From Gemmatimonadota bacterium (GTDB lineage Bacteria > Gemmatimonadota > Gemmatimonadetes > Gemmatimonadales > GWC2-71-9), in NCBI GenBank assembly GCA_003222155.1, contig QHUU01000056.1:4675-68674 (forward strand): a stretch of 64,000 nt of DNA, written 5' to 3'. Shown in pieces: positions 1-64,000 of the stretch (its first letter is position 1; every line of letters starts with the position of its first letter). The notes beneath the pieces were generated by a model. The model saw only the letters and a program-made list of their open reading frames with translations, ran no database searches and was not told where the DNA came from. The position numbers were made by a program, and so were the translations under genes.

Positions 1-1682
1 ACGACGGCGGCCGGGCGCGAGTGCGCTTGACGGGCTCAGTCGAGGGCATCGACGGCATCGCGGTCGAGGGCCCACCGGACGGATGGCCCGTCCTGACCGA
101 CAGTCTCGCCGACCTCGTCGCTGCGGTGCTGTTCGGGAGCGAGCGACTGCTCGACCCGTCCTTGTCCCTGCTGGTGCTGCCGAAGACCCCGGTGGGGCGG
201 CTCGCGCTGCTGCGCGCCGAGCGCGCGTTCGCGCGGGGGCATTGGGGTGACGCACGGACGGCGTACGCCGCCGCCGCGGCGCTCGACCGGACGTGCTGGA
301 TCTGCTACTGGCGCCACGCCGAGGTCGGTCGCTGGTTCGACGTCGAGGACGATGCGGGGGACGCTGCCCGGTATCGCGCCCATACGCCCGAGTTCCCGGA
401 GTATTACCGGACCCTGATCCGGGCCGAACGGGTCCCGCTCGGAGCGCGGCTGGATTCACTCGCGGCGCTCACGCGCCGGTGGAAGGATTTCCTGTTCGGC
501 CAATTCCGCCGGGGCGACGAGTTGCTGCACCGCGGGCCTCTGGTCGGGCGCTCGCGCCGCGAAGCCGCTGCGCCTCTCGAAGAAGTCCTCAAGCTCCAGC
601 CCGAGTTTGCGCCCGGGCTGCAGCACCTCGCCTGGGTGCACATCGCCGAAGGCGACTCGGCCGATGCGGCGCAGGCGCTCGTGCGCGCCGAACGGCTGGC
701 CGATCCGGGCGATCCATCGTTCGCGACACTAGCGATGCTGGAGCTGGCGTACGCGTGGCGGTTTCTGCCGCGTGAACAAGCGCTGCGTCGCACCGACGAG
801 CTCGTCGCGCGCGCGCGTGGTGCCGGGATCGTTGATCTCGACGCCGGAGCGCGCTATCTGGCGGGACTGGGGAGCCCGCACGGCGAGCTCGCGTTCGCCG
901 AGCGACTGGCACGCGAGCCACGCTTCGCCCGCTCGGCCGGCATCGCCCGCGTGCTGGCCCTGGTCGGCCTCGGGCGCCCGGACACGGCGATCGTCCTCGC
1001 TCGTGCGCTGGACGTGAAGCCGTTCGCGGCGGAACTCGCGGCGGCCACGGTCCTCCTGGATGCGGACTCGGCGCGCTTCGTCATCGAGTGGCCCCCGGTG
1101 CGGGCGGTGCTGGCCCGGGACACGGTGGACCGGCGTGCCGGCTGGATGCTCAAGCTCGTCGAAGCGGCACACGCGGCGGACGGGGATCCCGCTTCCCCAA
1201 GCGTGTCGCCGGTCGTCGATCCGAAAGCGCCGCCGTTGGTCGCGCTGCTCGGGGCCGCGGGCCTGGGGCGCCGGGGCTCCGCCGCGCGCGCGCTCCAGGC
1301 CACCGACGCGCTGGTCGAGCTGCCAGTACGGGACACGGGCGATCCCTTCTTCCGCACCGTGCTGCACCTGCTGCGGGCACAATGGTACGAGCGCACCGGG
1401 CAGCCGGCGCGCGCGCAGACGGAGCTCGGGTGGGCCGAGAACTCGGACGTGATCGGCTATCCCAAGGGCGATCCCCAGCCGGCAGAAGTGGACTGGGCCT
1501 TTGCCCCGCTCGCGCAGTGGCGGCTGGCGCGCCTCCTGGAGCGCGCCGGAGGACGGGCGGACCTGTGCCGCGCCTATCGGGGAGTCGCGCGCAGTTGGGC
1601 AGCCGGCGAGCCCCGTTATCGGGCCCGGGCCGACAGCGCCGCCCGGCGCCTGCGCGCGCTCGAATGCCGCGGCAGCGCATGA
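1..1682 (+). CDS. C-terminal helical-repeat (TPR-like) region of a probable Ser/Thr kinase paralog; 5' end lies outside the window
   Basis: The frame of ORF 21..1682 stays open back to base 3. By eye the product aligns with the C-terminal part of the kinase at 12164..14836 (RAERAFARGHWGDARTAY vs NAETAFRRGDYRTARDGY; LEEVLKLQPEFAPGLQHL vs FERVLDLDPRFSPAIGHL). The stop overlaps the next start (ATGA at 1679-1682). Confidence 0.5.
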   Translation, partial: DGGRARVRLTGSVEGIDGIAVEGPPDGWPVLTDSLADLVAAVLFGSERLLDPSLSLLVLPKTPVGRLALLRAERAFARGHWGDARTAYAAAAALDRTCWICYWRHAEVGRWFDVEDDAGDAARYRAHTPEFPEYYRTLIRAERVPLGARLDSLAALTRRWKDFLFGQFRRGDELLHRGPLVGRSRREAAAPLEEVLKLQPEFAPGLQHLAWVHIAEGDSADAAQALVRAERLADPGDPSFATLAMLELAYAWRFLPREQALRRTDELVARARGAGIVDLDAGARYLAGLGSPHGELAFAERLAREPRFARSAGIARVLALVGLGRPDTAIVLARALDVKPFAAELAAATVLLDADSARFVIEWPPVRAVLARDTVDRRAGWMLKLVEAAHAADGDPASPSVSPVVDPKAPPLVALLGAAGLGRRGSAARALQATDALVELPVRDTGDPFFRTVLHLLRAQWYERTGQPARAQTELGWAENSDVIGYPKGDPQPAEVDWAFAPLAQWRLARLLERAGGRADLCRAYRGVARSWAAGEPRYRARADSAARRLRALECRGSA

Positions 1683-3526
1683 TCGTGTGCCGCACGTTGG
1701 GCCCGGTGCAGGCGAGCCTGGAGGACGGCAGTGCTCCCGCCGACCTGCAATGGCGCAAGAACCTCGCGCTGCTCGTCTACCTCGCGCGCTCTCCCCGAGG
1801 GACCCGGACCCGCGAGCATCTGATCGGGTTGCTGTGGGGCGACAAGCCGGAGTCGACCGCGCGCCACTCGCTCAATACCGCTCTGAGCCTGCTGCGCGGA
1901 TATGCCGGGGAGGACAGCGTCGCGTCCGACGGCACGCGAGTAACGCTCGGGCCCGGCGGCGTCCAGCTCGACACGGAGCAGCTCGAGGCATTCGTCGCCA
2001 ACGGGGATCTTGCCGCGGCGGTCGCGTTGATCAAGGGCGAGTTTCTCGAGGGATTCAGCATCAAGGACGCGTCCCAGTTCGACGACTGGATGACGGCCGA
2101 GCGGGAGCACTGGCGCCGGCGCTCGGTGGAGGTTCTGCTGAACCGGGCGGACGAGCTGCTCGCCGCCGGCGGCGTCGCGGCGGCACTGGAGCTCGGAGAG
2201 CGGGCCCTCGAACTCGACCGGGAGTCGGAAGCGGCGCTGCGGGCGCTCATGCGGGGCCTCACGCTCGCGGGCGATCGGTCCGGGGCATTGAAGCGGTTCG
2301 AGGCGTTCGCCGCGCGGCTTGAGCGCGAGCTGGGCACGGAGCCGGCACCCGAGACCCGGGCGCTCGCGGCGCAGGTGCGGCTGGAGCGGACGTGGCGGCT
2401 GCCCAAGGCTGCCGCGGCAGAGGCGAAGCGAGCCCCGCTCGTGGGGCGTGCCCGTGAGCTCGGCCAGCTGGTAGAGGCCTGGACCACGTGCCGGCGGGAC
2501 CGGCACCCGGCCCTGGCGGTGATCGATGGGGACGCGGGAGCTGGGAAGACGCGCCTGGCGGAAGAGCTCGTGGCGCGGGCGCGGCTGGACGGAGCGGTCG
2601 TCGCCGGCGTACGCGCGGTGGACGGGGACCAGCGCGAGGCGGGGAGCGGCGTGCTCGGGCTGGCGCGCGGCGGTCTGCTCGCGGCTCCCGGTGTCGCGGC
2701 GGCGCCGCCTCCCGCGCTCGCGGAGCTCAGGAGCGGCTCGCCGGGCGAGGCGCCGAGTCGAATGCTCTCGCTGGTGCTCCAGGCGGTCGCGGACGAGCAG
2801 CCCGTGGTGATTTTCGTCGACGACGCCCAATGGCTCGATCGGGAGTCGCTGCTCGCGCTGGGCGCGGCGGCGCGGGACCTGGCGCGGTCGCCCCTGCTCG
2901 TCCTGTGCACCGCGACGCCGCACCCGCCCCGCGTGGAGCTGGACGAGCTCCGCGCCCGGATCGGGCGCGACCTCAAGGGCACTGCCGTCCGAGTCGGGCC
3001 GTTCACGAGCGACGCCGTGCGGGCGCTGGCGCACTGGGCCCTTCCTTCATTTGACGACGTCCAGCTGGACCGTCTGACGCGGCGTGTCGCCACCGACTCG
3101 GCCGGAATCCCGTTGCTCGTGGTCGCGCTGCTCGAGGCGGTGGCGGCGGGACTCGATCTGCAGAAAGTGGGCGGCGCATGGCCGGAGCCGCTCAAGACCT
3201 TCGATCAGACGCTCCCCGGAGAGTTGCCCGACGCCGTCGTCGCGGCGATCCGCGTCCTGTTCGGCAAGCTCTCGGGCCCCGCGCGACAGGTGCTCGCCGC
3301 CGCGGCCGTGCTCGGTGGTCGCGTACCGGCATCCGTCCTCGCGCGGACCTCCGGCGTGGGCCAGGAGGCTCTGGATGCCGCGCTCGACGAGCTCGAGTGG
3401 GCGCGGCTCCTCAGCGCCGAGCCGCGCGGCTATGCGTTCGTCGCCCGAATCGTGCGCGACGTGATCGACCGGGACATGGTCACCGCAGGGCAGCGCCAGC
3501 GCATCCTCGACGCACCAGTCGCTTGA
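1679..3526 (+). CDS. BTAD/SARP-type transcriptional regulator fused to a P-loop (AAA/STAND-like) NTPase
   Basis: ATG 1679 is in frame with ORF 1088..3526. N-terminus MIVCRTLGPV...LQWRKNLALLVYLARSPRGTRTREHLIGLLWGD. Walker A GDAGAGKTRL; Walker B-like VVIFVDDAQWLD. Paralog of 10189..12102. Confidence 0.85.
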   Translation: MIVCRTLGPVQASLEDGSAPADLQWRKNLALLVYLARSPRGTRTREHLIGLLWGDKPESTARHSLNTALSLLRGYAGEDSVASDGTRVTLGPGGVQLDTEQLEAFVANGDLAAAVALIKGEFLEGFSIKDASQFDDWMTAEREHWRRRSVEVLLNRADELLAAGGVAAALELGERALELDRESEAALRALMRGLTLAGDRSGALKRFEAFAARLERELGTEPAPETRALAAQVRLERTWRLPKAAAAEAKRAPLVGRARELGQLVEAWTTCRRDRHPALAVIDGDAGAGKTRLAEELVARARLDGAVVAGVRAVDGDQREAGSGVLGLARGGLLAAPGVAAAPPPALAELRSGSPGEAPSRMLSLVLQAVADEQPVVIFVDDAQWLDRESLLALGAAARDLARSPLLVLCTATPHPPRVELDELRARIGRDLKGTAVRVGPFTSDAVRALAHWALPSFDDVQLDRLTRRVATDSAGIPLLVVALLEAVAAGLDLQKVGGAWPEPLKTFDQTLPGELPDAVVAAIRVLFGKLSGPARQVLAAAAVLGGRVPASVLARTSGVGQEALDAALDELEWARLLSAEPRGYAFVARIVRDVIDRDMVTAGQRQRILDAPVA

Positions 3527-3600
3527 CGATCGCCGGACTGCACTTCAGGGGGGCTTGAGGGGCCCCGTCTATCGTGTGCGCGCCTCGAACGGAGACGCGC

Positions 3601-4164
3601 ATGCACACCATCCCTCGCCGCCAGGCCCTGCGTCAGTTGGGCCTTATCACCGCCGGGCTCGCCGCGGCCTGCACGCCCCTGCGGGTGCTGGTGAGCGCAT
3701 ATCCCCAGGCGTTCGACGACGATGGCGGCCTGATGGACCGCGTGCTCCGGGCCTTCGTGACGGCGGTGATTCCTGGCGCCCCGGCCGACGACCCGGATCT
3801 CGTGCGCGCCCATACCGACCCGGCGTACCCGTTCGCCCAATACGCGGGGTTCTTCGCCGCCGACCTCTCCCGGCGCGCGGCCCGCCGGTTCGACGGGCGG
3901 GCGTTCGAGCGGCTCGCGCTGCCAGAGCGGACGGCGGTGATCGCGGAGGGCCTCGCCGCGGATGCGACGACTCGCAAGCTGTACAACGGCGCCGTCGTGC
4001 TCGCCCAGATCGCCTTCTACGCCGGCATTTACGATCCCAAGAAGGGCTGCCCGGCCATCGGGTTCGAGGGCGGCAACCATTGGCACCCCCTGAGCGACAT
4101 CACCCATCCCGACCCCGAGCGCTTCCTGTCACAGGCGCGTACGGCGGACGGAAACTACGTCTGA
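3601..4164 (+). CDS. Tat-signal small subunit, gluconate 2-dehydrogenase subunit 3 family
   Basis: ATG 3601 gives MHTIPRRQALRQLGLITAGLAAAC (twin-arginine signal) with GGAGA upstream. It lies immediately upstream of a GMC oxidoreductase, the usual partner of this family. Confidence 0.8.
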   Translation: MHTIPRRQALRQLGLITAGLAAACTPLRVLVSAYPQAFDDDGGLMDRVLRAFVTAVIPGAPADDPDLVRAHTDPAYPFAQYAGFFAADLSRRAARRFDGRAFERLALPERTAVIAEGLAADATTRKLYNGAVVLAQIAFYAGIYDPKKGCPAIGFEGGNHWHPLSDITHPDPERFLSQARTADGNYV

Positions 4165-4171
4165 GGCGACC

Positions 4172-5707
4172 ATGAAGACCGTTCACACCGACGTCTTGAT
4201 CATCGGCACGGGATTCGGCGCGGCGGCGCCGGCGCTGCGCCTGGCCGAGGCCGGCGCGAAGGTCGTGATGGTGGAAAAGGGCCCCAAAGTGCGGACCGCC
4301 GACTTCCAGCAGACGTCCGATCCGCAGTACCTCCTCAAGTACATCAAGGGGGCGCCGGGCGACCACCTGAGCCTCACGTACGCCGAGGCCCTGGGCGGCG
4401 GGTCAGGCTTCTACGAGATGGTATCGCTGCGGGCGCCGTCGCTCGTGTTCGACCAGGTGGACGCGCAGGGCCAACGCCTCTGGCCTCGGGGGCTCGACCG
4501 ACGGGAGCTCGATCCGTACTACGACGTCGCGGAGCGCATGCTGCACGTGTCCCAGATCCCGCTCGACGAGGTGCCGAAGACGGGGCTCGTCTTCGCCCGG
4601 CTCATGAAGAACCTCGGCTACTCAGTGGACCGCGCCCGGTATGCGGTGCGCGGCTGCCAGGGGAGTGGGTTCTGTGTGACGGGATGCGTCTACGGAGCGA
4701 AGCAGTCGCTGTTCCTCAACTACCTGCCGCAGGCGGTCGCGGCCGGCGCCGAGATCGAGACGGACCTCGAGGCGGTGTCGATCGCGTCCCTGCCGGGTAC
4801 GCAGCGAGGCCGCGCCCGGCTGCTCGCAGGTGCTCCCTACCGCTACCAGGTGCTGTGCCGCCGCCGCACCGGCGAGCGCGACTATGTGCGCTTCGTCGCC
4901 CGGGTCGTCGTGCTCGGCGGGGGGACGGTGGGCAGCGCGAGCCTGCTGCTCCGCTCGCGGGCCCGGCTGCCGTTCTTGAGCGAGCACGTCGGACGGAACA
5001 TCGCCTACAACGGCAGCGTGAAGGTAGCGGGGCTGCTCCCCGATTCGTTCCCTGACGCCGACATGTTCACGGGCCGCAGCCATCCGGGGATGATCAGCTA
5101 CGAGTTCCTCGAATCGCACGGCATCACCGTACACGGTGTGAAGGCGCTCCCCCTCATGCTCGTCTCGGCGGCGCGCATGCGCCTCGAGGGCGATGGCCAG
5201 GGGCCGGCGTGGTGGGGCGAGCCTAACGTGGAGCTCATGCGGCAAATGCGCCGGCGCATGATCGTACTCGCGGCGTTCGGGCTGACGCCCCCGGGGGCGA
5301 CGCTCGAGGTGTCGGAAGGAGGGGACGCGCGTGTGTCGCTGCCGCTCTCCTCAGGGCTCGAGCGCTACCACGGCGAGACGAAGCGGTTGCTCGAGTCGAT
5401 TCTCGCCCGCAACGGCTGCCGCCTCGTGCGGACGGAATTCCTCGACAAGAGCCTCGCTCCGGAAGAGGGCGTGCACTTTTCTACTGCCCACCAGGTGGGG
5501 TCGTGCCGCATGGCGGATGCCCCGTCCGCTGGCGTGGTCGACCGGAACGGCGAAGTGTTCGGCTCTCCCGGGCTGTTCGTGAGCGATGGGGCGTGCATTC
5601 CATCCTCGCTTGCCGTCAACACGAGTCTCACGATCCTCGCGAACGCTGAACGGATCGCGGCCGGAATGCTCGATCGCTACGGACTGCGGCCCCCCGCTGC
5701 GGCGTAA
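4172..5707 (+). CDS. GMC-family FAD-dependent oxidoreductase
   Basis: N-terminal FAD Rossmann motif DVLIIGTGFGAAAPALRLAEAGAKVVMVEKG. C-terminal GMC-type segment HQVGSCRMAD...LFVSDGACIPSSLAVNTSLTI. Confidence 0.9.
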   Translation: MKTVHTDVLIIGTGFGAAAPALRLAEAGAKVVMVEKGPKVRTADFQQTSDPQYLLKYIKGAPGDHLSLTYAEALGGGSGFYEMVSLRAPSLVFDQVDAQGQRLWPRGLDRRELDPYYDVAERMLHVSQIPLDEVPKTGLVFARLMKNLGYSVDRARYAVRGCQGSGFCVTGCVYGAKQSLFLNYLPQAVAAGAEIETDLEAVSIASLPGTQRGRARLLAGAPYRYQVLCRRRTGERDYVRFVARVVVLGGGTVGSASLLLRSRARLPFLSEHVGRNIAYNGSVKVAGLLPDSFPDADMFTGRSHPGMISYEFLESHGITVHGVKALPLMLVSAARMRLEGDGQGPAWWGEPNVELMRQMRRRMIVLAAFGLTPPGATLEVSEGGDARVSLPLSSGLERYHGETKRLLESILARNGCRLVRTEFLDKSLAPEEGVHFSTAHQVGSCRMADAPSAGVVDRNGEVFGSPGLFVSDGACIPSSLAVNTSLTILANAERIAAGMLDRYGLRPPAAA

Positions 5708-5889
5708 GGAGGCGGCGGCATCCCTCCCGGGACGCTGGCGGGACCTTTCCGGCCACAGCGCAAGTGTCACACTGGCGCCACACTTCTGAAGCTGCGATGC
5801 GCCCTAATCGTGGCGGAGTGCGAGTGATCCGCACCTAGCCCCACCGGGCAGGTGCGTGGCACCACCCTTGCGAACACGCAACACCCAGT

Positions 5890-6450
5890 ATGAGACATGT
5901 TGCGATGATGCTACTCGCGGTGGGCTCGCTCGCCGCTGTGCCGCCCCGGGCCGCGGCCCAGCGCGCCGCCAAGGACTTAGCGGCATTCACGCTGGCCTCG
6001 GGCACGCGCCGGCAATACCGCTCCGTCGCCACCGGACTGCTGAACATGCCGTCGCACCTGTCCACGCCGAGCGGCGTGGGGCCGCTCGAGGCGCGCGTGT
6101 CGTGGAGCACCCTGGGCGTCGCGGCGCTTCCCGCGCGCCGCTCGTGGACGACGTCGCACACCGCGCTCGCAAGCGCGTTCACCGTCGTCCTGCTGGTCGA
6201 TGCGGCCCAGACCCGCGATCTGGCACGCCGCGGCTGGCCCGGCTTTCGGGAGGCGAATCCGCTGCTCGGCCCGCGCCCGAGCGTCGGCCAGGTCAACACG
6301 TACACGGCGCTGGCCGCCGCGAGCATACTGACCGCCGCGGCCGCGGCTCCCCCGCGGTTCCGTCCGTGGCTGCTCGGCGCCGCCCTGGCGGTCGAAGCGC
6401 TGACCGTGGGCGGGAGCGTCCGAAACGGTCTCCCCCTCAGAATTCGCTAG
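5890..6450 (+). CDS. hypothetical secreted/membrane protein
   Basis: ATG start, signal-like N-terminus MRHVAMMLLAVGSLAAVPPRAAAQ and hydrophobic C-terminal segments. No family recognised. Confidence 0.5.
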   Translation: MRHVAMMLLAVGSLAAVPPRAAAQRAAKDLAAFTLASGTRRQYRSVATGLLNMPSHLSTPSGVGPLEARVSWSTLGVAALPARRSWTTSHTALASAFTVVLLVDAAQTRDLARRGWPGFREANPLLGPRPSVGQVNTYTALAAASILTAAAAAPPRFRPWLLGAALAVEALTVGGSVRNGLPLRIR

Positions 6451-6475
6451 CCTCTCCGCCGTCAACCGGGCGATC

Positions 6476-7144
6476 GTGGCGTGCGGGCGCTGCCCGCGGC
6501 TGCGCCGCTACTGCCGCCGCGTGGCCCGGGACAAGAAGCGCGCGTTTCTCGATTGGACGTACTGGGGCAAACCGGTGCCCGGGTTCGGCGACCCGGCGGC
6601 GCGCCTGCTCGTCGTGGGGCTGGCACCGGCGGCGCACGGCGCCAACCGCACGGGCCGCATGTTCACGGGCGACTCGAGCGGCGACTGGCTGTATGAGGCG
6701 CTGCACCGCTACGGGTTCGCCAACCAGGCCCCATCCGTTTCCCGCGACGACGGACTGACCCTCGCCGATTGCTACATCACGGCGGCGGCACGCTGCGCGC
6801 CGCCCGGCAATAAGCCCAAACCGGTCGAGCTGGAGCGCTGCCGGCCGTACCTCGTCGCCGACGTGCGGCTGCTCTCCCAGGTGCGCGTGGTGCTCACGCT
6901 CGGCCGCATCGCCCACGACAGCTGGCTCAAGGCCGCCGGGTGGTGGGCGACGCTCGAGCCGCGCGACCGGCCGACGTTCGCGCACGGCGCCGTGACGACC
7001 CTCCCCGACGGCGTCGCGCTCGTGGCGTCGTACCACCCGAGCCGGCAGAACACCAATACCGGCAAGCTGACGCGCGCGATGTGGCACCAGGTGTTCGAAG
7101 CGGTGCGGCGGCTGCTCGCTACTGGACGTCGAACTCCGCCGTGA
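6476..7144 (+). CDS. uracil-DNA glycosylase superfamily protein, family 5 (UDGb)-like, Fe-S type
   Basis: N-terminal Cys cluster ACGRCPRLRRYC. Motif VVGLAPAAHGANRTGRMFTGD (GLAPA variant of the family 4/5 motif). C-terminal HPSRQN. GTG is the only start available after the upstream in-frame stop at 6401. Confidence 0.85.
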   Translation: MACGRCPRLRRYCRRVARDKKRAFLDWTYWGKPVPGFGDPAARLLVVGLAPAAHGANRTGRMFTGDSSGDWLYEALHRYGFANQAPSVSRDDGLTLADCYITAAARCAPPGNKPKPVELERCRPYLVADVRLLSQVRVVLTLGRIAHDSWLKAAGWWATLEPRDRPTFAHGAVTTLPDGVALVASYHPSRQNTNTGKLTRAMWHQVFEAVRRLLATGRRTPP

Positions 7145-7868
7145 TGTCGTAGTCGTCCACGGCGCAGACGCCGACGCGCGCGACGTAGCGCCCCGCGCGG
7201 GGAGCGGCATCGGGGGGCAGCCGGATCGCGTCGCGGAAAATGCCGCCCCGCTGGACGGCAAAGCGGCGGGCGTCGGGATTCAGCACCTTCGTGGTCGAAT
7301 CCCAGTGGTAGCCGCCTTGAGCCCCCGTCACCGAGATGCACAGGAAATCGTTCGTCGGCAGTATGAAGAGAATGGACGACTGACGCTGGTTCGTGATCGT
7401 GAAGAGCGCGATCGGGTTCACGCCCGTCTCACCGCCCTGCGCGTCGCGCCAGGCGAAGCGGTCGGGAACCACGGCGAGCGTGACGTCGGCGTGCAGCGTG
7501 AGGCCGTGGTCGACCGTGCGGTGGGTGGTGCGTGGAGGTACGCGCGCGCCCATGTCTTCCACGTCGATACCGATACCGGGCGTGCCACCGCCCGGCACCG
7601 GGGCGACCCGCCCACGGGCTGCGACGTACTGGTTGCGGTAGCGGCTCCAGCGGCGGGCCTTCCCGACCAGCGGCAGGACGAACGTCTGCACGCCCAGGGC
7701 GTGCAACGGGAGCGGGGCCACGATCGTCCAGAGGTCGAACTGCTCGTCGTTCTGGAGAAACCCTTCCACCGTCAGCGTGGTGTCGCCGGTCTGCTGAGCC
7801 GGCGACCGGCCCGTCGCGCCGCTCAGCAAGGCGAGCGCGAGCACGAGGGTGACACCGGCGCGTCGCAT
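7119..7868 (-). CDS. hypothetical secreted protein
   Basis: ATG 7868 with signal peptide MRRAGVTLVLALALLSGATGRSPAQ. High GC3 coding look. Its 3' end overlaps the convergent UDG gene by 26 nt. Confidence 0.6.
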   Translation of the reverse strand: MRRAGVTLVLALALLSGATGRSPAQQTGDTTLTVEGFLQNDEQFDLWTIVAPLPLHALGVQTFVLPLVGKARRWSRYRNQYVAARGRVAPVPGGGTPGIGIDVEDMGARVPPRTTHRTVDHGLTLHADVTLAVVPDRFAWRDAQGGETGVNPIALFTITNQRQSSILFILPTNDFLCISVTGAQGGYHWDSTTKVLNPDARRFAVQRGGIFRDAIRLPPDAAPRAGRYVARVGVCAVDDYDITAEFDVQ

Positions 7869-7901
7869 CGAGGGAAATCTCGGACGCGGGGGCTCGGCCA
7901 G

Positions 7902-8321
7902 CTAGAGTGGCTCGCTCTGCGCGATACGCAGCGCCTCGGTGAAGACGGCCCGGACCTTTGTCTCGTCCCAGTGTGCGTGGCCGGGTGCGAGCGCGCCCAT
8001 CCACACGTCCAAGTCGGAACGTGGGCTCGTATCGGGAGGTGCGCGCCGTTTGAACGAAAGCCGCCCCATCGTCAGGCGCCGCCACAACGGGGACGCGGGG
8101 ATTGGCTCGGGCTCGCGGACCAGGGCGGGGGTGGGGTGCTGCAGGAACGCGCGGATGACCGGCGCCAGCTCGTGTGCAGTCATATCGAACGTGTGATCGC
8201 CACACAGGTACGGCGCCAGGATGGTCCGGGACTGGTGCACGAGTGCCCGCACCTGGTGGAACAACGCGGCTTGGTCTGGCATGGCGTGCGAATGCTCCTT
8301 CCTCGGATGAACCCGGATCAT
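7902..8321 (-). CDS. hypothetical protein (139 aa)
   Basis: ATG 8321 overlaps the GNAT stop (ATGA), the coupling pattern used throughout this window. The alternative start is ATG 8282 (MPDQAALFHQV...). No family recognised. Confidence 0.5.
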   Translation of the reverse strand: MIRVHPRKEHSHAMPDQAALFHQVRALVHQSRTILAPYLCGDHTFDMTAHELAPVIRAFLQHPTPALVREPEPIPASPLWRRLTMGRLSFKRRAPPDTSPRSDLDVWMGALAPGHAHWDETKVRAVFTEALRIAQSEPL

Positions 8322-8992
8322 GGCGTCGAGACTGGCGTGGGGGCGACGTCGAAGGCGAAGTCCGCGCAGCCGGGCGTCCTGAGCGTCACATACCGGCCCA
8401 GGATCCGAATGATGAAGATCCGGCCGAAATCGACGTAGCCCGTCCGACGGGCCGACTTGAGCGACGTGAGATTGTCGGCCTCGATGTACGTCACCAGTCC
8501 CTTGTAGCCCCGGGCCTGGTAGGCGGCGAGGGCGCGCGTCATTCCGATCGCGTGGAGCCGGCGGCCGCGATAGGCGTCGAGCGTCAGGCCCTTGTACATG
8601 TAGACGTACGCGGGGTCGAACTGCACCCGCAGGCCGTCGCTGAGCAGAGTGGGCGAATGCGCGTACCATCCGTAGGCGGCCGGTTGGTCTCCGTCGACGA
8701 TGCCGTAGCACTCGTCGCCCTTGCTCAAGGCTTCGCCCAGGAACTCCGGCGTCAGGTCGTACTTCGCCTCCGACGCCATGCACCGCAGCGTATCGTCGTC
8801 GAGAAAGTCGGCGCACATTCCGACCGGAAGCTCCATGAACGTCGGAGCCACCACGCTCATGCACAGCGCCCGCAGCACCTTGATATCGATCACTCGTTGG
8901 ATGGCGCGGAGGGCGAGCGCGCCGAGCGCGCTCCCCAAGCCGAACGCCGACGCCTGGGATCGAAATTCGGCGCTGATGCGCTGGACCTTCAC
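8318..8992 (-). CDS. GNAT-family N-acetyltransferase
   Basis: GTG 8992. Motif-A-like segment YRGRRLHAIGMTRALAAYQARGYKGLVTYIEADNLTSLKSARRTGY. Confidence 0.65.
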   Translation of the reverse strand: MKVQRISAEFRSQASAFGLGSALGALALRAIQRVIDIKVLRALCMSVVAPTFMELPVGMCADFLDDDTLRCMASEAKYDLTPEFLGEALSKGDECYGIVDGDQPAAYGWYAHSPTLLSDGLRVQFDPAYVYMYKGLTLDAYRGRRLHAIGMTRALAAYQARGYKGLVTYIEADNLTSLKSARRTGYVDFGRIFIIRILGRYVTLRTPGCADFAFDVAPTPVSTP

Positions 8993-9022
8993 TCGAGGGG
9001 CCTGAGAAAGTGTGCTCTAAGC

Positions 9023-9676
9023 TCACCGCAGGTAGCGCGCCACGCTGCGAGTCCGCCACAGCGCGCTGTCTACGAGCGGGACGGGGCGTGCTGGAGCGGG
9101 CCCACAACAGTCATGGCCGGTACGATGTGGCAGAGACGCCACATCGTGACCACCGGTCGCGCGGGCGGTGACCTGCCGCAGACCCTGCCACGCGAGGATC
9201 ACGAGCGCGACCAGGCCGCTCGCCACGAGCAGCCACACGAGCGGAATCCGCAGCAGCGAGCCCGAGCCGGCGATGAGCAGCAGCCGCGGAAACCGTCCCA
9301 GGGCAACGGCGCTGAGATACAGGGGCAGGGGGTACTTCCCGAGCGGCGCCAGGATGCGCACCGCGGAGTCGGGGATGGGCGAGAAAATCACCAACACGGT
9401 GGTCCAGAACGGCGCGCGCAGAAACGCCGCGATACTCCAGCGCGCGACCCTCCGGGTCCGGAGCGCCGCGAGCTTGGGCAGGGCGGCGGCCCAGTCCACC
9501 AGTCGGTAGTTCACGGCCTCGGCGAGCGAGGCGCCCGCGGTGCCGACCAGCGCGAGCAGCCACGCCGGATAGAAACGCGCGTAATAGAGCAGCGTCGCTT
9601 CGAACGCCGTCGGCAGAAAAGGCGAGAGCGGCCCGTGCACGAACACGGCGAGCGCCACGAACGCCAGCAGCTTCAC
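9023..9676 (-). CDS. multi-pass membrane protein, VTT/DedA-like (tentative)
   Basis: GTG 9676 overlaps the upstream stop (GTGA). Several hydrophobic helices. The FSPIPDSAVRILAPLGKYPLPLYLSAVALGRFPR segment resembles the VTT domain (from memory). Confidence 0.5.
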   Translation of the reverse strand: MKLLAFVALAVFVHGPLSPFLPTAFEATLLYYARFYPAWLLALVGTAGASLAEAVNYRLVDWAAALPKLAALRTRRVARWSIAAFLRAPFWTTVLVIFSPIPDSAVRILAPLGKYPLPLYLSAVALGRFPRLLLIAGSGSLLRIPLVWLLVASGLVALVILAWQGLRQVTARATGGHDVASLPHRTGHDCCGPAPARPVPLVDSALWRTRSVARYLR

Positions 9677-10131
9677 GCGAGGTAGCCGGCGTAGCGCCAC
9701 GCCACCACGGCGAACACGATGCTCTCGAGAATCCAAGCCCAGGGCTGGCGATAGTAGCCGGCGTACATGGCCCGGCCCCAGTAGCCGGTATTCTTCCAGA
9801 GATTGAGCGAGAAACGCCGCCGGCTGAACGGCAAGAGCAGCGGGATGCCGGTGTCGGTGGGCAGGTCGGCCGCGACGTGCGCGACGATGCTCGCGAACGC
9901 GAGCCCGCCGAGGGCGGGTCCGAACAGCAGGACGGCGACGGCCCCGACCGCGACGCAGAACGCCAGGCTGTGGCTCCACGTGCCGTGGAAGTCGGGGCGC
10001 GCCCAGCCGGCGCGGATGACGAGCGAGTCGGCGTTGGGAAGGAACTGTGCCGCGCCGACCACCGCGAACGTCTCGGGGCGGGGATCGAGCGACGCGATGG
10101 CGAGCGCTATCCCGAGGTGACCGAACTGCAT
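9673..10131 (-). CDS. membrane-bound metal-dependent hydrolase, YdjM/DUF457-like (tentative)
   Basis: ATG 10131. Small polytopic protein with His motifs (FHGTWSHSLAF, ASIVAHVAAD) typical of DUF457 as I recall it. Confidence 0.55.
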   Translation of the reverse strand: MQFGHLGIALAIASLDPRPETFAVVGAAQFLPNADSLVIRAGWARPDFHGTWSHSLAFCVAVGAVAVLLFGPALGGLAFASIVAHVAADLPTDTGIPLLLPFSRRRFSLNLWKNTGYWGRAMYAGYYRQPWAWILESIVFAVVAWRYAGYLA

Positions 10132-10188
10132 CGTGTCTCCTGGTCGAAGGGTCGGAGACGACGATGCGCGCGGCCTATCAAGCGGATT

Positions 10189-12102
10189 TCAAGCCACGGA
10201 CTGATCGCGGTACCGGCGGGCCTGCCCGGGGGTGAGCATCTCCTGCAGCACGATGTCACGCTCGATCGGGGCGGCGAACACGTAGCCCTGCGCATCGGCG
10301 GCGAGCCACCGGTCCCACTCGAGCAGGTCGAGCGCCTGAGCCACGGCGTCGTGCTCGAGACCGGTGGCGCGCCCCAGCCGCGACATGTCTCCCCGGCCTC
10401 CCAGCGCCGCCGCGGCGCCGAGCACCTGCTGGGCCGGAGGCGGCAGGGCTCGGAACCGCACGCACACGGCGCCGACCACGGCGGGCGGCAGCGTCCCCGG
10501 CAGCGAATCGATGAGCGTGCGCGCGGCGGAGGGCCAGGCGGGCGCGTCGGGGGCGAGTCGATATCCCGCGGCCACGGCCTCGAGCAGCGCGACGGCGAGG
10601 AGGGGAATGCCCGCGGTGTCGCGCTCCACGCGCCGCGCCAGACGCTCCCGCTCGTCCGCGCCGTACGTCGGCGCCGACCACGCGACGAGCTGTGCGAGCG
10701 CCGCCTGATCCAAGCGACCCAGCCGGATCACCGCACCCTCGAGATCGCGTCCCAGCCGGGCCTGCAGCACGTCGAAGCGTTCTCCGTCCGGCACCCCCCA
10801 CGCCACGCCCAGGAGCAACAGCACGCGGTGTGGTGCGGTGTCGCGCGCGAGAGCGGGCAGCAGCGCGAGCGACGCGGCGTCGAGCCACTGCGCGTCGTCG
10901 AGCACGAGCAGCAGGGGGCGCTCCTCCGCCGCCGCGATCGCCGCGGCGGCGAACGCGTCACCGACTTCCATCGCGGGCAGGGGAGGCTCCGCGCCACTAC
11001 CCCGGAATCGAGCGCCCAAGTCGGCATTGAGCCTCCCCAGCGTCGCGAGCGCGGTGGGCGGCGCGCTCGCGAGCCCCGGCGCGTCCGCCAGTCCTGCCGC
11101 GAGCAGACCGGCGACCGCGCTGCATTCCCGCTTTCGGTCCGCCGGGACGGCGCGGGCGGCGGCCACGGTCGCGTCGTCGAGTCGGGCGCGGGCGGCGAGC
11201 TCCTCGATCAGCCGCGTCTTGCCTTCCCCCGGCTCGCCGTGAACCAGCACGACCTGTCCCCGCCCTCTCCTGGCGCGCTGCCACGCCGCCGCCCCCGCCG
11301 CGAGCTCGGCCGCGCGACCGAGCAGCGGCGGCCGCGGCCGGGCCGCGGGCGGCGCCGCGAGGACCCGGCGTCCCACGCGTGCCTCGCGGATCCGCTCGAC
11401 CAGGTGGGCCAGCTCCGGGCTGGGAGCCGCGTCGAGGGCGTCACCGAGCGCGCGCGCGAGACCCTCGGCCACGCGCAGGGCGCCGGCGCGGTCGCCCGCG
11501 AGCGCGAGCGCTCGCATCGCCGCACGCGCCGCCGGCTCGGACGTGGCATCGAGGCCCACGGCCCCGAGCGCGGCGCGCGCCGCCGCCGCCGTGTCCCCGC
11601 GCGCGAGCTGCGCCTCGGCGCACTGGATGAGCGCCTCGAGCCCCTGCGCGCGCCACAGCGCCCGCTCCGTCCCGAGCCAGGTCTCGAACTGGTTCGCTCC
11701 CGGGAGCGCGAGCCCCTCGAGAAACTCGCCCTCCACGAGCGCCGCGGCCGCGTCCCATTCGCCGCGTTGGGCGAGCGCGGCGAAGCGGTCGCAGTCGAGC
11801 GTGACGCCGTCCGTGGCGAGCCGCACCTGATCGACGTCGGCCTGGAGCGCGGCGTCGCCCAGCACCTGCCGCAGCACGCGCAGCGCCTCGCTCAGCGAGT
11901 GGCGGGCCTGCTTCTCGTCGCGGTCGCTCCACAAGAGCCCCACGAGATGCTCGCGTGTGCGGCTCTTGCGCGGGCTGCGGGCCAGGTACACGAGCAGTGC
12001 CAGGTGCTTGCGCCACAGCAGCTCGGGGGGCGCGGCGGCGCCGTCCACCGTCACGCGCGCGGGGCCGAGCACGCGGACGGAGAGGTGTGGGGAGTGGGGC
12101 AT
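10189..12102 (-). CDS. BTAD/SARP-type regulator fused to P-loop NTPase (paralog of 1679..3526)
   Basis: Preferred ATG 12102 (MPHSPHLSVRVLGP aligns with MIVCRTLGP of the paralog). LLWRKHLALLVYLARSPRKSRTREHLVGLLWSD. Walker A GEPGEGKTRL; LLLVLDDAQWLD. Confidence 0.85.
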   Translation of the reverse strand: MPHSPHLSVRVLGPARVTVDGAAAPPELLWRKHLALLVYLARSPRKSRTREHLVGLLWSDRDEKQARHSLSEALRVLRQVLGDAALQADVDQVRLATDGVTLDCDRFAALAQRGEWDAAAALVEGEFLEGLALPGANQFETWLGTERALWRAQGLEALIQCAEAQLARGDTAAAARAALGAVGLDATSEPAARAAMRALALAGDRAGALRVAEGLARALGDALDAAPSPELAHLVERIREARVGRRVLAAPPAARPRPPLLGRAAELAAGAAAWQRARRGRGQVVLVHGEPGEGKTRLIEELAARARLDDATVAAARAVPADRKRECSAVAGLLAAGLADAPGLASAPPTALATLGRLNADLGARFRGSGAEPPLPAMEVGDAFAAAAIAAAEERPLLLVLDDAQWLDAASLALLPALARDTAPHRVLLLLGVAWGVPDGERFDVLQARLGRDLEGAVIRLGRLDQAALAQLVAWSAPTYGADERERLARRVERDTAGIPLLAVALLEAVAAGYRLAPDAPAWPSAARTLIDSLPGTLPPAVVGAVCVRFRALPPPAQQVLGAAAALGGRGDMSRLGRATGLEHDAVAQALDLLEWDRWLAADAQGYVFAAPIERDIVLQEMLTPGQARRYRDQSVA

Positions 12103-12108
12103 CGCGTC

Positions 12109-12119
12109 CCGATTATCGG
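12109..12119. promoter_or_regulatory. 11-bp palindrome CCGATTATCGG in the 61-bp divergent kinase/regulator intergenic region; contains a GATAAT -10-like hexamer on the minus strand
   Basis: Read directly: arms CCGAT/ATCGG around a central T. It is one of the few AT-rich spots in this region. Confidence 0.3.
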
Positions 12120-12163
12120 CCACGATGCGGTCCCCAGCAAGCGCCGCTACATTCTCCTGCCGC

Positions 12164-14836
12164 ATGACCGCTCCCGCTCTCGGAGACGTGCAGCGCGCCG
12201 TCGGAGACCGCTACGAGATGGTGAGTCTCGCCGGCGCCGGCGGCATGGGCGCCGTGTTCCGCGCCCGCCATCGCACGCTCGGCCACATCGTCGGCGTCAA
12301 AGTCCTGCCTCCCGACGTCGCGGCCAGCGCCATGCGGCGCGAGCGGTTCCGGCGCGAGGCCACGCTCGGCGCCGGCCTCGAGCATCCCAACATCGTGCGC
12401 GTGTACGACTTCGATACCAGGGACGGGATCACCTTTCTCATCATGACGTTCGTGCGCGGCGTGACGCTGGAGGAGCGCCTGCGGGACGCCCCGCGTCCCA
12501 CCACCGACGCGATCCTCCGCAGCGTGCGCGAGATCGCGGACGCGCTGGGCTACGTCCACCGTCGCGGCATCGTGCACCGCGACGTAAAGCCGGCGAACAT
12601 CCTGCTCGACGAGGACAGCGGGCGCGCCCTGCTGGCCGATTTCGGGGTCGCCCACGTGGAGGGCACGGCGCACACCTCTCTGACGCAGCCGGGCGTCACC
12701 ATCGGCACGCCCGGATACATGGCCCCCGAGCAGCTCGCCGGGGGACGTGTGGACGGCCGCGCCGACCTGTACTCGCTCGCCGCCGTCGCCTTCGAGTCGC
12801 TCGCCGGCGGGCCAGCCGACTTCAAGGCCGACCGCGCCACGCTGGCGCGCGCGCTGCGCGCCGCCCGGCCGGAGCTATCGGCCCGCGAGGCCGGCGTGCT
12901 CGTCGCCCCCCTCGCCGAGCGGCCCGATGAGCGTCCGGGCTCCGCGGACGCGTGGCTCACCGCGCTGGACCGCACGCGACCGCGGCGGCGGCGCTGGGCC
13001 ATCGCGGCTCTCGCCGCCGTCGTCGCCGCCGGCGTGGCGCGGATGCTGTGGGGACCTGTGCCGCCGTCGGACGTGCCGCCCCGGCTCGCGGTGATGCCGT
13101 TCGCGGTCCTCGGCACGCCGCCGTACCCCGCCACCCAGCTGCCGGAATATTTCGTCTCCCGGTTCCGGCCAGTGGAGCGGGTGATCGAGGTCGTCTCCTT
13201 CGGGCGCGTCGTCGCGCAGACCGGCACCGCGCCGCCCTCGAACGAAGAGGCGCGCGATCTCGCCGGGCGTCTGGGCGCGCGCTTTTTCGTTCAGGGGAGC
13301 GTGTTGTACAGCGGGCCGACGGTCACGCTGACGGCGACGCTGTACGAAGGCAATCGCGCCCGGCGCAGCGGCAAGGCGGCGGGCCGGGTCGGATTGGACG
13401 AGTCGGAGGTCATGGACCGCGTGTGGGCCCAGCTCTACCCCGAGTTCACGCCCAGTGCGGACGTGACCCTCCCGAACGGGGGACCCGACGCACTCGCGGC
13501 GTATCTCAATGCCGAAACCGCGTTCCGGCGCGGCGACTATCGCACGGCGCGCGACGGATACACGCGTGTGATCCGCGTCGATACGGGGTTCGCCATCGGG
13601 CGCCTACGGCTCGCTCTCGTCGCGGCTCAGGTGGACCCGACGGAGCAGGGGTTCGGCGCGCCGCTGCGGGGCGCCATGCTGCACCAACGCGGCCTGTCCG
13701 ACGCCGACAGCCTGCTGCTCGACGGGTTCTCCGAGCTCTTGTCCCACGGCGACGGCCTCGCGGCGCTGGCCCGGTTCAAGAGCGCGACCGAGCGCGCGCC
13801 CGACTATCCCCAGGCGTGGTACGTGCTGGGCGAGTTCTACTACCACTTCGGCGACCTGTTCGATCAGAGCGTGGGCGAGTCCCGCGGGGCGTTCGAGCGC
13901 GTGCTCGACCTCGATCCGCGGTTCTCCCCGGCGATCGGCCACCTCATCGCGCTCACCCACCAGATGGGCGATCGGGCGGAAACCGAGCGGCTGATCCGCC
14001 AGTACCTGCGGATCGATTCGACGTCGGTGGTCGCCGAAGCGGTGGGGATCGCGGACACGCTCATCCTGGGCTCGGCGGCCGATCAGGTGGCGCTACTGCA
14101 CCACGCGTGCGGGCACAGCTTCCCGGCGCTCCAGCACCTGGCGTTTCAGGCCGCGGCGTTCGGCACGACGGCACAACGCGAGGGACCGGCGCGCGCCGTG
14201 TTGCGCTGCCTCGAGCGGCGTGCCGCTACCGATCAAGAACGGGTGCGCGCGCTGCGCATGGGGCTCGCGGCGGACTTGGCGGCCGGCTGGGCGGACAGCG
14301 CGCGGTTTCGCTTCAACCGCGCGGCCGGCCCGTGGGCGGAGCGCGAGCGCGATCTGTGGCTCGTCGTGGCGCACGACGTGGGGCTGCCCGCGCTCGGCGA
14401 CTGGGAGCGTGCCGCTGCCCGGCTCTCGGCGCGGTCGCGCGCCGTGCAGGATACAGACGTGACGGCCCACTGGGTGCTGGCGCGGGCGGGGGTGGACCGC
14501 TCGCGCCACGCGGCCGCCCTGGCGCGGCTCGCCGCGGGCGGGGCACCCCTGCCGGCGAGCCTGGCCGCCGACCTGCAGGCGCGCGCGACGCTCGCCCGGG
14601 GCGACTCGGCGGCCGCCTTGCGGCTCTGGAACGGTGCGACGCGCCGCTACGCCGTGCTCACCGTGCCGCTCGAGCTGGTCGCGTCGCTCTGGCCGCTGCG
14701 CCTCGACCTCGTGCGGGTGGCGACGGCGCGCCACGACAGCGCTTTGGTCGCGCGCGGGTGCGCGTCGTTCGAGGGGTTGATGGGCTACACCGACCAGGTC
14801 GCGCAGCCGGAAGTCGCGCGGCTGTGCCGCAGGTGA
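12164..14836 (+). CDS. Ser/Thr protein kinase (Hanks type) with TM segment and long C-terminal helical-repeat sensor domain
   Basis: ATG 12164. Gly-loop GAGGMGAVFRA, Lys in VGVKVL, catalytic loop HRRGIVHRDVKPANILL, ADFGVA, GTPGYMAPE. TM segment WAIAALAAVVAAGVARMLW. Confidence 0.9.
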   Translation: MTAPALGDVQRAVGDRYEMVSLAGAGGMGAVFRARHRTLGHIVGVKVLPPDVAASAMRRERFRREATLGAGLEHPNIVRVYDFDTRDGITFLIMTFVRGVTLEERLRDAPRPTTDAILRSVREIADALGYVHRRGIVHRDVKPANILLDEDSGRALLADFGVAHVEGTAHTSLTQPGVTIGTPGYMAPEQLAGGRVDGRADLYSLAAVAFESLAGGPADFKADRATLARALRAARPELSAREAGVLVAPLAERPDERPGSADAWLTALDRTRPRRRRWAIAALAAVVAAGVARMLWGPVPPSDVPPRLAVMPFAVLGTPPYPATQLPEYFVSRFRPVERVIEVVSFGRVVAQTGTAPPSNEEARDLAGRLGARFFVQGSVLYSGPTVTLTATLYEGNRARRSGKAAGRVGLDESEVMDRVWAQLYPEFTPSADVTLPNGGPDALAAYLNAETAFRRGDYRTARDGYTRVIRVDTGFAIGRLRLALVAAQVDPTEQGFGAPLRGAMLHQRGLSDADSLLLDGFSELLSHGDGLAALARFKSATERAPDYPQAWYVLGEFYYHFGDLFDQSVGESRGAFERVLDLDPRFSPAIGHLIALTHQMGDRAETERLIRQYLRIDSTSVVAEAVGIADTLILGSAADQVALLHHACGHSFPALQHLAFQAAAFGTTAQREGPARAVLRCLERRAATDQERVRALRMGLAADLAAGWADSARFRFNRAAGPWAERERDLWLVVAHDVGLPALGDWERAAARLSARSRAVQDTDVTAHWVLARAGVDRSRHAAALARLAAGGAPLPASLAADLQARATLARGDSAAALRLWNGATRRYAVLTVPLELVASLWPLRLDLVRVATARHDSALVARGCASFEGLMGYTDQVAQPEVARLCRR

Positions 14837-14839
14837 CGC

Positions 14840-15469
14840 CTAATCCACCCCGGAGAGGAGGGCGGCGATCACGATGGTCGCAATGCCGCTCGCGGCGGTG
14901 AGGGTGAGCCCCGGCACCCAGCCGAGCTCCATCCCGAGCGACATCCGCGCGTGTGACTGGACAGCGACGTTGCACTCGCTCGGTCCACAGCCGAGGAACA
15001 CTGGCCCGCGCACCAGCTCCGGCCGGGCCGCGAGCGCGAACCAATGGTTGGGACTCCACCGCACCAGGCCGAACACCGAGCCCGACCGGAGGTGGTCAGT
15101 AGCGGCCAGCAGGGGCGTACCCACGGCGACGTCCACAGACGCCGTGGACGACAGCCAGCGGCGGTAGTGGACGGCGGGTCCGACACCGACGCCAAGCCGG
15201 TCGAGGCTCGCGAACACGGACGCGCCAATGGCGTTGCGGCTATCGACGTTGGCCATCACGCCCCAATCCGCTACCGCGCGCAAGGGCGTATCGCCGCTCG
15301 TGATATCGCTGCCCAGTACCAGATAGGTCCCGAAATTCGTGAAGGCGAAGGCCGAGCAGACGGACTTGGGCCGCGCGCGGTAGCAGAACGATGGTTGGGC
15401 TTCCTGGGCCGGAGCCGTCTCGGACCAGGCGAGCAAGAACGGAATCCAGAGTAACGTGAGGCGACGCAT
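14840..15469 (-). CDS. hypothetical secreted protein
   Basis: ATG 15469 (MRRLTLLWIPFLLAWSETAPAQ) with GGGAG 7 nt upstream. The C-terminus is hydrophobic. Confidence 0.55.
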   Translation of the reverse strand: MRRLTLLWIPFLLAWSETAPAQEAQPSFCYRARPKSVCSAFAFTNFGTYLVLGSDITSGDTPLRAVADWGVMANVDSRNAIGASVFASLDRLGVGVGPAVHYRRWLSSTASVDVAVGTPLLAATDHLRSGSVFGLVRWSPNHWFALAARPELVRGPVFLGCGPSECNVAVQSHARMSLGMELGWVPGLTLTAASGIATIVIAALLSGVD

Positions 15470-15580
15470 GAGCAGCTCCCGCTGTGTAGGGCGTGCAGCC
15501 AATTAGCGGGAGGGCCGTCAAGCCGTTTTCAAGTCGGAGGGAGTCTTTACAGTGGACGAGAAGAGGGCGAAGCTAGACCC

Positions 15581-16408
15581 GTGACGGCAATCCGCGCTCC
15601 GCTCGCGTGCGCCCGCCTGGTGTTTGCCATCGCTCTGGTCACGGTGCGCCCCACGCTCGCGTGCCGTGGGGACGAGCCGGGCACCCCGCAACCAGCGCCG
15701 CCCTGGTGGCTCGTGTGGCACGACGAGTTCGACGGCGCGGCGCTCGACACCACGAAGTGGGTGCGGGAGACCGGGGGGACTGGCTGGGGGAACGGCGAGC
15801 TCGAGTTCTATACCAATCGGGTCGAGAACGCCCGGGTGGCAAGCGGCTACCTGGTGATCGAGGCGCGGCGCGAGCCGTTCGGCAACCAGGCGTACACCTC
15901 GGCGCGCCTCAAGACGCAGGGTCTGGGCGCTTGGCGGTACGGCCGCATCGAGGCGCGCATGCAGATCCCGCGCGGGCAGGGGTTATGGCCCGCGTTCTGG
16001 ATGCTGGGCGACGATATCGGGCAAGTCGGCTGGCCCGGGTGCGGCGAGATCGACATCATGGAGAACATCGGGAAGGAGCCGGGCCGAGTGCACGGTACGG
16101 TGCACGGCCCGAACTACTCCGGTGCCAACGGCATCACCAGCGCCTACGACCTGAGGAGCGGCGCGTTCGCCGACACGTTTCACGTGTTTGCGATCGAATG
16201 GCAGCCGGACTCGATCAAGTGGTTCGTCGACAGCACCCTGTACAAGACCGTCACACCGCGCGACCTGCCGGGGCGGTGGGTGTACGACCATCCCTTCTTC
16301 ATTCTTCTCAACGTCGCGGTCGGTGGCTACTGGCCCGGCAATCCGGATACGACGACGGTGTTTCCGCAGACGATGCGGGTGGATTACGTGCGGGTGTACC
16401 AGAGGTGA
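15581..16408 (+). CDS. glycoside hydrolase family 16 (beta-glucanase/laminarinase-like) lipoprotein
   Basis: Signal with lipobox-like PTLAC. GH16 catalytic motif GEIDIMEN (ExDxxE), WPAFWMLG, and C-terminal MRVDYVRVYQ. Confidence 0.9.
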   Translation: MTAIRAPLACARLVFAIALVTVRPTLACRGDEPGTPQPAPPWWLVWHDEFDGAALDTTKWVRETGGTGWGNGELEFYTNRVENARVASGYLVIEARREPFGNQAYTSARLKTQGLGAWRYGRIEARMQIPRGQGLWPAFWMLGDDIGQVGWPGCGEIDIMENIGKEPGRVHGTVHGPNYSGANGITSAYDLRSGAFADTFHVFAIEWQPDSIKWFVDSTLYKTVTPRDLPGRWVYDHPFFILLNVAVGGYWPGNPDTTTVFPQTMRVDYVRVYQR

Positions 16409-16460
16409 AGAGCGGTACCAGTCCCGAGCCGCGGAGCGGTCGTGGGCGCTCGCGGGCTTT

Positions 16461-16850
16461 GTGACCGACGGCACGACCCTCCTCGATCTAACGTCGGGTG
16501 TGACCGCCACGTCCACGCTGCTCACCGTCCAGACCGCAGTGGATGATGCGACGGATGGTACGCATGTCGGCGAGACCGGAACCCTGTCCCGCACGTGGGA
16601 GAACAGCGCGGATTTCAGCTTGACGAGTGGCGCCGAGATCGTGCGTGCCACTGGGGGCGTGGCGCTGGACACCACAGGTCACACGTGGAGGAGCGGGAGC
16701 GTGGCGGTCACGGTGAACGGACTGGCGTTCGCCACGATCACCGTCGCGCCGGCCGGTCCGAGCTACTCCGGAGCGAGCGGTGTGCAGCTCACTCCCGCGG
16801 ACGACGCGGCGCTCGCGAACCTGTTCGGCGCCTGGTTCGGGGCCGGTTGA
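16461..16850 (+). CDS. hypothetical T/G/A/S-rich protein (start uncertain)
   Basis: First in-frame GTG after the GH16 stop. GC3 is high throughout, and the stop lies 2 nt before the next ATG. There is no signal peptide and no family was recognised. Confidence 0.35.
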   Translation: MTDGTTLLDLTSGVTATSTLLTVQTAVDDATDGTHVGETGTLSRTWENSADFSLTSGAEIVRATGGVALDTTGHTWRSGSVAVTVNGLAFATITVAPAGPSYSGASGVQLTPADDAALANLFGAWFGAG

Positions 16851-16852
16851 TC

Positions 16853-17248
16853 ATGCCGCGACCGCACCGTTGGTCCTTCGGCGCCGCCGTCCTCGGCCTC
16901 GCGCTCACGTGCCCTGCCGTGCAGGCTCAGTGGGTGCCCTTAGGCACCCGGCGGGTGGATTTCCGCGCAGATCACGACATCGTGCGCACCGCCAGCGAGG
17001 GCCGATTCCGGCGCGTTCGCTTCGTGGTTGAGGGCGGCGACGTCGAGATGTTCGACGTGCGGATCACATTCGGGGACGGGGCCACGTTCTCGCCCGCCAC
17101 CCGGTTCACCTTCAAGCGGAATGCACGCAGCCGCGTGATCGCTCTCCCAGGCGGGGCGCGCGTCATCCGGTGGATCAATTTCTACTACCGGAGCGTCCTG
17201 GGGACTGCGCAGGGCAAGGCCACGATCCACGTGTACGGTCGGCGTTGA
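16853..17248 (+). CDS. small secreted protein (DUF2541-like by recollection)
   Basis: ATG 16853. Signal MPRPHRWSFGAAVLGLALTCPAVQAQ, then WVPLGTRRVDFRADHDIV...ATIHVYGRR. Confidence 0.6.
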   Translation: MPRPHRWSFGAAVLGLALTCPAVQAQWVPLGTRRVDFRADHDIVRTASEGRFRRVRFVVEGGDVEMFDVRITFGDGATFSPATRFTFKRNARSRVIALPGGARVIRWINFYYRSVLGTAQGKATIHVYGRR

Positions 17249-17284
17249 CGGCGGGCCTCGCCCGGCGGGCGCAGGACGTCGAGA

Positions 17285-17368
17285 CGGAGGGCACAGGACT
17301 CGAACCTGTACGGGCTTGCGCCCAGCGGTTTTCAAGACCGCCGCCTTACCAGTTAGGTCTAGCCCTCC
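17285..17368 (-). tRNA. tRNA-Ser (anticodon UGA)
   Basis: 84 nt. Acceptor GGAGGGC/GCCCTCC, anticodon stem GCGGT/ACCGC with loop CTTGAAA, long variable arm TGGGCGCAAGCCCGT, T-arm ACAGG-TTCGAGT-CCTGT. CCA is not encoded. Confidence 0.9.
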
Positions 17369-17424
17369 AAACACCACACGCGCCGAAGGTTAGGCCCCGG
17401 GCGGGCCGCGTGCTTGGCCCCGGT

Positions 17425-17446
17425 TTGCCCACAGTCTTGCCCACAG
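17425..17446 (+). repeat. direct repeat TTGCCCACAG x2 with 12-bp period
   Basis: Copies at 17425-17434 and 17437-17446, 57-78 bp upstream of the tRNA-Ser 5' end. Confidence 0.6.
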
Positions 17447-17531
17447 ATTCGAGCGCCCCCGGCGATGCGCTTGCAAGCTAGCACGCCCGCGCCAGTTTGT
17501 GCCACGTTCTTCCATACTAGGGGAGTGGCGG

Positions 17532-17648
17532 ATGCGGCTCGCGTTGCAGGTGCTCTCGGTAGCGTTGCTCGCGGCGTGTTGTGGTGGCGGGCCTCGCAGC
17601 AGCCACCGCGCACGTGAGGCAGCGCGGGGGTCCGTGCGCTTGGGCTAA
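17532..17648 (+). pseudogene. 38-codon ORF that is little more than a lipoprotein signal peptide (possible gene remnant)
   Basis: GGGGAG SD 6 nt upstream of the ATG. MRLALQVLSVALLAACCGGG followed by only about 18 residues and TAA. It is below the size cutoff of the ORF track. Confidence 0.25.
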
Positions 17649-18034
17649 CCCGTGTGCCGCCCGACGCGCATTACCCACAACACGGTCCACGAGTATAGCA
17701 CGAGGAGGAGGAATAGCGCACCAACGCTCACGCGACAAATACGACCGCGCCACGGTCTGCGCTCCGTTGACGTTGCGGGCCGCGCGGAAGTAATCGCCAG
17801 CGCAACGAAAGCCACGACCAGGAGGAGGGGGCCCAGGAGGTGAAGCTGCCGAATGAGTGCGGGAGGCGTGAAGGTACCGATAACGACAACCTGTGGGTAC
17901 CCTGGCTGCCACGTTCCGATTCTCGTAACGGTGAATCGATGCATGGCTAGGGCCATGGTGGCGACCACAAAACCGGCGGCGATGAGCTGCCAGCGGGTCC
18001 TTGCTCGCTGATCCGTGCTCGGTGGAGGCGTCAC
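17645..18034 (-). CDS. hypothetical membrane protein (about 3 TM helices)
   Basis: GTG 18034. Hydrophobic helices WQLIAAGFVVATMALAM, LLGPLLLVVAFVALAI and VGALFLLLVLYSWTVLWVM. Lies in a visibly less GC-rich stretch. Confidence 0.5.
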   Translation of the reverse strand: MTPPPSTDQRARTRWQLIAAGFVVATMALAMHRFTVTRIGTWQPGYPQVVVIGTFTPPALIRQLHLLGPLLLVVAFVALAITSARPATSTERRPWRGRICRVSVGALFLLLVLYSWTVLWVMRVGRHTG

Positions 18035-18144
18035 CTGAGGCTCGGGTTAAAGACTGTTCGGGAGCTTGGTCGGCGCACCGGCCGCAAGGCGAGCAGAACG
18101 AGTACGACCGCGAGGAGCAAGAGCGAGATGAAGACGCCATGCAC
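18031..18144 (-). CDS. possible 37-aa single-TM peptide coupled to the downstream membrane protein
   Basis: GTG 18144 with GGGGAGGG 8 nt upstream. VHGVFISLLLLAVVLVLLALRPVRRPSSRTVFNPSLR. Its stop overlaps the next start (GTGA). Confidence 0.3.
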   Translation of the reverse strand: MHGVFISLLLLAVVLVLLALRPVRRPSSRTVFNPSLR

Positions 18145-18190
18145 GGGGCTAGCCCTCCCCACCGCCGTAAGCTAGAGTCGCCACGCGATC

Positions 18191-18408
18191 ATGGTCAATC
18201 TGCCGCGCGCCTCCTCCTCGGATCCCCTGATCCCGCTCGTCTTCCTCGGCGTCCCCCTGACCGTTGTCGCCGCCGTCGCGCTGGCAAACAGGATCGTCAG
18301 GAATGATGAAGGCGCGGTGCGCGCGTTGTTCCCTCCGGGAGGTGATGTGGTGGCGGGACGGCCCGCTGCCAACCCCGATCAGTTCGGGTCGCTTTCGCCC
18401 GCGACTAG
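18191..18408 (+). pseudogene. decayed, internally deleted copy of the gene at 23877..24563
   Basis: Nucleotide similarity from 18171 (CTAGAGTCGC) through the N-terminal 40 codons (MVNL..SSSDPLIPLVFLGV..ANRI). Two internal deletions follow, then the homologous C-terminal codons, the homologous TAG (18406-18408, now out of frame) and the same downstream repeat element. Confidence 0.75.
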
Positions 18409-18415
18409 AGCCTCT

Positions 18416-18443
18416 ACTGACCCCGGGCGCAAGCCCGGGGTGA
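18416..18443 (+). repeat. REP-like GNRA hairpin element, copy A
   Basis: ACTGA-CCCCGGGCGCAAGCCCGGGG-TGA: 8-bp GC stem with a GCAA loop. Confidence 0.8.
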
Positions 18444-18791
18444 AGGCAGGGGCCGGGGAACACGGAGCGCGGCGCGTGAGCCGCAGTCACCCCCGGAAAA
18501 GAGGGGTCAGAGCCCACCCGTGGCGCCTGCGCGTCGGGGCAACTCCGCCACCTGGTGTGGGGCACGTGCTACGGAGCGAGTGGGAGAATACCCCGGTACC
18601 TGGTCACGAGTGACGTGACGGCGACGTTTAGAAGCGGTACACGACTTGCGAGCCCTGCCCCCGACCCGCGGCTGTGCGCGGTTCTAGGGAGGCGGGGGTG
18701 CGAATCGGGTTGTTGTCAGGGTGTTCGTCTAGGGACGGGCGCGACATGCCGGAAGTCGTCCGGTGAGCGCCGCGCGCGCCGAGCGTCGTCC

Positions 18792-20006
18792 ATGACGCCG
18801 GTTCGGTCGCCCGGCACCCGCACGCTGCTCCTGTACGCGCAGGACCGGCAGGGCCTCGGCCACATCACGCGTAGTCTCACCATCGCCCGCCATCTGCTGG
18901 CGCGCTACCCGAGCGCAGTCGTGTACCTCGTGACCAAATCCGCACTCGCGGGCCATTTCACCCTGCCCGAGCGGTGCGACTACATCAAGCTGCCCTCCCT
19001 ACTCACCCCGGACGGCTGGCAGGGGACGGCGTGTGAGGAAGAGGACGCGAAACGGCACTTCCGCGAGCTCCGAGGCACGATCCTCAGGGACGCAGCGCTC
19101 GGGCTGGCCCCGGACTTGGTGCTGGTGGACCATGAGCCGCTCGGCGCCAAGGGCGAGTTCGCCGCCGGCCTGCGCGCGCTGAAGGCCGCGCGTCCCGACA
19201 CGCGGTTCGTGTTGGGGCTGCGCGACATCATGGACGACCCGGAGCGAATTCGCGGGCAATGGCGCGAGCTCGGCGTGTACGACGCGCTCGAGCATCTGTA
19301 CGACGGCATCGCCGTGTACGGCTCGCCCGCGCTCCACGACGTGGCCGAGGCCTACGCCATCCCGCCGGGCATCCGGCCCAAGCTGCATTACTGCGGATAC
19401 ATCGTGCGCGAGGCCCCCCGGGTCGATCCCGCGGAGGTGCGGCGCGAGCTTGGTCTGCCCGACGGGGCGGCCCTGGTGCTCGCGACAGTCGGGAGCGGCA
19501 GCGACGGGTTCCCGGTCCTCGATGCGGCGGTCGCGGCTCTCGAGCGGTTGGCGGCCAGGCGCCCCGACCTCCGCGCGATCGTGGTCACGGGGCCCTTCAT
19601 GCCGGCGGACCAGCGGGCGGAGCTCGAGCGCCGGGCCACGGCGTCGTGCCACGTCGTCCCCGAGACCGACACGCTGCCCCTGTTCGCGGCCGCCGACGCG
19701 GTGGTGACAATGGGCGGCTACAACAGCGTTTGCGAGGCGCTGGCCGCCGCCCGACCGATGGTCATCGTGCCCCGGGCCACTGACAAGGTCGAGCAGTGGA
19801 TTCGCGCCGAGCTGCTGGCGGCGCGGGGCCTCGTCGCGTGCGTCCACCCGCGCGAGCTCGCGCCGGACCGCCTCGCCGAGGCCATCGAGTGGGCGCTGGG
19901 CTGCGATCGCGCCGCCCACGCGCGCCGCGTGCGCGAGGTCATCCCCTCGTTCGACGGCGCGGCGCGCCTGACGGCCTACCTCGCGCGCTGGCTCGGGGGA
20001 GACTGA
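18792..20006 (+). CDS. MurG-like GT-B glycosyltransferase (GT28 C-terminal domain / COG4671-like)
   Basis: ATG 18792. N-terminal LLLYAQDRQGLGHITRSLTIARHL. C-terminal donor-binding-type segment ADAVVTMGGYNSVCEALAAARPMVIVPRA. Confidence 0.8.
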   Translation: MTPVRSPGTRTLLLYAQDRQGLGHITRSLTIARHLLARYPSAVVYLVTKSALAGHFTLPERCDYIKLPSLLTPDGWQGTACEEEDAKRHFRELRGTILRDAALGLAPDLVLVDHEPLGAKGEFAAGLRALKAARPDTRFVLGLRDIMDDPERIRGQWRELGVYDALEHLYDGIAVYGSPALHDVAEAYAIPPGIRPKLHYCGYIVREAPRVDPAEVRRELGLPDGAALVLATVGSGSDGFPVLDAAVAALERLAARRPDLRAIVVTGPFMPADQRAELERRATASCHVVPETDTLPLFAAADAVVTMGGYNSVCEALAAARPMVIVPRATDKVEQWIRAELLAARGLVACVHPRELAPDRLAEAIEWALGCDRAAHARRVREVIPSFDGAARLTAYLARWLGGD

Positions 20007-20010
20007 CGCG

Positions 20011-21018
20011 ATGCGCCTCGAGTTCATGCCGAGCCCCGAGCGGCGCGCCGCGCTGCGCGCACAACGCGCACGCCTGGAACAGTCGACCGAGGTCCTGACC
20101 GTCCTGCGCCCCGAGTTCGCGACCGACGTCGCCGCGGCCGATGCGGCGTGTAGCGTCGAGAGCGTGCACCCCGATCGCTTCGTCCTCCGGACCCGCGTCC
20201 GCACGCGACTCGGCGTGTGGCGCTCGTTTGCGCTGAAGGCGTACGCCGACGACTTCGGCGCTCGGGTGTGGGCGCACGCGCGGGCCCTGGCCGCGTGCCG
20301 CGAGCTGGCGCCGGGCGGCGTGTGTCTGCCGATTCGCTACGTCGCGCACGAGCGCCTGCTGGTCTTTCCGTGGGTAGACGGTCGCTGCCTCACCGACATC
20401 GAGCATGACCGGGCCCCGGAGCTGTTTCGGCAGGCCGCGTGTCTCACCGCGAGCCTGCATCGCCTCCCGCTGGCCCCGGAGTCGCCAACCACCCCGGAAC
20501 AGCTCATCGCGCAGGTGGCCGCGCGGTGCGAGCGGCTGCGGCGGCGCTGGCCCGATGCGGCCCCCGTGATGGAACCCATGGTGTCGGCGCTCGCGGACGC
20601 CGTGAGCTCGCTCGATCCGGCGGAGCCCGCACCGGTGCACGGGGACCTGTGGGCGGGACAGTTCGTATGGACGGGCGAGCGTCTCGTACTGCTCGACCTG
20701 GACGCCTTCGGCTATACCGATGCGGCCTACGACGTGGGCCATTTCCTGGCGCAGCTCGAGCGTGGGGGGCTCGCCGATCCCGCGCGAGCGGCGCGCGCCG
20801 ATCGGTTGGGGGCCACGTTTTTCGATGCCTACCGCGTTTCGATGCCCGCAGTGTCGGCCCGCAACGTCGCGTTCTACCGCGCCCTCACGCTTGCCCGCAA
20901 GATCCATACGGTGCGCCGGACCGACCCCGCCGGGTGGCCCCGGCTCGCCGTCGCACTGGCCCGGCGCGCCCGCGCGGCGCTCGAGGCGATGGCGCCCGCC
21001 GCCGTGAGCGCCCGATGA
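20011..21018 (+). CDS. APH/choline-kinase-fold phosphotransferase, paralog 1
   Basis: Begins 4 nt after the GT stop. Lys context SFALKAY, catalytic loop VHGDLWAGQF, metal-binding segment VLLDLDAFG. Confidence 0.8.
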   Translation: MRLEFMPSPERRAALRAQRARLEQSTEVLTVLRPEFATDVAAADAACSVESVHPDRFVLRTRVRTRLGVWRSFALKAYADDFGARVWAHARALAACRELAPGGVCLPIRYVAHERLLVFPWVDGRCLTDIEHDRAPELFRQAACLTASLHRLPLAPESPTTPEQLIAQVAARCERLRRRWPDAAPVMEPMVSALADAVSSLDPAEPAPVHGDLWAGQFVWTGERLVLLDLDAFGYTDAAYDVGHFLAQLERGGLADPARAARADRLGATFFDAYRVSMPAVSARNVAFYRALTLARKIHTVRRTDPAGWPRLAVALARRARAALEAMAPAAVSAR

Positions 21019-22025
21019 GCGCGCCGGTCGCGCTCCCGTCTCCGGAGCTGGAAGTCGTCTTGCGCGCGACGCTGGGCGACGTGATTGGTCCCGCAGCCCG
21101 GCTCGACGCATGGACCGCGACGCTGGTCACGCGGCATGGGCGGCGCCGCGTCGTGCACTTCGAGCTCGACGCCTTCCTTCCGGGCCGCTCCGACCCGCAG
21201 CGCCTCGATTGGGTGGGGAAGTTCTACGACGGGGATGTGGAGGCGCGGCGGGTCGCGGGCCTGCTCGAGGGTCTCGCCCGTTGCGACGGCAGCCGGCACG
21301 GCGCGTTCGTCGTGCCCACGCTCCTCGGCTACGACGCCCCGCGCTACCTCGTCCTCATGACGTACGAGACAGGGGAGGAGTTGACGCCTGCGCTCGCGCG
21401 CTCGGGCGCCGTCGTGCTGGAGGCCATCGGACGCGCGCTGGCGGCGCTGCACGCAGTCAGTCCGCCGGCCGCGCTTCCCGGTGTAACGACGCCCGCCGTG
21501 GTCCTCGAGCGGTTACGGGCCCGTGTCGCCGCGATGTGCGAGCGGGTTCCCGAGGCAGGGGGCGTGCTGCGGCGCGCCTTCACCCGGCTGGAACGAGAAC
21601 CCCCCGTCGACCCTCGGGCTCCAGTGCTCCTGCACGGCGATTTCGGTCCCGCGCAACTCCTGTGGCGTGGTGACCGGGTCGTGATCTTCGACTTCGACCG
21701 CGCGACGCTCGGCGATCCGGCGCTCGACCTCGGGACCATCCTGACCCAGTTCCGCCGCAGCACGCTGCGAAAGCCCGGCCGGCTCGGGGACTTCGCCACG
21801 TTGCGCGCGACCCTGATCGATGCCTACGCCCGTCACGCGGGCCGCGAGCCGGGGCTCGCGGATCGGGTCCGCTGGTATGAGCGGACCACGCTGTTGGGTA
21901 AGATCCATTCGTTGCTGTTCGACACTACTCGCCACCCGGAGCCCGCGGCGCTCGAACGGCGGCGGACTGAGGCGGTGCGCTTACTGGAAGAGATTGCCGC
22001 CGCCGTCGGGTCGAGCTCGGGATGA
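21015..22025 (+). CDS. APH/choline-kinase-fold phosphotransferase, paralog 2
   Basis: ATGA overlap with paralog 1. DWVGKFY, LLHGDFGPAQLL, VIFDFDRAT. Confidence 0.8.
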   Translation: MSAPVALPSPELEVVLRATLGDVIGPAARLDAWTATLVTRHGRRRVVHFELDAFLPGRSDPQRLDWVGKFYDGDVEARRVAGLLEGLARCDGSRHGAFVVPTLLGYDAPRYLVLMTYETGEELTPALARSGAVVLEAIGRALAALHAVSPPAALPGVTTPAVVLERLRARVAAMCERVPEAGGVLRRAFTRLEREPPVDPRAPVLLHGDFGPAQLLWRGDRVVIFDFDRATLGDPALDLGTILTQFRRSTLRKPGRLGDFATLRATLIDAYARHAGREPGLADRVRWYERTTLLGKIHSLLFDTTRHPEPAALERRRTEAVRLLEEIAAAVGSSSG

Positions 22026-23446
22026 TGGAGTCACCCGCCGTGCCCCGAGACTCGCTCGCCGTCGAACGTGGCAAGGCGGGGTTTCCCGTCGACCCGAGCT
22101 TTCCGCAGCTCGAGATCGCGAGCGATCCCGCGCGGATGCTCGAGGTGTGCCGCGCTCACCTGGAGCCGGTCGCGGGGAAGGCCTACCACATCGACGCCTG
22201 CGTGCCGGTCCGGTTTCGGTGCCGGCAGTCCACATCGCGCTGCGTCCTCCAGTACTCGCTGCGCGTAATCGACCGGGTGACGGGAGGCGCGTTCGACCGG
22301 TGGGTCACCGGCGTGGTGTACTCGCGGTCGGGGGAAGCCGAGCGCCTGTGGCGAGAACTCGGGGCCACGGATCCGAAGCGCTCGATTCCCGATCAGTGGC
22401 TCACCTTCGAGCCGCTCGCCTACGTCCCCGAGCTTGAGATGCTGGTGCAAGTCTTTCCGTATGATCGCCAGCTCCGTGGCCTCGGCAGAGTGCTCGCAAC
22501 CGACGGCCGGGAGCTCGCGCCGCTCCTGCGGGCGCAGGTGGGCGCGGGTGACTGGCGCGCCGGCGCCGGGCGCCTCGAGCTTCTGCGCTATCGTCCCGAG
22601 ATCGGCGCCGCGCTGCGCTACACGTTGGAGCTTCGGGACACGCGGTCGGGACGCACCCAGACGCGTCGCTGCTACGTGAAGGTGTGCCGTCCCGGGCGTG
22701 GCGCCGCCACGTTCCAGTTGATGGAGGCGCTCTGCGCGGGGCACGCCGGGGCCCGATCGGCGTACGACGTCGTGCGGCCACTGGCCTATCTCGAGGAGCT
22801 CGACACGCTCGTCGTCGACGAGGCGCCCGGCACGGCGCTGCTCGTGCTCCTGCGAGGACGCGACGATCCGATGCCGGCGGTGCGCGCCGCCGCGCGCGCC
22901 CTCGCCGCGTTCCATCTGAACGGTCGAGCCATTGGGCCGCACGAACCCCTGGCGGAGCAGATTCACGACGTCGAGCGGGCCGCCTCGCTGCTCGAGTGGG
23001 CGTGCCCGGAGGTGAGCGACGACGTCCGGGCCGTTGCCGCCACGGTCGTCGCCGATCTGACGGAAGCGCCGCCGACGCCGATCCACGGCGACTTGAAGGC
23101 CGATCACCTCTTCATTGCAGGCGATCGGGTCACCGTCATCGATTTCGATCGCGTCGCCGTGGGCGATCCCGTCCGCGACCCCGCCCGTCTCTACGCCTAT
23201 CTGACGGGTCGCGTCGGGCTCGATGCGGTGCCAGCGGAGCGGGCGGAGGCGGCCGCCGCCGCGTTCGTTGACGCGTACTTCGCTCACGTACCAGCCGAGT
23301 GGCGCGAGAGATTTGACCTGCAGTACGCTGGGGCCTTGCTGGAAGTGGCGACCGGTTTGTTCCGCAGCCAGGAGCCCGGGTGGCGGCGCTTGGTAAGCGC
23401 CGCGGTCGCGAGCGCCTGCCGCGCCCTGTCCTCACGATGGGCCTGA
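22022..23446 (+). CDS. APH/choline-kinase-fold phosphotransferase, paralog 3, with about 190-aa N-terminal extension
   Basis: ATGA overlap with paralog 2. CYVKVC, IHGDLKADHLF, TVIDFDRVA. Confidence 0.8.
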   Translation: MMESPAVPRDSLAVERGKAGFPVDPSFPQLEIASDPARMLEVCRAHLEPVAGKAYHIDACVPVRFRCRQSTSRCVLQYSLRVIDRVTGGAFDRWVTGVVYSRSGEAERLWRELGATDPKRSIPDQWLTFEPLAYVPELEMLVQVFPYDRQLRGLGRVLATDGRELAPLLRAQVGAGDWRAGAGRLELLRYRPEIGAALRYTLELRDTRSGRTQTRRCYVKVCRPGRGAATFQLMEALCAGHAGARSAYDVVRPLAYLEELDTLVVDEAPGTALLVLLRGRDDPMPAVRAAARALAAFHLNGRAIGPHEPLAEQIHDVERAASLLEWACPEVSDDVRAVAATVVADLTEAPPTPIHGDLKADHLFIAGDRVTVIDFDRVAVGDPVRDPARLYAYLTGRVGLDAVPAERAEAAAAAFVDAYFAHVPAEWRERFDLQYAGALLEVATGLFRSQEPGWRRLVSAAVASACRALSSRWA

Positions 23447-23497
23447 AGCACCTCGGCCGCACCGGTCTAGTCCGACGGCCGGTCCACCCAGCCCAGG

Positions 23498-23515
23498 CCG
23501 GTTTTCAAGACCGCC
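23498..23515 (-). other. fragment of the tRNA-Ser anticodon arm (pseudo-tRNA scar)
   Basis: 18-nt perfect match to 17328-17345 (CGGTTTTCAAGACCGCCG on the + strand). In the tRNA sense the match extends to 24 of 26 nt, with a 2-nt indel, into the start of the variable arm (CTGGGC). Confidence 0.5.
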
Positions 23516-23744
23516 GAAACCGCCCCAAACAGGACCCGTCACCGCGCTCGGTCCACGTCTCCCGCACATAGCCCAACCGCGAGGCGGCGACGAGCAGTTG
23601 CGCCTCGAGGCGCGCGGAAAAGTGTCCCCCGACGGCTTCATAGCCTGCTCCTAGCGCGGAGAGGAATTCGCCGAACTCCACCCCCAGGGCGAAGCTGTCG
23701 CTCTGATCGAGGTATGTGATGAACACATCGGGCGGCGCGCTCAT
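23505..23744 (-). CDS. hypothetical 79-aa protein
   Basis: ATG 23744 with a perfect AGGAGG 10 nt upstream. MSAPPDVFITYLDQSDSFALGVEFGEFLSALG... The stop codon is the TGA of the tRNA-fragment anticodon. Confidence 0.5.
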   Translation of the reverse strand: MSAPPDVFITYLDQSDSFALGVEFGEFLSALGAGYEAVGGHFSARLEAQLLVAASRLGYVRETWTERGDGSCLGRFRRS

Positions 23745-23774
23745 GGGGATACTGCCTCCTATCGCGATATCCCC
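23745..23774 (-). promoter_or_regulatory. hairpin enclosing the SD of the 79-aa ORF; contains the 10-bp palindrome TATCGCGATA
   Basis: In the mRNA sense: GGGGAUA-UCGCGAUAGGAGGCAG-UAUCCCC-AUG. The stem is 7 bp, the SD lies in the loop, and the 3' arm abuts the AUG. Confidence 0.35.
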
Positions 23775-23876
23775 TGAAGATGCCTGAGGGCGACTCGGGG
23801 TCACGGGTAGGTCAACCGCTCGGCGCAGCAGGGTCTGGCCCTTCTGACCGGCGGACACTAGAGTCGCAGCGTGCAC

Positions 23877-24563
23877 ATGGTCAATCTGTTGCGCGGGTCG
23901 TCCTCGGATCCCCTGATCCCGCTCGTCTTCCTCGGCGTCGCCCTGACCGTCGTCGCCGCCATCGCGCTGGCCAACAGAATCACCACCAACCGGCGGCGCA
24001 AGGCCTACGAAACCTTCTGCTTCGAGCGCGGCTACCGATTCGAACCGGAGCGTCCTGGGGAAGAAGCCCGCCATGTGGCCACGTGCCCGGTGTTCTCGGA
24101 AGGACACCGGCGCACGTGGGGGTTCACCATCGTCGGCACGAGCGGCGGCACGCCGTTCACCGCGTTCGAGTACAAATGGACCACGGGCTCCGGGAAAAAC
24201 TCGCACACCCACCGTATCGGCGGCCTGCTGTGGACCACGGAGCGCGCGCTCTCTCAGTTCCTCGTCACGCCCGAGGGCCTCTGGGCCAGACTCGCGGCGT
24301 ACTTCGGAGGGCAGGACATCGATTTCGCCGAGTCGCCCGAGTTCTCGCGCGCCTATCGGCTACGAGGGAGTGATGAAGCCGCGGTACGTGCGTTGTTCAC
24401 GCCCGCACGCCGCCAGGTGTTCGAGCTGGTTCGAGGCCAACACGCCGCCGGCGCCGGCCGGGAGCTGATGTGGTGGCGAGACGGCGCGCTGCCGTCCCCC
24501 GATCAGTTCGACACGTTCATCATGGAAGGCGAGCGCATCCGCGTGGCGTTCGCCCGCGACTAG
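23877..24563 (+). CDS. membrane-anchored protein of unknown function (intact copy of the 18191 pseudogene)
   Basis: ATG 23877 is conserved in the decayed copy. N-terminal TM DPLIPLVFLGVALTVVAAIALANRI, followed by a soluble domain of about 190 aa. No family recognised. Confidence 0.7.
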   Translation: MVNLLRGSSSDPLIPLVFLGVALTVVAAIALANRITTNRRRKAYETFCFERGYRFEPERPGEEARHVATCPVFSEGHRRTWGFTIVGTSGGTPFTAFEYKWTTGSGKNSHTHRIGGLLWTTERALSQFLVTPEGLWARLAAYFGGQDIDFAESPEFSRAYRLRGSDEAAVRALFTPARRQVFELVRGQHAAGAGRELMWWRDGALPSPDQFDTFIMEGERIRVAFARD

Positions 24564-24570
24564 ACCCTCG

Positions 24571-24598
24571 ACTCACCCCGGACGCAAGCCCGGGGTGG
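24571..24598 (+). repeat. REP-like GNRA hairpin element, copy B
   Basis: ACTCA-CCCCGGACGCAAGCCCGGGG-TGG, 8 nt after the stop of 23877..24563. Confidence 0.8.
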
Positions 24599-24765
24599 CG
24601 ACCGCTGGGAGCCTCCGCCGCCCGATTCGCACCTGGTCGAGAACCTCACAAGATCCTCACACAATTCTAAAACGGCGGCTCCGCCTCGTGGGCTGATCGG
24701 AACAAGGTTTGCCGAGTCGGCACGTACCGGAGATCAATCGAGACAACGGCAACCGGAGGTGCCCG

Positions 24766-25833
24766 ATGGAACGTCACGTGTCATCGCTGCGCGGTTCCGC
24801 GATAGCGGTCGCAGGGCTCACGTCGATGCTTGCTGCGTGTTCCAACACCACGACGACGAACGTCGCAGCGCGGGAATATCTCGAAACCCGGCTCGTGGCC
24901 GACACGGCGGGGCTCGGTGCTGCGAGTGTCGACAGCAGTCTCAAGAATCCGTGGGGCATGGCGTTCGGGCCGACCGGCGTGCTCTGGGTGAGCGACAACC
25001 ATTCCGGCGCGTCGACCCTGTACGACACGACCGGCGCGAAGCGCGCGCTGGTCGTCGCGGTCCCCTCGAGCGGCAGCGCCACGGGCGGCGCACCGAGCGG
25101 GATCGTCTACAATCCCACGGCTGATTTCGTCATTCCGGGGAGCAGCAAGGCGCTGTTCATTTTCGCGGGCGAGGATGGCGTCATCTCGGCATGGAACGCG
25201 AGCACGGGCAACGCCACGCTCGTCGCCGACCGCTCGGGGAACGGTGCGGTGTACAAGGGCCTCGCGATGGCCGCCAACGGCGGCGCGAATTTTCTGTTCG
25301 CTACCGACTTCAAGCAGAACGGCGTAGACGTGTTCGACGCCACGTTTCAGTTCGTGAAATCGTTCACTGATTCCACCGTGCCGGCGGGATACGCGCCCTT
25401 CGGCATTCAGGCGATCGGCGGCCAGTTGTATGTCACGTTCGCAAAGCAATTGGCGCCTGCCAATCAGGATGACCAGGCCGGGCCCGGGAACGGTTACGTC
25501 GATGTCTTCAATACGAACGGCACCGTCGTCAAGCGATTCGCGACCCGAGGCGCCTTGAATTCCCCCTGGGGCGTGGCGCTCGCGCCGGCCGGGTTCGGTG
25601 GGTTCAGCGGCGATCTGTTGCTCGGCAACTTCGGGGATGGCCGAATCGGCGCGTATGATCCGGCCACGGGTAGCTTCATCGACTTCCTGCGCGATGGTAC
25701 CGCCAACCCGATCGTGATCGACGGCCTCTGGGGACTCACGTTCGGCCCGAGCCCGGACTCGACGACGCTGTTCTTCACGGCCGGGCCGGACGGCGAGGCC
25801 CACGGTCTACTGGGCACCCTCACTGCGAAGTGA
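24766..25833 (+). CDS. TIGR03118-family beta-propeller lipoprotein
   Basis: ATG 24766 with GGAGG upstream and lipobox LAAC. Family-typical strings NPWGMAFGPTGVLWVSDN, YKGLAMA, VDVFDATF, NSPWGVALAPAGFGGFSGDLLLGNFGDGRIGAYD, IDGLWGLTFG. Confidence 0.8.
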   Translation: MERHVSSLRGSAIAVAGLTSMLAACSNTTTTNVAAREYLETRLVADTAGLGAASVDSSLKNPWGMAFGPTGVLWVSDNHSGASTLYDTTGAKRALVVAVPSSGSATGGAPSGIVYNPTADFVIPGSSKALFIFAGEDGVISAWNASTGNATLVADRSGNGAVYKGLAMAANGGANFLFATDFKQNGVDVFDATFQFVKSFTDSTVPAGYAPFGIQAIGGQLYVTFAKQLAPANQDDQAGPGNGYVDVFNTNGTVVKRFATRGALNSPWGVALAPAGFGGFSGDLLLGNFGDGRIGAYDPATGSFIDFLRDGTANPIVIDGLWGLTFGPSPDSTTLFFTAGPDGEAHGLLGTLTAK

Positions 25834-25844
25834 CCGGGCCGTGA

Positions 25845-28193
25845 CTAGCGCTCGCTCGGCGGATTGAACCCGTAGCTCGTGTTCTTAAAGACCGAGTCGG
25901 CCACCACCAGCGCCTGGGTCGCCAGATCCGGCTTGCGCTGCCGCAGCACCTGCGCCAGCGCCTGATACACGATGCCGTAGGTGGCGAGGATCGATTCCGA
26001 CGGCCGGTCCACCCAGCCGCGCGGCCGGAGACGCCCGGCGGCCGCGCGATGATACACGTCGAACGCGAGCGCTGTGGTGCGGGGAAGGTTGATGGCCCCG
26101 AGCCCGGGCCCGAGCGCTACGATGCTGTCCGATGCGACCAGCGGCTCCCGGTGCAGCTTGCGTGCGAAGCCCTGACCTTCCAAGTAATCGCTCAGGCCGA
26201 AGAGGTCGGCATAGGGGCCCACCGTGCGCGAAAAATAGATGGGCCGCTTGCCCATCTGGTCCTTGATGGCTTCGAGCACGATCACGTCGGCCCGCTCGAG
26301 ATACTGCCGGCCGAGCTGTTGCGGATCGAGCGACACGCTGACCCCGCCGAGGTTCACGAGTCGCTTCTGGTCGAGCCAGTACACGGGCTCCAAGTGCGCG
26401 AGCTGCTCGTCGGTATAGTCGAGCAGCCGGCCGGCCGGCTTGGGCCAGGCGCGCGCGCGATAGATCGACGGCGCCGCGGTCGAGTCGAACGTGGCGAGCG
26501 GCCGGCGCTGCAGCTGGCGCAGGTACCAGTCGGTGTTGGCGAGCGACAGGTTCACCACCGTCACGTCCTGACGAATGTGCTCCACTTCCTGCGCGTACCA
26601 CAGGGGGAAGGTGTCGTTGTCCCCCGCGGTCACGAGCACGCCGTACGGCTCGACCGACTGCAGCATGTCGTAGGCGAAGTCGCGCGCCAGCGTCTCACCC
26701 CTGCGCGACGCAGTGAGGTGGTTGCCCACGAGCGGCACCAGCGCGAGCAGCAGCACCGGAGTCGCCAGCAGCCAGCGCCGGGCCGGGTCGGGCTCCCGGG
26801 TCTCGAGCGACTCCGTCAGCCATTCCATCAGGGTCGCGAGCCCCATCCCGACCCACACGCCCCACAACGCGAACGAGGCGATGAAGAAATAGTCGCGCTC
26901 GCGCACCTCGTGCAGCGCCTGCGGCAGGTCGGGGCGCTGCGAGTAGCCGTACTTGAAGTTGAGATAGAAGATCAACAGCAGCGTGAGCGTCGCCATCAGG
27001 GTCGTCATGGCGACGGCCGTGCGGCGGTCGGCCTTCCAGTGGCGGTACGCGCCCAGCGAGCCCACGAACGCGAACACGACGGCGAGCGCCCCGCGCGCCC
27101 CGGTGGCCCAGTCGCGCCCCCACTGCCACGTGAAGTACTGGATCCACATGCCGATCTGCGCCTGGGGCGTCGCCTGGCGTTGCCACACGGGCGGCTTGCC
27201 GTACTGCTGGCGCGTGAGCACGTCCCATAGGGCCGCCTGTGTGGTGGGCTCGCCTTCGTTGATCGGCGGGAAGTGCGCCGCCCGGATCGGCAGGAACAGG
27301 TACACCGACACGCCCACCGCCGCCACCAGCAGGACCGCCAGCGCGAAGTCACCGTTGCGAGCGTAGGCGAGCGCGTACACCAGCGCCGCCGCGAACAGCA
27401 CGACCGCGAGCTTCAAGGGCGTGGAGCTCTCGAGCCCGCTCGCCACGATCAGCGCGTACGCGCTGCAGAACACCAGCCACTGCGACCACTCGACGCGCCG
27501 GGCCGCGAGCCCCCCAAGTCCCATCGCACGCTCCTGCTTGAGCGGCGGATACAAAAGCACCATCACCACCGGGCCGACCAGCACGCCCATCATGTGGTTC
27601 GTGGAGGTGAGCGCCAACAGGTACACGATCATCAGGAGATGGTGATCGTGCCCTTCGCCGGGGGGCTGATCGTCCCAGCGCACGATGAGCCACAGCACCA
27701 GCGCGATCGACAAGAGCGACAGCGTGTACACCTTCTCGTTCACCACCGACTGGTTCCACACGGTGAACGCGGTCGCCGCGCTGAGCGCGCCGGCCACCGC
27801 GGCCAGCCGCCGCGGCAGCCGGGCCGGAACCCAGCTCCGCATCCACCGCTCGCCCACCAGGAACCAGCACCCCGCCGCCACCGCGCTCGTCACCGCGGCG
27901 AGCAGGTTGATCCGCTCGGCATACGCGGCCGCGAGCGGCAGCAGGCCCCACGTGTGGGCGATCAGCGTGAACAGGGGATTGCCCGGGGGGTGCGGGATGC
28001 CGAGCACGTAGGCGGCGGCGATGTATTCGGAGGTGTCCCAGAACTGGGTGGTCGGGGCGAGCGTCGCGACGTAGAGGATCAGGGCGCCCAGCGCGACGCC
28101 CCCGGCCCAGAGGTAGGGCGGGCGCTCCACCTCGGGGGACAGCGCCGGTTGGTCGATTGTCGTGCCCAGCCGCGTCATCTGGTCGGTCGTCAT
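25845..28193 (-). CDS. DUF2723 (GT-C fold, TMEM260-like) polytopic membrane protein, paralog 1
   Basis: ATG 28193. LAPTTQFWDTSEYIAAAYVLGIPHPPGNPLF signature. Many TM helices followed by a soluble C-terminal domain. Confidence 0.85.
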   Translation of the reverse strand: MTTDQMTRLGTTIDQPALSPEVERPPYLWAGGVALGALILYVATLAPTTQFWDTSEYIAAAYVLGIPHPPGNPLFTLIAHTWGLLPLAAAYAERINLLAAVTSAVAAGCWFLVGERWMRSWVPARLPRRLAAVAGALSAATAFTVWNQSVVNEKVYTLSLLSIALVLWLIVRWDDQPPGEGHDHHLLMIVYLLALTSTNHMMGVLVGPVVMVLLYPPLKQERAMGLGGLAARRVEWSQWLVFCSAYALIVASGLESSTPLKLAVVLFAAALVYALAYARNGDFALAVLLVAAVGVSVYLFLPIRAAHFPPINEGEPTTQAALWDVLTRQQYGKPPVWQRQATPQAQIGMWIQYFTWQWGRDWATGARGALAVVFAFVGSLGAYRHWKADRRTAVAMTTLMATLTLLLIFYLNFKYGYSQRPDLPQALHEVRERDYFFIASFALWGVWVGMGLATLMEWLTESLETREPDPARRWLLATPVLLLALVPLVGNHLTASRRGETLARDFAYDMLQSVEPYGVLVTAGDNDTFPLWYAQEVEHIRQDVTVVNLSLANTDWYLRQLQRRPLATFDSTAAPSIYRARAWPKPAGRLLDYTDEQLAHLEPVYWLDQKRLVNLGGVSVSLDPQQLGRQYLERADVIVLEAIKDQMGKRPIYFSRTVGPYADLFGLSDYLEGQGFARKLHREPLVASDSIVALGPGLGAINLPRTTALAFDVYHRAAAGRLRPRGWVDRPSESILATYGIVYQALAQVLRQRKPDLATQALVVADSVFKNTSYGFNPPSER

Positions 28194-28209
28194 GCTCGCT
28201 CGTTTCGGA

Positions 28210-30399
28210 TCAGTTGCCGGCGGCGCGCCGCTCGGCCGGGAGGCCATACGTCGTATTGGCAAGGATCGCATCGCGCAGCTCCACCGCCCGCGCCGCGAGC
28301 GCCGGCTGTTGGCCCGCCAGCGCGGCGGCGATCGTGTCGTACACGAACACATAGCCCAGCAGGCTGTTCTGCGACGGCACGTCGACCCAGCCCCGTGGGC
28401 GCGGGCGGGCCGCCGGCTCGCCGCCCTGGTACACGCCGAACGCCAGGGCGCTCGTGCGGGGCACGTTCACGAAGCCGCGGCCCGGCAGCAGGCGCACGCT
28501 GTCGCTCGGCGCCGCCGGCCGGGGCAGCACGCGGCGCACGAGCCCCTCGCCCACCAGATAGGCCCCGAGGCCGAGCCGGTCGGCGTAGTTGCCGGTCGAA
28601 GCGGAGAAGTAGATCGGTCGCTTGCCCACCTCGTCCTTGATGATTTGCAGGACGGCCAGCTCGGAGCGCTCGAGATAGGGACGGCCCAAGACATTCGGGT
28701 CGAGGCTGACGGTGACCGGTCCCAGGCGCCCGGTGACGGCGTGCGGGAGCACCAGATATGGTGGGAGTGTGTCCGCCGGCCCGTCGAGGTAGAACCGGCT
28801 CATCCACGGTGACGCAGGACGCGGCCAGGTCCGGTCGCGATACAGCGCCGGAGCGAGGGCGGGCGCGAACGGCTCCGGCGGCCGGCGCTGGAGCTGGCGC
28901 AGGTACCAATCCGTGTTGGCGAGCGACAGCACGAGCACGCTCACGTCCTTCCGGACGCCCTCGACCTCCTGAGCGTACCAGAGCGGGAACGTGTCGTTGT
29001 CGCCGGCCGTCACCAGCAGCGCGTACGGGTCCACGGACTGCAGTACGTCGTGGGCGTAGTCGCGCGCCATGGTCTCGCCAGAGCGGGACGCGGTGAGCCG
29101 GTTGCCGACCAAGGGGACGAGCGCTGCCAGCAGGACGACCGCGGACAGAGCCCACCGTCTTGCCGGGAGCGCCTCCTGGATCCACGCCATCAGAGTCGCG
29201 AGGCCGATCCCTACCCAGATCCCCCACGCAGCGAACGACGCGATGAAGAAGTAATCCCGTTCGCGGACCTCGTGCTCCAGGCCGGCCGCGCTGTACGGCT
29301 GCGAGTAGCCCCACTTGAAGTTGAGGTAGAACACGAGCGCGACCGTCAGGGTGAGCATCAGCGCGGTCATGGCGACGGCGGCGCGGCGCTCGGCGCGCCA
29401 ATGATGCCGCGCGCCCAGGAGTCCCAGCGCCGCGAACAGAACCGCCAGGGCGCGCTGCACCCCCGCCCCCCAGTCTCGCCCGAACTGCCAGGTGAAGTAC
29501 TGCACGTAGTTCAACAGCTGTTGTCCATACAGGACGGCCGTGTGGCCGGGGTTGTCGGCCCCCGCCGGATACATCGGATTGTCGAGCACGGACGGCTTGC
29601 CGAACTGCTCGCGCGTGAGGACGGCCTTGAGCGCCGGCCACGTGGTCGCTTCGCCCTGGTTCATATAGGGGTCGAAGTGCGCCCGAATCGGAATGAAGAG
29701 GTTGACGCTCGTCCCCACCACGGCGACGAGCAGCGCCACGATGAGGAACCGCGGGCGCAAGAGCACCCGGGGATCGGTCGCGAGGACATAGACCAGGACC
29801 GCGGGCGCCACCAGGAGGCCCATCAGGTGGTTGGTCGCCGACAGGGCGAGCAGGTACACGATCAGAACGAGGTGGTGGTCGCGCCGCGTGGCCTCGGGCT
29901 CGTCGGCCCATCGCACCGCCAGCCACAGCACCAGTGCGATCGTCAGCATACTCAGGGTGTAGACCTTCTCGTTCACGACCGACTGATTCCAAACGGTGAA
30001 CGTCGTGCATCCCACGAGCGTCCCCGCCGTCGCCGCGACGCGTCGCCACCGTCCGGGCGGCACCATCGCTCGCAGCCACCGCTCTGCGATGAGGAACCAA
30101 ATGCCGGCAGTCAGCGCGCTGGTCGTCGCGGCCAAGAGATTGATCCGTCGGGCGTAGTCGCCGGCGAGCGGGAGCAGGCCCCAGACGTGCGCCAAGACGA
30201 TAAAGAAAGGATTGCCGGGAGGATGGGGGATTCCGAGCGCGTGCGCCGCAGCGATGTACTCCGAGGCGTCCCAGAACTGCGTGGTCGGCGCCAGCGTGAG
30301 CCCGTACAGCACGAGCGTACCGACGGCCACGAGACAGGCCCACAAGTAGGGAGGGCTCTCGGCACCGGCGGAGTGCGGGGCGGTCTGTGCGTCGCTCAT
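28210..30399 (-). CDS. DUF2723 (GT-C fold, TMEM260-like) polytopic membrane protein, paralog 2
   Basis: ATG 30399. LAPTTQFWDASEYIAAAHALGIPHPPGNPFF. About 70% identical to paralog 1 over the first ~100 aligned residues (hand count). Confidence 0.85.
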   Translation of the reverse strand: MSDAQTAPHSAGAESPPYLWACLVAVGTLVLYGLTLAPTTQFWDASEYIAAAHALGIPHPPGNPFFIVLAHVWGLLPLAGDYARRINLLAATTSALTAGIWFLIAERWLRAMVPPGRWRRVAATAGTLVGCTTFTVWNQSVVNEKVYTLSMLTIALVLWLAVRWADEPEATRRDHHLVLIVYLLALSATNHLMGLLVAPAVLVYVLATDPRVLLRPRFLIVALLVAVVGTSVNLFIPIRAHFDPYMNQGEATTWPALKAVLTREQFGKPSVLDNPMYPAGADNPGHTAVLYGQQLLNYVQYFTWQFGRDWGAGVQRALAVLFAALGLLGARHHWRAERRAAVAMTALMLTLTVALVFYLNFKWGYSQPYSAAGLEHEVRERDYFFIASFAAWGIWVGIGLATLMAWIQEALPARRWALSAVVLLAALVPLVGNRLTASRSGETMARDYAHDVLQSVDPYALLVTAGDNDTFPLWYAQEVEGVRKDVSVLVLSLANTDWYLRQLQRRPPEPFAPALAPALYRDRTWPRPASPWMSRFYLDGPADTLPPYLVLPHAVTGRLGPVTVSLDPNVLGRPYLERSELAVLQIIKDEVGKRPIYFSASTGNYADRLGLGAYLVGEGLVRRVLPRPAAPSDSVRLLPGRGFVNVPRTSALAFGVYQGGEPAARPRPRGWVDVPSQNSLLGYVFVYDTIAAALAGQQPALAARAVELRDAILANTTYGLPAERRAAGN

Positions 30400-30413
30400 A
30401 GGCTCGTCACCGG

Positions 30414-31958
30414 TCAGTGCCTGAACTGTCGGATGCCCGTGAACACCATCGCCACCCCCGCCTGATCGGCCGCCGCTACCACCTCGGCGTCCTTCACCGA
30501 GCCGCCCGGCTGGATGATCGCGCTTACTCCCGCCCGGGCCGCTTCTTCTACACCGTCCGCGAACGGAAAGAACGCGTCGGAAGCTAACACCGCCCCGGCC
30601 GGATCGTGCCCCTGTTGGCGCGCCTTGTGAATCGCGAGGAACGAGGCGTCCACGCGCGACATCTGGCCCGCACCGATACCGATCGCCGCCTGGTCGCGGG
30701 CGAGCAGGATGGCGTTCGACTTGACGACGCCCACGGCCGCCCACGCGAAGCGCAGGTCCCGCCACTCGGCGTCGGTGGGAGCGCGCCGGGTGACGACCTT
30801 CCACCCCGCTTCGTCGGCGGAGCGGGCCGCGTGGGATCGCTCCTGCACCAGGAACCCTCCTCGGATACGCTTGTAGTCCCACCCCGCCGCATCGCCTGCC
30901 GGCACCCGCACCACGCGCAGGTTCTTCTTGTCCCGGAAGACGCTCAGCGCATCGTCCGCGAACGCGGGGGCTGCCACCACTTCTACGAACAAGTCGCGCA
31001 TCGCCTCCGCGGCGCCGCGATCGACCGCGACGTTGAACGCGATCACCGAGCCGAAGGCGGAAGTGCGGTCGGTGGCAAGGGCGCGCTCGTACGCTTCCCG
31101 GGGCGAGCGCCCCAGCGCGATACCGCACGGGGTGGTGTGCTTGATGATGGCGCACGCCACGGCGTCTGAGCCGGCCCACGGCGCGACCGCCGCGACGGCG
31201 GCATCCACATCGAGCAGGTTGTTGAACGACAGCTCCTTGCCATGGAGCTGCTCCAGGTCGCGGATCCCGGGCTCGGGACTCGCGTACAGCGCGGCCGCCT
31301 GATGCGGGTTCTCGCCGTAGCGCAGCTCCTGGCGGCGCTCGAGGGCGAGCGTGATCCGCTCGGGCCATCCCGGCGTGTCCTGCGTCAGGTACGCGTGGAT
31401 CACGGCGTCGTAGGCGGCGGTGTGGGCGAAGACTTTGGCGGCGAGGTCCCTACGCAACCCCGGGCTTGCGCCCGGGGTGAGTGAACCTGTCTTCAGGGCG
31501 GCAATCACCACGGGGTAGTCGTCCGGATCGACGATCACAAGCACGTCATGGTGGTTCTTGGCCGCCGAACGCAGCATCGAGGGGCCACCGATGTCGATCT
31601 GCTCGATTGCCTGCTCGAAGGTGACGCCGGGTTTGGCGACCGTCTCGCGAAACGGATAGAGATTCACGGCCACGAGATCGATCGGCGTGATGCCGTGCTC
31701 CGCCAGCGCGGCGCGGTCGCCGGCGTGGGCGCGCCGGGCGAGCAGGCCGCCGTGCACTTTGGGATGGAGGGTCTTCACGCGGCCATCCATCATTTCGGGG
31801 AAGCCCGTGACGCGCTCGATCGGGATCACCGGGATGCCGGCCTGGCGCAGGGTGTCCGCCGTGCCGCCGGTCGAGACGATTTCCCAGCCGAGCGCAGCCA
31901 GGTCGCGGGCGAACTCGACGACGCCGCGCTTGTCCGAAACCGACAGCAGCGCTCTCAC
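30414..31958 (-). CDS. purH: bifunctional AICAR transformylase / IMP cyclohydrolase
   Basis: GTG 31958 overlaps the upstream stop (GTGA). [38 protein letters not shown]-terminal GIRQFRH. Confidence 0.95.
31455..31482 (-). repeat. REP-like GNRA hairpin element, copy C, embedded in frame in purH
   Basis: Minus-strand reading ACTCA-CCCCGGGCGCAAGCCCGGGG-TTG, translated as [10 protein letters not shown] in the purH interdomain linker. Confidence 0.7.
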
Positions 31959-33049
31959 CAGCTCTCGGCGATCGCCCGGACCAGGTCCGCGAGGCTCGCC
32001 ACGTCCTTGAGATCGATCACCTCGGCCGGAGAGTGCGAGTAGCGGAGCGGCCAGCCGAGCGCCACGTCCACAACGCCGTAGGGCGTGAACATGGAGCCGT
32101 CGTTGCCGCCGTTGGTGGTGCCGAGCTGCAGCGCCACGCCGCGCGCGCGCGCGAGCCGGACGAGGGAGTCCACGTACGCCGGGGGCGTCACGGACGAGTT
32201 GTCGAGCGCGCGGGCCACGGGCCCCGCGCCGATCGGCGCCACCGCGAAGTTGGGCAGCTCGAGCGGCGAGTCGGCGGAGACGAACGTGTCGATCGCGTGG
32301 ACGCGGCGGGGAGCCGTCCCCAGCGCTGCGGCAGCCACGCCCGCTCCCTCGAGTCCGATTTCCTCGCGCACGCTCCAGATGAATATCACCTGGTGCTTCA
32401 AGGCAGCGCGGTCCAGGTGGCGCAGCGCGAGGAGCTGAGCGGCGTCGCCGACCCGATCGTCGAACGAGCGGCCGGTGGCACGGGTGCCGGTGAGGCGCAC
32501 GTATTGCTTCGGCATGGTTACCGTCGCCCCGGGGCTTACGCCCCGGGCCATGGTCGCCGCTCGAGACGTCGTCCCGAGGTCGACTCGCACGGGCGGCGGG
32601 GTGTGTCGGGTGAAACCGGAATCGCGCGGGATGAACACGCCGGCCACGTCGCCCTTGTCGGCATGGACCAGCGCCGGCTGGGCCTCGAACAGCGACGCGA
32701 TGAAGCCGCCCCGCGGCTCGAGCTCGAGCGAGCCGTCCTCGCGGATGGCGGTCACCCGGAACCCGATCTCGTCCATGTGCGCCACGAACACGACCAGCGG
32801 GTTCCCCTGACCGATGCGCACCCACAGGTTGCCCGCGCTGTCGGTCTCGCTCTTGGCCCACGCCGGCAGGAGGCGCTTCACCAGCTCGCGGACCGGGCCC
32901 TCCGCGCCCGAGACGCCATAGGATTCCACGAGGGGTGCCAGGACGGCCTGCGCCTCGGCGATCCGGGCCGAGTCTTGGGCGGACAGGCGGACGGGAGGAC
33001 CAGCGGACAGAAAAAGGAGCGCGAGCATGCCGTCTCTGACCGCCCTCAT
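31955..33049 (-). CDS. M42-family (TET-type) aminopeptidase with signal peptide
   Basis: ATG 33049 (ATGA overlap). Metal-ligand contexts are intact: FVAHMDEIGF, RSFDDRVG, SVREEIGLEG, HAIDT, RYSHSP. N-terminal MLALLFLSAGPPVRLSAQ. Confidence 0.85.
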   Translation of the reverse strand: MRAVRDGMLALLFLSAGPPVRLSAQDSARIAEAQAVLAPLVESYGVSGAEGPVRELVKRLLPAWAKSETDSAGNLWVRIGQGNPLVVFVAHMDEIGFRVTAIREDGSLELEPRGGFIASLFEAQPALVHADKGDVAGVFIPRDSGFTRHTPPPVRVDLGTTSRAATMARGVSPGATVTMPKQYVRLTGTRATGRSFDDRVGDAAQLLALRHLDRAALKHQVIFIWSVREEIGLEGAGVAAAALGTAPRRVHAIDTFVSADSPLELPNFAVAPIGAGPVARALDNSSVTPPAYVDSLVRLARARGVALQLGTTNGGNDGSMFTPYGVVDVALGWPLRYSHSPAEVIDLKDVASLADLVRAIAESW

Positions 33050-33927
33050 CTCCCCTCCATCCATTGCACCATCTCCCGCATCAGCTTGTCGACTTCGGCG
33101 AGCGCCACCGTCTCCACCGCCGTATCCGTGTACCGCGTGGGCAGGCTCGCGGTCTTGATGTCGTCGAACGGTCCGAGGAGCGCTTTCACTCCGGCGAGCC
33201 CCGAGTTGCCCGCGTACAGGCTCTGCACCGTGAATGCGACGACGACCGTGCCCCTCGTCCTGAGCTTGGCCTGTACCGCCGCGACGAGCGCCGCGCACGC
33301 GGCGCGCCGCCCGGCACCGGGGCCGGCCAGCAGCCGATCGCCGTACGGGAGCGGCCGCTTGGTGAGCGACACCGGCGCCAGCACCTCGACCCCGAGCGCC
33401 CGCGCTTCGGCGGCCGAGGCGGCGCCCACGTCGACGTAGGCGTTGTCCACGGTGAAGACGGGGTCGGGCGCGCCGGCCGCGACCCGCCCGCGCGTCAGGT
33501 GCGTCGACTTCACGGCGACCACGCCGGGCACGGGACCTTTCGTGCCGAACACGGTCACGCGATGACCCTCGAGCTGCTGGTCGAACAGCGGATAGGTCGT
33601 GCGCGCGCCGACCCTGCGCAACAACGCGTAGCCCTCGCCCGTGATGTTGCCCACGACGTAGCCGACCTCGTCGAGCGGGCATTGCAGCAGGCGCTTGGGA
33701 GAGCCCTGACCGAGCGTGACCGTGACGTTGCCGGCGCGATCGCGGGTGCTGCCGGGGAGCAGGGCGAGGAGCGAGTCGGTGATCGCCTGCTCGAGCCCCG
33801 TGACGGCGGTCATCGAGGCGAATCGGAGCGCCAGGCGGTCGAGGTCGCTTTGGGCTGACAGGTGGTAGGCTGGAAAGGCGGCGAGCAGCGCGGCCGCGAC
33901 GGCTCCCCTAGTCGATTTCGACGGCAA
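33046..33927 (-). CDS. M42-like protein with degenerate active site (probable pseudo-peptidase), signal peptide
   Basis: TTG 33927. Aligns with its neighbour but carries CPLDEVGY (His lost), GPGAGRRAA (Asp lost) and FTVQSLYAGNSG (Glu-Glu lost). Confidence 0.6.
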   Translation of the reverse strand: MPSKSTRGAVAAALLAAFPAYHLSAQSDLDRLALRFASMTAVTGLEQAITDSLLALLPGSTRDRAGNVTVTLGQGSPKRLLQCPLDEVGYVVGNITGEGYALLRRVGARTTYPLFDQQLEGHRVTVFGTKGPVPGVVAVKSTHLTRGRVAAGAPDPVFTVDNAYVDVGAASAAEARALGVEVLAPVSLTKRPLPYGDRLLAGPGAGRRAACAALVAAVQAKLRTRGTVVVAFTVQSLYAGNSGLAGVKALLGPFDDIKTASLPTRYTDTAVETVALAEVDKLMREMVQWMEGR

Positions 33928-34552
33928 GGTTATCTCCAGTGATGAAAGCCGCCCTCTTCGCGCAGAGCCGCACGGCCCGCTCCGGCACCCCCAAACGCGC
34001 CAGCGCCAGCACCGCGGCGGGCAGCAGGCGATGCTCCACCTCGAGCACGCGCGCGGCCAGGGAGTCGGGCGTGTCGTCGGCGCGAACCGGCACCGGCCAT
34101 TGCGCGAGGATCGGGCCCCGGTCGTACTCCTCGTCGACGTAGTGCACCGTCGCGCCCGACAGCGCCACGCCGCTCGCGAGCACCGCTTCGTGCACGCGGC
34201 GTCCGTACATTCCGTCGCCGCCGAACGCCGGGAGCAGCGCCGGATGGATATTAATCAGGCGCCAGCGAAATCGGGCGACCGCTGCGGGTGGGACGCGCTT
34301 CAGGTATCCCGCGAGGACGACCAGCCGGGCATCGCCCACCGCGCGAACGAGCTCGGCGGCGTCCGCGGGATCGGCGAGGACCGTCACGGGGACATCCGCC
34401 CGCCGCGCCCGCTCCAGCGCCGCGCTGTCCGCACGGCTCGACACGACCCGCGTAATGCGTGCGACCGCGGAGTCCCGCCCCAGGGCGTCGAGCAGCGCCT
34501 GGAGGTTGGTGCCGCCGCCCGAAACCAGCGCCGCCACCGGAACCGGCGTCAC
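33908..34552 (-). CDS. purN: phosphoribosylglycinamide formyltransferase
   Basis: GTG 34552 (GTGA overlap). VAALVSGGGTNLQALL, LINIHPALLPAFGG, YDRGPIL. Confidence 0.9.
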   Translation of the reverse strand: MTPVPVAALVSGGGTNLQALLDALGRDSAVARITRVVSSRADSAALERARRADVPVTVLADPADAAELVRAVGDARLVVLAGYLKRVPPAAVARFRWRLINIHPALLPAFGGDGMYGRRVHEAVLASGVALSGATVHYVDEEYDRGPILAQWPVPVRADDTPDSLAARVLEVEHRLLPAAVLALARLGVPERAVRLCAKRAAFITGDNLAVEID

Positions 34553-34980
34553 CGCGTGCAGGGCGCCAGCGCGGCGGGCTTTGGGCCCGCGGTCACGGTC
34601 AGGGTGAACGCCCCGGTCGCGCGCCGCTCGCGACTGGTCGTCACGATGAGGTAGTCCCCGGTGGCGGGGAATCGCACGGTGAGCCGCGCGTTGCAGCGGC
34701 CTCCCGAGTCGTCGTCCTGCGGCGGCGCCGTGCCCGCCGGCGGGCCGAGCAGGAAGACGTAGGCGTCGAACGCGGTGGACGCGAGATCGATCGTCACCGT
34801 CTCTCCCGCGCGGCCGCGGAGCCGCCATTCCTGCGCGTACGTGCTTTCGGCCGGGAGGACCGGATCGCGTCGCGTGAGGGAGTCGCGCACCGTGTCGCCC
34901 ACGGCGATCGTGCCGCGCGGCCGTCCTTGCGCGAGCGCGAGTACGACCACCAGTATCCCGATCCCTCGCCGGGGCTCCAT
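34549..34980 (-). CDS. small secreted protein (pre-peptidase C-terminal/PPC-like, tentative)
   Basis: ATG 34980. Signal MEPRRGIGILVVVLALAQG, then a beta-rich ~120 aa (ETVTIDLASTAFDAYVFLL...GDYLIVTTS). Confidence 0.5.
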   Translation of the reverse strand: MEPRRGIGILVVVLALAQGRPRGTIAVGDTVRDSLTRRDPVLPAESTYAQEWRLRGRAGETVTIDLASTAFDAYVFLLGPPAGTAPPQDDDSGGRCNARLTVRFPATGDYLIVTTSRERRATGAFTLTVTAGPKPAALAPCTR

Positions 34981-35001
34981 GGCGCCCGCAATCTGCGGGT
35001 C

Positions 35002-35568
35002 CTAGGCGCCGCGCACAATCTCGGCAGCCGCGGCCGCGAGGTCCGCCACGACGGGGAAGCCCAGCGCGCGCGCCTCGGCGACATGATCCGGGCCCTGCCC
35101 GGTGGACACGAGCAGGCCGTGTCCGCCCACGCTCAGAGCCCGCGCCGGCTCCACGTCGCTCAGCCGGTCACCCACCCAATAGCAGCGCGCGAGGCTCAAG
35201 TCGAGCGCGGCGGCGGCATCGCGGAACAACCGCACCCCGGGCTTGCGGCATTCGCACGGGCCCGTGATCTCGGGGTGGTGGGGACAGAAATACGCGCCGT
35301 CGAGCCGGGCGCCATGCGCCGCGAGGAGCTCCACGACGCGGCGCTGCACGGCGGCGTAGGCGGCCGCGTCGTACAGGCCGCGCGCGATCCCCGACTGATT
35401 CGAGACGGTCACCACGAGCCATCCCGCGTCGTTCAAGCGGCGGATCGCGGCCGCCGCGCCGGGGAGGACACGCACCTTGCCGGGCTCGTGCAGGAATCCC
35501 GGATCTTCCACGATCGTTCCGTCCCGGTCGAGAAACACGGCCCGGTGAGTGGCACGCGCTTCAGCCAT
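35002..35568 (-). CDS. gmhB: HAD-IIIA phosphatase, D,D-heptose 1,7-bisphosphate phosphatase-like
   Basis: ATG 35568. FLDRDGTI, SNQSGIARG, and the zinc motif CPHHPEITGPCECRKP. Confidence 0.8.
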   Translation of the reverse strand: MAEARATHRAVFLDRDGTIVEDPGFLHEPGKVRVLPGAAAAIRRLNDAGWLVVTVSNQSGIARGLYDAAAYAAVQRRVVELLAAHGARLDGAYFCPHHPEITGPCECRKPGVRLFRDAAAALDLSLARCYWVGDRLSDVEPARALSVGGHGLLVSTGQGPDHVAEARALGFPVVADLAAAAAEIVRGA

Positions 35569-36919
35569 CGAGCGCGGACCGCACCGCACGGGCGACCGTC
35601 TCGACCTGATCGGGGAATATGGTGCGGGGATCGAGCAGCACGCGGTCGTCGGCAATGCGGGCGACGATGGGAGGGTCGCTCGCGCGCAGCCGCGCGGCCA
35701 AGGTGTCAGGCGTCAGGTGTCGTTCGGGGGTCACGCGAACGAGCCAGGTCTTGAGCTTCGCGCCCGGAAATGAGCCTCCCCCGACCTCTGATTCACCTTC
35801 GACGACGTCCGCGTCCTTGCCCACGCCTTTGTGCAACGCCTCTGCGCGTTGACGTATTTGCGCGACGTCTTCGGTGAGCATACGGAGGACGGGAATCTCG
35901 CGGAGGCTGGTCGCTGGATCCCGGTACAGTGCCAGCGTAGCCTCCAACGCGGCCAGCGTGAGCTTGTCGGCTCGAACGGCGCGCGCGAGGGGATCGTTGC
36001 GACACGCCTCGATCGCCGCCCGCGTGCCGAGCAGGATGCCGGCCTGCGGACCGCCGAGCAGCTTGTCGCCCGAGAACGCGACCGCGTCCATACCGCTCGC
36101 GAGCGCCTGGAGCACGGTCGGCTCGCCGCCGAGGCCCCAGGGCGCCAGATCGACCAGCAGCCCGCTCCCGAGATCGTACACGCTGGCGACGCCGCGGGCG
36201 TGGCCCACCGCCGCGATCTCCTGTGCCGGAACCTGGGCAGTGAAGCCTGTGACTTGGAAATTGGACTGGTGCACCTTGAGCAGCAGCTTGCTCGCCGGGG
36301 TGAGCGCTGCTTCGTAATCCTTGAGATGCGTGCGATTCGTGGTCCCCACCTCGACCAGCGTGGCGCCCGATCGGGCCATGATGTCCGGGATCCGGAAGGC
36401 GCCGCCGATCTCCACCAGCTCACCCCGCGACACGATCGCCTCGCCGCCGCGCGCCAGCGCCGAGAGCGCGACCAGCACCGCGCCGGCCGCGTTGTTCACG
36501 ACCAAGGCGTCCTCGGCTCCCGTCAGCTCGACCAGGAGATCGCGACATAGCGCGTGGCGTGAGCCACGCGCACCCCGCGCGATGTCGTATTCCAGATTGG
36601 CGTAGCCGGCACCGACGCGCGCCAGCGCGGCAATCGCCGCGCGCGAGAGCGGGGCACGACCGAGGTTGGTGTGCAGCACGACGCCGGTGGCGTTGATCAC
36701 CGGTCCGAGCGAGGGAGCGGCGAGCCGCTGCACCCGGGCCCGGATCGCCGCGCTCCAGCCTTCGGGCGGCGCGCTGCCGCCGTTGGCGCGGGCGGCTTCG
36801 ATGGTCTCCCGCACCGCGCGCACCACGAGACCGCGCGGCCCGGTGGCGGCGAGCGCCGCGACCTCGGGCTCGGCCAGCAGCGCATCTACGGCGGGGAGGC
36901 GGCGGCGCGGGTCGGTCAT
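35561..36919 (-). CDS. selA: L-seryl-tRNA(Sec) selenium transferase
   Basis: ATG 36919 (ATGA overlap). MTDPRRRLPAVDALL, VINATGVVLHTNLGRAPL, and the PLP-lysine motif FSGDKLLGGPQAG. Confidence 0.9.
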   Translation of the reverse strand: MTDPRRRLPAVDALLAEPEVAALAATGPRGLVVRAVRETIEAARANGGSAPPEGWSAAIRARVQRLAAPSLGPVINATGVVLHTNLGRAPLSRAAIAALARVGAGYANLEYDIARGARGSRHALCRDLLVELTGAEDALVVNNAAGAVLVALSALARGGEAIVSRGELVEIGGAFRIPDIMARSGATLVEVGTTNRTHLKDYEAALTPASKLLLKVHQSNFQVTGFTAQVPAQEIAAVGHARGVASVYDLGSGLLVDLAPWGLGGEPTVLQALASGMDAVAFSGDKLLGGPQAGILLGTRAAIEACRNDPLARAVRADKLTLAALEATLALYRDPATSLREIPVLRMLTEDVAQIRQRAEALHKGVGKDADVVEGESEVGGGSFPGAKLKTWLVRVTPERHLTPDTLAARLRASDPPIVARIADDRVLLDPRTIFPDQVETVARAVRSALDG

Positions 36920-38262
36920 GGCGGCTTGGGGCGGGCCTTGGTCGTGTCGGTGGTGGGTGGGGGCTTGGGCACCGGCACCACCAGCACGCCCTGCGCGTCG
37001 GCGGCGACGCCGCTCAAGTTCGTGGCGCCGCGCACGCGCACCAGGTACTTGGCTCCCGGCGCGAGGGGCCGCACCGTCTGGACAACGAGTCGGTCGTAGG
37101 GGACGGGGCGTTCGCTCAGCAGCTTCCTGACCCGAGCGGTGTCGAGGTGGACGGTCGTGTCTCGCGCCGCCCGACCGACGCCCCCCGGCGCAGCGGGTGC
37201 CCGCTGGGCTGCTGCGGAGGGGGGCGTCGGTCGGGCGTGCGAGGTGTCCCGTCGGGCGCGCGACGTGTCCCGGCGCGCCGTGGTGTCGCGCAGTCGCTTG
37301 AGCGAGTCCTCGACCGCGCGCGCACGCGCCTGGATCGAGTCGAACCGGGCGGGCGTGTACAGCGCCCGCACCGCAACGGGGGTCGAATCGGGCAAGGTGA
37401 GCACCCGCACCATGGCGGTGTCCAGTGGGCGGCGCGGGTCGAGCGGTGCGGAAAACGCCACCCGCAGGGTGACGGAATCGATCGACTCGACGGTGCGCGC
37501 ACGCGGGCCCACGGTGTCGTGCACGAAGGCCCACAGCAGCGCGCTCGCGGTCGAGTCCACGGTGACGGTCACCGTGTCGAACGGCTCGCGGCGATCCTGG
37601 CGACGGTTGTTGTTCTCGTCCTGAATGGCCCAGACGTGGTAGCGCCCCGGCGGTATGGCGGGCAGCCGGAAGTTGCCGGTCGAGTCGACGAGGGTGACGT
37701 AGGCGATGGTGTCGGGGAGCAGGGCCGCGCGGATCACCGCCTGCGGCAGGGTGCGCTGCTCCGCCCACAAGAGCACGGTGCCCGTGAGCGTTGCGGCCGG
37801 CACGGCGGGGCCCGTGGTGAACACGACCGTGGTCCCGGTCTTGGTCGCGTTGCGCCGCAGGTCGGCGATCCCGGGCAGGACCTGCAGGTGGTACACCCGG
37901 CCACGCTTCCATCCCTCGCGCGGCGACACGTGAATCGCGCTGCGGTGCCACGAGACCTTCACGTCGCTCCCCACGGGGGAGAGCACGACTTTCTGGGCGA
38001 GCCCGGCGATCGCGCCGGAGGGGCCCCCGCGCGACGGCATCTCGTCGATCACCTCGTCGAACTGCACGACGGCATCGCCGTGCAGGTCGGCCGCTACGGC
38101 GCCGGACTCCGGGACCGTGCGGAGGATGGCGGGGGGAGTGGTGCGGGGCGGGCCGCCGGGCGGATCGCCCTGGCTCGCGCACGCGCCCCCGCCCAGCAGG
38201 GTGGTCAGGAGCAGCCCAGCGACTTGAGCTTGTCGGCCAGCGCCTGCCGCTGGTCTCGCCAC
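36916..38262 (-). CDS. Ig-like (SbsA_Ig-type) domain lipoprotein; start uncertain
   Basis: Candidate GTG 38262 gives VARPAAGAGRQAQVAGLLLTTLLGGGAC (lipoprotein-like signal) and overlaps the valS 3' end by 58 nt. PPAILRTVPESGAVAADLHGDAVVQFDEVIDE. Internal RRDTSRARRDTSHAR repeat. Confidence 0.6.
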   Translation of the reverse strand: MARPAAGAGRQAQVAGLLLTTLLGGGACASQGDPPGGPPRTTPPAILRTVPESGAVAADLHGDAVVQFDEVIDEMPSRGGPSGAIAGLAQKVVLSPVGSDVKVSWHRSAIHVSPREGWKRGRVYHLQVLPGIADLRRNATKTGTTVVFTTGPAVPAATLTGTVLLWAEQRTLPQAVIRAALLPDTIAYVTLVDSTGNFRLPAIPPGRYHVWAIQDENNNRRQDRREPFDTVTVTVDSTASALLWAFVHDTVGPRARTVESIDSVTLRVAFSAPLDPRRPLDTAMVRVLTLPDSTPVAVRALYTPARFDSIQARARAVEDSLKRLRDTTARRDTSRARRDTSHARPTPPSAAAQRAPAAPGGVGRAARDTTVHLDTARVRKLLSERPVPYDRLVVQTVRPLAPGAKYLVRVRGATNLSGVAADAQGVLVVPVPKPPPTTDTTKARPKPP

Positions 38263-40895
38263 GCCCGCTCCTTCTCGCGCTCCTTGGCGACCACCTCGGC
38301 GGGCGCCCGCGCGATGAAATTCTTGTTGGTGAGCTTGGCGTCGAGCGCCGCCAGTTGTTGCTCGAGCCGCGTGAGCTCGCCCAAGAGGCGCTGGCACTCC
38401 TGACGCAGGTCGATCGCGTCGGCCAACGCGACGAACACCTCGCTGCCGTCGCCCAGCACGGCATGGGCGCCCGCGCCGTGCAGCCCGCCGTCGAGCTGCA
38501 GCTCCGAGAGCTGGGCCAGCCGGACGATCGTGTCGCGTTCTCCGTCGAACGCGGCTCGGATCGATTCGCTCCTCGGCTTGATGGCGGCCGCGAGACGCGT
38601 CTTGGGGGGTACCCGGTACTCCGCCCGGATGGCCCGGATCTTCGAGATCGCTTCCTGGACGCGCGCGAATTCGGAATCGCGAGCGAGCTTTGGGAAGGTC
38701 GACGGCACCGTGGGCCACGTCGCGACGGCCAGGAGGTCGTCCGCCTGTCGACCCGGTAGCATCTGCCACAATTCCTCGGTAAGGAAGGGCACAACCGGGT
38801 GCAGCAAGCGGAGCACGGTGTCGAAGCAATACGCGAGCACCGCGTGTGCTGCAGCGACGTCCGGAGCGGCCCCCGCCGCTGCGGCAAGGCGCGGCTTGAC
38901 CGCTTCCACATACCAGTCGGCGAGGTCGTTCCATGCGAACTCGAAACAGGTCTTGGCGGCCTCATCGAGGCGAAACGACTCGAGCTGTTCCGTCGCGTCC
39001 AGGACCGTCTTGGACGCTTGGCCGAGGATCCAGCGGTCCGCCAATGACAGCGTCGCCGGGTCGAGGTCGTCGATCGGCCGTATCCGCTCGGGCAGCTGCG
39101 CCAGAATGAACCGCCCGATGTTCCAGAGCTTGTTCGCGAAGTTGCGCCCGGGAGCGAATGTAGTCTCGAGGTCGCTCGGGTCGAGGATCACGTCGGCGCC
39201 GAGCGAGCTGCCCGCCACGAGCGTCCAGCGCAGCGCGTCCGCGCCGTACAGCCGCACCACGTCGAGTGGGTCGATGCCGTTGCCGAGCGACTTGGACATC
39301 TTGCGATGCTGGGTATCGCGCACCGTGCCGTGCAGGTACACCGTCGTGAACGGCAGCCGGCGATCCATGAAGTGGTAGCCCGACATCAGCATCCGGGCCA
39401 CCCAGAAGAACAGGATCTCCGGCGCGGTGACCAGCGTGTGTCCCGGATAGAACCGCGCGAGATCGGCGGTGCGCTCGGGCCAGCCGAAGGTCGCGAATGG
39501 CCACAGCCACGACGAGAACCACGTGTCCAGCACGTCGGGGTCCTGCTCGACGGCGCCGCCGCATTTGGGGCAGCGTGCGGGGTCCTTCCGGTCGGCCCAC
39601 CGGTGCTCGCACTGCGTGCACGTGAACACGGGGATGCGGTGCCCCCACCACAGCTGGCGGGAGATGTTCCAGTCGCGGATGTTCTCCATCCAGTGCTCGA
39701 ACGTCGCGTGCCAGCGCTCCGGCACGATGCGGAACGTCGCCGCCCGATAAGCCGTGAGCACCGGCTCGGCGAGCGGCTTCATCTTCACGAACCACTGATC
39801 GCTGAGCCGTGGCTCGACGATCGTGTCGCAGCGGTAGCAGCGCCGCAGCGCGTATCGGTGCGGCTCGATCTTCTCGAGCAGGCCCCGCTCTTTCAGCATG
39901 TCCACGATCCGCTCGCGCGCCTCGAACCGGTCGAGGTCGGCGAGCGGCTTGGGCACCCGCGTCGCGTGCTCCATGCGTCCGTCCTCGGTCATGACCAGCG
40001 GCATCTCCAGCTTGTGCCGCAGGCCGATCTCGAAATCGGTCGCGTCGTGCGCCGGGGTCACCTTCACGAACCCGGTGCCAAAGGTGGGGTCGACCACGTC
40101 GTCCGCGACGATCGGAATCGGGATGTCGGCGATGGGGAGCCGGGCCACCTTTCCCACGAAGCCGGCGTGCCGGGCATCCTTCGGGTGGACCGCCACGGCC
40201 GTGTCGCCGAGCAGCGTCTCGGGACGGGTCGTGGCGACCGTGAGGAAGGGCTGCGGGCCGCCTTCCACCGGGTAATGGATGTAATACAGCTTGCCGTCCG
40301 TCTCCGTCGATTCGGCTTCCTCGTCGGACAGGGCGGTGAGGCAGTGGGAGCACCAATGGATCACGCGGTGGCCGCGATAGATCAGCCCTTCTTCCCACAG
40401 CCGCACGAAGACCTCGCGCACCGCGCGCGAGTAGGCCTCGTCCAGCGTGAAGCGGGTGCGGCTCCAATCGCACGAGCAGCCGATCATCTTGAGCTGCTCG
40501 AGGATGGTGTTCCCCGTCTCCCGCACGAACGCCCATACCCGCTCGACGAACGTGTCGCGCCCGAGGTCGAACCGGGTCTTTCCCTCCTTGGCGACGAGTC
40601 GTTCGACGACGTTCTGGGTGGCGATCCCGGCGTGGTCGGTTCCCGGGAGCCATTCGGCTTCTCGCGCGCGCATCCGCTCGAACCGGATCAGCACGTCCTG
40701 GATCACGTTGTTGAGCCCCTGGCCCGTGTGGAGGATCGCGGTGATGTTGGGCGGGGGCATGACGATCACGTACGGCTCACGTGACGAGTCGGCGCGGGCC
40801 GTGAACACCCCGCGGTCGAGCCAGCGCTGGTACAGGCGCCGCTCCACGGCGTGCGGATCGTACTGGGGTGGAAGCTCGAAGCGCGGCTGCGGCAT
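38205..40895 (-). CDS. valS: valine--tRNA ligase
   Basis: ATG 40895. 896 aa with class I signatures (PPPNITAILHTGQ, RKMSKSLGN) and a C-terminal coiled coil. Confidence 0.97.
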   Translation of the reverse strand: MPQPRFELPPQYDPHAVERRLYQRWLDRGVFTARADSSREPYVIVMPPPNITAILHTGQGLNNVIQDVLIRFERMRAREAEWLPGTDHAGIATQNVVERLVAKEGKTRFDLGRDTFVERVWAFVRETGNTILEQLKMIGCSCDWSRTRFTLDEAYSRAVREVFVRLWEEGLIYRGHRVIHWCSHCLTALSDEEAESTETDGKLYYIHYPVEGGPQPFLTVATTRPETLLGDTAVAVHPKDARHAGFVGKVARLPIADIPIPIVADDVVDPTFGTGFVKVTPAHDATDFEIGLRHKLEMPLVMTEDGRMEHATRVPKPLADLDRFEARERIVDMLKERGLLEKIEPHRYALRRCYRCDTIVEPRLSDQWFVKMKPLAEPVLTAYRAATFRIVPERWHATFEHWMENIRDWNISRQLWWGHRIPVFTCTQCEHRWADRKDPARCPKCGGAVEQDPDVLDTWFSSWLWPFATFGWPERTADLARFYPGHTLVTAPEILFFWVARMLMSGYHFMDRRLPFTTVYLHGTVRDTQHRKMSKSLGNGIDPLDVVRLYGADALRWTLVAGSSLGADVILDPSDLETTFAPGRNFANKLWNIGRFILAQLPERIRPIDDLDPATLSLADRWILGQASKTVLDATEQLESFRLDEAAKTCFEFAWNDLADWYVEAVKPRLAAAAGAAPDVAAAHAVLAYCFDTVLRLLHPVVPFLTEELWQMLPGRQADDLLAVATWPTVPSTFPKLARDSEFARVQEAISKIRAIRAEYRVPPKTRLAAAIKPRSESIRAAFDGERDTIVRLAQLSELQLDGGLHGAGAHAVLGDGSEVFVALADAIDLRQECQRLLGELTRLEQQLAALDAKLTNKNFIARAPAEVVAKEREKERAWRDQRQALADKLKSLGCS

Positions 40896-40910
40896 TCCTT
40901 ATAATAGGCA

Positions 40911-40940
40911 GGTTGGTGGAGGTTGGTGGAGGTTGGTGGT
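40911..40940 (+). repeat. tandem decamer GGTTGGTGGA x3 (last unit ends in T)
   Basis: Read directly. Lies in the 58-bp divergent valS / thrS-side intergenic region, flanked by TATAAT (40900-40905) and TAGAAT (40940-40945). Confidence 0.9.
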
Positions 40941-40953
40941 AGAATACGCTCTC

Positions 40954-41112
40954 ATGGCCGACGAAATGCCGCAGCTCCCCACCACCCGCCTCGCCCGGTG
41001 GATCGCGATCGCGGTTGTGATCGTCTTCGCCATCGCGCTCTACTTCCGCGACGGGCGCCGGGTGCCGTCGCTCACCAGTCCGGCCGCCCCCGCCGCCCAA
41101 CCGGTTCCCTGA
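40954..41112 (+). CDS. possible 52-aa single-TM protein upstream of thrS
   Basis: ATG 40954. MADEMPQLPTTRLARWIAIAVVIVFAIALYFRDGRR... Its stop lies 4 nt before the thrS start. Confidence 0.4.
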   Translation: MADEMPQLPTTRLARWIAIAVVIVFAIALYFRDGRRVPSLTSPAAPAAQPVP

Positions 41113-41116
41113 CCCG

Positions 41117-43069
41117 ATGGTCGCCGCCGAAATCCGGGTCACGCTCCCCGACGGGAGCGAGAAACGCCTGCCCCAGGGCTCCACCGGCGCCGATCTGGCC
41201 AAGGCGATCGGGCCGGGCCTCGCCAAGGCGGCCCTCGCCGTGCGTGTGAACGGGAGCGTCTGGGATCTGGCACGCCCGCTCCCCGACGGCGCCACGGTCG
41301 CGATCCTCACCGACAAGGACCCGCAGGCGCTCGACGTGCTGCGTCACTCCTCGGCCCATGTCCTGGCGACGGCGGTGCGGGAGCTGTTCCCGCACGCCAA
41401 GATCGGGTTCGGGCCGCCGATCGAGGACGGGTTCTACTACGACTTCGCGGTGGAGCGGCCCTTCGGTCCCGACGATCTGGAGGCCATCGAAAAGAAGATG
41501 GCGGAGGTCGTCAAGGCCGATTACCCGTTTGTCCGCGAAGAAGTCTCGCGCACCGAAGCGAAGCGGCGCTTCAAGGATGACCCGCTCAAGCTCGAGCGGA
41601 TCGAGGACCTCGGTCCCGACGAGGTGATCTCGGTCTACACCGACGGCCCGTTCCTGGACCTGTGCCGCGGGCCCCACGTGCCGAGCACCGGTCGGATCAA
41701 ACACTTCAAGCTGTTGCACGCCGCCGGCGCCTACTGGCGTGGCGACGAGCGCCGCCAGATGCTGCAGCGCATCTACGGCACCGCCTGGTTCACCAAGGAC
41801 GACCTCGAGGGCTACCTGCGGCGGCTCGACGAGGCCAAGAAGCGCGACCATCGTGTGCTGGGCAAGCAGCTCGATCTCTTTTCGATTCAGGAGGAGGTGG
41901 GCCCGGGGTTGATACTGTGGCACCCCAAGGGGGCCATGCTGAACTTCCAGCTGCGCCGCTTCATCGAGGACGTGATTCTGGAGCGCGGCTATCAGCTGGT
42001 TTACACACCCAACGTCACGCGCGAGGAGCTGTTCCTGCGCTCCGGGCACCTGCCGCTGTATGCCGAAAACCAGTTTCCGGCCATGGCGGCAGGGGAGGGT
42101 GAGGCCGAGGGCGTCCGCTATCGGGTGAAGCCGATGAACTGCCCGATGCATATCCTCATCTACGCGTCGCAGCAGCGCAGCTATCGCGACCTCCCGATCC
42201 GGCTCGCCGAGATCGCCAACGTATATCGCAACGAGCGCTCGGGGACGCTGCACGGCATGCTGCGCGTGCGCGGGCTCTCGATGGACGATGCGCACCTCTT
42301 TTTGCGCGAGGACCAGATCGAGCAGGAGATCTTCCAGCTGCTCGACATCGTGGAGCTGGTCCTGGGGAAGACGTTCGGGCTGTCGTATCGGCTCGACCTC
42401 GCGACGCGGCCCCCCAGGAAGCTCGGCACCGACGCGACGTGGGATCAGGCGGAGCGCGCGCTCGAGCAGGCGCTGAAACACCGTGGCGCCACGTACCGCA
42501 TCGATCAGGGCGGCGGGGCGTTCTACGGACCGAAGATCGACATCAAGTTCAACGACGCCATCGGCCGCGAGTGGCAGGGTGCCACTATCCAGCTGGATTT
42601 CGAGCAGCCCGAGCGCTTCGCACTCGAGTACACCGGCGAGGATAACCGGCCGCACCGGCCCGTGATGATCCACCGCGCCATCTACGGCACGCTGGAGCGA
42701 TTTGTCGGATTTCTGATCGAGCACTTCGCGGGTGCATTCCCGCTGTGGCTCGCGCCCGACCAGGTCCGCGTGCTCCCGATCTCGGCCGCCCAGGCGCCCG
42801 CGGCCCGCACTTTGCACGATCGGCTGCGGGCGGCGGGGATCCGCTCGTCCGTGGACGAGCGCAGCGACACCCTGAATTACCGCATCCGGGACGCGGAGCT
42901 GCACAAGGTGCCGTACATGGCCGTGGTCGGGCAGCGCGAAGCCGACGCGGGAACGGCCGCCGTTCGGGCCCGCGGTGCCGGTCAGAAGCAGACCGTGCTG
43001 CCCGTGGCCGAGTTCGTGGCGAAACTCACGGAAGAGGTTCGCACCCGGAGTTTGACACCGTTAGTTTGA
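41117..43069 (+). CDS. thrS: threonine--tRNA ligase
   Basis: 650 aa. N-terminal TGS domain (IRVTLPDGSEKRLPQGSTG), editing-domain HSSAHVLA, and a class II core. Confidence 0.97.
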   Translation: MVAAEIRVTLPDGSEKRLPQGSTGADLAKAIGPGLAKAALAVRVNGSVWDLARPLPDGATVAILTDKDPQALDVLRHSSAHVLATAVRELFPHAKIGFGPPIEDGFYYDFAVERPFGPDDLEAIEKKMAEVVKADYPFVREEVSRTEAKRRFKDDPLKLERIEDLGPDEVISVYTDGPFLDLCRGPHVPSTGRIKHFKLLHAAGAYWRGDERRQMLQRIYGTAWFTKDDLEGYLRRLDEAKKRDHRVLGKQLDLFSIQEEVGPGLILWHPKGAMLNFQLRRFIEDVILERGYQLVYTPNVTREELFLRSGHLPLYAENQFPAMAAGEGEAEGVRYRVKPMNCPMHILIYASQQRSYRDLPIRLAEIANVYRNERSGTLHGMLRVRGLSMDDAHLFLREDQIEQEIFQLLDIVELVLGKTFGLSYRLDLATRPPRKLGTDATWDQAERALEQALKHRGATYRIDQGGGAFYGPKIDIKFNDAIGREWQGATIQLDFEQPERFALEYTGEDNRPHRPVMIHRAIYGTLERFVGFLIEHFAGAFPLWLAPDQVRVLPISAAQAPAARTLHDRLRAAGIRSSVDERSDTLNYRIRDAELHKVPYMAVVGQREADAGTAAVRARGAGQKQTVLPVAEFVAKLTEEVRTRSLTPLV

Positions 43070-43075
43070 GACTAA

Positions 43076-43092
43076 CCCCGGGATCCCCGGGG
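43076..43092 (+). terminator. GC hairpin CCCCGGG-AUC-CCCGGGG just after the thrS stop (no U-tract)
   Basis: Read directly. It is the first of three consecutive GC-rich hairpins in the thrS 3' region. Confidence 0.35.
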
Positions 43093-43095
43093 CTT

Positions 43096-43123
43096 GATCC
43101 CCGGGCTTGCGCCCGGGGTCAGT
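43096..43123 (-). repeat. REP-like GNRA hairpin element, copy D
   Basis: Minus-strand reading ACTGA-CCCCGGGCGCAAGCCCGGGG-ATC. Confidence 0.8.
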
Positions 43124-43137
43124 TGACACCGATGCAG

Positions 43138-43165
43138 ACTGACCCCGGACGCAAGTCCGGGGTGG
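43138..43165 (+). repeat. REP-like GNRA hairpin element, copy E (inverted relative to copy D)
   Basis: ACTGA-CCCCGGACGCAAGTCCGGGG-TGG, separated from copy D by 14 nt. Confidence 0.8.
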
Positions 43166-43180
43166 ATCGAAGGACGAAAG

Positions 43181-44371
43181 ATGAGTAGTGATCAAACCAC
43201 CCCGGTCATTCTGAGCGCCTGCCGCACGCCCATCGGCAGGTATCTGGGCGGCCTGTCCGCGCTGCCCGCTCCTCAACTCGGCGCCCTCGTGATCCGCGAA
43301 GCGGTGCGTCGGGCGGGCGTCGAGCCCGCCGCCGTGGAGGAAGTGATCATCGGGAACGTGCTGCAGGGCGGCGTGGGCCAGGCGCCGGCGCGCCAGGCGG
43401 CGATCCACGCCGGTCTCCCCGGCACCGTCCCCGCAATGACCATCAACAAGGTCTGCGGCTCGGGGCTCAAGGCCGTGATGCTCGCCGCGCAGGCGATTAA
43501 AGCAGCCGACGCGCAATGCGTGGTCGCCGGTGGCATGGAGTCGATGTCCAACGCGGCGCACTACGTGTACGGCATGCGCGGCGGGATCAAGCTGGGGAAC
43601 CGCGAGCTCGTGGACGGCATGATCCGCGACGGCCTGTGGGACTCGTTCTCCGACGTCCACATGGGCAGCCTCGCCGAGTACACCGCCAAGAAGGCCGGGG
43701 TATCGCGCGTGGACCAGGATCGGTTCGCCCTGGCGAGCCACCAGAAGGCCGTGGCCGCCATGGCGGCGTGCCGGTTCAAGGCGGAGATCGTGCCCGTCGA
43801 GGTGCCGGGGAAGGAGGGAGCGAGCGCGATCGAGAAAGACGAGGGTCCCCGCAAGGACACGTCGCTCGAGGCGCTCGCGGCGCTGAAGCCGTCGTTCGAG
43901 CCGGGCGGCAGCGTGACGGCCGGCAACGCGCCGGGGTTGAACGACGGTGCGAGCGCGCTGGTCGTCGCCTCGCTGGCGTTTGCCAAGGCGCACCGGCTCG
44001 AACCGCTGGCGCGCATCACCGCCTACGCCAGCGGCGGCGGCGAGCCCAAGGATCTGTTCTTTGCGCCCATCGTCGCGGTCCAGACCCTGATGGCGAAGGC
44101 GAAGACGACCATCGACGACTACGAGCTGATCGAGGCGAACGAGGCGTTCGCCGTGCAGGCGCTGGCCGACGGCCGCGCCCTCGGCTGGGACTGGGAACGC
44201 GTCAACGTGAACGGCGGCGCGATCGCGCTCGGGCACCCCATCGGTGCCTCCGGCGCGCGCGTGCTCACGACGCTGCTCTATGCCTTGCGGGACCGCAAGC
44301 AGACGACCGGCCTTGCCACCCTCTGTCTTGGGGGCGGCAACGCCGTGGCCCTGAGCGTGGAGATGCTCTGA
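43181..44371 (+). CDS. acetyl-CoA C-acetyltransferase (thiolase II)
   Basis: AAGGA SD. Active-site Cys context INKVCGSGLKA. C-terminal NGGAIALGHPIGASG and CLGGGNAVAL. Confidence 0.95.
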   Translation: MSSDQTTPVILSACRTPIGRYLGGLSALPAPQLGALVIREAVRRAGVEPAAVEEVIIGNVLQGGVGQAPARQAAIHAGLPGTVPAMTINKVCGSGLKAVMLAAQAIKAADAQCVVAGGMESMSNAAHYVYGMRGGIKLGNRELVDGMIRDGLWDSFSDVHMGSLAEYTAKKAGVSRVDQDRFALASHQKAVAAMAACRFKAEIVPVEVPGKEGASAIEKDEGPRKDTSLEALAALKPSFEPGGSVTAGNAPGLNDGASALVVASLAFAKAHRLEPLARITAYASGGGEPKDLFFAPIVAVQTLMAKAKTTIDDYELIEANEAFAVQALADGRALGWDWERVNVNGGAIALGHPIGASGARVLTTLLYALRDRKQTTGLATLCLGGGNAVALSVEML

Positions 44372-44934
44372 TGCAGGCTCACCCTGCCGTCGTGTCCGCG
44401 CCGTCGCTCAGCGCTCGACGCGCCCTCGCCGCCGCGCTCGGCGTCGCGCTGGTCGCGCTCGCGGCCCAGATCGCGATCCCGCTGCCCGGCACCCCCGTGC
44501 CGATGACCCTGCAGCCGTTGGCCGTGCTGCTGGTGGGCGGGTGGCTCGGGGCGCGGCTCGGCGCCGGGTCGCTCGTCTGCTATCTCGCCCTCGGCGCGGC
44601 CGGCTTTCCCGTGTTCACCCCGTACGGCCTCCCCGGCGTGGCGCGCCTGCTCGGGCCCACCGGCGGGTACCTCCTCGCCTACCCGGTCGCCGCCTTCGCG
44701 GTCGGAAGGCTCGCCGGAGACGGCGCTCGCTGGGGCCGGGTGACGGTCGCCGTCTTCACCGGTCTGGCCCTGATCCACCTCGGCGGCCTGGCTCAGCTCC
44801 TGATTCTCACGGGCAGCGCGACGGGCGCGCTGCGACTCGGTACGCTCCCGTTTCTGATCGGCGACTTGGTGAAAGTCACGATCGCCGTCCTGGTCCTGCA
44901 GCCAACCGTGAGTCCGGTCCGCGCGCGCCTATGA
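44371..44934 (+). CDS. bioY: biotin transporter BioY
   Basis: The ATG overlaps the thiolase stop by 1 nt (TGATG). [43 protein letters not shown]. Confidence 0.85.
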
Positions 44935-45800
44935 CGGCGCGCGTTTCGTTTGCGCACCGGGCGCGAGCGCCCGCCGTCGCGGTCGCGTGGATCGCGCTGT
45001 TCGCAGGCGTCGGTGTCGGAGCGAGTGTCGTCGTGCATCAGGTGCCGCTGCACCCAGACCCACGCTGGTGGCTCGCCTGGAGCTCGCTCGCCTCGGTCCT
45101 GGGCTTCGGACTCGCCACCTGGGTCGTGGGCCGCTGGCTCGATCGCCGGTCATGGGAGGCTCTGGGCTGGCGCCCGCGCACCGGCGGCGCCCGCGCGCTG
45201 CTGCTCGGGGCCGGCGCCGGGGGCGTCATGGCCGCGACCGCCGTGGCGCTCGCGGTCGCTGGTGGGCAGACCGCGGTGGCGGCGCGTGGCGAGTGGGCGG
45301 TCTGGAGCTGGACTGCCGCCGCCTTGCCGCTGGGCGCGGGATTTCTGCTGGCGGCCCTGACCGAAGAGCTGATGTTTCGCGGCTATCCGCTGCGCCGGCT
45401 CGCCGAAGCGGTCGGCGCGGGACCCGCGACGGCGATCGCGGGCGCGGGATTCGCCCTGGCGCACCTCGGCAACCCGAGCGCCACGGCGTTCTCCACGGTG
45501 AACGTCGGGCTCGCGGGGGTTTGGCTCGCCGCCGCGTTCTTCTCGCCGGGCGCGATGCCGCTCGCCTGGGGCGCCCACTTCGGCTGGAATGCGACCCTGG
45601 CGCTCGGGTTCGCGGCGCCCGTGAGCGGCTACGCGTTCCCGCTGCCGGCGCTCGAGTACCGTCCCGGCCCGCACGCGTGGATCGACGGCGGCGCCTTCGG
45701 CCCGGAGGGTGGCATCGTCGCGACGCTGGTGATGCTCGGCGGGACCGCGGCCCTGGTCGCCTGGAGCCGGCGCGCGCCGGGCGTGCAGGCCGCGTCGTGA
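44931..45800 (+). CDS. CPBP-family intramembrane glutamic endopeptidase (CAAX protease-like)
   Basis: ATGA overlap. Motifs [20 protein letters not shown]. Confidence 0.8.
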
Positions 45801-46645
45801 GCCGGGTGGCGGTGGTGGGGGCGGGGACGATGGGCAACGGTATCGCCCACGTGTTCGCGCAGCACGGGTGGGACACGGCCTTGATCGACGTAGCGCCCGG
45901 TCTGGTCGAGCGGGCGGTCGACATCATCCGCGCGAACCTGGAGCGTCAGGTGAAGAAGGGGACGCTCACGGCGCAGCAGCGCGACGCCGCGCTCGGGCGC
46001 ATCCGGACGGCGTCGAGCCTCGACGCCGTGGCGGACGCGGAGCTCGTCGTGGAAGCCGCGACGGAGCAGCCCGACGTCAAGTTCAGGATCTTCCGCGACC
46101 TGGACCGGGTGGCGCCGCCGGCCGCGATCCTCGCCACCAACACGTCCGCGATCTCGATCACGACGATCGCCGCTCAGACTCGACGCCCCGCCCAGGTGAT
46201 CGGGATGCACTTCATGAATCCCGTGCCCGTCATGCAGCTCGTGGAGGTGATCCGCGGGCTCGAGACTCGCGAAGAAACCGTTGGGAGGGTTGTGGAGGTT
46301 GTGAAGGTTCTGGGAAAGACACCGGTCGTGGTGAACGATGCGCCGGGGTTCGTCTCGAACCGCGTGCTCATGCCGATGATCAACGAGGCGGTGTTCTGCG
46401 TGATGGAAGGCGTCGCGACGCCGGACGCGGTGGACACCGTGATGAAGCTCGGCATGAACCATCCGCTGGGGCCGCTGGCGCTCGCCGATCTGATCGGCCT
46501 GGACGTGTGTCTCGCGATCCTCGAGGTGCTGCAGCGCGACCTGGGAGACGACAAGTACCGTCCCGCGCCGCTGCTGCGGAAAATGGTCGCGGCGGGGCGG
46601 CTGGGCCGCAAGAGCGGACGGGGCTTCTATGTCTATCGCGATTGA
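45797..46645 (+). CDS. hbd: 3-hydroxybutyryl-CoA dehydrogenase
   Basis: GTG 45797 (GTGA overlap). [14 protein letters not shown] Rossmann motif, [17 protein letters not shown]. Confidence 0.93.
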
Positions 46646-47774
46646 GCCCGCGGGTCTCTCCGAGACGCAGCGCCAGATCGTGGAGCTGGCGCGTGAGTTC
46701 GCGCGCACCCGCATTGAGCCGTTCGCGGCGGAGTGGGATCGCACGGCGCACTTCGCCCGCGACGTCATCGACGCCCTCGGGGAGCTGGGGTTCCTCGGGA
46801 TGTGCGCGCCCGAGGCGTACGACGGCATGGGCCTCGACACGGTGACTTACCTGCTCGCCCTCGAAGAGATCGCGGCAGCGGATGCCAGCATCGCCGTGTC
46901 GCTCTCGATCCACAACGCGATTCCCACCACGATGCTCGTGCGCCACGGCACGCCGGCGCAAAAGGAGCGCTTCCTGAAGGGCATGGCCCGCGGGGAGCTG
47001 CTGGCGGGGTTCGCGCTCTCGGAGCCCGAGTCGGGATCGGACGCCGCCGCGCTGCGCACCCGGGCGGTGCGCGACGGCGACCGGTGGGTGCTCTTAGGTA
47101 CGAAGGCGTGGGCCACGAACGGTGCCACGGCCGACCTGATGATGGTGATGGCCCGCACGGAGCGCGGCATATCCGCCTTCATTGTGCCCACCGACACGCC
47201 GGGTTATCGTCCGGGGAAGCCCGAGGAGAAGATGGGCCTGCGTGCCTCGAACACGGTGGCGGTGGCGCTCGAGGACGTACACCTGCCGGCCGACCAGCTA
47301 CTGGGCGAAGACGGGGCAGGGTTCGGCTACGCGATGGAGGGGCTGGACGCGGGCCGGCTGGGGATCGCGGTGCAGGCGGTGGGCATCGCGCGGCGGGCGC
47401 TCGAGCACGCGGTCGCGTACTGCGACCAGCGCAAGCAGTTCGGCCAGCCGTTGCGCGAGTTCCAAGGCGTGCAGTTCAAGCTCGCCGACATGGCCACGCG
47501 GGTGGAGGCGGCGCGCGCGCTGGCGCATGTCGCGGGGGCGCGCCGGGACCGGGGCGAGGACGTCACCACGTCGGCGAGCATGGCCAAGCTGTTCGCTGCC
47601 GAAACCGCGATGTGGGTCACGACGCAGGCGGTGCAGCTGTTCGGCGGGTACGGCTACATGCGGGACTTTCCCGTGGAGAAGCTGTTTCGCGACGCCAAGG
47701 TCACGGAGATCTATGAGGGGACCAGTGAAATCCAGCGCATCCTCGTCGCGCGCGGTCTCTATCCCCGCGGCTGA
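46629..47774 (+). CDS. acyl-CoA dehydrogenase (short-chain type)
   Basis: 381 aa. [17 protein letters not shown], and C-terminal [12 protein letters not shown]. Confidence 0.93.
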
Positions 47775-47782
47775 CGAGATCC

Positions 47783-48220
47783 TTGGCTGAGCGGATTTAC
47801 GTCGGCGCGGACCACGCCGGCTTCCAGCTGAAGGGGCAGCTCGTGGACGAGCTCAAGCGCCTCGGGTACGACCCGGTGGACGTGGGCCCGCAGGCGATGG
47901 ACCCGGCCGACGACTTCCCCGACTACGGCCGCCCCGTGGCGGAGGCCGTCAGCACCGGGAAAGCGCGGCGCGGCGTCTTGACCTGCGGCACGGGGCTCGG
48001 GATGGCGTATGTGGCGAACCGGTTCCCGCGCGTGCGGGCGGCCGTGGCCTGGAGCCCGGAGATCGCGGAGCTGGCGCGCAAGCACAACGACGCCAACGTT
48101 CTCGTGTTGCCCGCGCGCTTCGTGAGCGAGGAGGAAGGGTTGGAGATCCTGCACAAGTGGCTCGACACCGCGTTCGAGGGTGGGCGCCACGAGCGGCGCG
48201 TCGCCAAGATCGACTCATGA
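47783..48220 (+). CDS. rpiB: ribose-5-phosphate isomerase B
   Basis: TTG start. [35 protein letters not shown]. Confidence 0.9.
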
Positions 48221-49497
48221 TCGACCGGCGCACCCCGCTCGCCAAGGCGGACCCCGCCATCGCCCAGCTCATCCGCCGCGAGGTGGAGCGGCAGGAGCAC
48301 GGGCTCGAGCTGATCGCGAGCGAGAACTTCGTCTCCGTCGCCGTGATGGAGGCGATGGGCACCGCCCTGACCAACAAGTACGCCGAGGGATTGCCGAAGA
48401 AGCGGTACTACGGCGGGTGCGAGGTGGTCGACGAGGTGGAGCAGCTCGCCATCGACCGCGCCAAAACCCTGTTCCAGGCGGAGCACGTCAACGTGCAGCC
48501 GCACTCGGGGGCGCAGGCGAACATGGCCGCCTACCTCGCGGTCGCCAAACCGGGCGACACGCTGCTCGGGCTGGCGCTGCCGCACGGCGGCCACCTGACC
48601 CACGGCGCCGGGGTCAACTTCTCGGGCACGCTGTTTCGCGCCGTGCATTACGGCGTCCGCGAGGAAACCGGCCGTATCGACTACGACCAGGTGCGTGAGA
48701 TCGCGCGGCGCGAGCGGCCGCGCCTGCTGATCGGCGGGGCTTCCGCGTACGCCCGGATCATCGACTTCGCGGCGCTCAAGAGCATCGCCGATGAGGTGGG
48801 CGCCATCTTGGTCGTGGACATGGCCCACATCGCCGGCCTCGTCGCCGCGGGAATCCATCCCTCGCCCGTACCGCACGCGCCGATCGTGACGACCACCACC
48901 CACAAGACGCTGCGGGGCCCGCGCGGCGGGTTGATCCTGTGTCAGGAGATGTTCGCCAAGGACGTGGACAAGCAGGTGTTCCCCGGCCTCCAGGGCGGGC
49001 CGCTCGAGCACGTCATTGCCGCGAAAGCGGTGGCCCTGGGCGAAGCCATGACCCCCGAATTCAAGAGCTACGCGCGGCAGGTGGTGCAGAACGCGCAGGC
49101 GCTCGCCGCGGCGCTGGTGGAGCACGGCTACGCGATCGTGTCGGGTGGCACCGACACGCATCTGATGCTGGTGGACCTCCGGTCCAAGCGGGTGACCGGC
49201 AAGGAGGCTCAGGAGCTGCTCGACCGGGCGGGCATCACCGTGAACAAGAACACCATTCCCGGAGACCCCCAGAAAGCTTTCGTCACGAGCGGGATCCGGA
49301 TCGGCACGCCGGCCGTGACGACGCGAGGATTCACCGAGACGGAGATGCATACTGTGGCGACACTCATCGACACCGTGCTCACGAACAAGGACGACGCCAC
49401 CATCGCGCGGGTCAAGGCGGAGGTGCGCGAGCTGACGGAGCAGTTCCCCCTGTACGCGGCACCGGTCCGCGCCACGGCGGGGGCGCGCCATGGCTGA
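48217..49497 (+). CDS. glyA: serine hydroxymethyltransferase
   Basis: ATGA overlap. ELIASENF, and the PLP-lysine motif [14 protein letters not shown]. Confidence 0.97.
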
Positions 49498-49954
49498 GAG
49501 CGGCGGTTCCACGGGACGCCCCTCCCGGGGCTCGGGCTCGCTCACGGTCCATCCGGCGGAGGAGCTCGAGGTCTATTTCAACGAGGTCGCCCACGGCCGT
49601 CCGGTGGGCTTCGTCGCCTCCGCCAAGTGGAAGCCCCCCACCGATATCTTCGAGACCGACGAGGCGCTCTTCGTCTACATGGACATCGCGGGCATGCGCT
49701 CCGAGGACTTCACCGTCGAGTACGTGGACGGCATCCTCACGATCGCGGGGGAGCGTCAGGCGCGGCGTAACGAAGGAAAACCCCACTACCACGCGATGGA
49801 AGTGCAGGTCGGCCCGTTCGAGCGGCGTTTCCGCCTGCCCGTCCCGGTCGACCCCGAAAGCATCCGCGCGAGCTACGAGCAGGGCTTTCTCGAGGTGTGG
49901 CTCGCCAAACTGCCGGCGCGCCTTTCAGGGCCGCAGTCGGTTCGGGTGCAGTAG
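49490..49954 (+). CDS. Hsp20/alpha-crystallin small heat-shock protein
   Basis: Alpha-crystallin domain [21 protein letters not shown]...GILTIAGER...GFLEVWLAK. Overlaps the glyA end by 8 nt. Confidence 0.85.
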
Positions 49955-52339
49955 GTGGATCGTCTTCCCGTCCTGCCGCTGGGGCGGTTGGTCGTCTATC
50001 CGCACGTCGTGCTGCCGATGGCGCTCACCGACCCGTACGCCGTACAGCTCATCGACGAGGTGGTGCAGGGTAACAAACGGCTGCTGCTGGGGGTCGTGAA
50101 ACCGCTCGGCGGGACCGAGCCCCCCGAGGGGGCCGTCATGCATGCCCGTGCGGACGAGCTGTACGAGGTCGGCACGCTCAGCACGGTCGTGCGCATGCTC
50201 AAGCTGGGCGACGGTTCGGTGCGCGTCATGGTGCAAGGCCTGGAGCGCGCCCGCCTCCAGGAGATCACGCCCGCCGAGCACTGGCTGGTCGCGGCCTATG
50301 AGACGTTCGCCGGCGTCCAACCGGAGGATGCGCGCACCGAGGCGTTGAAGCGCACCGTGCATGCCCAGTTCTCCCGCGTCATCGACATCGCGCCCTACCT
50401 GGGCGAGGAGCTGCACGAGGTGCTCGTCGGCATTACCGACGCGGGCAAGCTCGCCGACTTCGTAGCCGCCAACTTGGACCTCGCCCTCCCGGCCAAGGCC
50501 GAGCTGCTCGCCATCGACGACGTGAATCACCGGCTGGAGCGCCTGGCGGAACTGCTCGGCCAGGAGCTGCAGGTGCTCGAGGTCGGCAGCCAGATCCAGG
50601 AGAAGGTGCGGACGCGGCTGGACCAGAACCAGCGCGAATACGTGCTGCGCGAGCAGCTGCGCGTCATCCGCCAGGAGCTGGGTGAAGAGGACGCGGACGA
50701 CGAGCTGACGGAGCTGGCCCACCGGCTCGACGGCGCCGGCCTGCACGAGGAAGCCACCAAGGTGGTCGAGCGCGAGCTCAAGCGGCTGCGGCAGATGTCG
50801 CCCCAGTCGGCCGAGTACCACGTGGCGCGTACCTACCTCGAAGTGTTCGCGACCCTGCCGTGGAACCGCACCTCGGAAGACCGGCTCGATCTGAAGGCCG
50901 CGCGCGACATCCTCGATCGCGATCACTACGATCTCAAGACCGTCAAAGAGCGGATCCTCGAGTATCTCGCCGTGCGCACGCTCAACCGGGCGGCGCGCGG
51001 CAGCATCATGTGCTTCGTCGGGCCGCCGGGCGTCGGCAAGACGTCGCTCGGCCAGAGCATCGCGGAGGCGCTGGGCCGGCGCTTCACGCGCGTGTCGCTC
51101 GGCGGCGTGCGCGACGAAGCGGAGGTGCGCGGCCACCGCCGCACCTACGTCGGCGCGCTCCCGGGACGCATCATCCACGCGCTGCAACGCTGCGAGACGC
51201 GCAACCCCCTGTTGATGCTCGACGAGGTGGACAAGATGGGCGCCGACGTGCGCGGCGATCCGACCGCCGCACTGCTCGAGGTGCTCGACCCGGCGCAGAA
51301 CGGCGCCTTCGTGGACCACTACCTCGAGGTGCCGTTCGACCTGTCGGGCGTCATGTTCATCGCCACCGCCAACAGTCTCGCGCCGATCCCCGACCCCCTG
51401 CTCGACCGCATGGAGGTGCTCACCTTGCCCGGCTACACCCCGGGCGAGAAGCTGGCGATCGCCAAACGCTACCTGCTCCCACGGCAGCTCACCGAGACGG
51501 GGCTCACCGCGGAGCGCGCCGGCATCGCCGACGGCGCGCTGGAGCGCCTCATCGCCGAGTACACGCGCGAGGCCGGCGTGCGGCAGCTCGAGCGCGAGAT
51601 CCAGGGCGTGCTCCGCAAGGCCGCGCTCGACGTGGTCGAGGGACGCGCGGCCGTGGTCAAGATCACCGCCAAGAACGTCGAGAAGTACGCCGGCCAGCCC
51701 AAGGTGCAGAGCGAGGTGGCGGGGCGGACCCCCGAGGTCGGCGTCGCAACCGGACTCGCGTGGACGCCGGTGGGCGGCGACATCATGTTCATCGAGGCGA
51801 TCCAGATGCCGGGCAAGGGGCTCATCACCCTCACCGGCCAGCTGGGCGACGTGATGAAGGAATCCGCCCAGGCGGCGTGGAGCCTGCTGCGCGCCCGCGC
51901 CGGCCCGTTGGGGATCCCGCTCGAGGCGTTCACGCAAACCGACGTGCACCTCCACCTGCCCGCGGGGGCGGTCCCCAAGGACGGCCCGTCGGCGGGGATC
52001 GCCATCGCCACGGCGCTGGCGTCGCTGTTGTGCCGCCGCCCGGCGCGGCACGACGTGGCAATGACGGGCGAGCTGACGCTGCGCGGCCGCGTGCTGCCGA
52101 TCGGCGGGCTCAAAGAGAAGCTGACGGCCGCCGCCCGCGCCGGCGTGAAGATGGTGCTCGTGCCGGCCCGCAATCAGAGCGACATCGTGGAGGTCCCGGA
52201 CGAAGTGAAGCAGCTGCTCGAGATCACGCCGGTGGAAACGATCGACGAGGTGCTCGCCCTGGCACTGCTCGAGCCGCGCCCGACCCGCCCCGTGGCGGTG
52301 CGGGCTCGACCCTCGGGGCCGACGGAGGCCCGGCCATGA
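49955..52339 (+). CDS. lon: ATP-dependent Lon protease
   Basis: GTG directly after the hsp20 stop. LPVLPLGRLVVYPHVVLPM, Walker A GPPGVGKTS, protease Ser context KDGPSAGIA. Confidence 0.97.
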   Translation: MDRLPVLPLGRLVVYPHVVLPMALTDPYAVQLIDEVVQGNKRLLLGVVKPLGGTEPPEGAVMHARADELYEVGTLSTVVRMLKLGDGSVRVMVQGLERARLQEITPAEHWLVAAYETFAGVQPEDARTEALKRTVHAQFSRVIDIAPYLGEELHEVLVGITDAGKLADFVAANLDLALPAKAELLAIDDVNHRLERLAELLGQELQVLEVGSQIQEKVRTRLDQNQREYVLREQLRVIRQELGEEDADDELTELAHRLDGAGLHEEATKVVERELKRLRQMSPQSAEYHVARTYLEVFATLPWNRTSEDRLDLKAARDILDRDHYDLKTVKERILEYLAVRTLNRAARGSIMCFVGPPGVGKTSLGQSIAEALGRRFTRVSLGGVRDEAEVRGHRRTYVGALPGRIIHALQRCETRNPLLMLDEVDKMGADVRGDPTAALLEVLDPAQNGAFVDHYLEVPFDLSGVMFIATANSLAPIPDPLLDRMEVLTLPGYTPGEKLAIAKRYLLPRQLTETGLTAERAGIADGALERLIAEYTREAGVRQLEREIQGVLRKAALDVVEGRAAVVKITAKNVEKYAGQPKVQSEVAGRTPEVGVATGLAWTPVGGDIMFIEAIQMPGKGLITLTGQLGDVMKESAQAAWSLLRARAGPLGIPLEAFTQTDVHLHLPAGAVPKDGPSAGIAIATALASLLCRRPARHDVAMTGELTLRGRVLPIGGLKEKLTAAARAGVKMVLVPARNQSDIVEVPDEVKQLLEITPVETIDEVLALALLEPRPTRPVAVRARPSGPTEARP

Positions 52340-52722
52340 GCGACTTCGCCACACTGGAAGAGGCGTTCGCGCGCATCGGGCAGCAGGACGGGCGCTACCC
52401 CGAGCGTGGCTACCTGTTCGTGCTGGCGGCGCTCGAGTATGCCCAGGGGAAGCTCCCCGCGCGTCGCCACCTCGCCGGGGCGGAGCTCGCCTGGGCGTGC
52501 CGCGACTTCGCGCTCGAGCAATTCGGCCTGCTCGCGCCGACCGTCCTGGCGCACTGGGGTATCACCAGCACCGAGGACCTCGGGCGCATCGTCTTCACGC
52601 TGATCGACGTCGGACTGCTGGCGCGTCAGCCGAGCGACAAGCCCGAGGACTTCGAGCGGGTGTACGATTTCGCCGAGGTGTTTCGCACCGGCTACGGCTG
52701 GCCCGGCGTGGAGCGCGGGTAG
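52336..52722 (+). CDS. hypothetical protein (possibly Minf_1886/TIGR04138-like, from memory)
   Basis: ATGA overlap with lon. MSDFATLEEAFARIGQQDGRYPERGYLFVLAALEYAQ... Confidence 0.55.
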   Translation: MSDFATLEEAFARIGQQDGRYPERGYLFVLAALEYAQGKLPARRHLAGAELAWACRDFALEQFGLLAPTVLAHWGITSTEDLGRIVFTLIDVGLLARQPSDKPEDFERVYDFAEVFRTGYGWPGVERG

Positions 52723-52753
52723 CAGGCGTCGGATCGGGCGAAGGGGGTGCCGC

Positions 52754-52951
52754 ATGGAGGACGTGAAAGAATGGCCCGCCTGCCGGAAGTGTCAGCAAGG
52801 TCTCTTGATCCCGTTATCGGACTACGGTCGCGACGGGGCGCCGATTACCTACAAGGCCTGGGTCTGCACTAACCCGGAATGCGGGTTCAACATACGCATC
52901 GATAACGGAGAGATCTCCTTCGGTCGGGCGATCGGCCAGAGCTTCAAGTAA
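52754..52951 (+). CDS. small zinc-ribbon protein (65 aa)
   Basis: CRKC...CTNPEC four-Cys pattern. GAAGGGGG SD. Locally lower GC. Confidence 0.5.
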   Translation: MEDVKEWPACRKCQQGLLIPLSDYGRDGAPITYKAWVCTNPECGFNIRIDNGEISFGRAIGQSFK

Positions 52952-52953
52952 GC

Positions 52954-53778
52954 TTGGACGCCGTGCGCGCGCCCGCCGTGAGCGGGCGCTTCTACCCTGC
53001 AGTGCCGGCACAGCTCGAGCGCACCGTGCGCGAGCTGCTCGATGCGGTGGCGGGGGCGCGGCCGGCGGCGGCACGGGCGGCCGTCGCGCCGCACGCGGGC
53101 TATCCCTACTCCGGACGCACCGCGGCGCAGGTGTTCGCGCGCCTCGAGATCCCGCCGGTCGTCGTGATCGTCGCGCCCAACCACACCGGCGTGTGCCGGG
53201 CGCCGGGCGGAGCGTCGTTGTGGGAGGCCGGCGCGTTTCGCACGCCGCTGGGCGACGTGGGTGTCGACGAGGCGTTCGCGCGGGCGCTCGTCGCTGAGTC
53301 GCCGCTCGTGGGGCCGGACCACGCCGCCCACACCGGGGAGCACGCCGTGGAGGTGGAGTTGCCCTTCCTCCAGCTGCGGCGCGCCGACGTGCGGATCGTC
53401 CCGCTGGTGCTCGCGTGGGACGCGTGGCAAGGCTGCCTCGAGCTGGGCGAAGCGCTCGCGGGACTCGTGGGACGCTGGCCGCAGCCGGTCCTGTTGCTCG
53501 CGTCGAGCGACCTGAATCACTATGAGCCGGCGGCCGTCTCGGAGCGCAAGGACCGGCGCGCGCTCGAGGCGGTCGCGGCCCTGGACGGCGCAGAGCTGCT
53601 CCGTCGCTGCCGCGGCGAAGCGATCTCGATGTGCGGCCGGGGGCCCACCGCCACCGTGCTCGTCGCGGCACGGGCGCTCGGGGCGCGCGCGGCCGAGGTC
53701 GTGCACTACAGCCACTCCGGAATGGTGACGGGGGAGGAGGAGGCCGTGGTGGGCTACGGAGGAGTGGTGATCCCGTGA
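52954..53778 (+). CDS. MEMO1-family protein (AmmeMemoRadiSam system protein B)
   Basis: TTG start. SGRFYP, AVAPHAGYPYSG, SSDLNHY, CGRGP. Confidence 0.85.
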   Translation: MDAVRAPAVSGRFYPAVPAQLERTVRELLDAVAGARPAAARAAVAPHAGYPYSGRTAAQVFARLEIPPVVVIVAPNHTGVCRAPGGASLWEAGAFRTPLGDVGVDEAFARALVAESPLVGPDHAAHTGEHAVEVELPFLQLRRADVRIVPLVLAWDAWQGCLELGEALAGLVGRWPQPVLLLASSDLNHYEPAAVSERKDRRALEAVAALDGAELLRRCRGEAISMCGRGPTATVLVAARALGARAAEVVHYSHSGMVTGEEEAVVGYGGVVIP

Positions 53779-55298
53779 ACCCGATCCCGGTGCTGTCCGC
53801 GACCGAAGCCGCCGGGTGGGATTCGGCCGCCCGCACCCAATACCGCATTCCTTCGCGCGTGCTGATGGAGGCGGCCGGCCGTGCCGTCGCCCACGTGCTG
53901 CTGCGCGAGTACCCCGCAATGCTGGCCCGCGGGGCCCTCGTCGTCGCGGGCGCCGGCAACAACGGGGGCGACGGCTGGGTGGCGGCGCGGGCGCTGCACG
54001 CCGGAGGGGTGCCGGTGTGGGTGGCTGCCCTCGACCCCAAGACCGACGACGCGATCGACAACCGCGCGCTGGCGCGCGTGGACGGCGTGCGCGAGATCGG
54101 GCGCGACGAGCCGTGGCCCGCCGCGGCCGTGGCGGTGGACGCGCTGCTCGGCACCGGCGCGACGGGGCCGGCCCGGGGCGACGTGCTCGCGCTGGCGCAG
54201 CGGCTCGTCGCGTACGGCGCTCCGATCGTCGCCGTCGACGGGCCGACGGGGCTCGACCTTTCGAGCGGGGAGGCGCACGGTCCCGTGCGCGCGGCGCTGT
54301 CGATCACCTTCGGCGGCGCACGCCGGGGGCACCTGCTCGCCCGGGAATGGTGCGGCAAGCTGGTCGTCGTGGACATCGGCTTCCCGCCGCCCGATCCCGC
54401 GTGGCCGGTGCTCGTCAGCGACCTCTGGGCCGGCGCGCGGCTCCCCAAGCTCGCGCCCACGATGCACAAGGGTGACCGCGGCCGGGTCACGGTGGTGGGC
54501 GGCGCGAACGGGATGACGGGCGCCGCGCTCCACGCGGCGCGAGCCGCCCTCGCCGCCGGCGCGGGGCTCGTGAAGCTCGTCGCCGGGCAGGAGACGATCG
54601 CCGCGGCGCGCGCCAGCCTGCCCGATGTCCTGACGGTGGAGTCCGCCCTGGGACCGGAGTTGGAGCCCGACGTCGCGCAAGCGCTCGAGTGGGCCGATGC
54701 CCTCGTGGTGGGGCCCGGACTGGGCCGCGAGTCGCCGCGGACGCCGTTCCTCCAGGCGGTGCTGGGTTGCCGTCCGGTCCCGACCGTGGTCGATGCCGAC
54801 GCCCTCACGCTGTTCCGCGGCCCGGTCGAGCGACCTCTCGTCCTCACGCCTCACCTCGGCGAGTTCCGCGCCCAGTTCGGCGATCAGCTCGCCGACGAGG
54901 CCGCGAACGACCGCTGGGCCGCCGCCGCCAAGGCGGCGCAACGGGTGAAGGGAACCGTGGTCCTGAAAGGCGTGCCCACCGTAATCGCGGACCTGCGCGG
55001 GCCGGCGCACGTGGTGGCGAGCGGCAACCCCGGGCTCGCCACCGGCGGCTCGGGGGACCTGTTGGCCGGTTTCATCGGCGCCTTCTTGGCGCGCGGCAGC
55101 GCGGGGGCCGAGGCGTCCGCCCTCGGCGCGCACGCCCTCGGCCGCGCGGCGGAGCACGGCGCCCGCCAGTGGACGGCCCGCAGCCTGCGGCCCGCCGACG
55201 TGCTCGCCGCGCTCCCCGAAATCTGGCGTGCCTGGGCGAGCCCGCAGCCGCACGGGCCCCCCGTGCTGGCGGTGCTGGAGCCGCCGGAGACGGCGTGA
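53775..55298 (+). CDS. nnr: bifunctional NAD(P)H-hydrate epimerase/dehydratase
   Basis: GTGA overlap. YjeF_N motif AGAGNNGGDG. C-terminal kinase-like HKGDRG and GGSGDLLAG. Confidence 0.9.
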   Translation: MNPIPVLSATEAAGWDSAARTQYRIPSRVLMEAAGRAVAHVLLREYPAMLARGALVVAGAGNNGGDGWVAARALHAGGVPVWVAALDPKTDDAIDNRALARVDGVREIGRDEPWPAAAVAVDALLGTGATGPARGDVLALAQRLVAYGAPIVAVDGPTGLDLSSGEAHGPVRAALSITFGGARRGHLLAREWCGKLVVVDIGFPPPDPAWPVLVSDLWAGARLPKLAPTMHKGDRGRVTVVGGANGMTGAALHAARAALAAGAGLVKLVAGQETIAAARASLPDVLTVESALGPELEPDVAQALEWADALVVGPGLGRESPRTPFLQAVLGCRPVPTVVDADALTLFRGPVERPLVLTPHLGEFRAQFGDQLADEAANDRWAAAAKAAQRVKGTVVLKGVPTVIADLRGPAHVVASGNPGLATGGSGDLLAGFIGAFLARGSAGAEASALGAHALGRAAEHGARQWTARSLRPADVLAALPEIWRAWASPQPHGPPVLAVLEPPETA

Positions 55299-56271
55299 GC
55301 GCGGAGGGGGAGGGGGAAGCGCTCCGCCTGGGGACAGGCGGCGAGTTCGATCGCCTGCGCGCCATTTTCGCGAGCCTCGGAGCCGCCGCACGCGGGTTGG
55401 GCGACGACTGCGCGCTCGTCCGCATCGGGACGCGCACCCTCGCGCTCAGCATCGACCTCTCGCTCGAAGGCGTGCATTTCCGCACCGACTGGCTCTCGTT
55501 CCGCGAAATCGGGTGGCGCGCGACGGCCGCCGCGCTGTCCGATCTGGCGGCCGAGGGCGCGAAACCGATCGGCGTCCTGGCCTCGGTGGGACTGCCCGGA
55601 AGAGGCCGGGGAAGGGGGAAGGGCCGGCGAGATCCTGCGACGGAAATCATGTCGGGAGTGGGAGCCGCCGCGCGGAGTGTCGGAGCGAGCGTGCTCGGGG
55701 GAGACTTGGTGCGCTCCTCACGCTATCTCGTGGATGTGTGCGCGCTCGGCTTCGCCCAGCGGCCGGTGCGGCGGAGCGGCGCGCGGCCCGGTGACGGGCT
55801 GTGGGTGACGGGGCGGCTGGGCGGCGCAGGCCTCGCGTTGCGCGCGCTCGCCGCCCGCCGGCGCGTGCCGCCGGCGCTGCGTCGCCGCTTCGCGCACCCC
55901 GTGCCCCGCATCGCCGCCGGCGTCTGGCTGGCCCGTCACGGTGCGCGCGCGATGATCGACGTTTCAGACGGGTTGACCGGAGACGCCAGTCACCTCGCCG
56001 CGGCGTCGGGCGTACGCGTGGAGATCGCGCTCGAGCACATGCTCTGTTGGCCGGGGGCGACGCCGCTCGCCGCCGTCCGGAGCGGCGAGGAGTACGAGCT
56101 CCTGGTTGCTTTGCCGACGCGCTTTGGGGAGCGCCACGCGGGCGCGTTTCGCCGTGCCATCGGCCTACCGCTCACGCGCATCGGCGCCTGCACGGCAGGC
56201 CGGGGCGTACGGATAACTGACGACGGACGACCGATCACGCCTCCCCGCTCCTTCGACCACTTTCCGCGGCG

Positions 56272-56275
<4 letters not shown>
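55295..56275 (+). CDS. thiL: thiamine-monophosphate kinase
   Basis: GTGA overlap. GDDCALV, LSDLAAEGA, VLGGDL, DVSDGL. Contains an unusual Gly/Arg-rich insert. Confidence 0.85.
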
Positions 56276-58608
<2,333 letters not shown>

Positions 58609-58615
58609 CGACCCG

Positions 58616-59266
58616 TCAGGGGATGGCGATGCCGCCGGAGAGCGTGATCGCTTCCATCGTTTCGTTGCCGCCGGGCCCTCCGAGCAGCGCGTCGTCCATC
58701 CGATAGGACAGGCGCAGCCAGACGCGCTGCTGCGGCGGCTGAAACACCACACCCGCCTCTCCCCCCTGGATCCGGCCGGCGCCGGTCGGCAGGTTCACGT
58801 CGGAAGAGAGGGCCCGCCACACCTCGAGATAGCTCCCCAGCTTCCCCATCACGATCGGGGCGTCCACGCGCGCCCGCGCCTGCCAGAACACCCAGCGCTC
58901 CGTCGTGGAATCCGTGACGTACGCCCGCACCACCGGCCCGGCGGTCATCTCGAGCCAGGGCAACAGCCGGCCGCCCACGAACACCGTCCCCTGCACGAGA
59001 TCGCGCTGTGGGGAACCCGTGCCCCCCGCGTCCCCGGCGGGCTTGAGCTGGCCCTCGAGCAGTCCCAGGCCGAACAGCCACCCGTTGACGCCAATCCGCC
59101 CCTCACCGCCGAACCCCGGACCGCGCAGCGACGTGCGGGCAATGCCCGTATCGCTGTGCACCCACATCATGAACGCATCCGCCCGCAGGCCGATGGTGGG
59201 TCGGCGCTGCGCGGATGCCACCGATGCCGCCAGCACCAGCGCGCAGGTAGCGGCGAGCACCCTCAT
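58616..59266 (-). CDS. hypothetical secreted protein, beta-barrel-like
   Basis: ATG 59266 (ATGA overlap). Signal MRVLAATCALVLAASVASAQ. Alternating hydrophobic pattern with a Gly-rich, aromatic-containing C-terminus. Confidence 0.55.
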   Translation of the reverse strand: MRVLAATCALVLAASVASAQRRPTIGLRADAFMMWVHSDTGIARTSLRGPGFGGEGRIGVNGWLFGLGLLEGQLKPAGDAGGTGSPQRDLVQGTVFVGGRLLPWLEMTAGPVVRAYVTDSTTERWVFWQARARVDAPIVMGKLGSYLEVWRALSSDVNLPTGAGRIQGGEAGVVFQPPQQRVWLRLSYRMDDALLGGPGGNETMEAITLSGGIAIP

Positions 59267-60312
59267 GGCGTCCGCTCGGCGACCGTCACCGGTCCCGCCC
59301 GAATGAGCAGGCGTGACGATCCGCGGCGCTTGGCGTTCTCGACTTTCACTTGCTCGACGCGCCGCTGCCACTCGGCGCGCGCCGGGGCATTGGCGCGGAT
59401 GTTGGCCTCGATCGGGTGGGGCTGGTGGGCGAAGAATCCCACGATGCCGGCGATGCTGACGGTGGCCGCGACGGCGAACCGCGCCCCGGTGGCCTCCCCA
59501 CTGCGGCCGAACAGCGCGGGGAGGGCGACCACGGCGCCGCCCGCCAGCGCCCCCGCCGCCAGCGAACCCAGGGCGGGGGTCGCCGACGTGCGCTCGGGCA
59601 GGAGCGGCGGCGCGGTCGGGGGCGCGGGCCAATTCACGGTGTCGGGCGCCACCTGCGTGATGTCGAGCGGGACCTGGAGGGGGGGCGGGCCGTCTTCGGT
59701 CGCCGGGTGGGGCGCCACGCGCAAGAGGTAGTGGCCTTCCTCCGGCGGGGTGCCCCCGTCGCTCGTGGTCCCATCCCATTTTACGAGGAGGCTGTCGGCC
59801 ACGGGCCCGTCCCACAGCGTCCGCACCGGCGTGCCGTCGTCGTGCGCCAGCGTGACCTGCACGGTCTGCAGCGAGCTCGTGATCAACCGGGCGGTGAACC
59901 ACTCGAGGCGCGCGCGCAGCTCCGTTCTCGGCGGCACTTCGACGTTCAGGACTTTGGTCGAGCGGCGGACCTCCTCGAACAGATTGGTGACCTGGGGCGG
60001 AAAGATCAGCTCGTCCGGGCGGTAGCGGGGATCGAGCCGCACCAGCTCTCGGAAGGCTGCGGTGGCGGAATCACGCTGCTGCTGAAACAGCTCGGTCGCG
60101 GCGAGATACGAGAGCGCCCGCGCCCGCTGCGAGTCGGGGAGGGCCGCGGGTGCCCTGCGGGCCAGACTCTGGCGCAGCAGCGTCACTGCGGCGTCGTATT
60201 CCAGTTTCTGATAGAGCCGCACCCCCTGCTGCAGCAGATCGCCCGCCGACTGGGCGGGCAGGCGGGATCCGGCGGCGACCACGATCGCGAGGACCGTCAG
60301 GACCCGCGGCAC
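59263..60312 (-). CDS. secreted TPR-like + FlgD-Ig-like domain protein with C-terminal TM segments
   Basis: Signal MPRVLTVLAIVVAAGSRLPAQ. LVKWDGTTSDGGTPPEEGHYLLRV (FlgD_ig-like). Hydrophobic GSLAAGALAGGAVVALPALFG and FAVAATVSIAGIVGFFA. Confidence 0.6.
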   Translation of the reverse strand: MPRVLTVLAIVVAAGSRLPAQSAGDLLQQGVRLYQKLEYDAAVTLLRQSLARRAPAALPDSQRARALSYLAATELFQQQRDSATAAFRELVRLDPRYRPDELIFPPQVTNLFEEVRRSTKVLNVEVPPRTELRARLEWFTARLITSSLQTVQVTLAHDDGTPVRTLWDGPVADSLLVKWDGTTSDGGTPPEEGHYLLRVAPHPATEDGPPPLQVPLDITQVAPDTVNWPAPPTAPPLLPERTSATPALGSLAAGALAGGAVVALPALFGRSGEATGARFAVAATVSIAGIVGFFAHQPHPIEANIRANAPARAEWQRRVEQVKVENAKRRGSSRLLIRAGPVTVAERTP

Positions 60313-60314
60313 CG

Positions 60315-62003
60315 CTACCGCTCCACCAGCACGATGTCGGTGATCCGCAGCCGCTGGCCGGGGCCCAGCTCGATCAGACGCTCATAGGGACGGAACCCGT
60401 CGCGCTCGACCCGCAGCCGGTGCGATCCGGATGTCACCTGTAGATCGATTTGCGGCGTGTTGCCGACCGGCTGGCCGTCGACGTATACGCTCCCCCAGGG
60501 AACCGAGTTGACCGACAGCAGGGCCGGCTCCGCGGGGCGCTCGACCGGCCGCTCGACCCGCCGCGGCGGTGGCGCGGGCGGCGTCGCGCGCCGCACGACG
60601 GGAGCCCGCTTGACCGGCGCAGGCTCGTGCCGGGGGCGCGCGGCCTCGCGCTGCCGCTCGGGCGGCGGTGTCTCGACCGCGGGGAGAGGCGTCGCCGCCG
60701 GCGGGGCCTGCCGCTCGGCGATCGCCGTTGTGTCGACGCCAGTGTGCACCGGCGCGGACGATGGCACGGACTCGGGCGTTGGGATGCTGGCGTCGTAGGC
60801 GGTGGCCTGCGAGGCCGGTGCGGACGACGTGCTGAGCCACACCGCGCCGCCGCCCAGGAGGAGGATCAGGGTCGCGGCGACGACGAAGCGGCGGGTGCGG
60901 CGCGTCGGGGGAGGCGGCGCCCGCTCCAGATCTTCGTCTTCCTCCTCATCGTCCGCGACGATCACGACCGGCGAGCGCGGGCCCCGCTGCGGCGTCCCTT
61001 CGAACCAGGACGCGGACGGCGCGGTGGCCGGGGCCGGGGCCGCGGCGGTGGGGCCGCCCAGGGCGGTGACGAAATCGAGCACCGTCGGAAACCGCTCGGC
61101 GGGCCGGCTGCTCAACGCGCGCCGCAGCGCCTGCGACACGTGGAGGGGGACGTCGCTCCGTGATTCCAGCAACCTGGAGAGCGGCGGCGCATCGCGCGCC
61201 GGGGTTCCGGTCAGGCACTCGTAGGCGAGCGCCGCCAGCGCGTACTGATCCGCGCGCGGCCCCGGCTCGCTCGCTCGCGCTTCGTCGGGCGGAACCTGAA
61301 ACACCCCCCCGACCATGAAGTCGCCTACCTGCACCCACTCGTTCGCGCCGACGATGACGCAGTCGGATCGCAGACCCCCGTGCGCCAGGCCCCGCCGGTG
61401 CGCGTGGTCCAGCGCGCTCGCCACCTGCTCCAGGATGCGAACACAGGTCGGCACCTCCAGCGAGCCGACCGTCTCGAGCATGCTGTCGAGCGAGCGACCG
61501 TCGACCCGCTTGGTGGCGTACCACATGAAATGGTCGGTACAGCCGAAACGAAATGGTGGGAGGATGTGCGAGTGCTCGAGCTGCATGGCCGCTTCGGCCG
61601 CCCGTGCGAACCGATCCGCCGCCGGTCCCAGCTGCTGGCGCGCGATGGCCTTGAGCGTGAGTGGGTGATCGGCGCCGTCCCAGGCGAGATACACAATCGG
61701 CTCGGGCGACCCTCGCAGCAGCGCCTCGATGCGAAACTCGGCCGACAGCTCGCGTCGCGCGTCGAGCTCGGTGGGCACGACGTCGGCTTCCTCGGCAACG
61801 GCCGTCGACGCTTGCGAGCCACGCGGGTCCGTTGGCGTTGACCCGCCCGCCGGGGTCGCGCGACGGCCACGCGCGGGGCGGGCGGCGGGCGTGGGCTGGG
61901 CGCTCTCCCCGGTCGCCGCGCGCGCGTCGGGCGAGTAGCCGCACAGCACGCAGGTGCGCGCGCCCTCGGGGATGTCCGCGAGGAGACAGCGGGGACAGCG
62001 CAT
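60315..62003 (-). CDS. Zn-ribbon / kinase-like (predicted pseudokinase) / TM / PEGA-domain protein
   Basis: MRCPRCLLADIPEGARTCVLCGY. The kinase fold has HRRGLAHGGLRSDCV in place of HRDLKPxN and GDFMVGG in place of DFG, and has no Gly-loop. TM segment FVVAATLILLLGGGAVWL. C-terminal PEGA-like SVPWGSVYVDGQPVGNTP. Confidence 0.8.
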   Translation of the reverse strand: MRCPRCLLADIPEGARTCVLCGYSPDARAATGESAQPTPAARPARGRRATPAGGSTPTDPRGSQASTAVAEEADVVPTELDARRELSAEFRIEALLRGSPEPIVYLAWDGADHPLTLKAIARQQLGPAADRFARAAEAAMQLEHSHILPPFRFGCTDHFMWYATKRVDGRSLDSMLETVGSLEVPTCVRILEQVASALDHAHRRGLAHGGLRSDCVIVGANEWVQVGDFMVGGVFQVPPDEARASEPGPRADQYALAALAYECLTGTPARDAPPLSRLLESRSDVPLHVSQALRRALSSRPAERFPTVLDFVTALGGPTAAAPAPATAPSASWFEGTPQRGPRSPVVIVADDEEEDEDLERAPPPPTRRTRRFVVAATLILLLGGGAVWLSTSSAPASQATAYDASIPTPESVPSSAPVHTGVDTTAIAERQAPPAATPLPAVETPPPERQREAARPRHEPAPVKRAPVVRRATPPAPPPRRVERPVERPAEPALLSVNSVPWGSVYVDGQPVGNTPQIDLQVTSGSHRLRVERDGFRPYERLIELGPGQRLRITDIVLVER

Positions 62004-62776
62004 TACGGCACCGTGAAGTGGCCGCTCTCGATGGGGGCACCGAGTTGCGCGCTACTCGCCACCAGGGTGTAGTACGTGAAACTAAGGTCGTTGATACTCA
62101 AGTTCGAAAATATGGCGACTCCGTTCACCGCAGGGACGTCCTTGGTGCCGTTCAGGGTCGCTCCCCCCAGCAGGCTTCCGTCGTGTCCGATCTTGATCGA
62201 GATGGTACCGCTGAAGGTGGTCACGGTATTGTTCCGGTCGTCCACCGCGGCGACTTGCACGGGCGGCGAAATCATGGCACCGGGCGCTGTGTTGGTCGGC
62301 TCCACCGCGAACGCGAGTCTGGTGGCCGGGCCCGGGGGCGGCGGCGTCGCGGTGACGTCGAACGCCCTGCTGGCATCGCCCGCGAGGGGCGCCGCCGCCG
62401 CCGCGAGTGTATACCCCGTGCCGATCTGGTCGATACGTAAGTTAGCGAAAGTTGCGACCCCGTTCACGGCGGCGACGTCCGTCGTGCCCGTGAGACGGCC
62501 GCCACTCACCAGGCCCCCGTTGTGGCCGATGGCGACGGTCACGGTCCCCGTGAAGCTCGTCACGACGTTCCCGGCCGAATCGAATGCCGTCACCTGCACG
62601 GGCGGCTGGATGGTGCTGTCCTTCATCTGCGTGCTGTCTGGTTGAGTGGTGAAGCTGAGTCGGCTCTGCGTCGACCCGACGGGCGGTGCGTGCCCGCCAC
62701 CCGAAGGTTGGAACAGCTTGTCGAAATGACAGCCGAGAGCCACGGCGGTGAGCACCGCAAAACGCAGTGTCTTCAT
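62003..62776 (-). CDS. lipoprotein with two tandem Ig-like repeats
   Basis: ATG 62776 with AGGAG 5 nt upstream and lipobox ALGC. Internal duplication: PPVQVTAFDSAGNVVTSFTGTVTVAIGHNGG... vs PPVQVAAVDDRNNTVTTFSGTISIKIGHDGS... Confidence 0.7.
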   Translation of the reverse strand: MKTLRFAVLTAVALGCHFDKLFQPSGGGHAPPVGSTQSRLSFTTQPDSTQMKDSTIQPPVQVTAFDSAGNVVTSFTGTVTVAIGHNGGLVSGGRLTGTTDVAAVNGVATFANLRIDQIGTGYTLAAAAAPLAGDASRAFDVTATPPPPGPATRLAFAVEPTNTAPGAMISPPVQVAAVDDRNNTVTTFSGTISIKIGHDGSLLGGATLNGTKDVPAVNGVAIFSNLSINDLSFTYYTLVASSAQLGAPIESGHFTVP

Positions 62777-62994
62777 AGGCTCCTGAGGGTATGCAAGCGT
62801 CGCACCGCGTCGGCATGATCGAGACGCAGGTGTGTCGGGAGATCTCCGGGTGCGCGAGGGGACACATGTGGCTTTGCCGCAACGCCTGTGTCGTCGGCTC
62901 AACGCCAGCCGACACCGCCGAAACAGCTGCATCTCCTGGACGGCTCGCCGGATGCAGGAGCGAGGCCGCTCGATCGTTTTCCCAGAGGATTCAG

Positions 62995-63900
62995 ATGCGA
63001 AATGGTGCACATGGCGGAGCCCCCAATGCCTGTGAACGGTTCACGGCTGGGTTCACGCTTCTACTCGGGGTCCTTGTCGCGCTCCAAGCGCGCAACGCGG
63101 CTGCTACGGCCGCGCTCGGTGCCGACGGTGTGTTCGCACTGCTCCTGCTGGCGGGCACGCCCCGGCTGCGTCGTAGGCGCATTGCGGTGGTCCGCTACCT
63201 CGGGGTCGGGCTGCCATTGCTCGGATTCTACTTCCTTTATCTTCAGACGGGATTACTGGACCCGGCCCGGACGCACTGGCACGATGCGACGTTGCTCGGA
63301 CTCCAGAGCCGTGTGCTGCCGCACGTCCCAACCGTTCCGTGGCCGCCCGTTCGGGAATGGCTCGCATTTTCCTACCTGGCGTACGAGCCGATCCTGTGCA
63401 CCGGCACCGCGGCCATCTTCGCGCCCGGGACCGGGGGCTCCCAGCGGCGAGCAGGCGACGCCGTGCGCAGGCTCTGCTACACGCTCGCCTGCTGCTTCGT
63501 GATCGGTCTCGCATACCCCGCCATGAGTCCACGCTACGTCACGCCGGAGCTTCAGGTCCGGCAGCTGGGAAGCGGGTTCTTCTCTCGGATGGCCATGCTG
63601 GCCGGGCGAGACGCCATGGTGCCCGGGACGTCTTTTCCGAGCGCGCATGTCGCCGCGGTGGTGGTGCTGATGTGGGATCTTTGGGCGGCGCGGCGCGGGC
63701 TGTTCTGGATCTTGCTGCCGCTCGCCGTGAGCATGACCGCCGGGACGGTGTTGCTCTTCTTTCATTACGTCCCTGATGTCGTGGGAGCGGTCGTAGTCGG
63801 GGCGGGGGTCATCGCCTTTGATCGCTGGTGGAACCCCCGAGGACCCGGTCAGGGCAGGACGAGAAAGACGAAGGCTACCGCCGGGTTGCCCCTGCAGTAG
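62995..63900 (+). CDS. PAP2-superfamily membrane phosphatase/transferase
   Basis: ATG 62995. Polytopic, with PAP2-type motifs FPSAHVAA and FFHYVPDVVGA. Confidence 0.65.
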   Translation: MRNGAHGGAPNACERFTAGFTLLLGVLVALQARNAAATAALGADGVFALLLLAGTPRLRRRRIAVVRYLGVGLPLLGFYFLYLQTGLLDPARTHWHDATLLGLQSRVLPHVPTVPWPPVREWLAFSYLAYEPILCTGTAAIFAPGTGGSQRRAGDAVRRLCYTLACCFVIGLAYPAMSPRYVTPELQVRQLGSGFFSRMAMLAGRDAMVPGTSFPSAHVAAVVVLMWDLWAARRGLFWILLPLAVSMTAGTVLLFFHYVPDVVGAVVVGAGVIAFDRWWNPRGPGQGRTRKTKATAGLPLQ

Positions 63901-63909
63901 CCTTCGAAA

Positions 63910-63928
63910 CCGACAGTCGAGCTGTCGG
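63910..63928. terminator. hairpin CCGACAG-TCGAG-CTGTCGG after the PAP2 gene (no U-tract)
   Basis: Read directly. It sits between the PAP2 stop and what looks like the 3' end of a convergent gene running off the window. Confidence 0.3.
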
Positions 63929-64000
63929 GGCCGTCACATCAGGTCAGTCACTGCCGGCGTGGTAGCCGGGAGCGAAAGACCAGGAACGCCACGACAGCAG

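Follow-up and report, generated by a model that had tools for sequence, protein, structure and literature searches.

What would a bacterium make with one glycosyltransferase and three consecutive kinases of a common fold? This question is raised by a four-gene unit in the window, the 64,000-nucleotide stretch of Gemmatimonadota DNA analysed here. A preliminary description knew of no characterised pathway with this architecture; we likewise found neither a characterised joint pathway nor an equivalent, and the cassette to which the genes belong is uncharacterised. The features discussed below are as follows.

17283..17369, minus strand: tRNA-Ser(TGA), adjoining the cassette (ARAGORN)
18145..18442, plus strand: left arm of the direct repeat that flanks the cassette, three pieces that partially copy the cassette's downstream gene (repeat search)
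18792..20006, plus strand: GT, a GT-B glycosyltransferase of 404 aa, assigned to the cassette's core "GT" orthogroup (Pfam Glyco_tran_28_C, E 2.9e-9)
20011..21018, plus strand: K1, an APH/ELK-fold kinase of 335 aa, orthogroup KA (BLASTP to K2, AF2, Foldseek)
21015..22025, plus strand: K2, an APH-family kinase of 336 aa, orthogroup KB (Pfam APH, E 6.3e-23)
22022..23446, plus strand: K3, a two-N-lobe APH-family kinase of 474 aa, orthogroup KC (Pfam APH, E 4.2e-14)
22079..22546, plus strand: degenerate N-lobe duplicate at the N-terminus of K3, aa ~20-175 (hhalign, AF2 model)
23831..24597, plus strand: right arm of the flanking direct repeat (repeat search)

The four-gene unit and its glycosyltransferase

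The four genes are tightly packed. The GT stop codon (TGA, 20004-20006) is separated from the K1 start codon (ATG, 20011) by a 4-nt gap, "cgcg", and ATGA overlaps join K1 to K2 (21015-21018) and K2 to K3 (22022-22025). This arrangement agrees with the preliminary description, and a position check recovered every motif quoted there. It lies far beyond chance, since about 70 independent loci show this gene order. The reported repeat-bracketed, tRNA-adjacent setting was also confirmed. The three repeat pieces pair 18145-18295 with 23831-23981 (84% identical), 18335-18376 with 24458-24499 (88%), and 18385-18442 with 24540-24597 (88%). The right arm holds an intact 230-aa ORF (23871-24563) that gave no family match. 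In the relatives L010-L013, blastn located a 53-57-nt tRNA fragment beyond the opposite end of the cassette.

GT carries the motifs GLGHITRSL at aa 21 and VTMGGYNSVCEALAAARPMVIVPR at aa 305, and matches Pfam Glyco_tran_28_C with 37.6 bits (cut-off 22). PDB 1F0K aligned to it over aa 127-368 (E 1e-3). Of its earlier description as a MurG-like GT-B enzyme, the GT-B assignment stands, while the likeness to MurG is confined to the C-terminal donor-binding domain, through which alone the protein appears to be placed in its family. Identity with MurG itself was rejected (TIGR01133 equivalog model, 26.3 bits against a cut-off of 250), as was a macrolide- or rifamycin-inactivating enzyme (TIGR01426, 34.8 against 260 bits; NF033129, 27.6 against 700; NF000354, 20.3 against 800). 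About 60 loci encode GT homologues of 60-94% identity, and about 20 more encode homologues of 35-40%. The dN/dS of GT against its close relatives is 0.19-0.20.

Fold and catalytic residues of the three kinases

K1, K2 and K3 share the APH/ELK fold. With Pfam APH (PF01636, gathering cut-off 23.2 bits), K2 scored 82.2 bits and K3 53.3 bits; the K1 sequence itself gave no match in this search, and precomputed PF01636 matches exist for most proteins closely homologous to it. By BLASTP, K1 aligns with K2 (E 1e-19), and the alignment brings their Lys, HGD and DxD residues into register. The AF2 models of K1 (pLDDT 91.6) and K3 (pLDDT 89.9) both match APH-fold kinases, and the proposal of three APH-fold paralogs is upheld.

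The catalytic residues are readily located in each protein. K1 contains Lys76 (SFALKAY), HGDLWAGQ at aa 210-217 (nt 20638-20661) and LLDLD (nt 20689-20703). The corresponding elements are Lys69 (DWVGKFY), HGDFGPAQ (nt 21633-21656) and IFDFD (nt 21684-21698) in K2, and Lys220 (CYVKVC), HGDLKADH (nt 23084-23107) and VIDFD (nt 23135-23149) in K3. Their retention, noted earlier from the window, extends to the orthologues. The β3 Lys, HGD and DxD are invariant among 38 KA orthologues; among 40 KB orthologues Lys and HGD are invariant, as is the first Asp of DxD (40/40), with the second in 39/40 (one Glu). All 35 KC orthologues keep Lys, the catalytic H and D, DxD and the loop His, and ten of them read HRDLK in the loop. 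Judged by these residues, the three kinases appear catalytically intact.

The canonical Asn of HxDxxxxN, five residues past the catalytic Asp, is replaced in all three window kinases, as had been observed, by Q in K1 and K2 and by H in K3. Across orthologues this position holds Q in 35 and H in 3 of the KA sequences (n=38), Q in 21, N in 17 and H in 2 of KB (n=40), and H in all 35 of KC. The earlier suggestion that maltokinase-type kinases carry Gln here proved correct: Gln310 of Mak binds Mg1, and in the GlcN kinase loop DVHGDFHVGQI, Q305 sits on Mg (PMC4306142, PMC6520443).

K3 differs in its extra N-terminal region, suspected from the outset to be a degenerate second N-lobe. In the AF2 model it is a confidently folded N-lobe-like domain with the strand/helix pattern repeated, and hhalign aligned aa 75-142 with the kinase N-lobe at aa 197-264 (P 88%, E 2.8e-6), the position of the ATP-anchoring Lys being lost. 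The domain is a duplicated N-lobe without the ATP-binding Lys.

Structural searches gave maltokinase (4O7O/4U94) as the top Foldseek match of K3 (E 2e-10, TM-score 0.43-0.45, identity 15%); scores were otherwise generic, with small-molecule, antibiotic and peptide kinases alike. The best NCBIfam match of all three kinases is the class V lanthipeptide kinase LxmK (NF038156), partial in each case: 43.6, 44.4 and 31.1 bits for K1, K2 and K3 (E 2e-11, 1e-11 and 1e-7) against a 315-bit equivalog cut-off, in the catalytic-loop region only. Membership of the LxmK family was rejected; the cassette has no lyase or cyclase, and neither the window nor 17 other high-GC loci gave a precursor. The maltokinase family (Mak/Pep2, TIGR02457) was rejected too: TreS_Cterm reaches 11.5 bits against 375, in K3 only, the D-x-H motif is missing, and there is no cap subdomain, although the resemblance in structure is genuine. 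The same holds for aminoglycoside, macrolide and capreomycin resistance enzymes, for which K2 scored 20.3 against 205 bits with APH(3') (NF033068), 14.7 against 650 with MphF (NF000255) and 19.8 against 390 with Cph (NF041268). For the Kdo/WaaP kinase family, the window K3 gave no PF06293 match and so is not a member by sequence, though its HxDxxxxH and IDxD pattern fits WaaP; precomputed PF06293 matches are recorded for two fusions of KB with KC, P0173 and P0200. K3 homologues at E<=1e-30 form 177 clusters at 50% identity. None of the four proteins matched any PADLOC-DB anti-phage defence family at E<=0.1.

The wider cassette and its distribution

The window genes are an abridged version of a conserved cassette with the order (GT2 or Nudix)-GT-KA-KB-ABC exporter-KC-(KD). 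Co-occurrence of the four genes is widespread, a point on which the preliminary description had made its proposal depend. The cassette was found in about 70 loci, in Gemmatimonadota, Verrucomicrobia, Acidobacteria, Chloroflexi, Rokubacteria, Eisenbacteria, Haliangiales and Thermoplasmata archaea. GT is 60-72% identical across these groups, archaea included, which points to spread by horizontal transfer. Synteny of GT, KA, KB and KC with an ABC_membrane+ABC_tran exporter is kept in about 60 loci. Full cassettes normally contain this MsbA-like exporter and a second glycosyltransferase or, in some loci, a Nudix hydrolase in place of GT2, often with further kinase paralogues. The distinct kinase orthogroups, each conserved in its own right, number three to five and keep a fixed order. 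Natural KB-KC fusions of 818-830 aa occur (P0173 is one). In 15 loci a CBM9-DUF5916 gene is found upstream, on the strand of the cassette. Among family models the exporter fits MsbA, MsbA-related, glucan exporters (NdvA/ChvA) and HepA best, though it reaches the cut-off of none. Genes for an initiating phosphoglycosyltransferase, for sugar-nucleotide synthesis or for a lipid carrier are absent from the core cassette.

The association of GT with kinases persists in distant clusters, where GT is 35-40% identical and two GT4 enzymes and a fused double kinase are added (L074; 15+ loci). Some distant clusters, such as that on a Manganitrophus plasmid, add a heparinase/alginate-lyase-like gene, further glycosyltransferases and an "alginate export" porin. 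Such additions are a signature of glycan assembly and export.

The window clade has neither the exporter nor GT2. Its cassette genes have dN/dS values of 0.19-0.58, which indicates purifying selection. KA (0.36-0.58 versus 0.17 in the full cassette) and KC (0.34-0.41 versus 0.24-0.30) are under somewhat relaxed constraint.

A phosphorylated glycoconjugate as candidate product

On our preferred reading, the cassette would assemble and multiply phosphorylate a glycoconjugate, a sugar-containing envelope or secreted molecule, for export, much as known systems do; we rate this at a little below an even chance. The four genes form one operon, the abridged counterpart of a cassette that is widespread and moves horizontally. 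Working on the cytoplasmic side of the membrane, the GT-B enzyme would move a sugar from a nucleotide-sugar to an acceptor, the likeliest being a lipid-linked molecule or an oligosaccharide. K1 (KA), K2 (KB) and K3 (KC), probably acting as a complex, would then use ATP to phosphorylate different hydroxyls of the glycoconjugate so formed, and in the full cassette the MsbA/ABCB-type exporter would carry the product across the membrane. As the window copy has no pump, its product would be retained in the cell or exported by a pump encoded elsewhere.

Several features speak for such a product: the synteny with an exporter resembling MsbA-type models, the glycan-type genes added in distant clusters, the CBM9-DUF5916 neighbour and the replacement of GT2 by Nudix; the (near-)invariant K/HGD/DxD residues, the KB-KC fusions, the ATGA overlaps and the dN/dS range; and a loop chemistry as in sugar kinases (Gln in maltokinase and GlcN kinase, His in WaaP), together with the maltokinase match of K3. 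Speaking against it are the missing initiating, sugar-nucleotide and lipid-carrier genes, the partial LxmK matches, the generic fold search, the RiPP proteins TvaE and LxmK among the structural neighbours of K1, the window clade's missing exporter and GT2 and relaxed KA and KC, and the placement of GT by its donor-binding domain.

Two known systems serve as analogues. In the E. coli waa operon, GT-B enzymes (WaaC/F/G) are interleaved and overlap with the protein-kinase-fold sugar kinases WaaP and WaaY, and the LPS core made by waa genes is flipped by MsbA; the full cassette likewise carries an MsbA-like exporter, the window copy none. WaaP, the LPS-core heptose kinase, resembles K3 in having His in place of the loop Asn and in its IDL metal motif (HRDCYICH...IDLH). 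However, the waa kinases measure 233-265 aa against 335-474 aa for the cassette's APH-type kinases, and the cassette has no heptosyl or Kdo transferases and also occurs in Chloroflexi and Thermoplasmata archaea, lineages taken to lack LPS. The second analogue, WbdD, is a kinase-fold enzyme that phosphorylates the terminal sugar of a glycosyltransferase-built O-polysaccharide before its export by an ABC transporter (PMC3482155). In WbdD the kinase is fused to a methyltransferase, and the transporter it works with is of the Wzm/Wzt (ABC2) type, whereas the cassette has three separate APH-type kinases, no methyltransferase and, in relatives, an ABCB/MsbA-type exporter.

It is unlikely that the genes instead tailor a RiPP, with the kinases phosphorylating Ser/Thr of a precursor or some of them serving as kinase-fold scaffolds or cyclases, GT glycosylating the peptide and the ABC transporter exporting it. 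RiPP clusters can hold several kinase-fold paralogues (PMC12291118), and APH-fold paralogues share a cluster in the class V lanthipeptide and thioamitide systems LxmK/LxmY and TvaC/TvaE. Apart from the NCBIfam matches to LxmK, the Foldseek matches of K1 are led in sequence identity by TvaE (22-23%, ranks 2 and 4) and in TM-score by LxmK (0.66, rank 24). In one Haliangiales locus (L007), five tandem 48-54-aa ORFs with a common EELEERIAP leader and G/N/P/S/T-rich cores lie divergent from the cassette. Yet an HMM search of all loci found such leader peptides in that organism only, and a GC3-aware scan of 18 high-GC loci (the window and 17 others) found no convincing precursor-like ORF beside the cassette. 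The LxmK scores fall far short of the cut-off, the cassette has no HopA1-type lyase or cyclase, the window and most loci have no lyase or precursor peptide, all three paralogues keep full catalytic triads, and distant relatives carry GT4, lyase-like and alginate-export genes.

An island for antibiotic or xenobiotic inactivation and efflux, in which GT and the kinases would modify a drug and the ABC pump would expel it, is also improbable. Soil selection would then explain the cross-phylum spread, and the mobility signs (tRNA adjacency, flanking repeats, GT identity across phyla and archaea) fit, as do weak matches of the GT C-terminal domain to macrolide, oleandomycin and rifamycin glycosyltransferase models and the presence of corramycin, macrolide, aminoglycoside, viomycin and amicoumacin phosphotransferases among the kinases' structural neighbours. 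Those glycosyltransferase models stay far below cut-off, however (MGT 35/260 bits, Mgt 28/700), as do the resistance models for K2. Resistance is normally conferred by one enzyme, against three to five conserved kinase orthogroups with fixed order and natural fusions here, and the extra GT4s and polysaccharide-type genes of distant relatives do not fit. Aminoglycoside and other antibiotic clusters, for example streptomycin str, combine glycosyltransferases, APH kinases and ABC exporters. The cassette resembles str-type clusters in its GT-B enzyme, APH-fold kinases and ABC_membrane-type exporter, but has no cyclitol, aminotransferase, dehydrogenase or phosphatase genes.

We consider it distinctly unlikely that at least one kinase is an anomeric sugar kinase, comparable to the maltokinase feeding GlgE, whose sugar-1-phosphates GT or a partner polymerises. 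The mycobacterial Mak/Pep2 and the actinobacterial GlcN kinase share with the cassette the APH/ELK fold, an extra N-terminal domain and HGDxxxxQ loops, their Gln ligating Mg; the Foldseek match of K3 to Mak includes the N-terminal extra domain, and the TreS_Cterm/maltokinase match is weak (E 0.085). Against this, GT1/GT28-type enzymes take nucleotide sugars as donors, the cassette has no nucleotidyltransferase or GlgE-like transferase, and there is no TreS/GlgE context around it. The sugar-binding D-x-H motif of Mak and GlcN kinase is replaced by DLW, DFG and DLK, the K3 loop residue is His rather than Gln, and at its N-terminus K3 has a duplicated N-lobe where Mak has the ~88-aa cystatin-like cap (PMC4306142). 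A regulatory module in which K3 phosphorylates proteins is very unlikely indeed: its H[GR]DLK[PAT]DH loop, with the HRDLK variants, resembles HRDLKPxN of Ser/Thr kinases, which are the top PDB sequence matches of the K3 family profile on the catalytic loop, but these matches are non-significant (E 0.09-1), the structural matches are small-molecule kinases, and strict linkage to GT and an exporter would be unexpected for signalling kinases.

Returning to a phosphorylated glycoconjugate as the product, we put forward a more specific and more doubtful proposal. The cassette could represent an unrecognised pathway to a multiply phosphorylated (polyanionic) glycolipid or oligosaccharide. Three specialised APH-fold sugar kinases, one of them with a duplicated pseudo-N-lobe, would do the work as a hetero-oligomeric machine, and soil bacteria of many phyla and Thermoplasmata archaea would have exchanged the module in recent times. 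If this is true, such exchange would imply a function that is independent of envelope type.

The cassette genes and their organization

The unit consists of four ORFs on one strand, spanning positions 18792-23446 of the window, with GT denoting the GT-B glycosyltransferase and K1 to K3 the kinases of the aminoglycoside phosphotransferase (APH) fold that follow it.

18792-20006, + strand: GT, 404 amino acids (Pfam Glyco_tran_28_C, E 2.9e-9)
20011-21018, + strand: K1, 335 amino acids (sub-threshold Pfam fructosamine-kinase match only)
21015-22025, + strand: K2, 336 amino acids (Pfam APH, E 6.3e-23)
22022-23446, + strand: K3, 474 amino acids (Pfam APH, E 4.2e-14)

Four bases separate the GT stop codon from the ATG of K1, and the K1/K2 and K2/K3 junctions are both ATGA overlaps. 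The glycosyltransferase plus three-kinase unit of the preliminary description is confirmed, with every peptide motif it quoted located at the expected place; its interpretation is supported and is here extended to a larger cassette. Despite its Pfam result, K1 is a clear paralogue of the other kinases: it aligns with K2 (E 1e-19) so that Lys, HGD and DxD coincide, PF01636 is present in most of its homologues, and its AlphaFold model (pLDDT 91.6) matches APH-fold kinases. All components fall within known superfamilies, yet none fits any of the specific families tested.

Soil metagenomes are rich in GT homologues with 60-94% identity. Neighbourhood inspection and tblastn mapping of 78 genome loci revealed a single conserved order, (GT2 or Nudix)-GT-KA-KB-ABC exporter-KC-(KD, KE), in which K1, K2 and K3 correspond to the orthogroups KA, KB and KC, respectively, by all-against-all comparison. 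The exporter is a fused ABC_membrane and ABC_tran protein of about 600 amino acids, 75-78% identical among loci labelled Gemmatimonadales, Betaproteobacteria and Haliangiales; its nearest models are MsbA, MsbA-related, glucan-export and HepA, all of whose cut-offs were missed. KD is an extra kinase paralogue found in many full cassettes (for example L003, 16428-17552), with HGT in place of the catalytic-loop HGD, and is probably a pseudokinase. In five loci (L021, ~3500-4006; L023, L025, L027, L056), GT2 is replaced directly upstream of GT by a Nudix hydrolase (Pfam E 1.6e-14) with a canonical Nudix box, whose gene is about 82% identical in DNA between Verrucomicrobia- and Gemmatimonadales-labelled bins. 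In 15 loci, a same-strand gene directly upstream encodes a CBM9-DUF5916 protein of about 750 amino acids (7756-9996 in L001, with a 4-nt gap), which may serve the cassette as an outer-membrane or carbohydrate-binding partner; the window lacks this gene.

The window and its closest relatives, L010-L013 (84-94% amino-acid identity) and L090, carry GT-KA-KB-KC only. Using all cassette proteins as tblastn queries, we matched just these four genes in the 64-kb window, with no exporter, GT2 or KD. L090 is the ENA soil-metagenome scaffold CRIT18-1_SAMN08902864 scaffold_2705, 99.9% identical in DNA to window 16161-30000; the closest genome bin to this segment is Gemmatimonadetes AG21 (L012), at about 92% DNA identity. 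All four genes are intact throughout the window clade and are under purifying selection, with dN/dS of 0.19-0.20 for GT, 0.36-0.58 for K1, 0.23-0.30 for K2 and 0.34-0.41 for K3. Compared to a full-cassette clade (KA 0.17, KC 0.24-0.30), the constraint on KA and KC is somewhat more relaxed.

Catalytic loops and architecture of the kinases

Orthologues of the three kinases were taken from about 70 loci and aligned (38 KA, 40 KB and 35 KC). All three sets keep the ATP-anchoring Lys and the catalytic HGD without exception, and KA and KC likewise keep the DxD metal motif; in KB, the second Asp is replaced by Glu in one of 40. The loop position of the canonical Asn is occupied by Gln in 35 and His in 3 KA sequences, by Gln in 21, Asn in 17 and His in 2 KB sequences, and by His in every KC sequence, inside H[GR]DLK[PAT]DH. 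The statement in the preliminary description that Gln occurs here in maltokinase-type enzymes is correct: Gln310 of maltokinase (Mak), five residues past HGD, ligates Mg1, and in the DVHGDFHVGQI loop of the related GlcN kinase (GlcNK), Q305 sits at the metals (PMC4306142, PMC6520443). At this position WaaP, the heptose kinase of the E. coli LPS core, has His (HRDCYICH ... IDLH), as read from the K-12 sequence. A PDB sequence search with the kinases returned nothing informative.

The K3 model is confident (pLDDT 89.9), and its best PDB structure matches are mycobacterial maltokinases (E 2e-10, whole-length alignment, TM 0.43), followed by corramycin, aminoglycoside and macrolide phosphotransferases, MtnK and LxmK. 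The extra N-terminal region, earlier described as a second degenerate N-lobe, is supported as such because residues ~20-175 repeat the N-lobe strand/helix pattern and match the N-lobe of K3's own kinase domain in hhalign (P 88%, E 2.8e-6) but have lost the Lys. At E<=1e-30, the K3-type family comprises 177 clusters at 50% identity, most of which match end to end, so that by sequence this two-N-lobe architecture defines a sizeable family.

Four proteins of 818-830 amino acids (P0173, P0200, P0211, P0219) are KB-KC fusions. In P0173, the one directly compared, residues 8-324 share 46% identity with K2 (E 5e-78), and the remainder shares 53% with K3; a KC-KD reading of these proteins was dropped on this comparison. 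Two of the four carry a precomputed PF06293 (Kdo/WaaP kinase) match. Together with the ATGA overlaps, the fusions argue that the kinases act together.

Distribution and the tRNA-linked site

Cassettes occur in bins assigned to Gemmatimonadota, Verrucomicrobia, Betaproteobacteria, Terriglobales, Chloroflexi, Rokubacteria, Eisenbacteria, Haliangiales and Methanobacteriota/Thermoplasmata, and GT identity across them is 59-72%; such bin assignments can be wrong. The presence in two domains is nevertheless real, since pantoate kinase, CoaBC and HerA adjoin the cassette on the archaeal contig L046. Cassette G+C follows that of each host contig. Whole cassettes of L003 and of L016, L020 and L063, from Betaproteobacteria and Gemmatimonadetes bins, share 85-95% protein identity (94-95% for the ABC protein), a likeness that would reflect either very recent transfer or a mis-binned shared element.

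In the window, the cassette adjoins a tRNA gene and lies between two arms of a direct repeat.

~17280-17368, - strand: tRNA-Ser(TGA), by ARAGORN
18145-18442: upstream arm, a three-piece partial copy of the downstream gene, 84-88% identical, with an internal deletion
23831-24597: downstream arm, holding an intact 230-amino-acid gene (23871-24563)

For the 230-amino-acid product, which matches no family, an N-terminal TM segment is predicted. Relative to the cassette, the tRNA-Ser(TGA) or a piece of it measuring 53-57 nt is upstream in the window and in L012 (6719-6812) but downstream in L010 (9247-9302), L011 (8419-8474) and L013, which has both a fragment and a full copy (sites 6762-6814 and 8118-8202). 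These duplications resemble att-type duplication at a tRNA-linked island, and the tRNA and flanking repeat form the signature of a recombination-prone island of this kind. Rfam scores the window tRNA (17286-17368, - strand) as tRNA-Sec (40.6 bits, under the 47-bit gathering score), probably due to the long variable arm of tRNA-Ser. Over window 15000-26000, the Rfam search for upstream regulatory RNA matched the tRNA only, and promoter and terminator scans were not above chance.

Upstream of the cassette, a GH16 glucanase is encoded at 15581-16408, and a gene for a TPR-repeat Ser/Thr protein kinase extends to 14836. Downstream are an NHL-repeat protein (24709-25833), a TMEM260-like (protein O-mannosyltransferase-like) membrane protein (25845-28352, - strand) and a putative second tandem paralogue of the latter (~28370-30560, - strand), placed from L090 12050-14239.

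Proposed function and alternative readings

Three lines of evidence point to carbohydrate chemistry. First, the GT-ABC exporter-kinase linkage persists at 35-40% GT identity. At this distance, two GT4 enzymes and a fused double kinase join the clusters, as in L074 and in many loci of Chloroflexota, Gaiellaceae, Rokubacteria, Gemmatimonadota and Proteobacteria; some clusters, such as one on a Manganitrophus plasmid, additionally contain a heparinase/alginate-lyase-like gene, more GTs and an 'alginate export' porin. Second, the accessory genes are sugar-related, namely CBM9-DUF5916 and the Nudix hydrolase in place of GT2. Third, the loop residues are those of the sugar kinases Mak, GlcNK and WaaP. 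GT homologues on rhizobial plasmids (about 32% identical) occur without the kinases.

The closest functional analogues are the waa operon, which intersperses the genes of WaaP and WaaY among those of GT-B enzymes and whose product MsbA flips, and WbdD, which adds phosphate to the end of an O-polysaccharide exported by an ABC transporter (PMC3482155). Considering these analogues alongside the carbohydrate evidence, we propose a cluster for glycan assembly, phosphorylation and export, in which GT would assemble a glycoconjugate at the membrane inner face, KA, KB and KC would phosphorylate distinct positions of it, and the ABC protein of the full version would export the product. Neither an initiating transferase nor a lipid-carrier gene is part of the core cassette. 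In the literature, searches on COG4671 and on the GT28, APH and ABC combination gave nothing relevant, and no characterised counterpart of the whole cassette was found in the libraries and literature searched.

Peptide modification, as in RiPP biosynthesis, has real support as an alternative. LxmK is the best NCBIfam match of all three kinases, although at a tenth of the cut-off, and appears with TvaE among the structural neighbours of K1. Against this reading, lyase and cyclase are missing. Beside the Haliangiales cassette, and divergent from it, five tandem ORFs of 48-54 amino acids (L007 1-1753, - strand; also L008, L037) look like RiPP precursors, pairing a conserved leader (…EELEERIAP) with G/N/P/S/T-rich hypervariable cores, one ending in HHHHH; they sit in a lower-GC stretch (0.545) and matched no NCBIfam family. 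Also against it, such peptides are confined to this one organism: an HMM of the five leaders matched nowhere else when all loci and the window were searched in six-frame translation, clustering small ORFs across loci mainly recovered shadow frames of conserved flanking genes, and a GC3/GC2-filtered precursor scan of 18 high-GC loci gave no convincing candidate. Antibiotic inactivation with efflux would explain the mobility, but it hardly accounts for three to five conserved kinase orthogroups, and all resistance models score far under cut-off. Sugar-1-phosphate supply and protein phosphorylation by the kinases are less likely, and anti-phage defence was rejected, as no PADLOC model matched.

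The cassette is noteworthy for its breadth, cross-domain transfer and unusual kinases. If the glycan reading is true, it represents an unstudied, very widespread soil-microbe module that links glycosyl transfer to several dedicated phosphorylations and to ABC export, and that crosses phyla and even domains. It would add new sugar-kinase subfamilies in which Gln or His replaces the canonical metal-binding Asn, define a kinase with a duplicated degenerate N-lobe, and could expose phosphorylated glycoconjugates of a new class, either secreted or in the envelope. If antibiotics or peptides are modified instead, it would constitute a new mobile resistance or natural-product module. On either reading, the reduced and full forms offer a ready experimental comparison.
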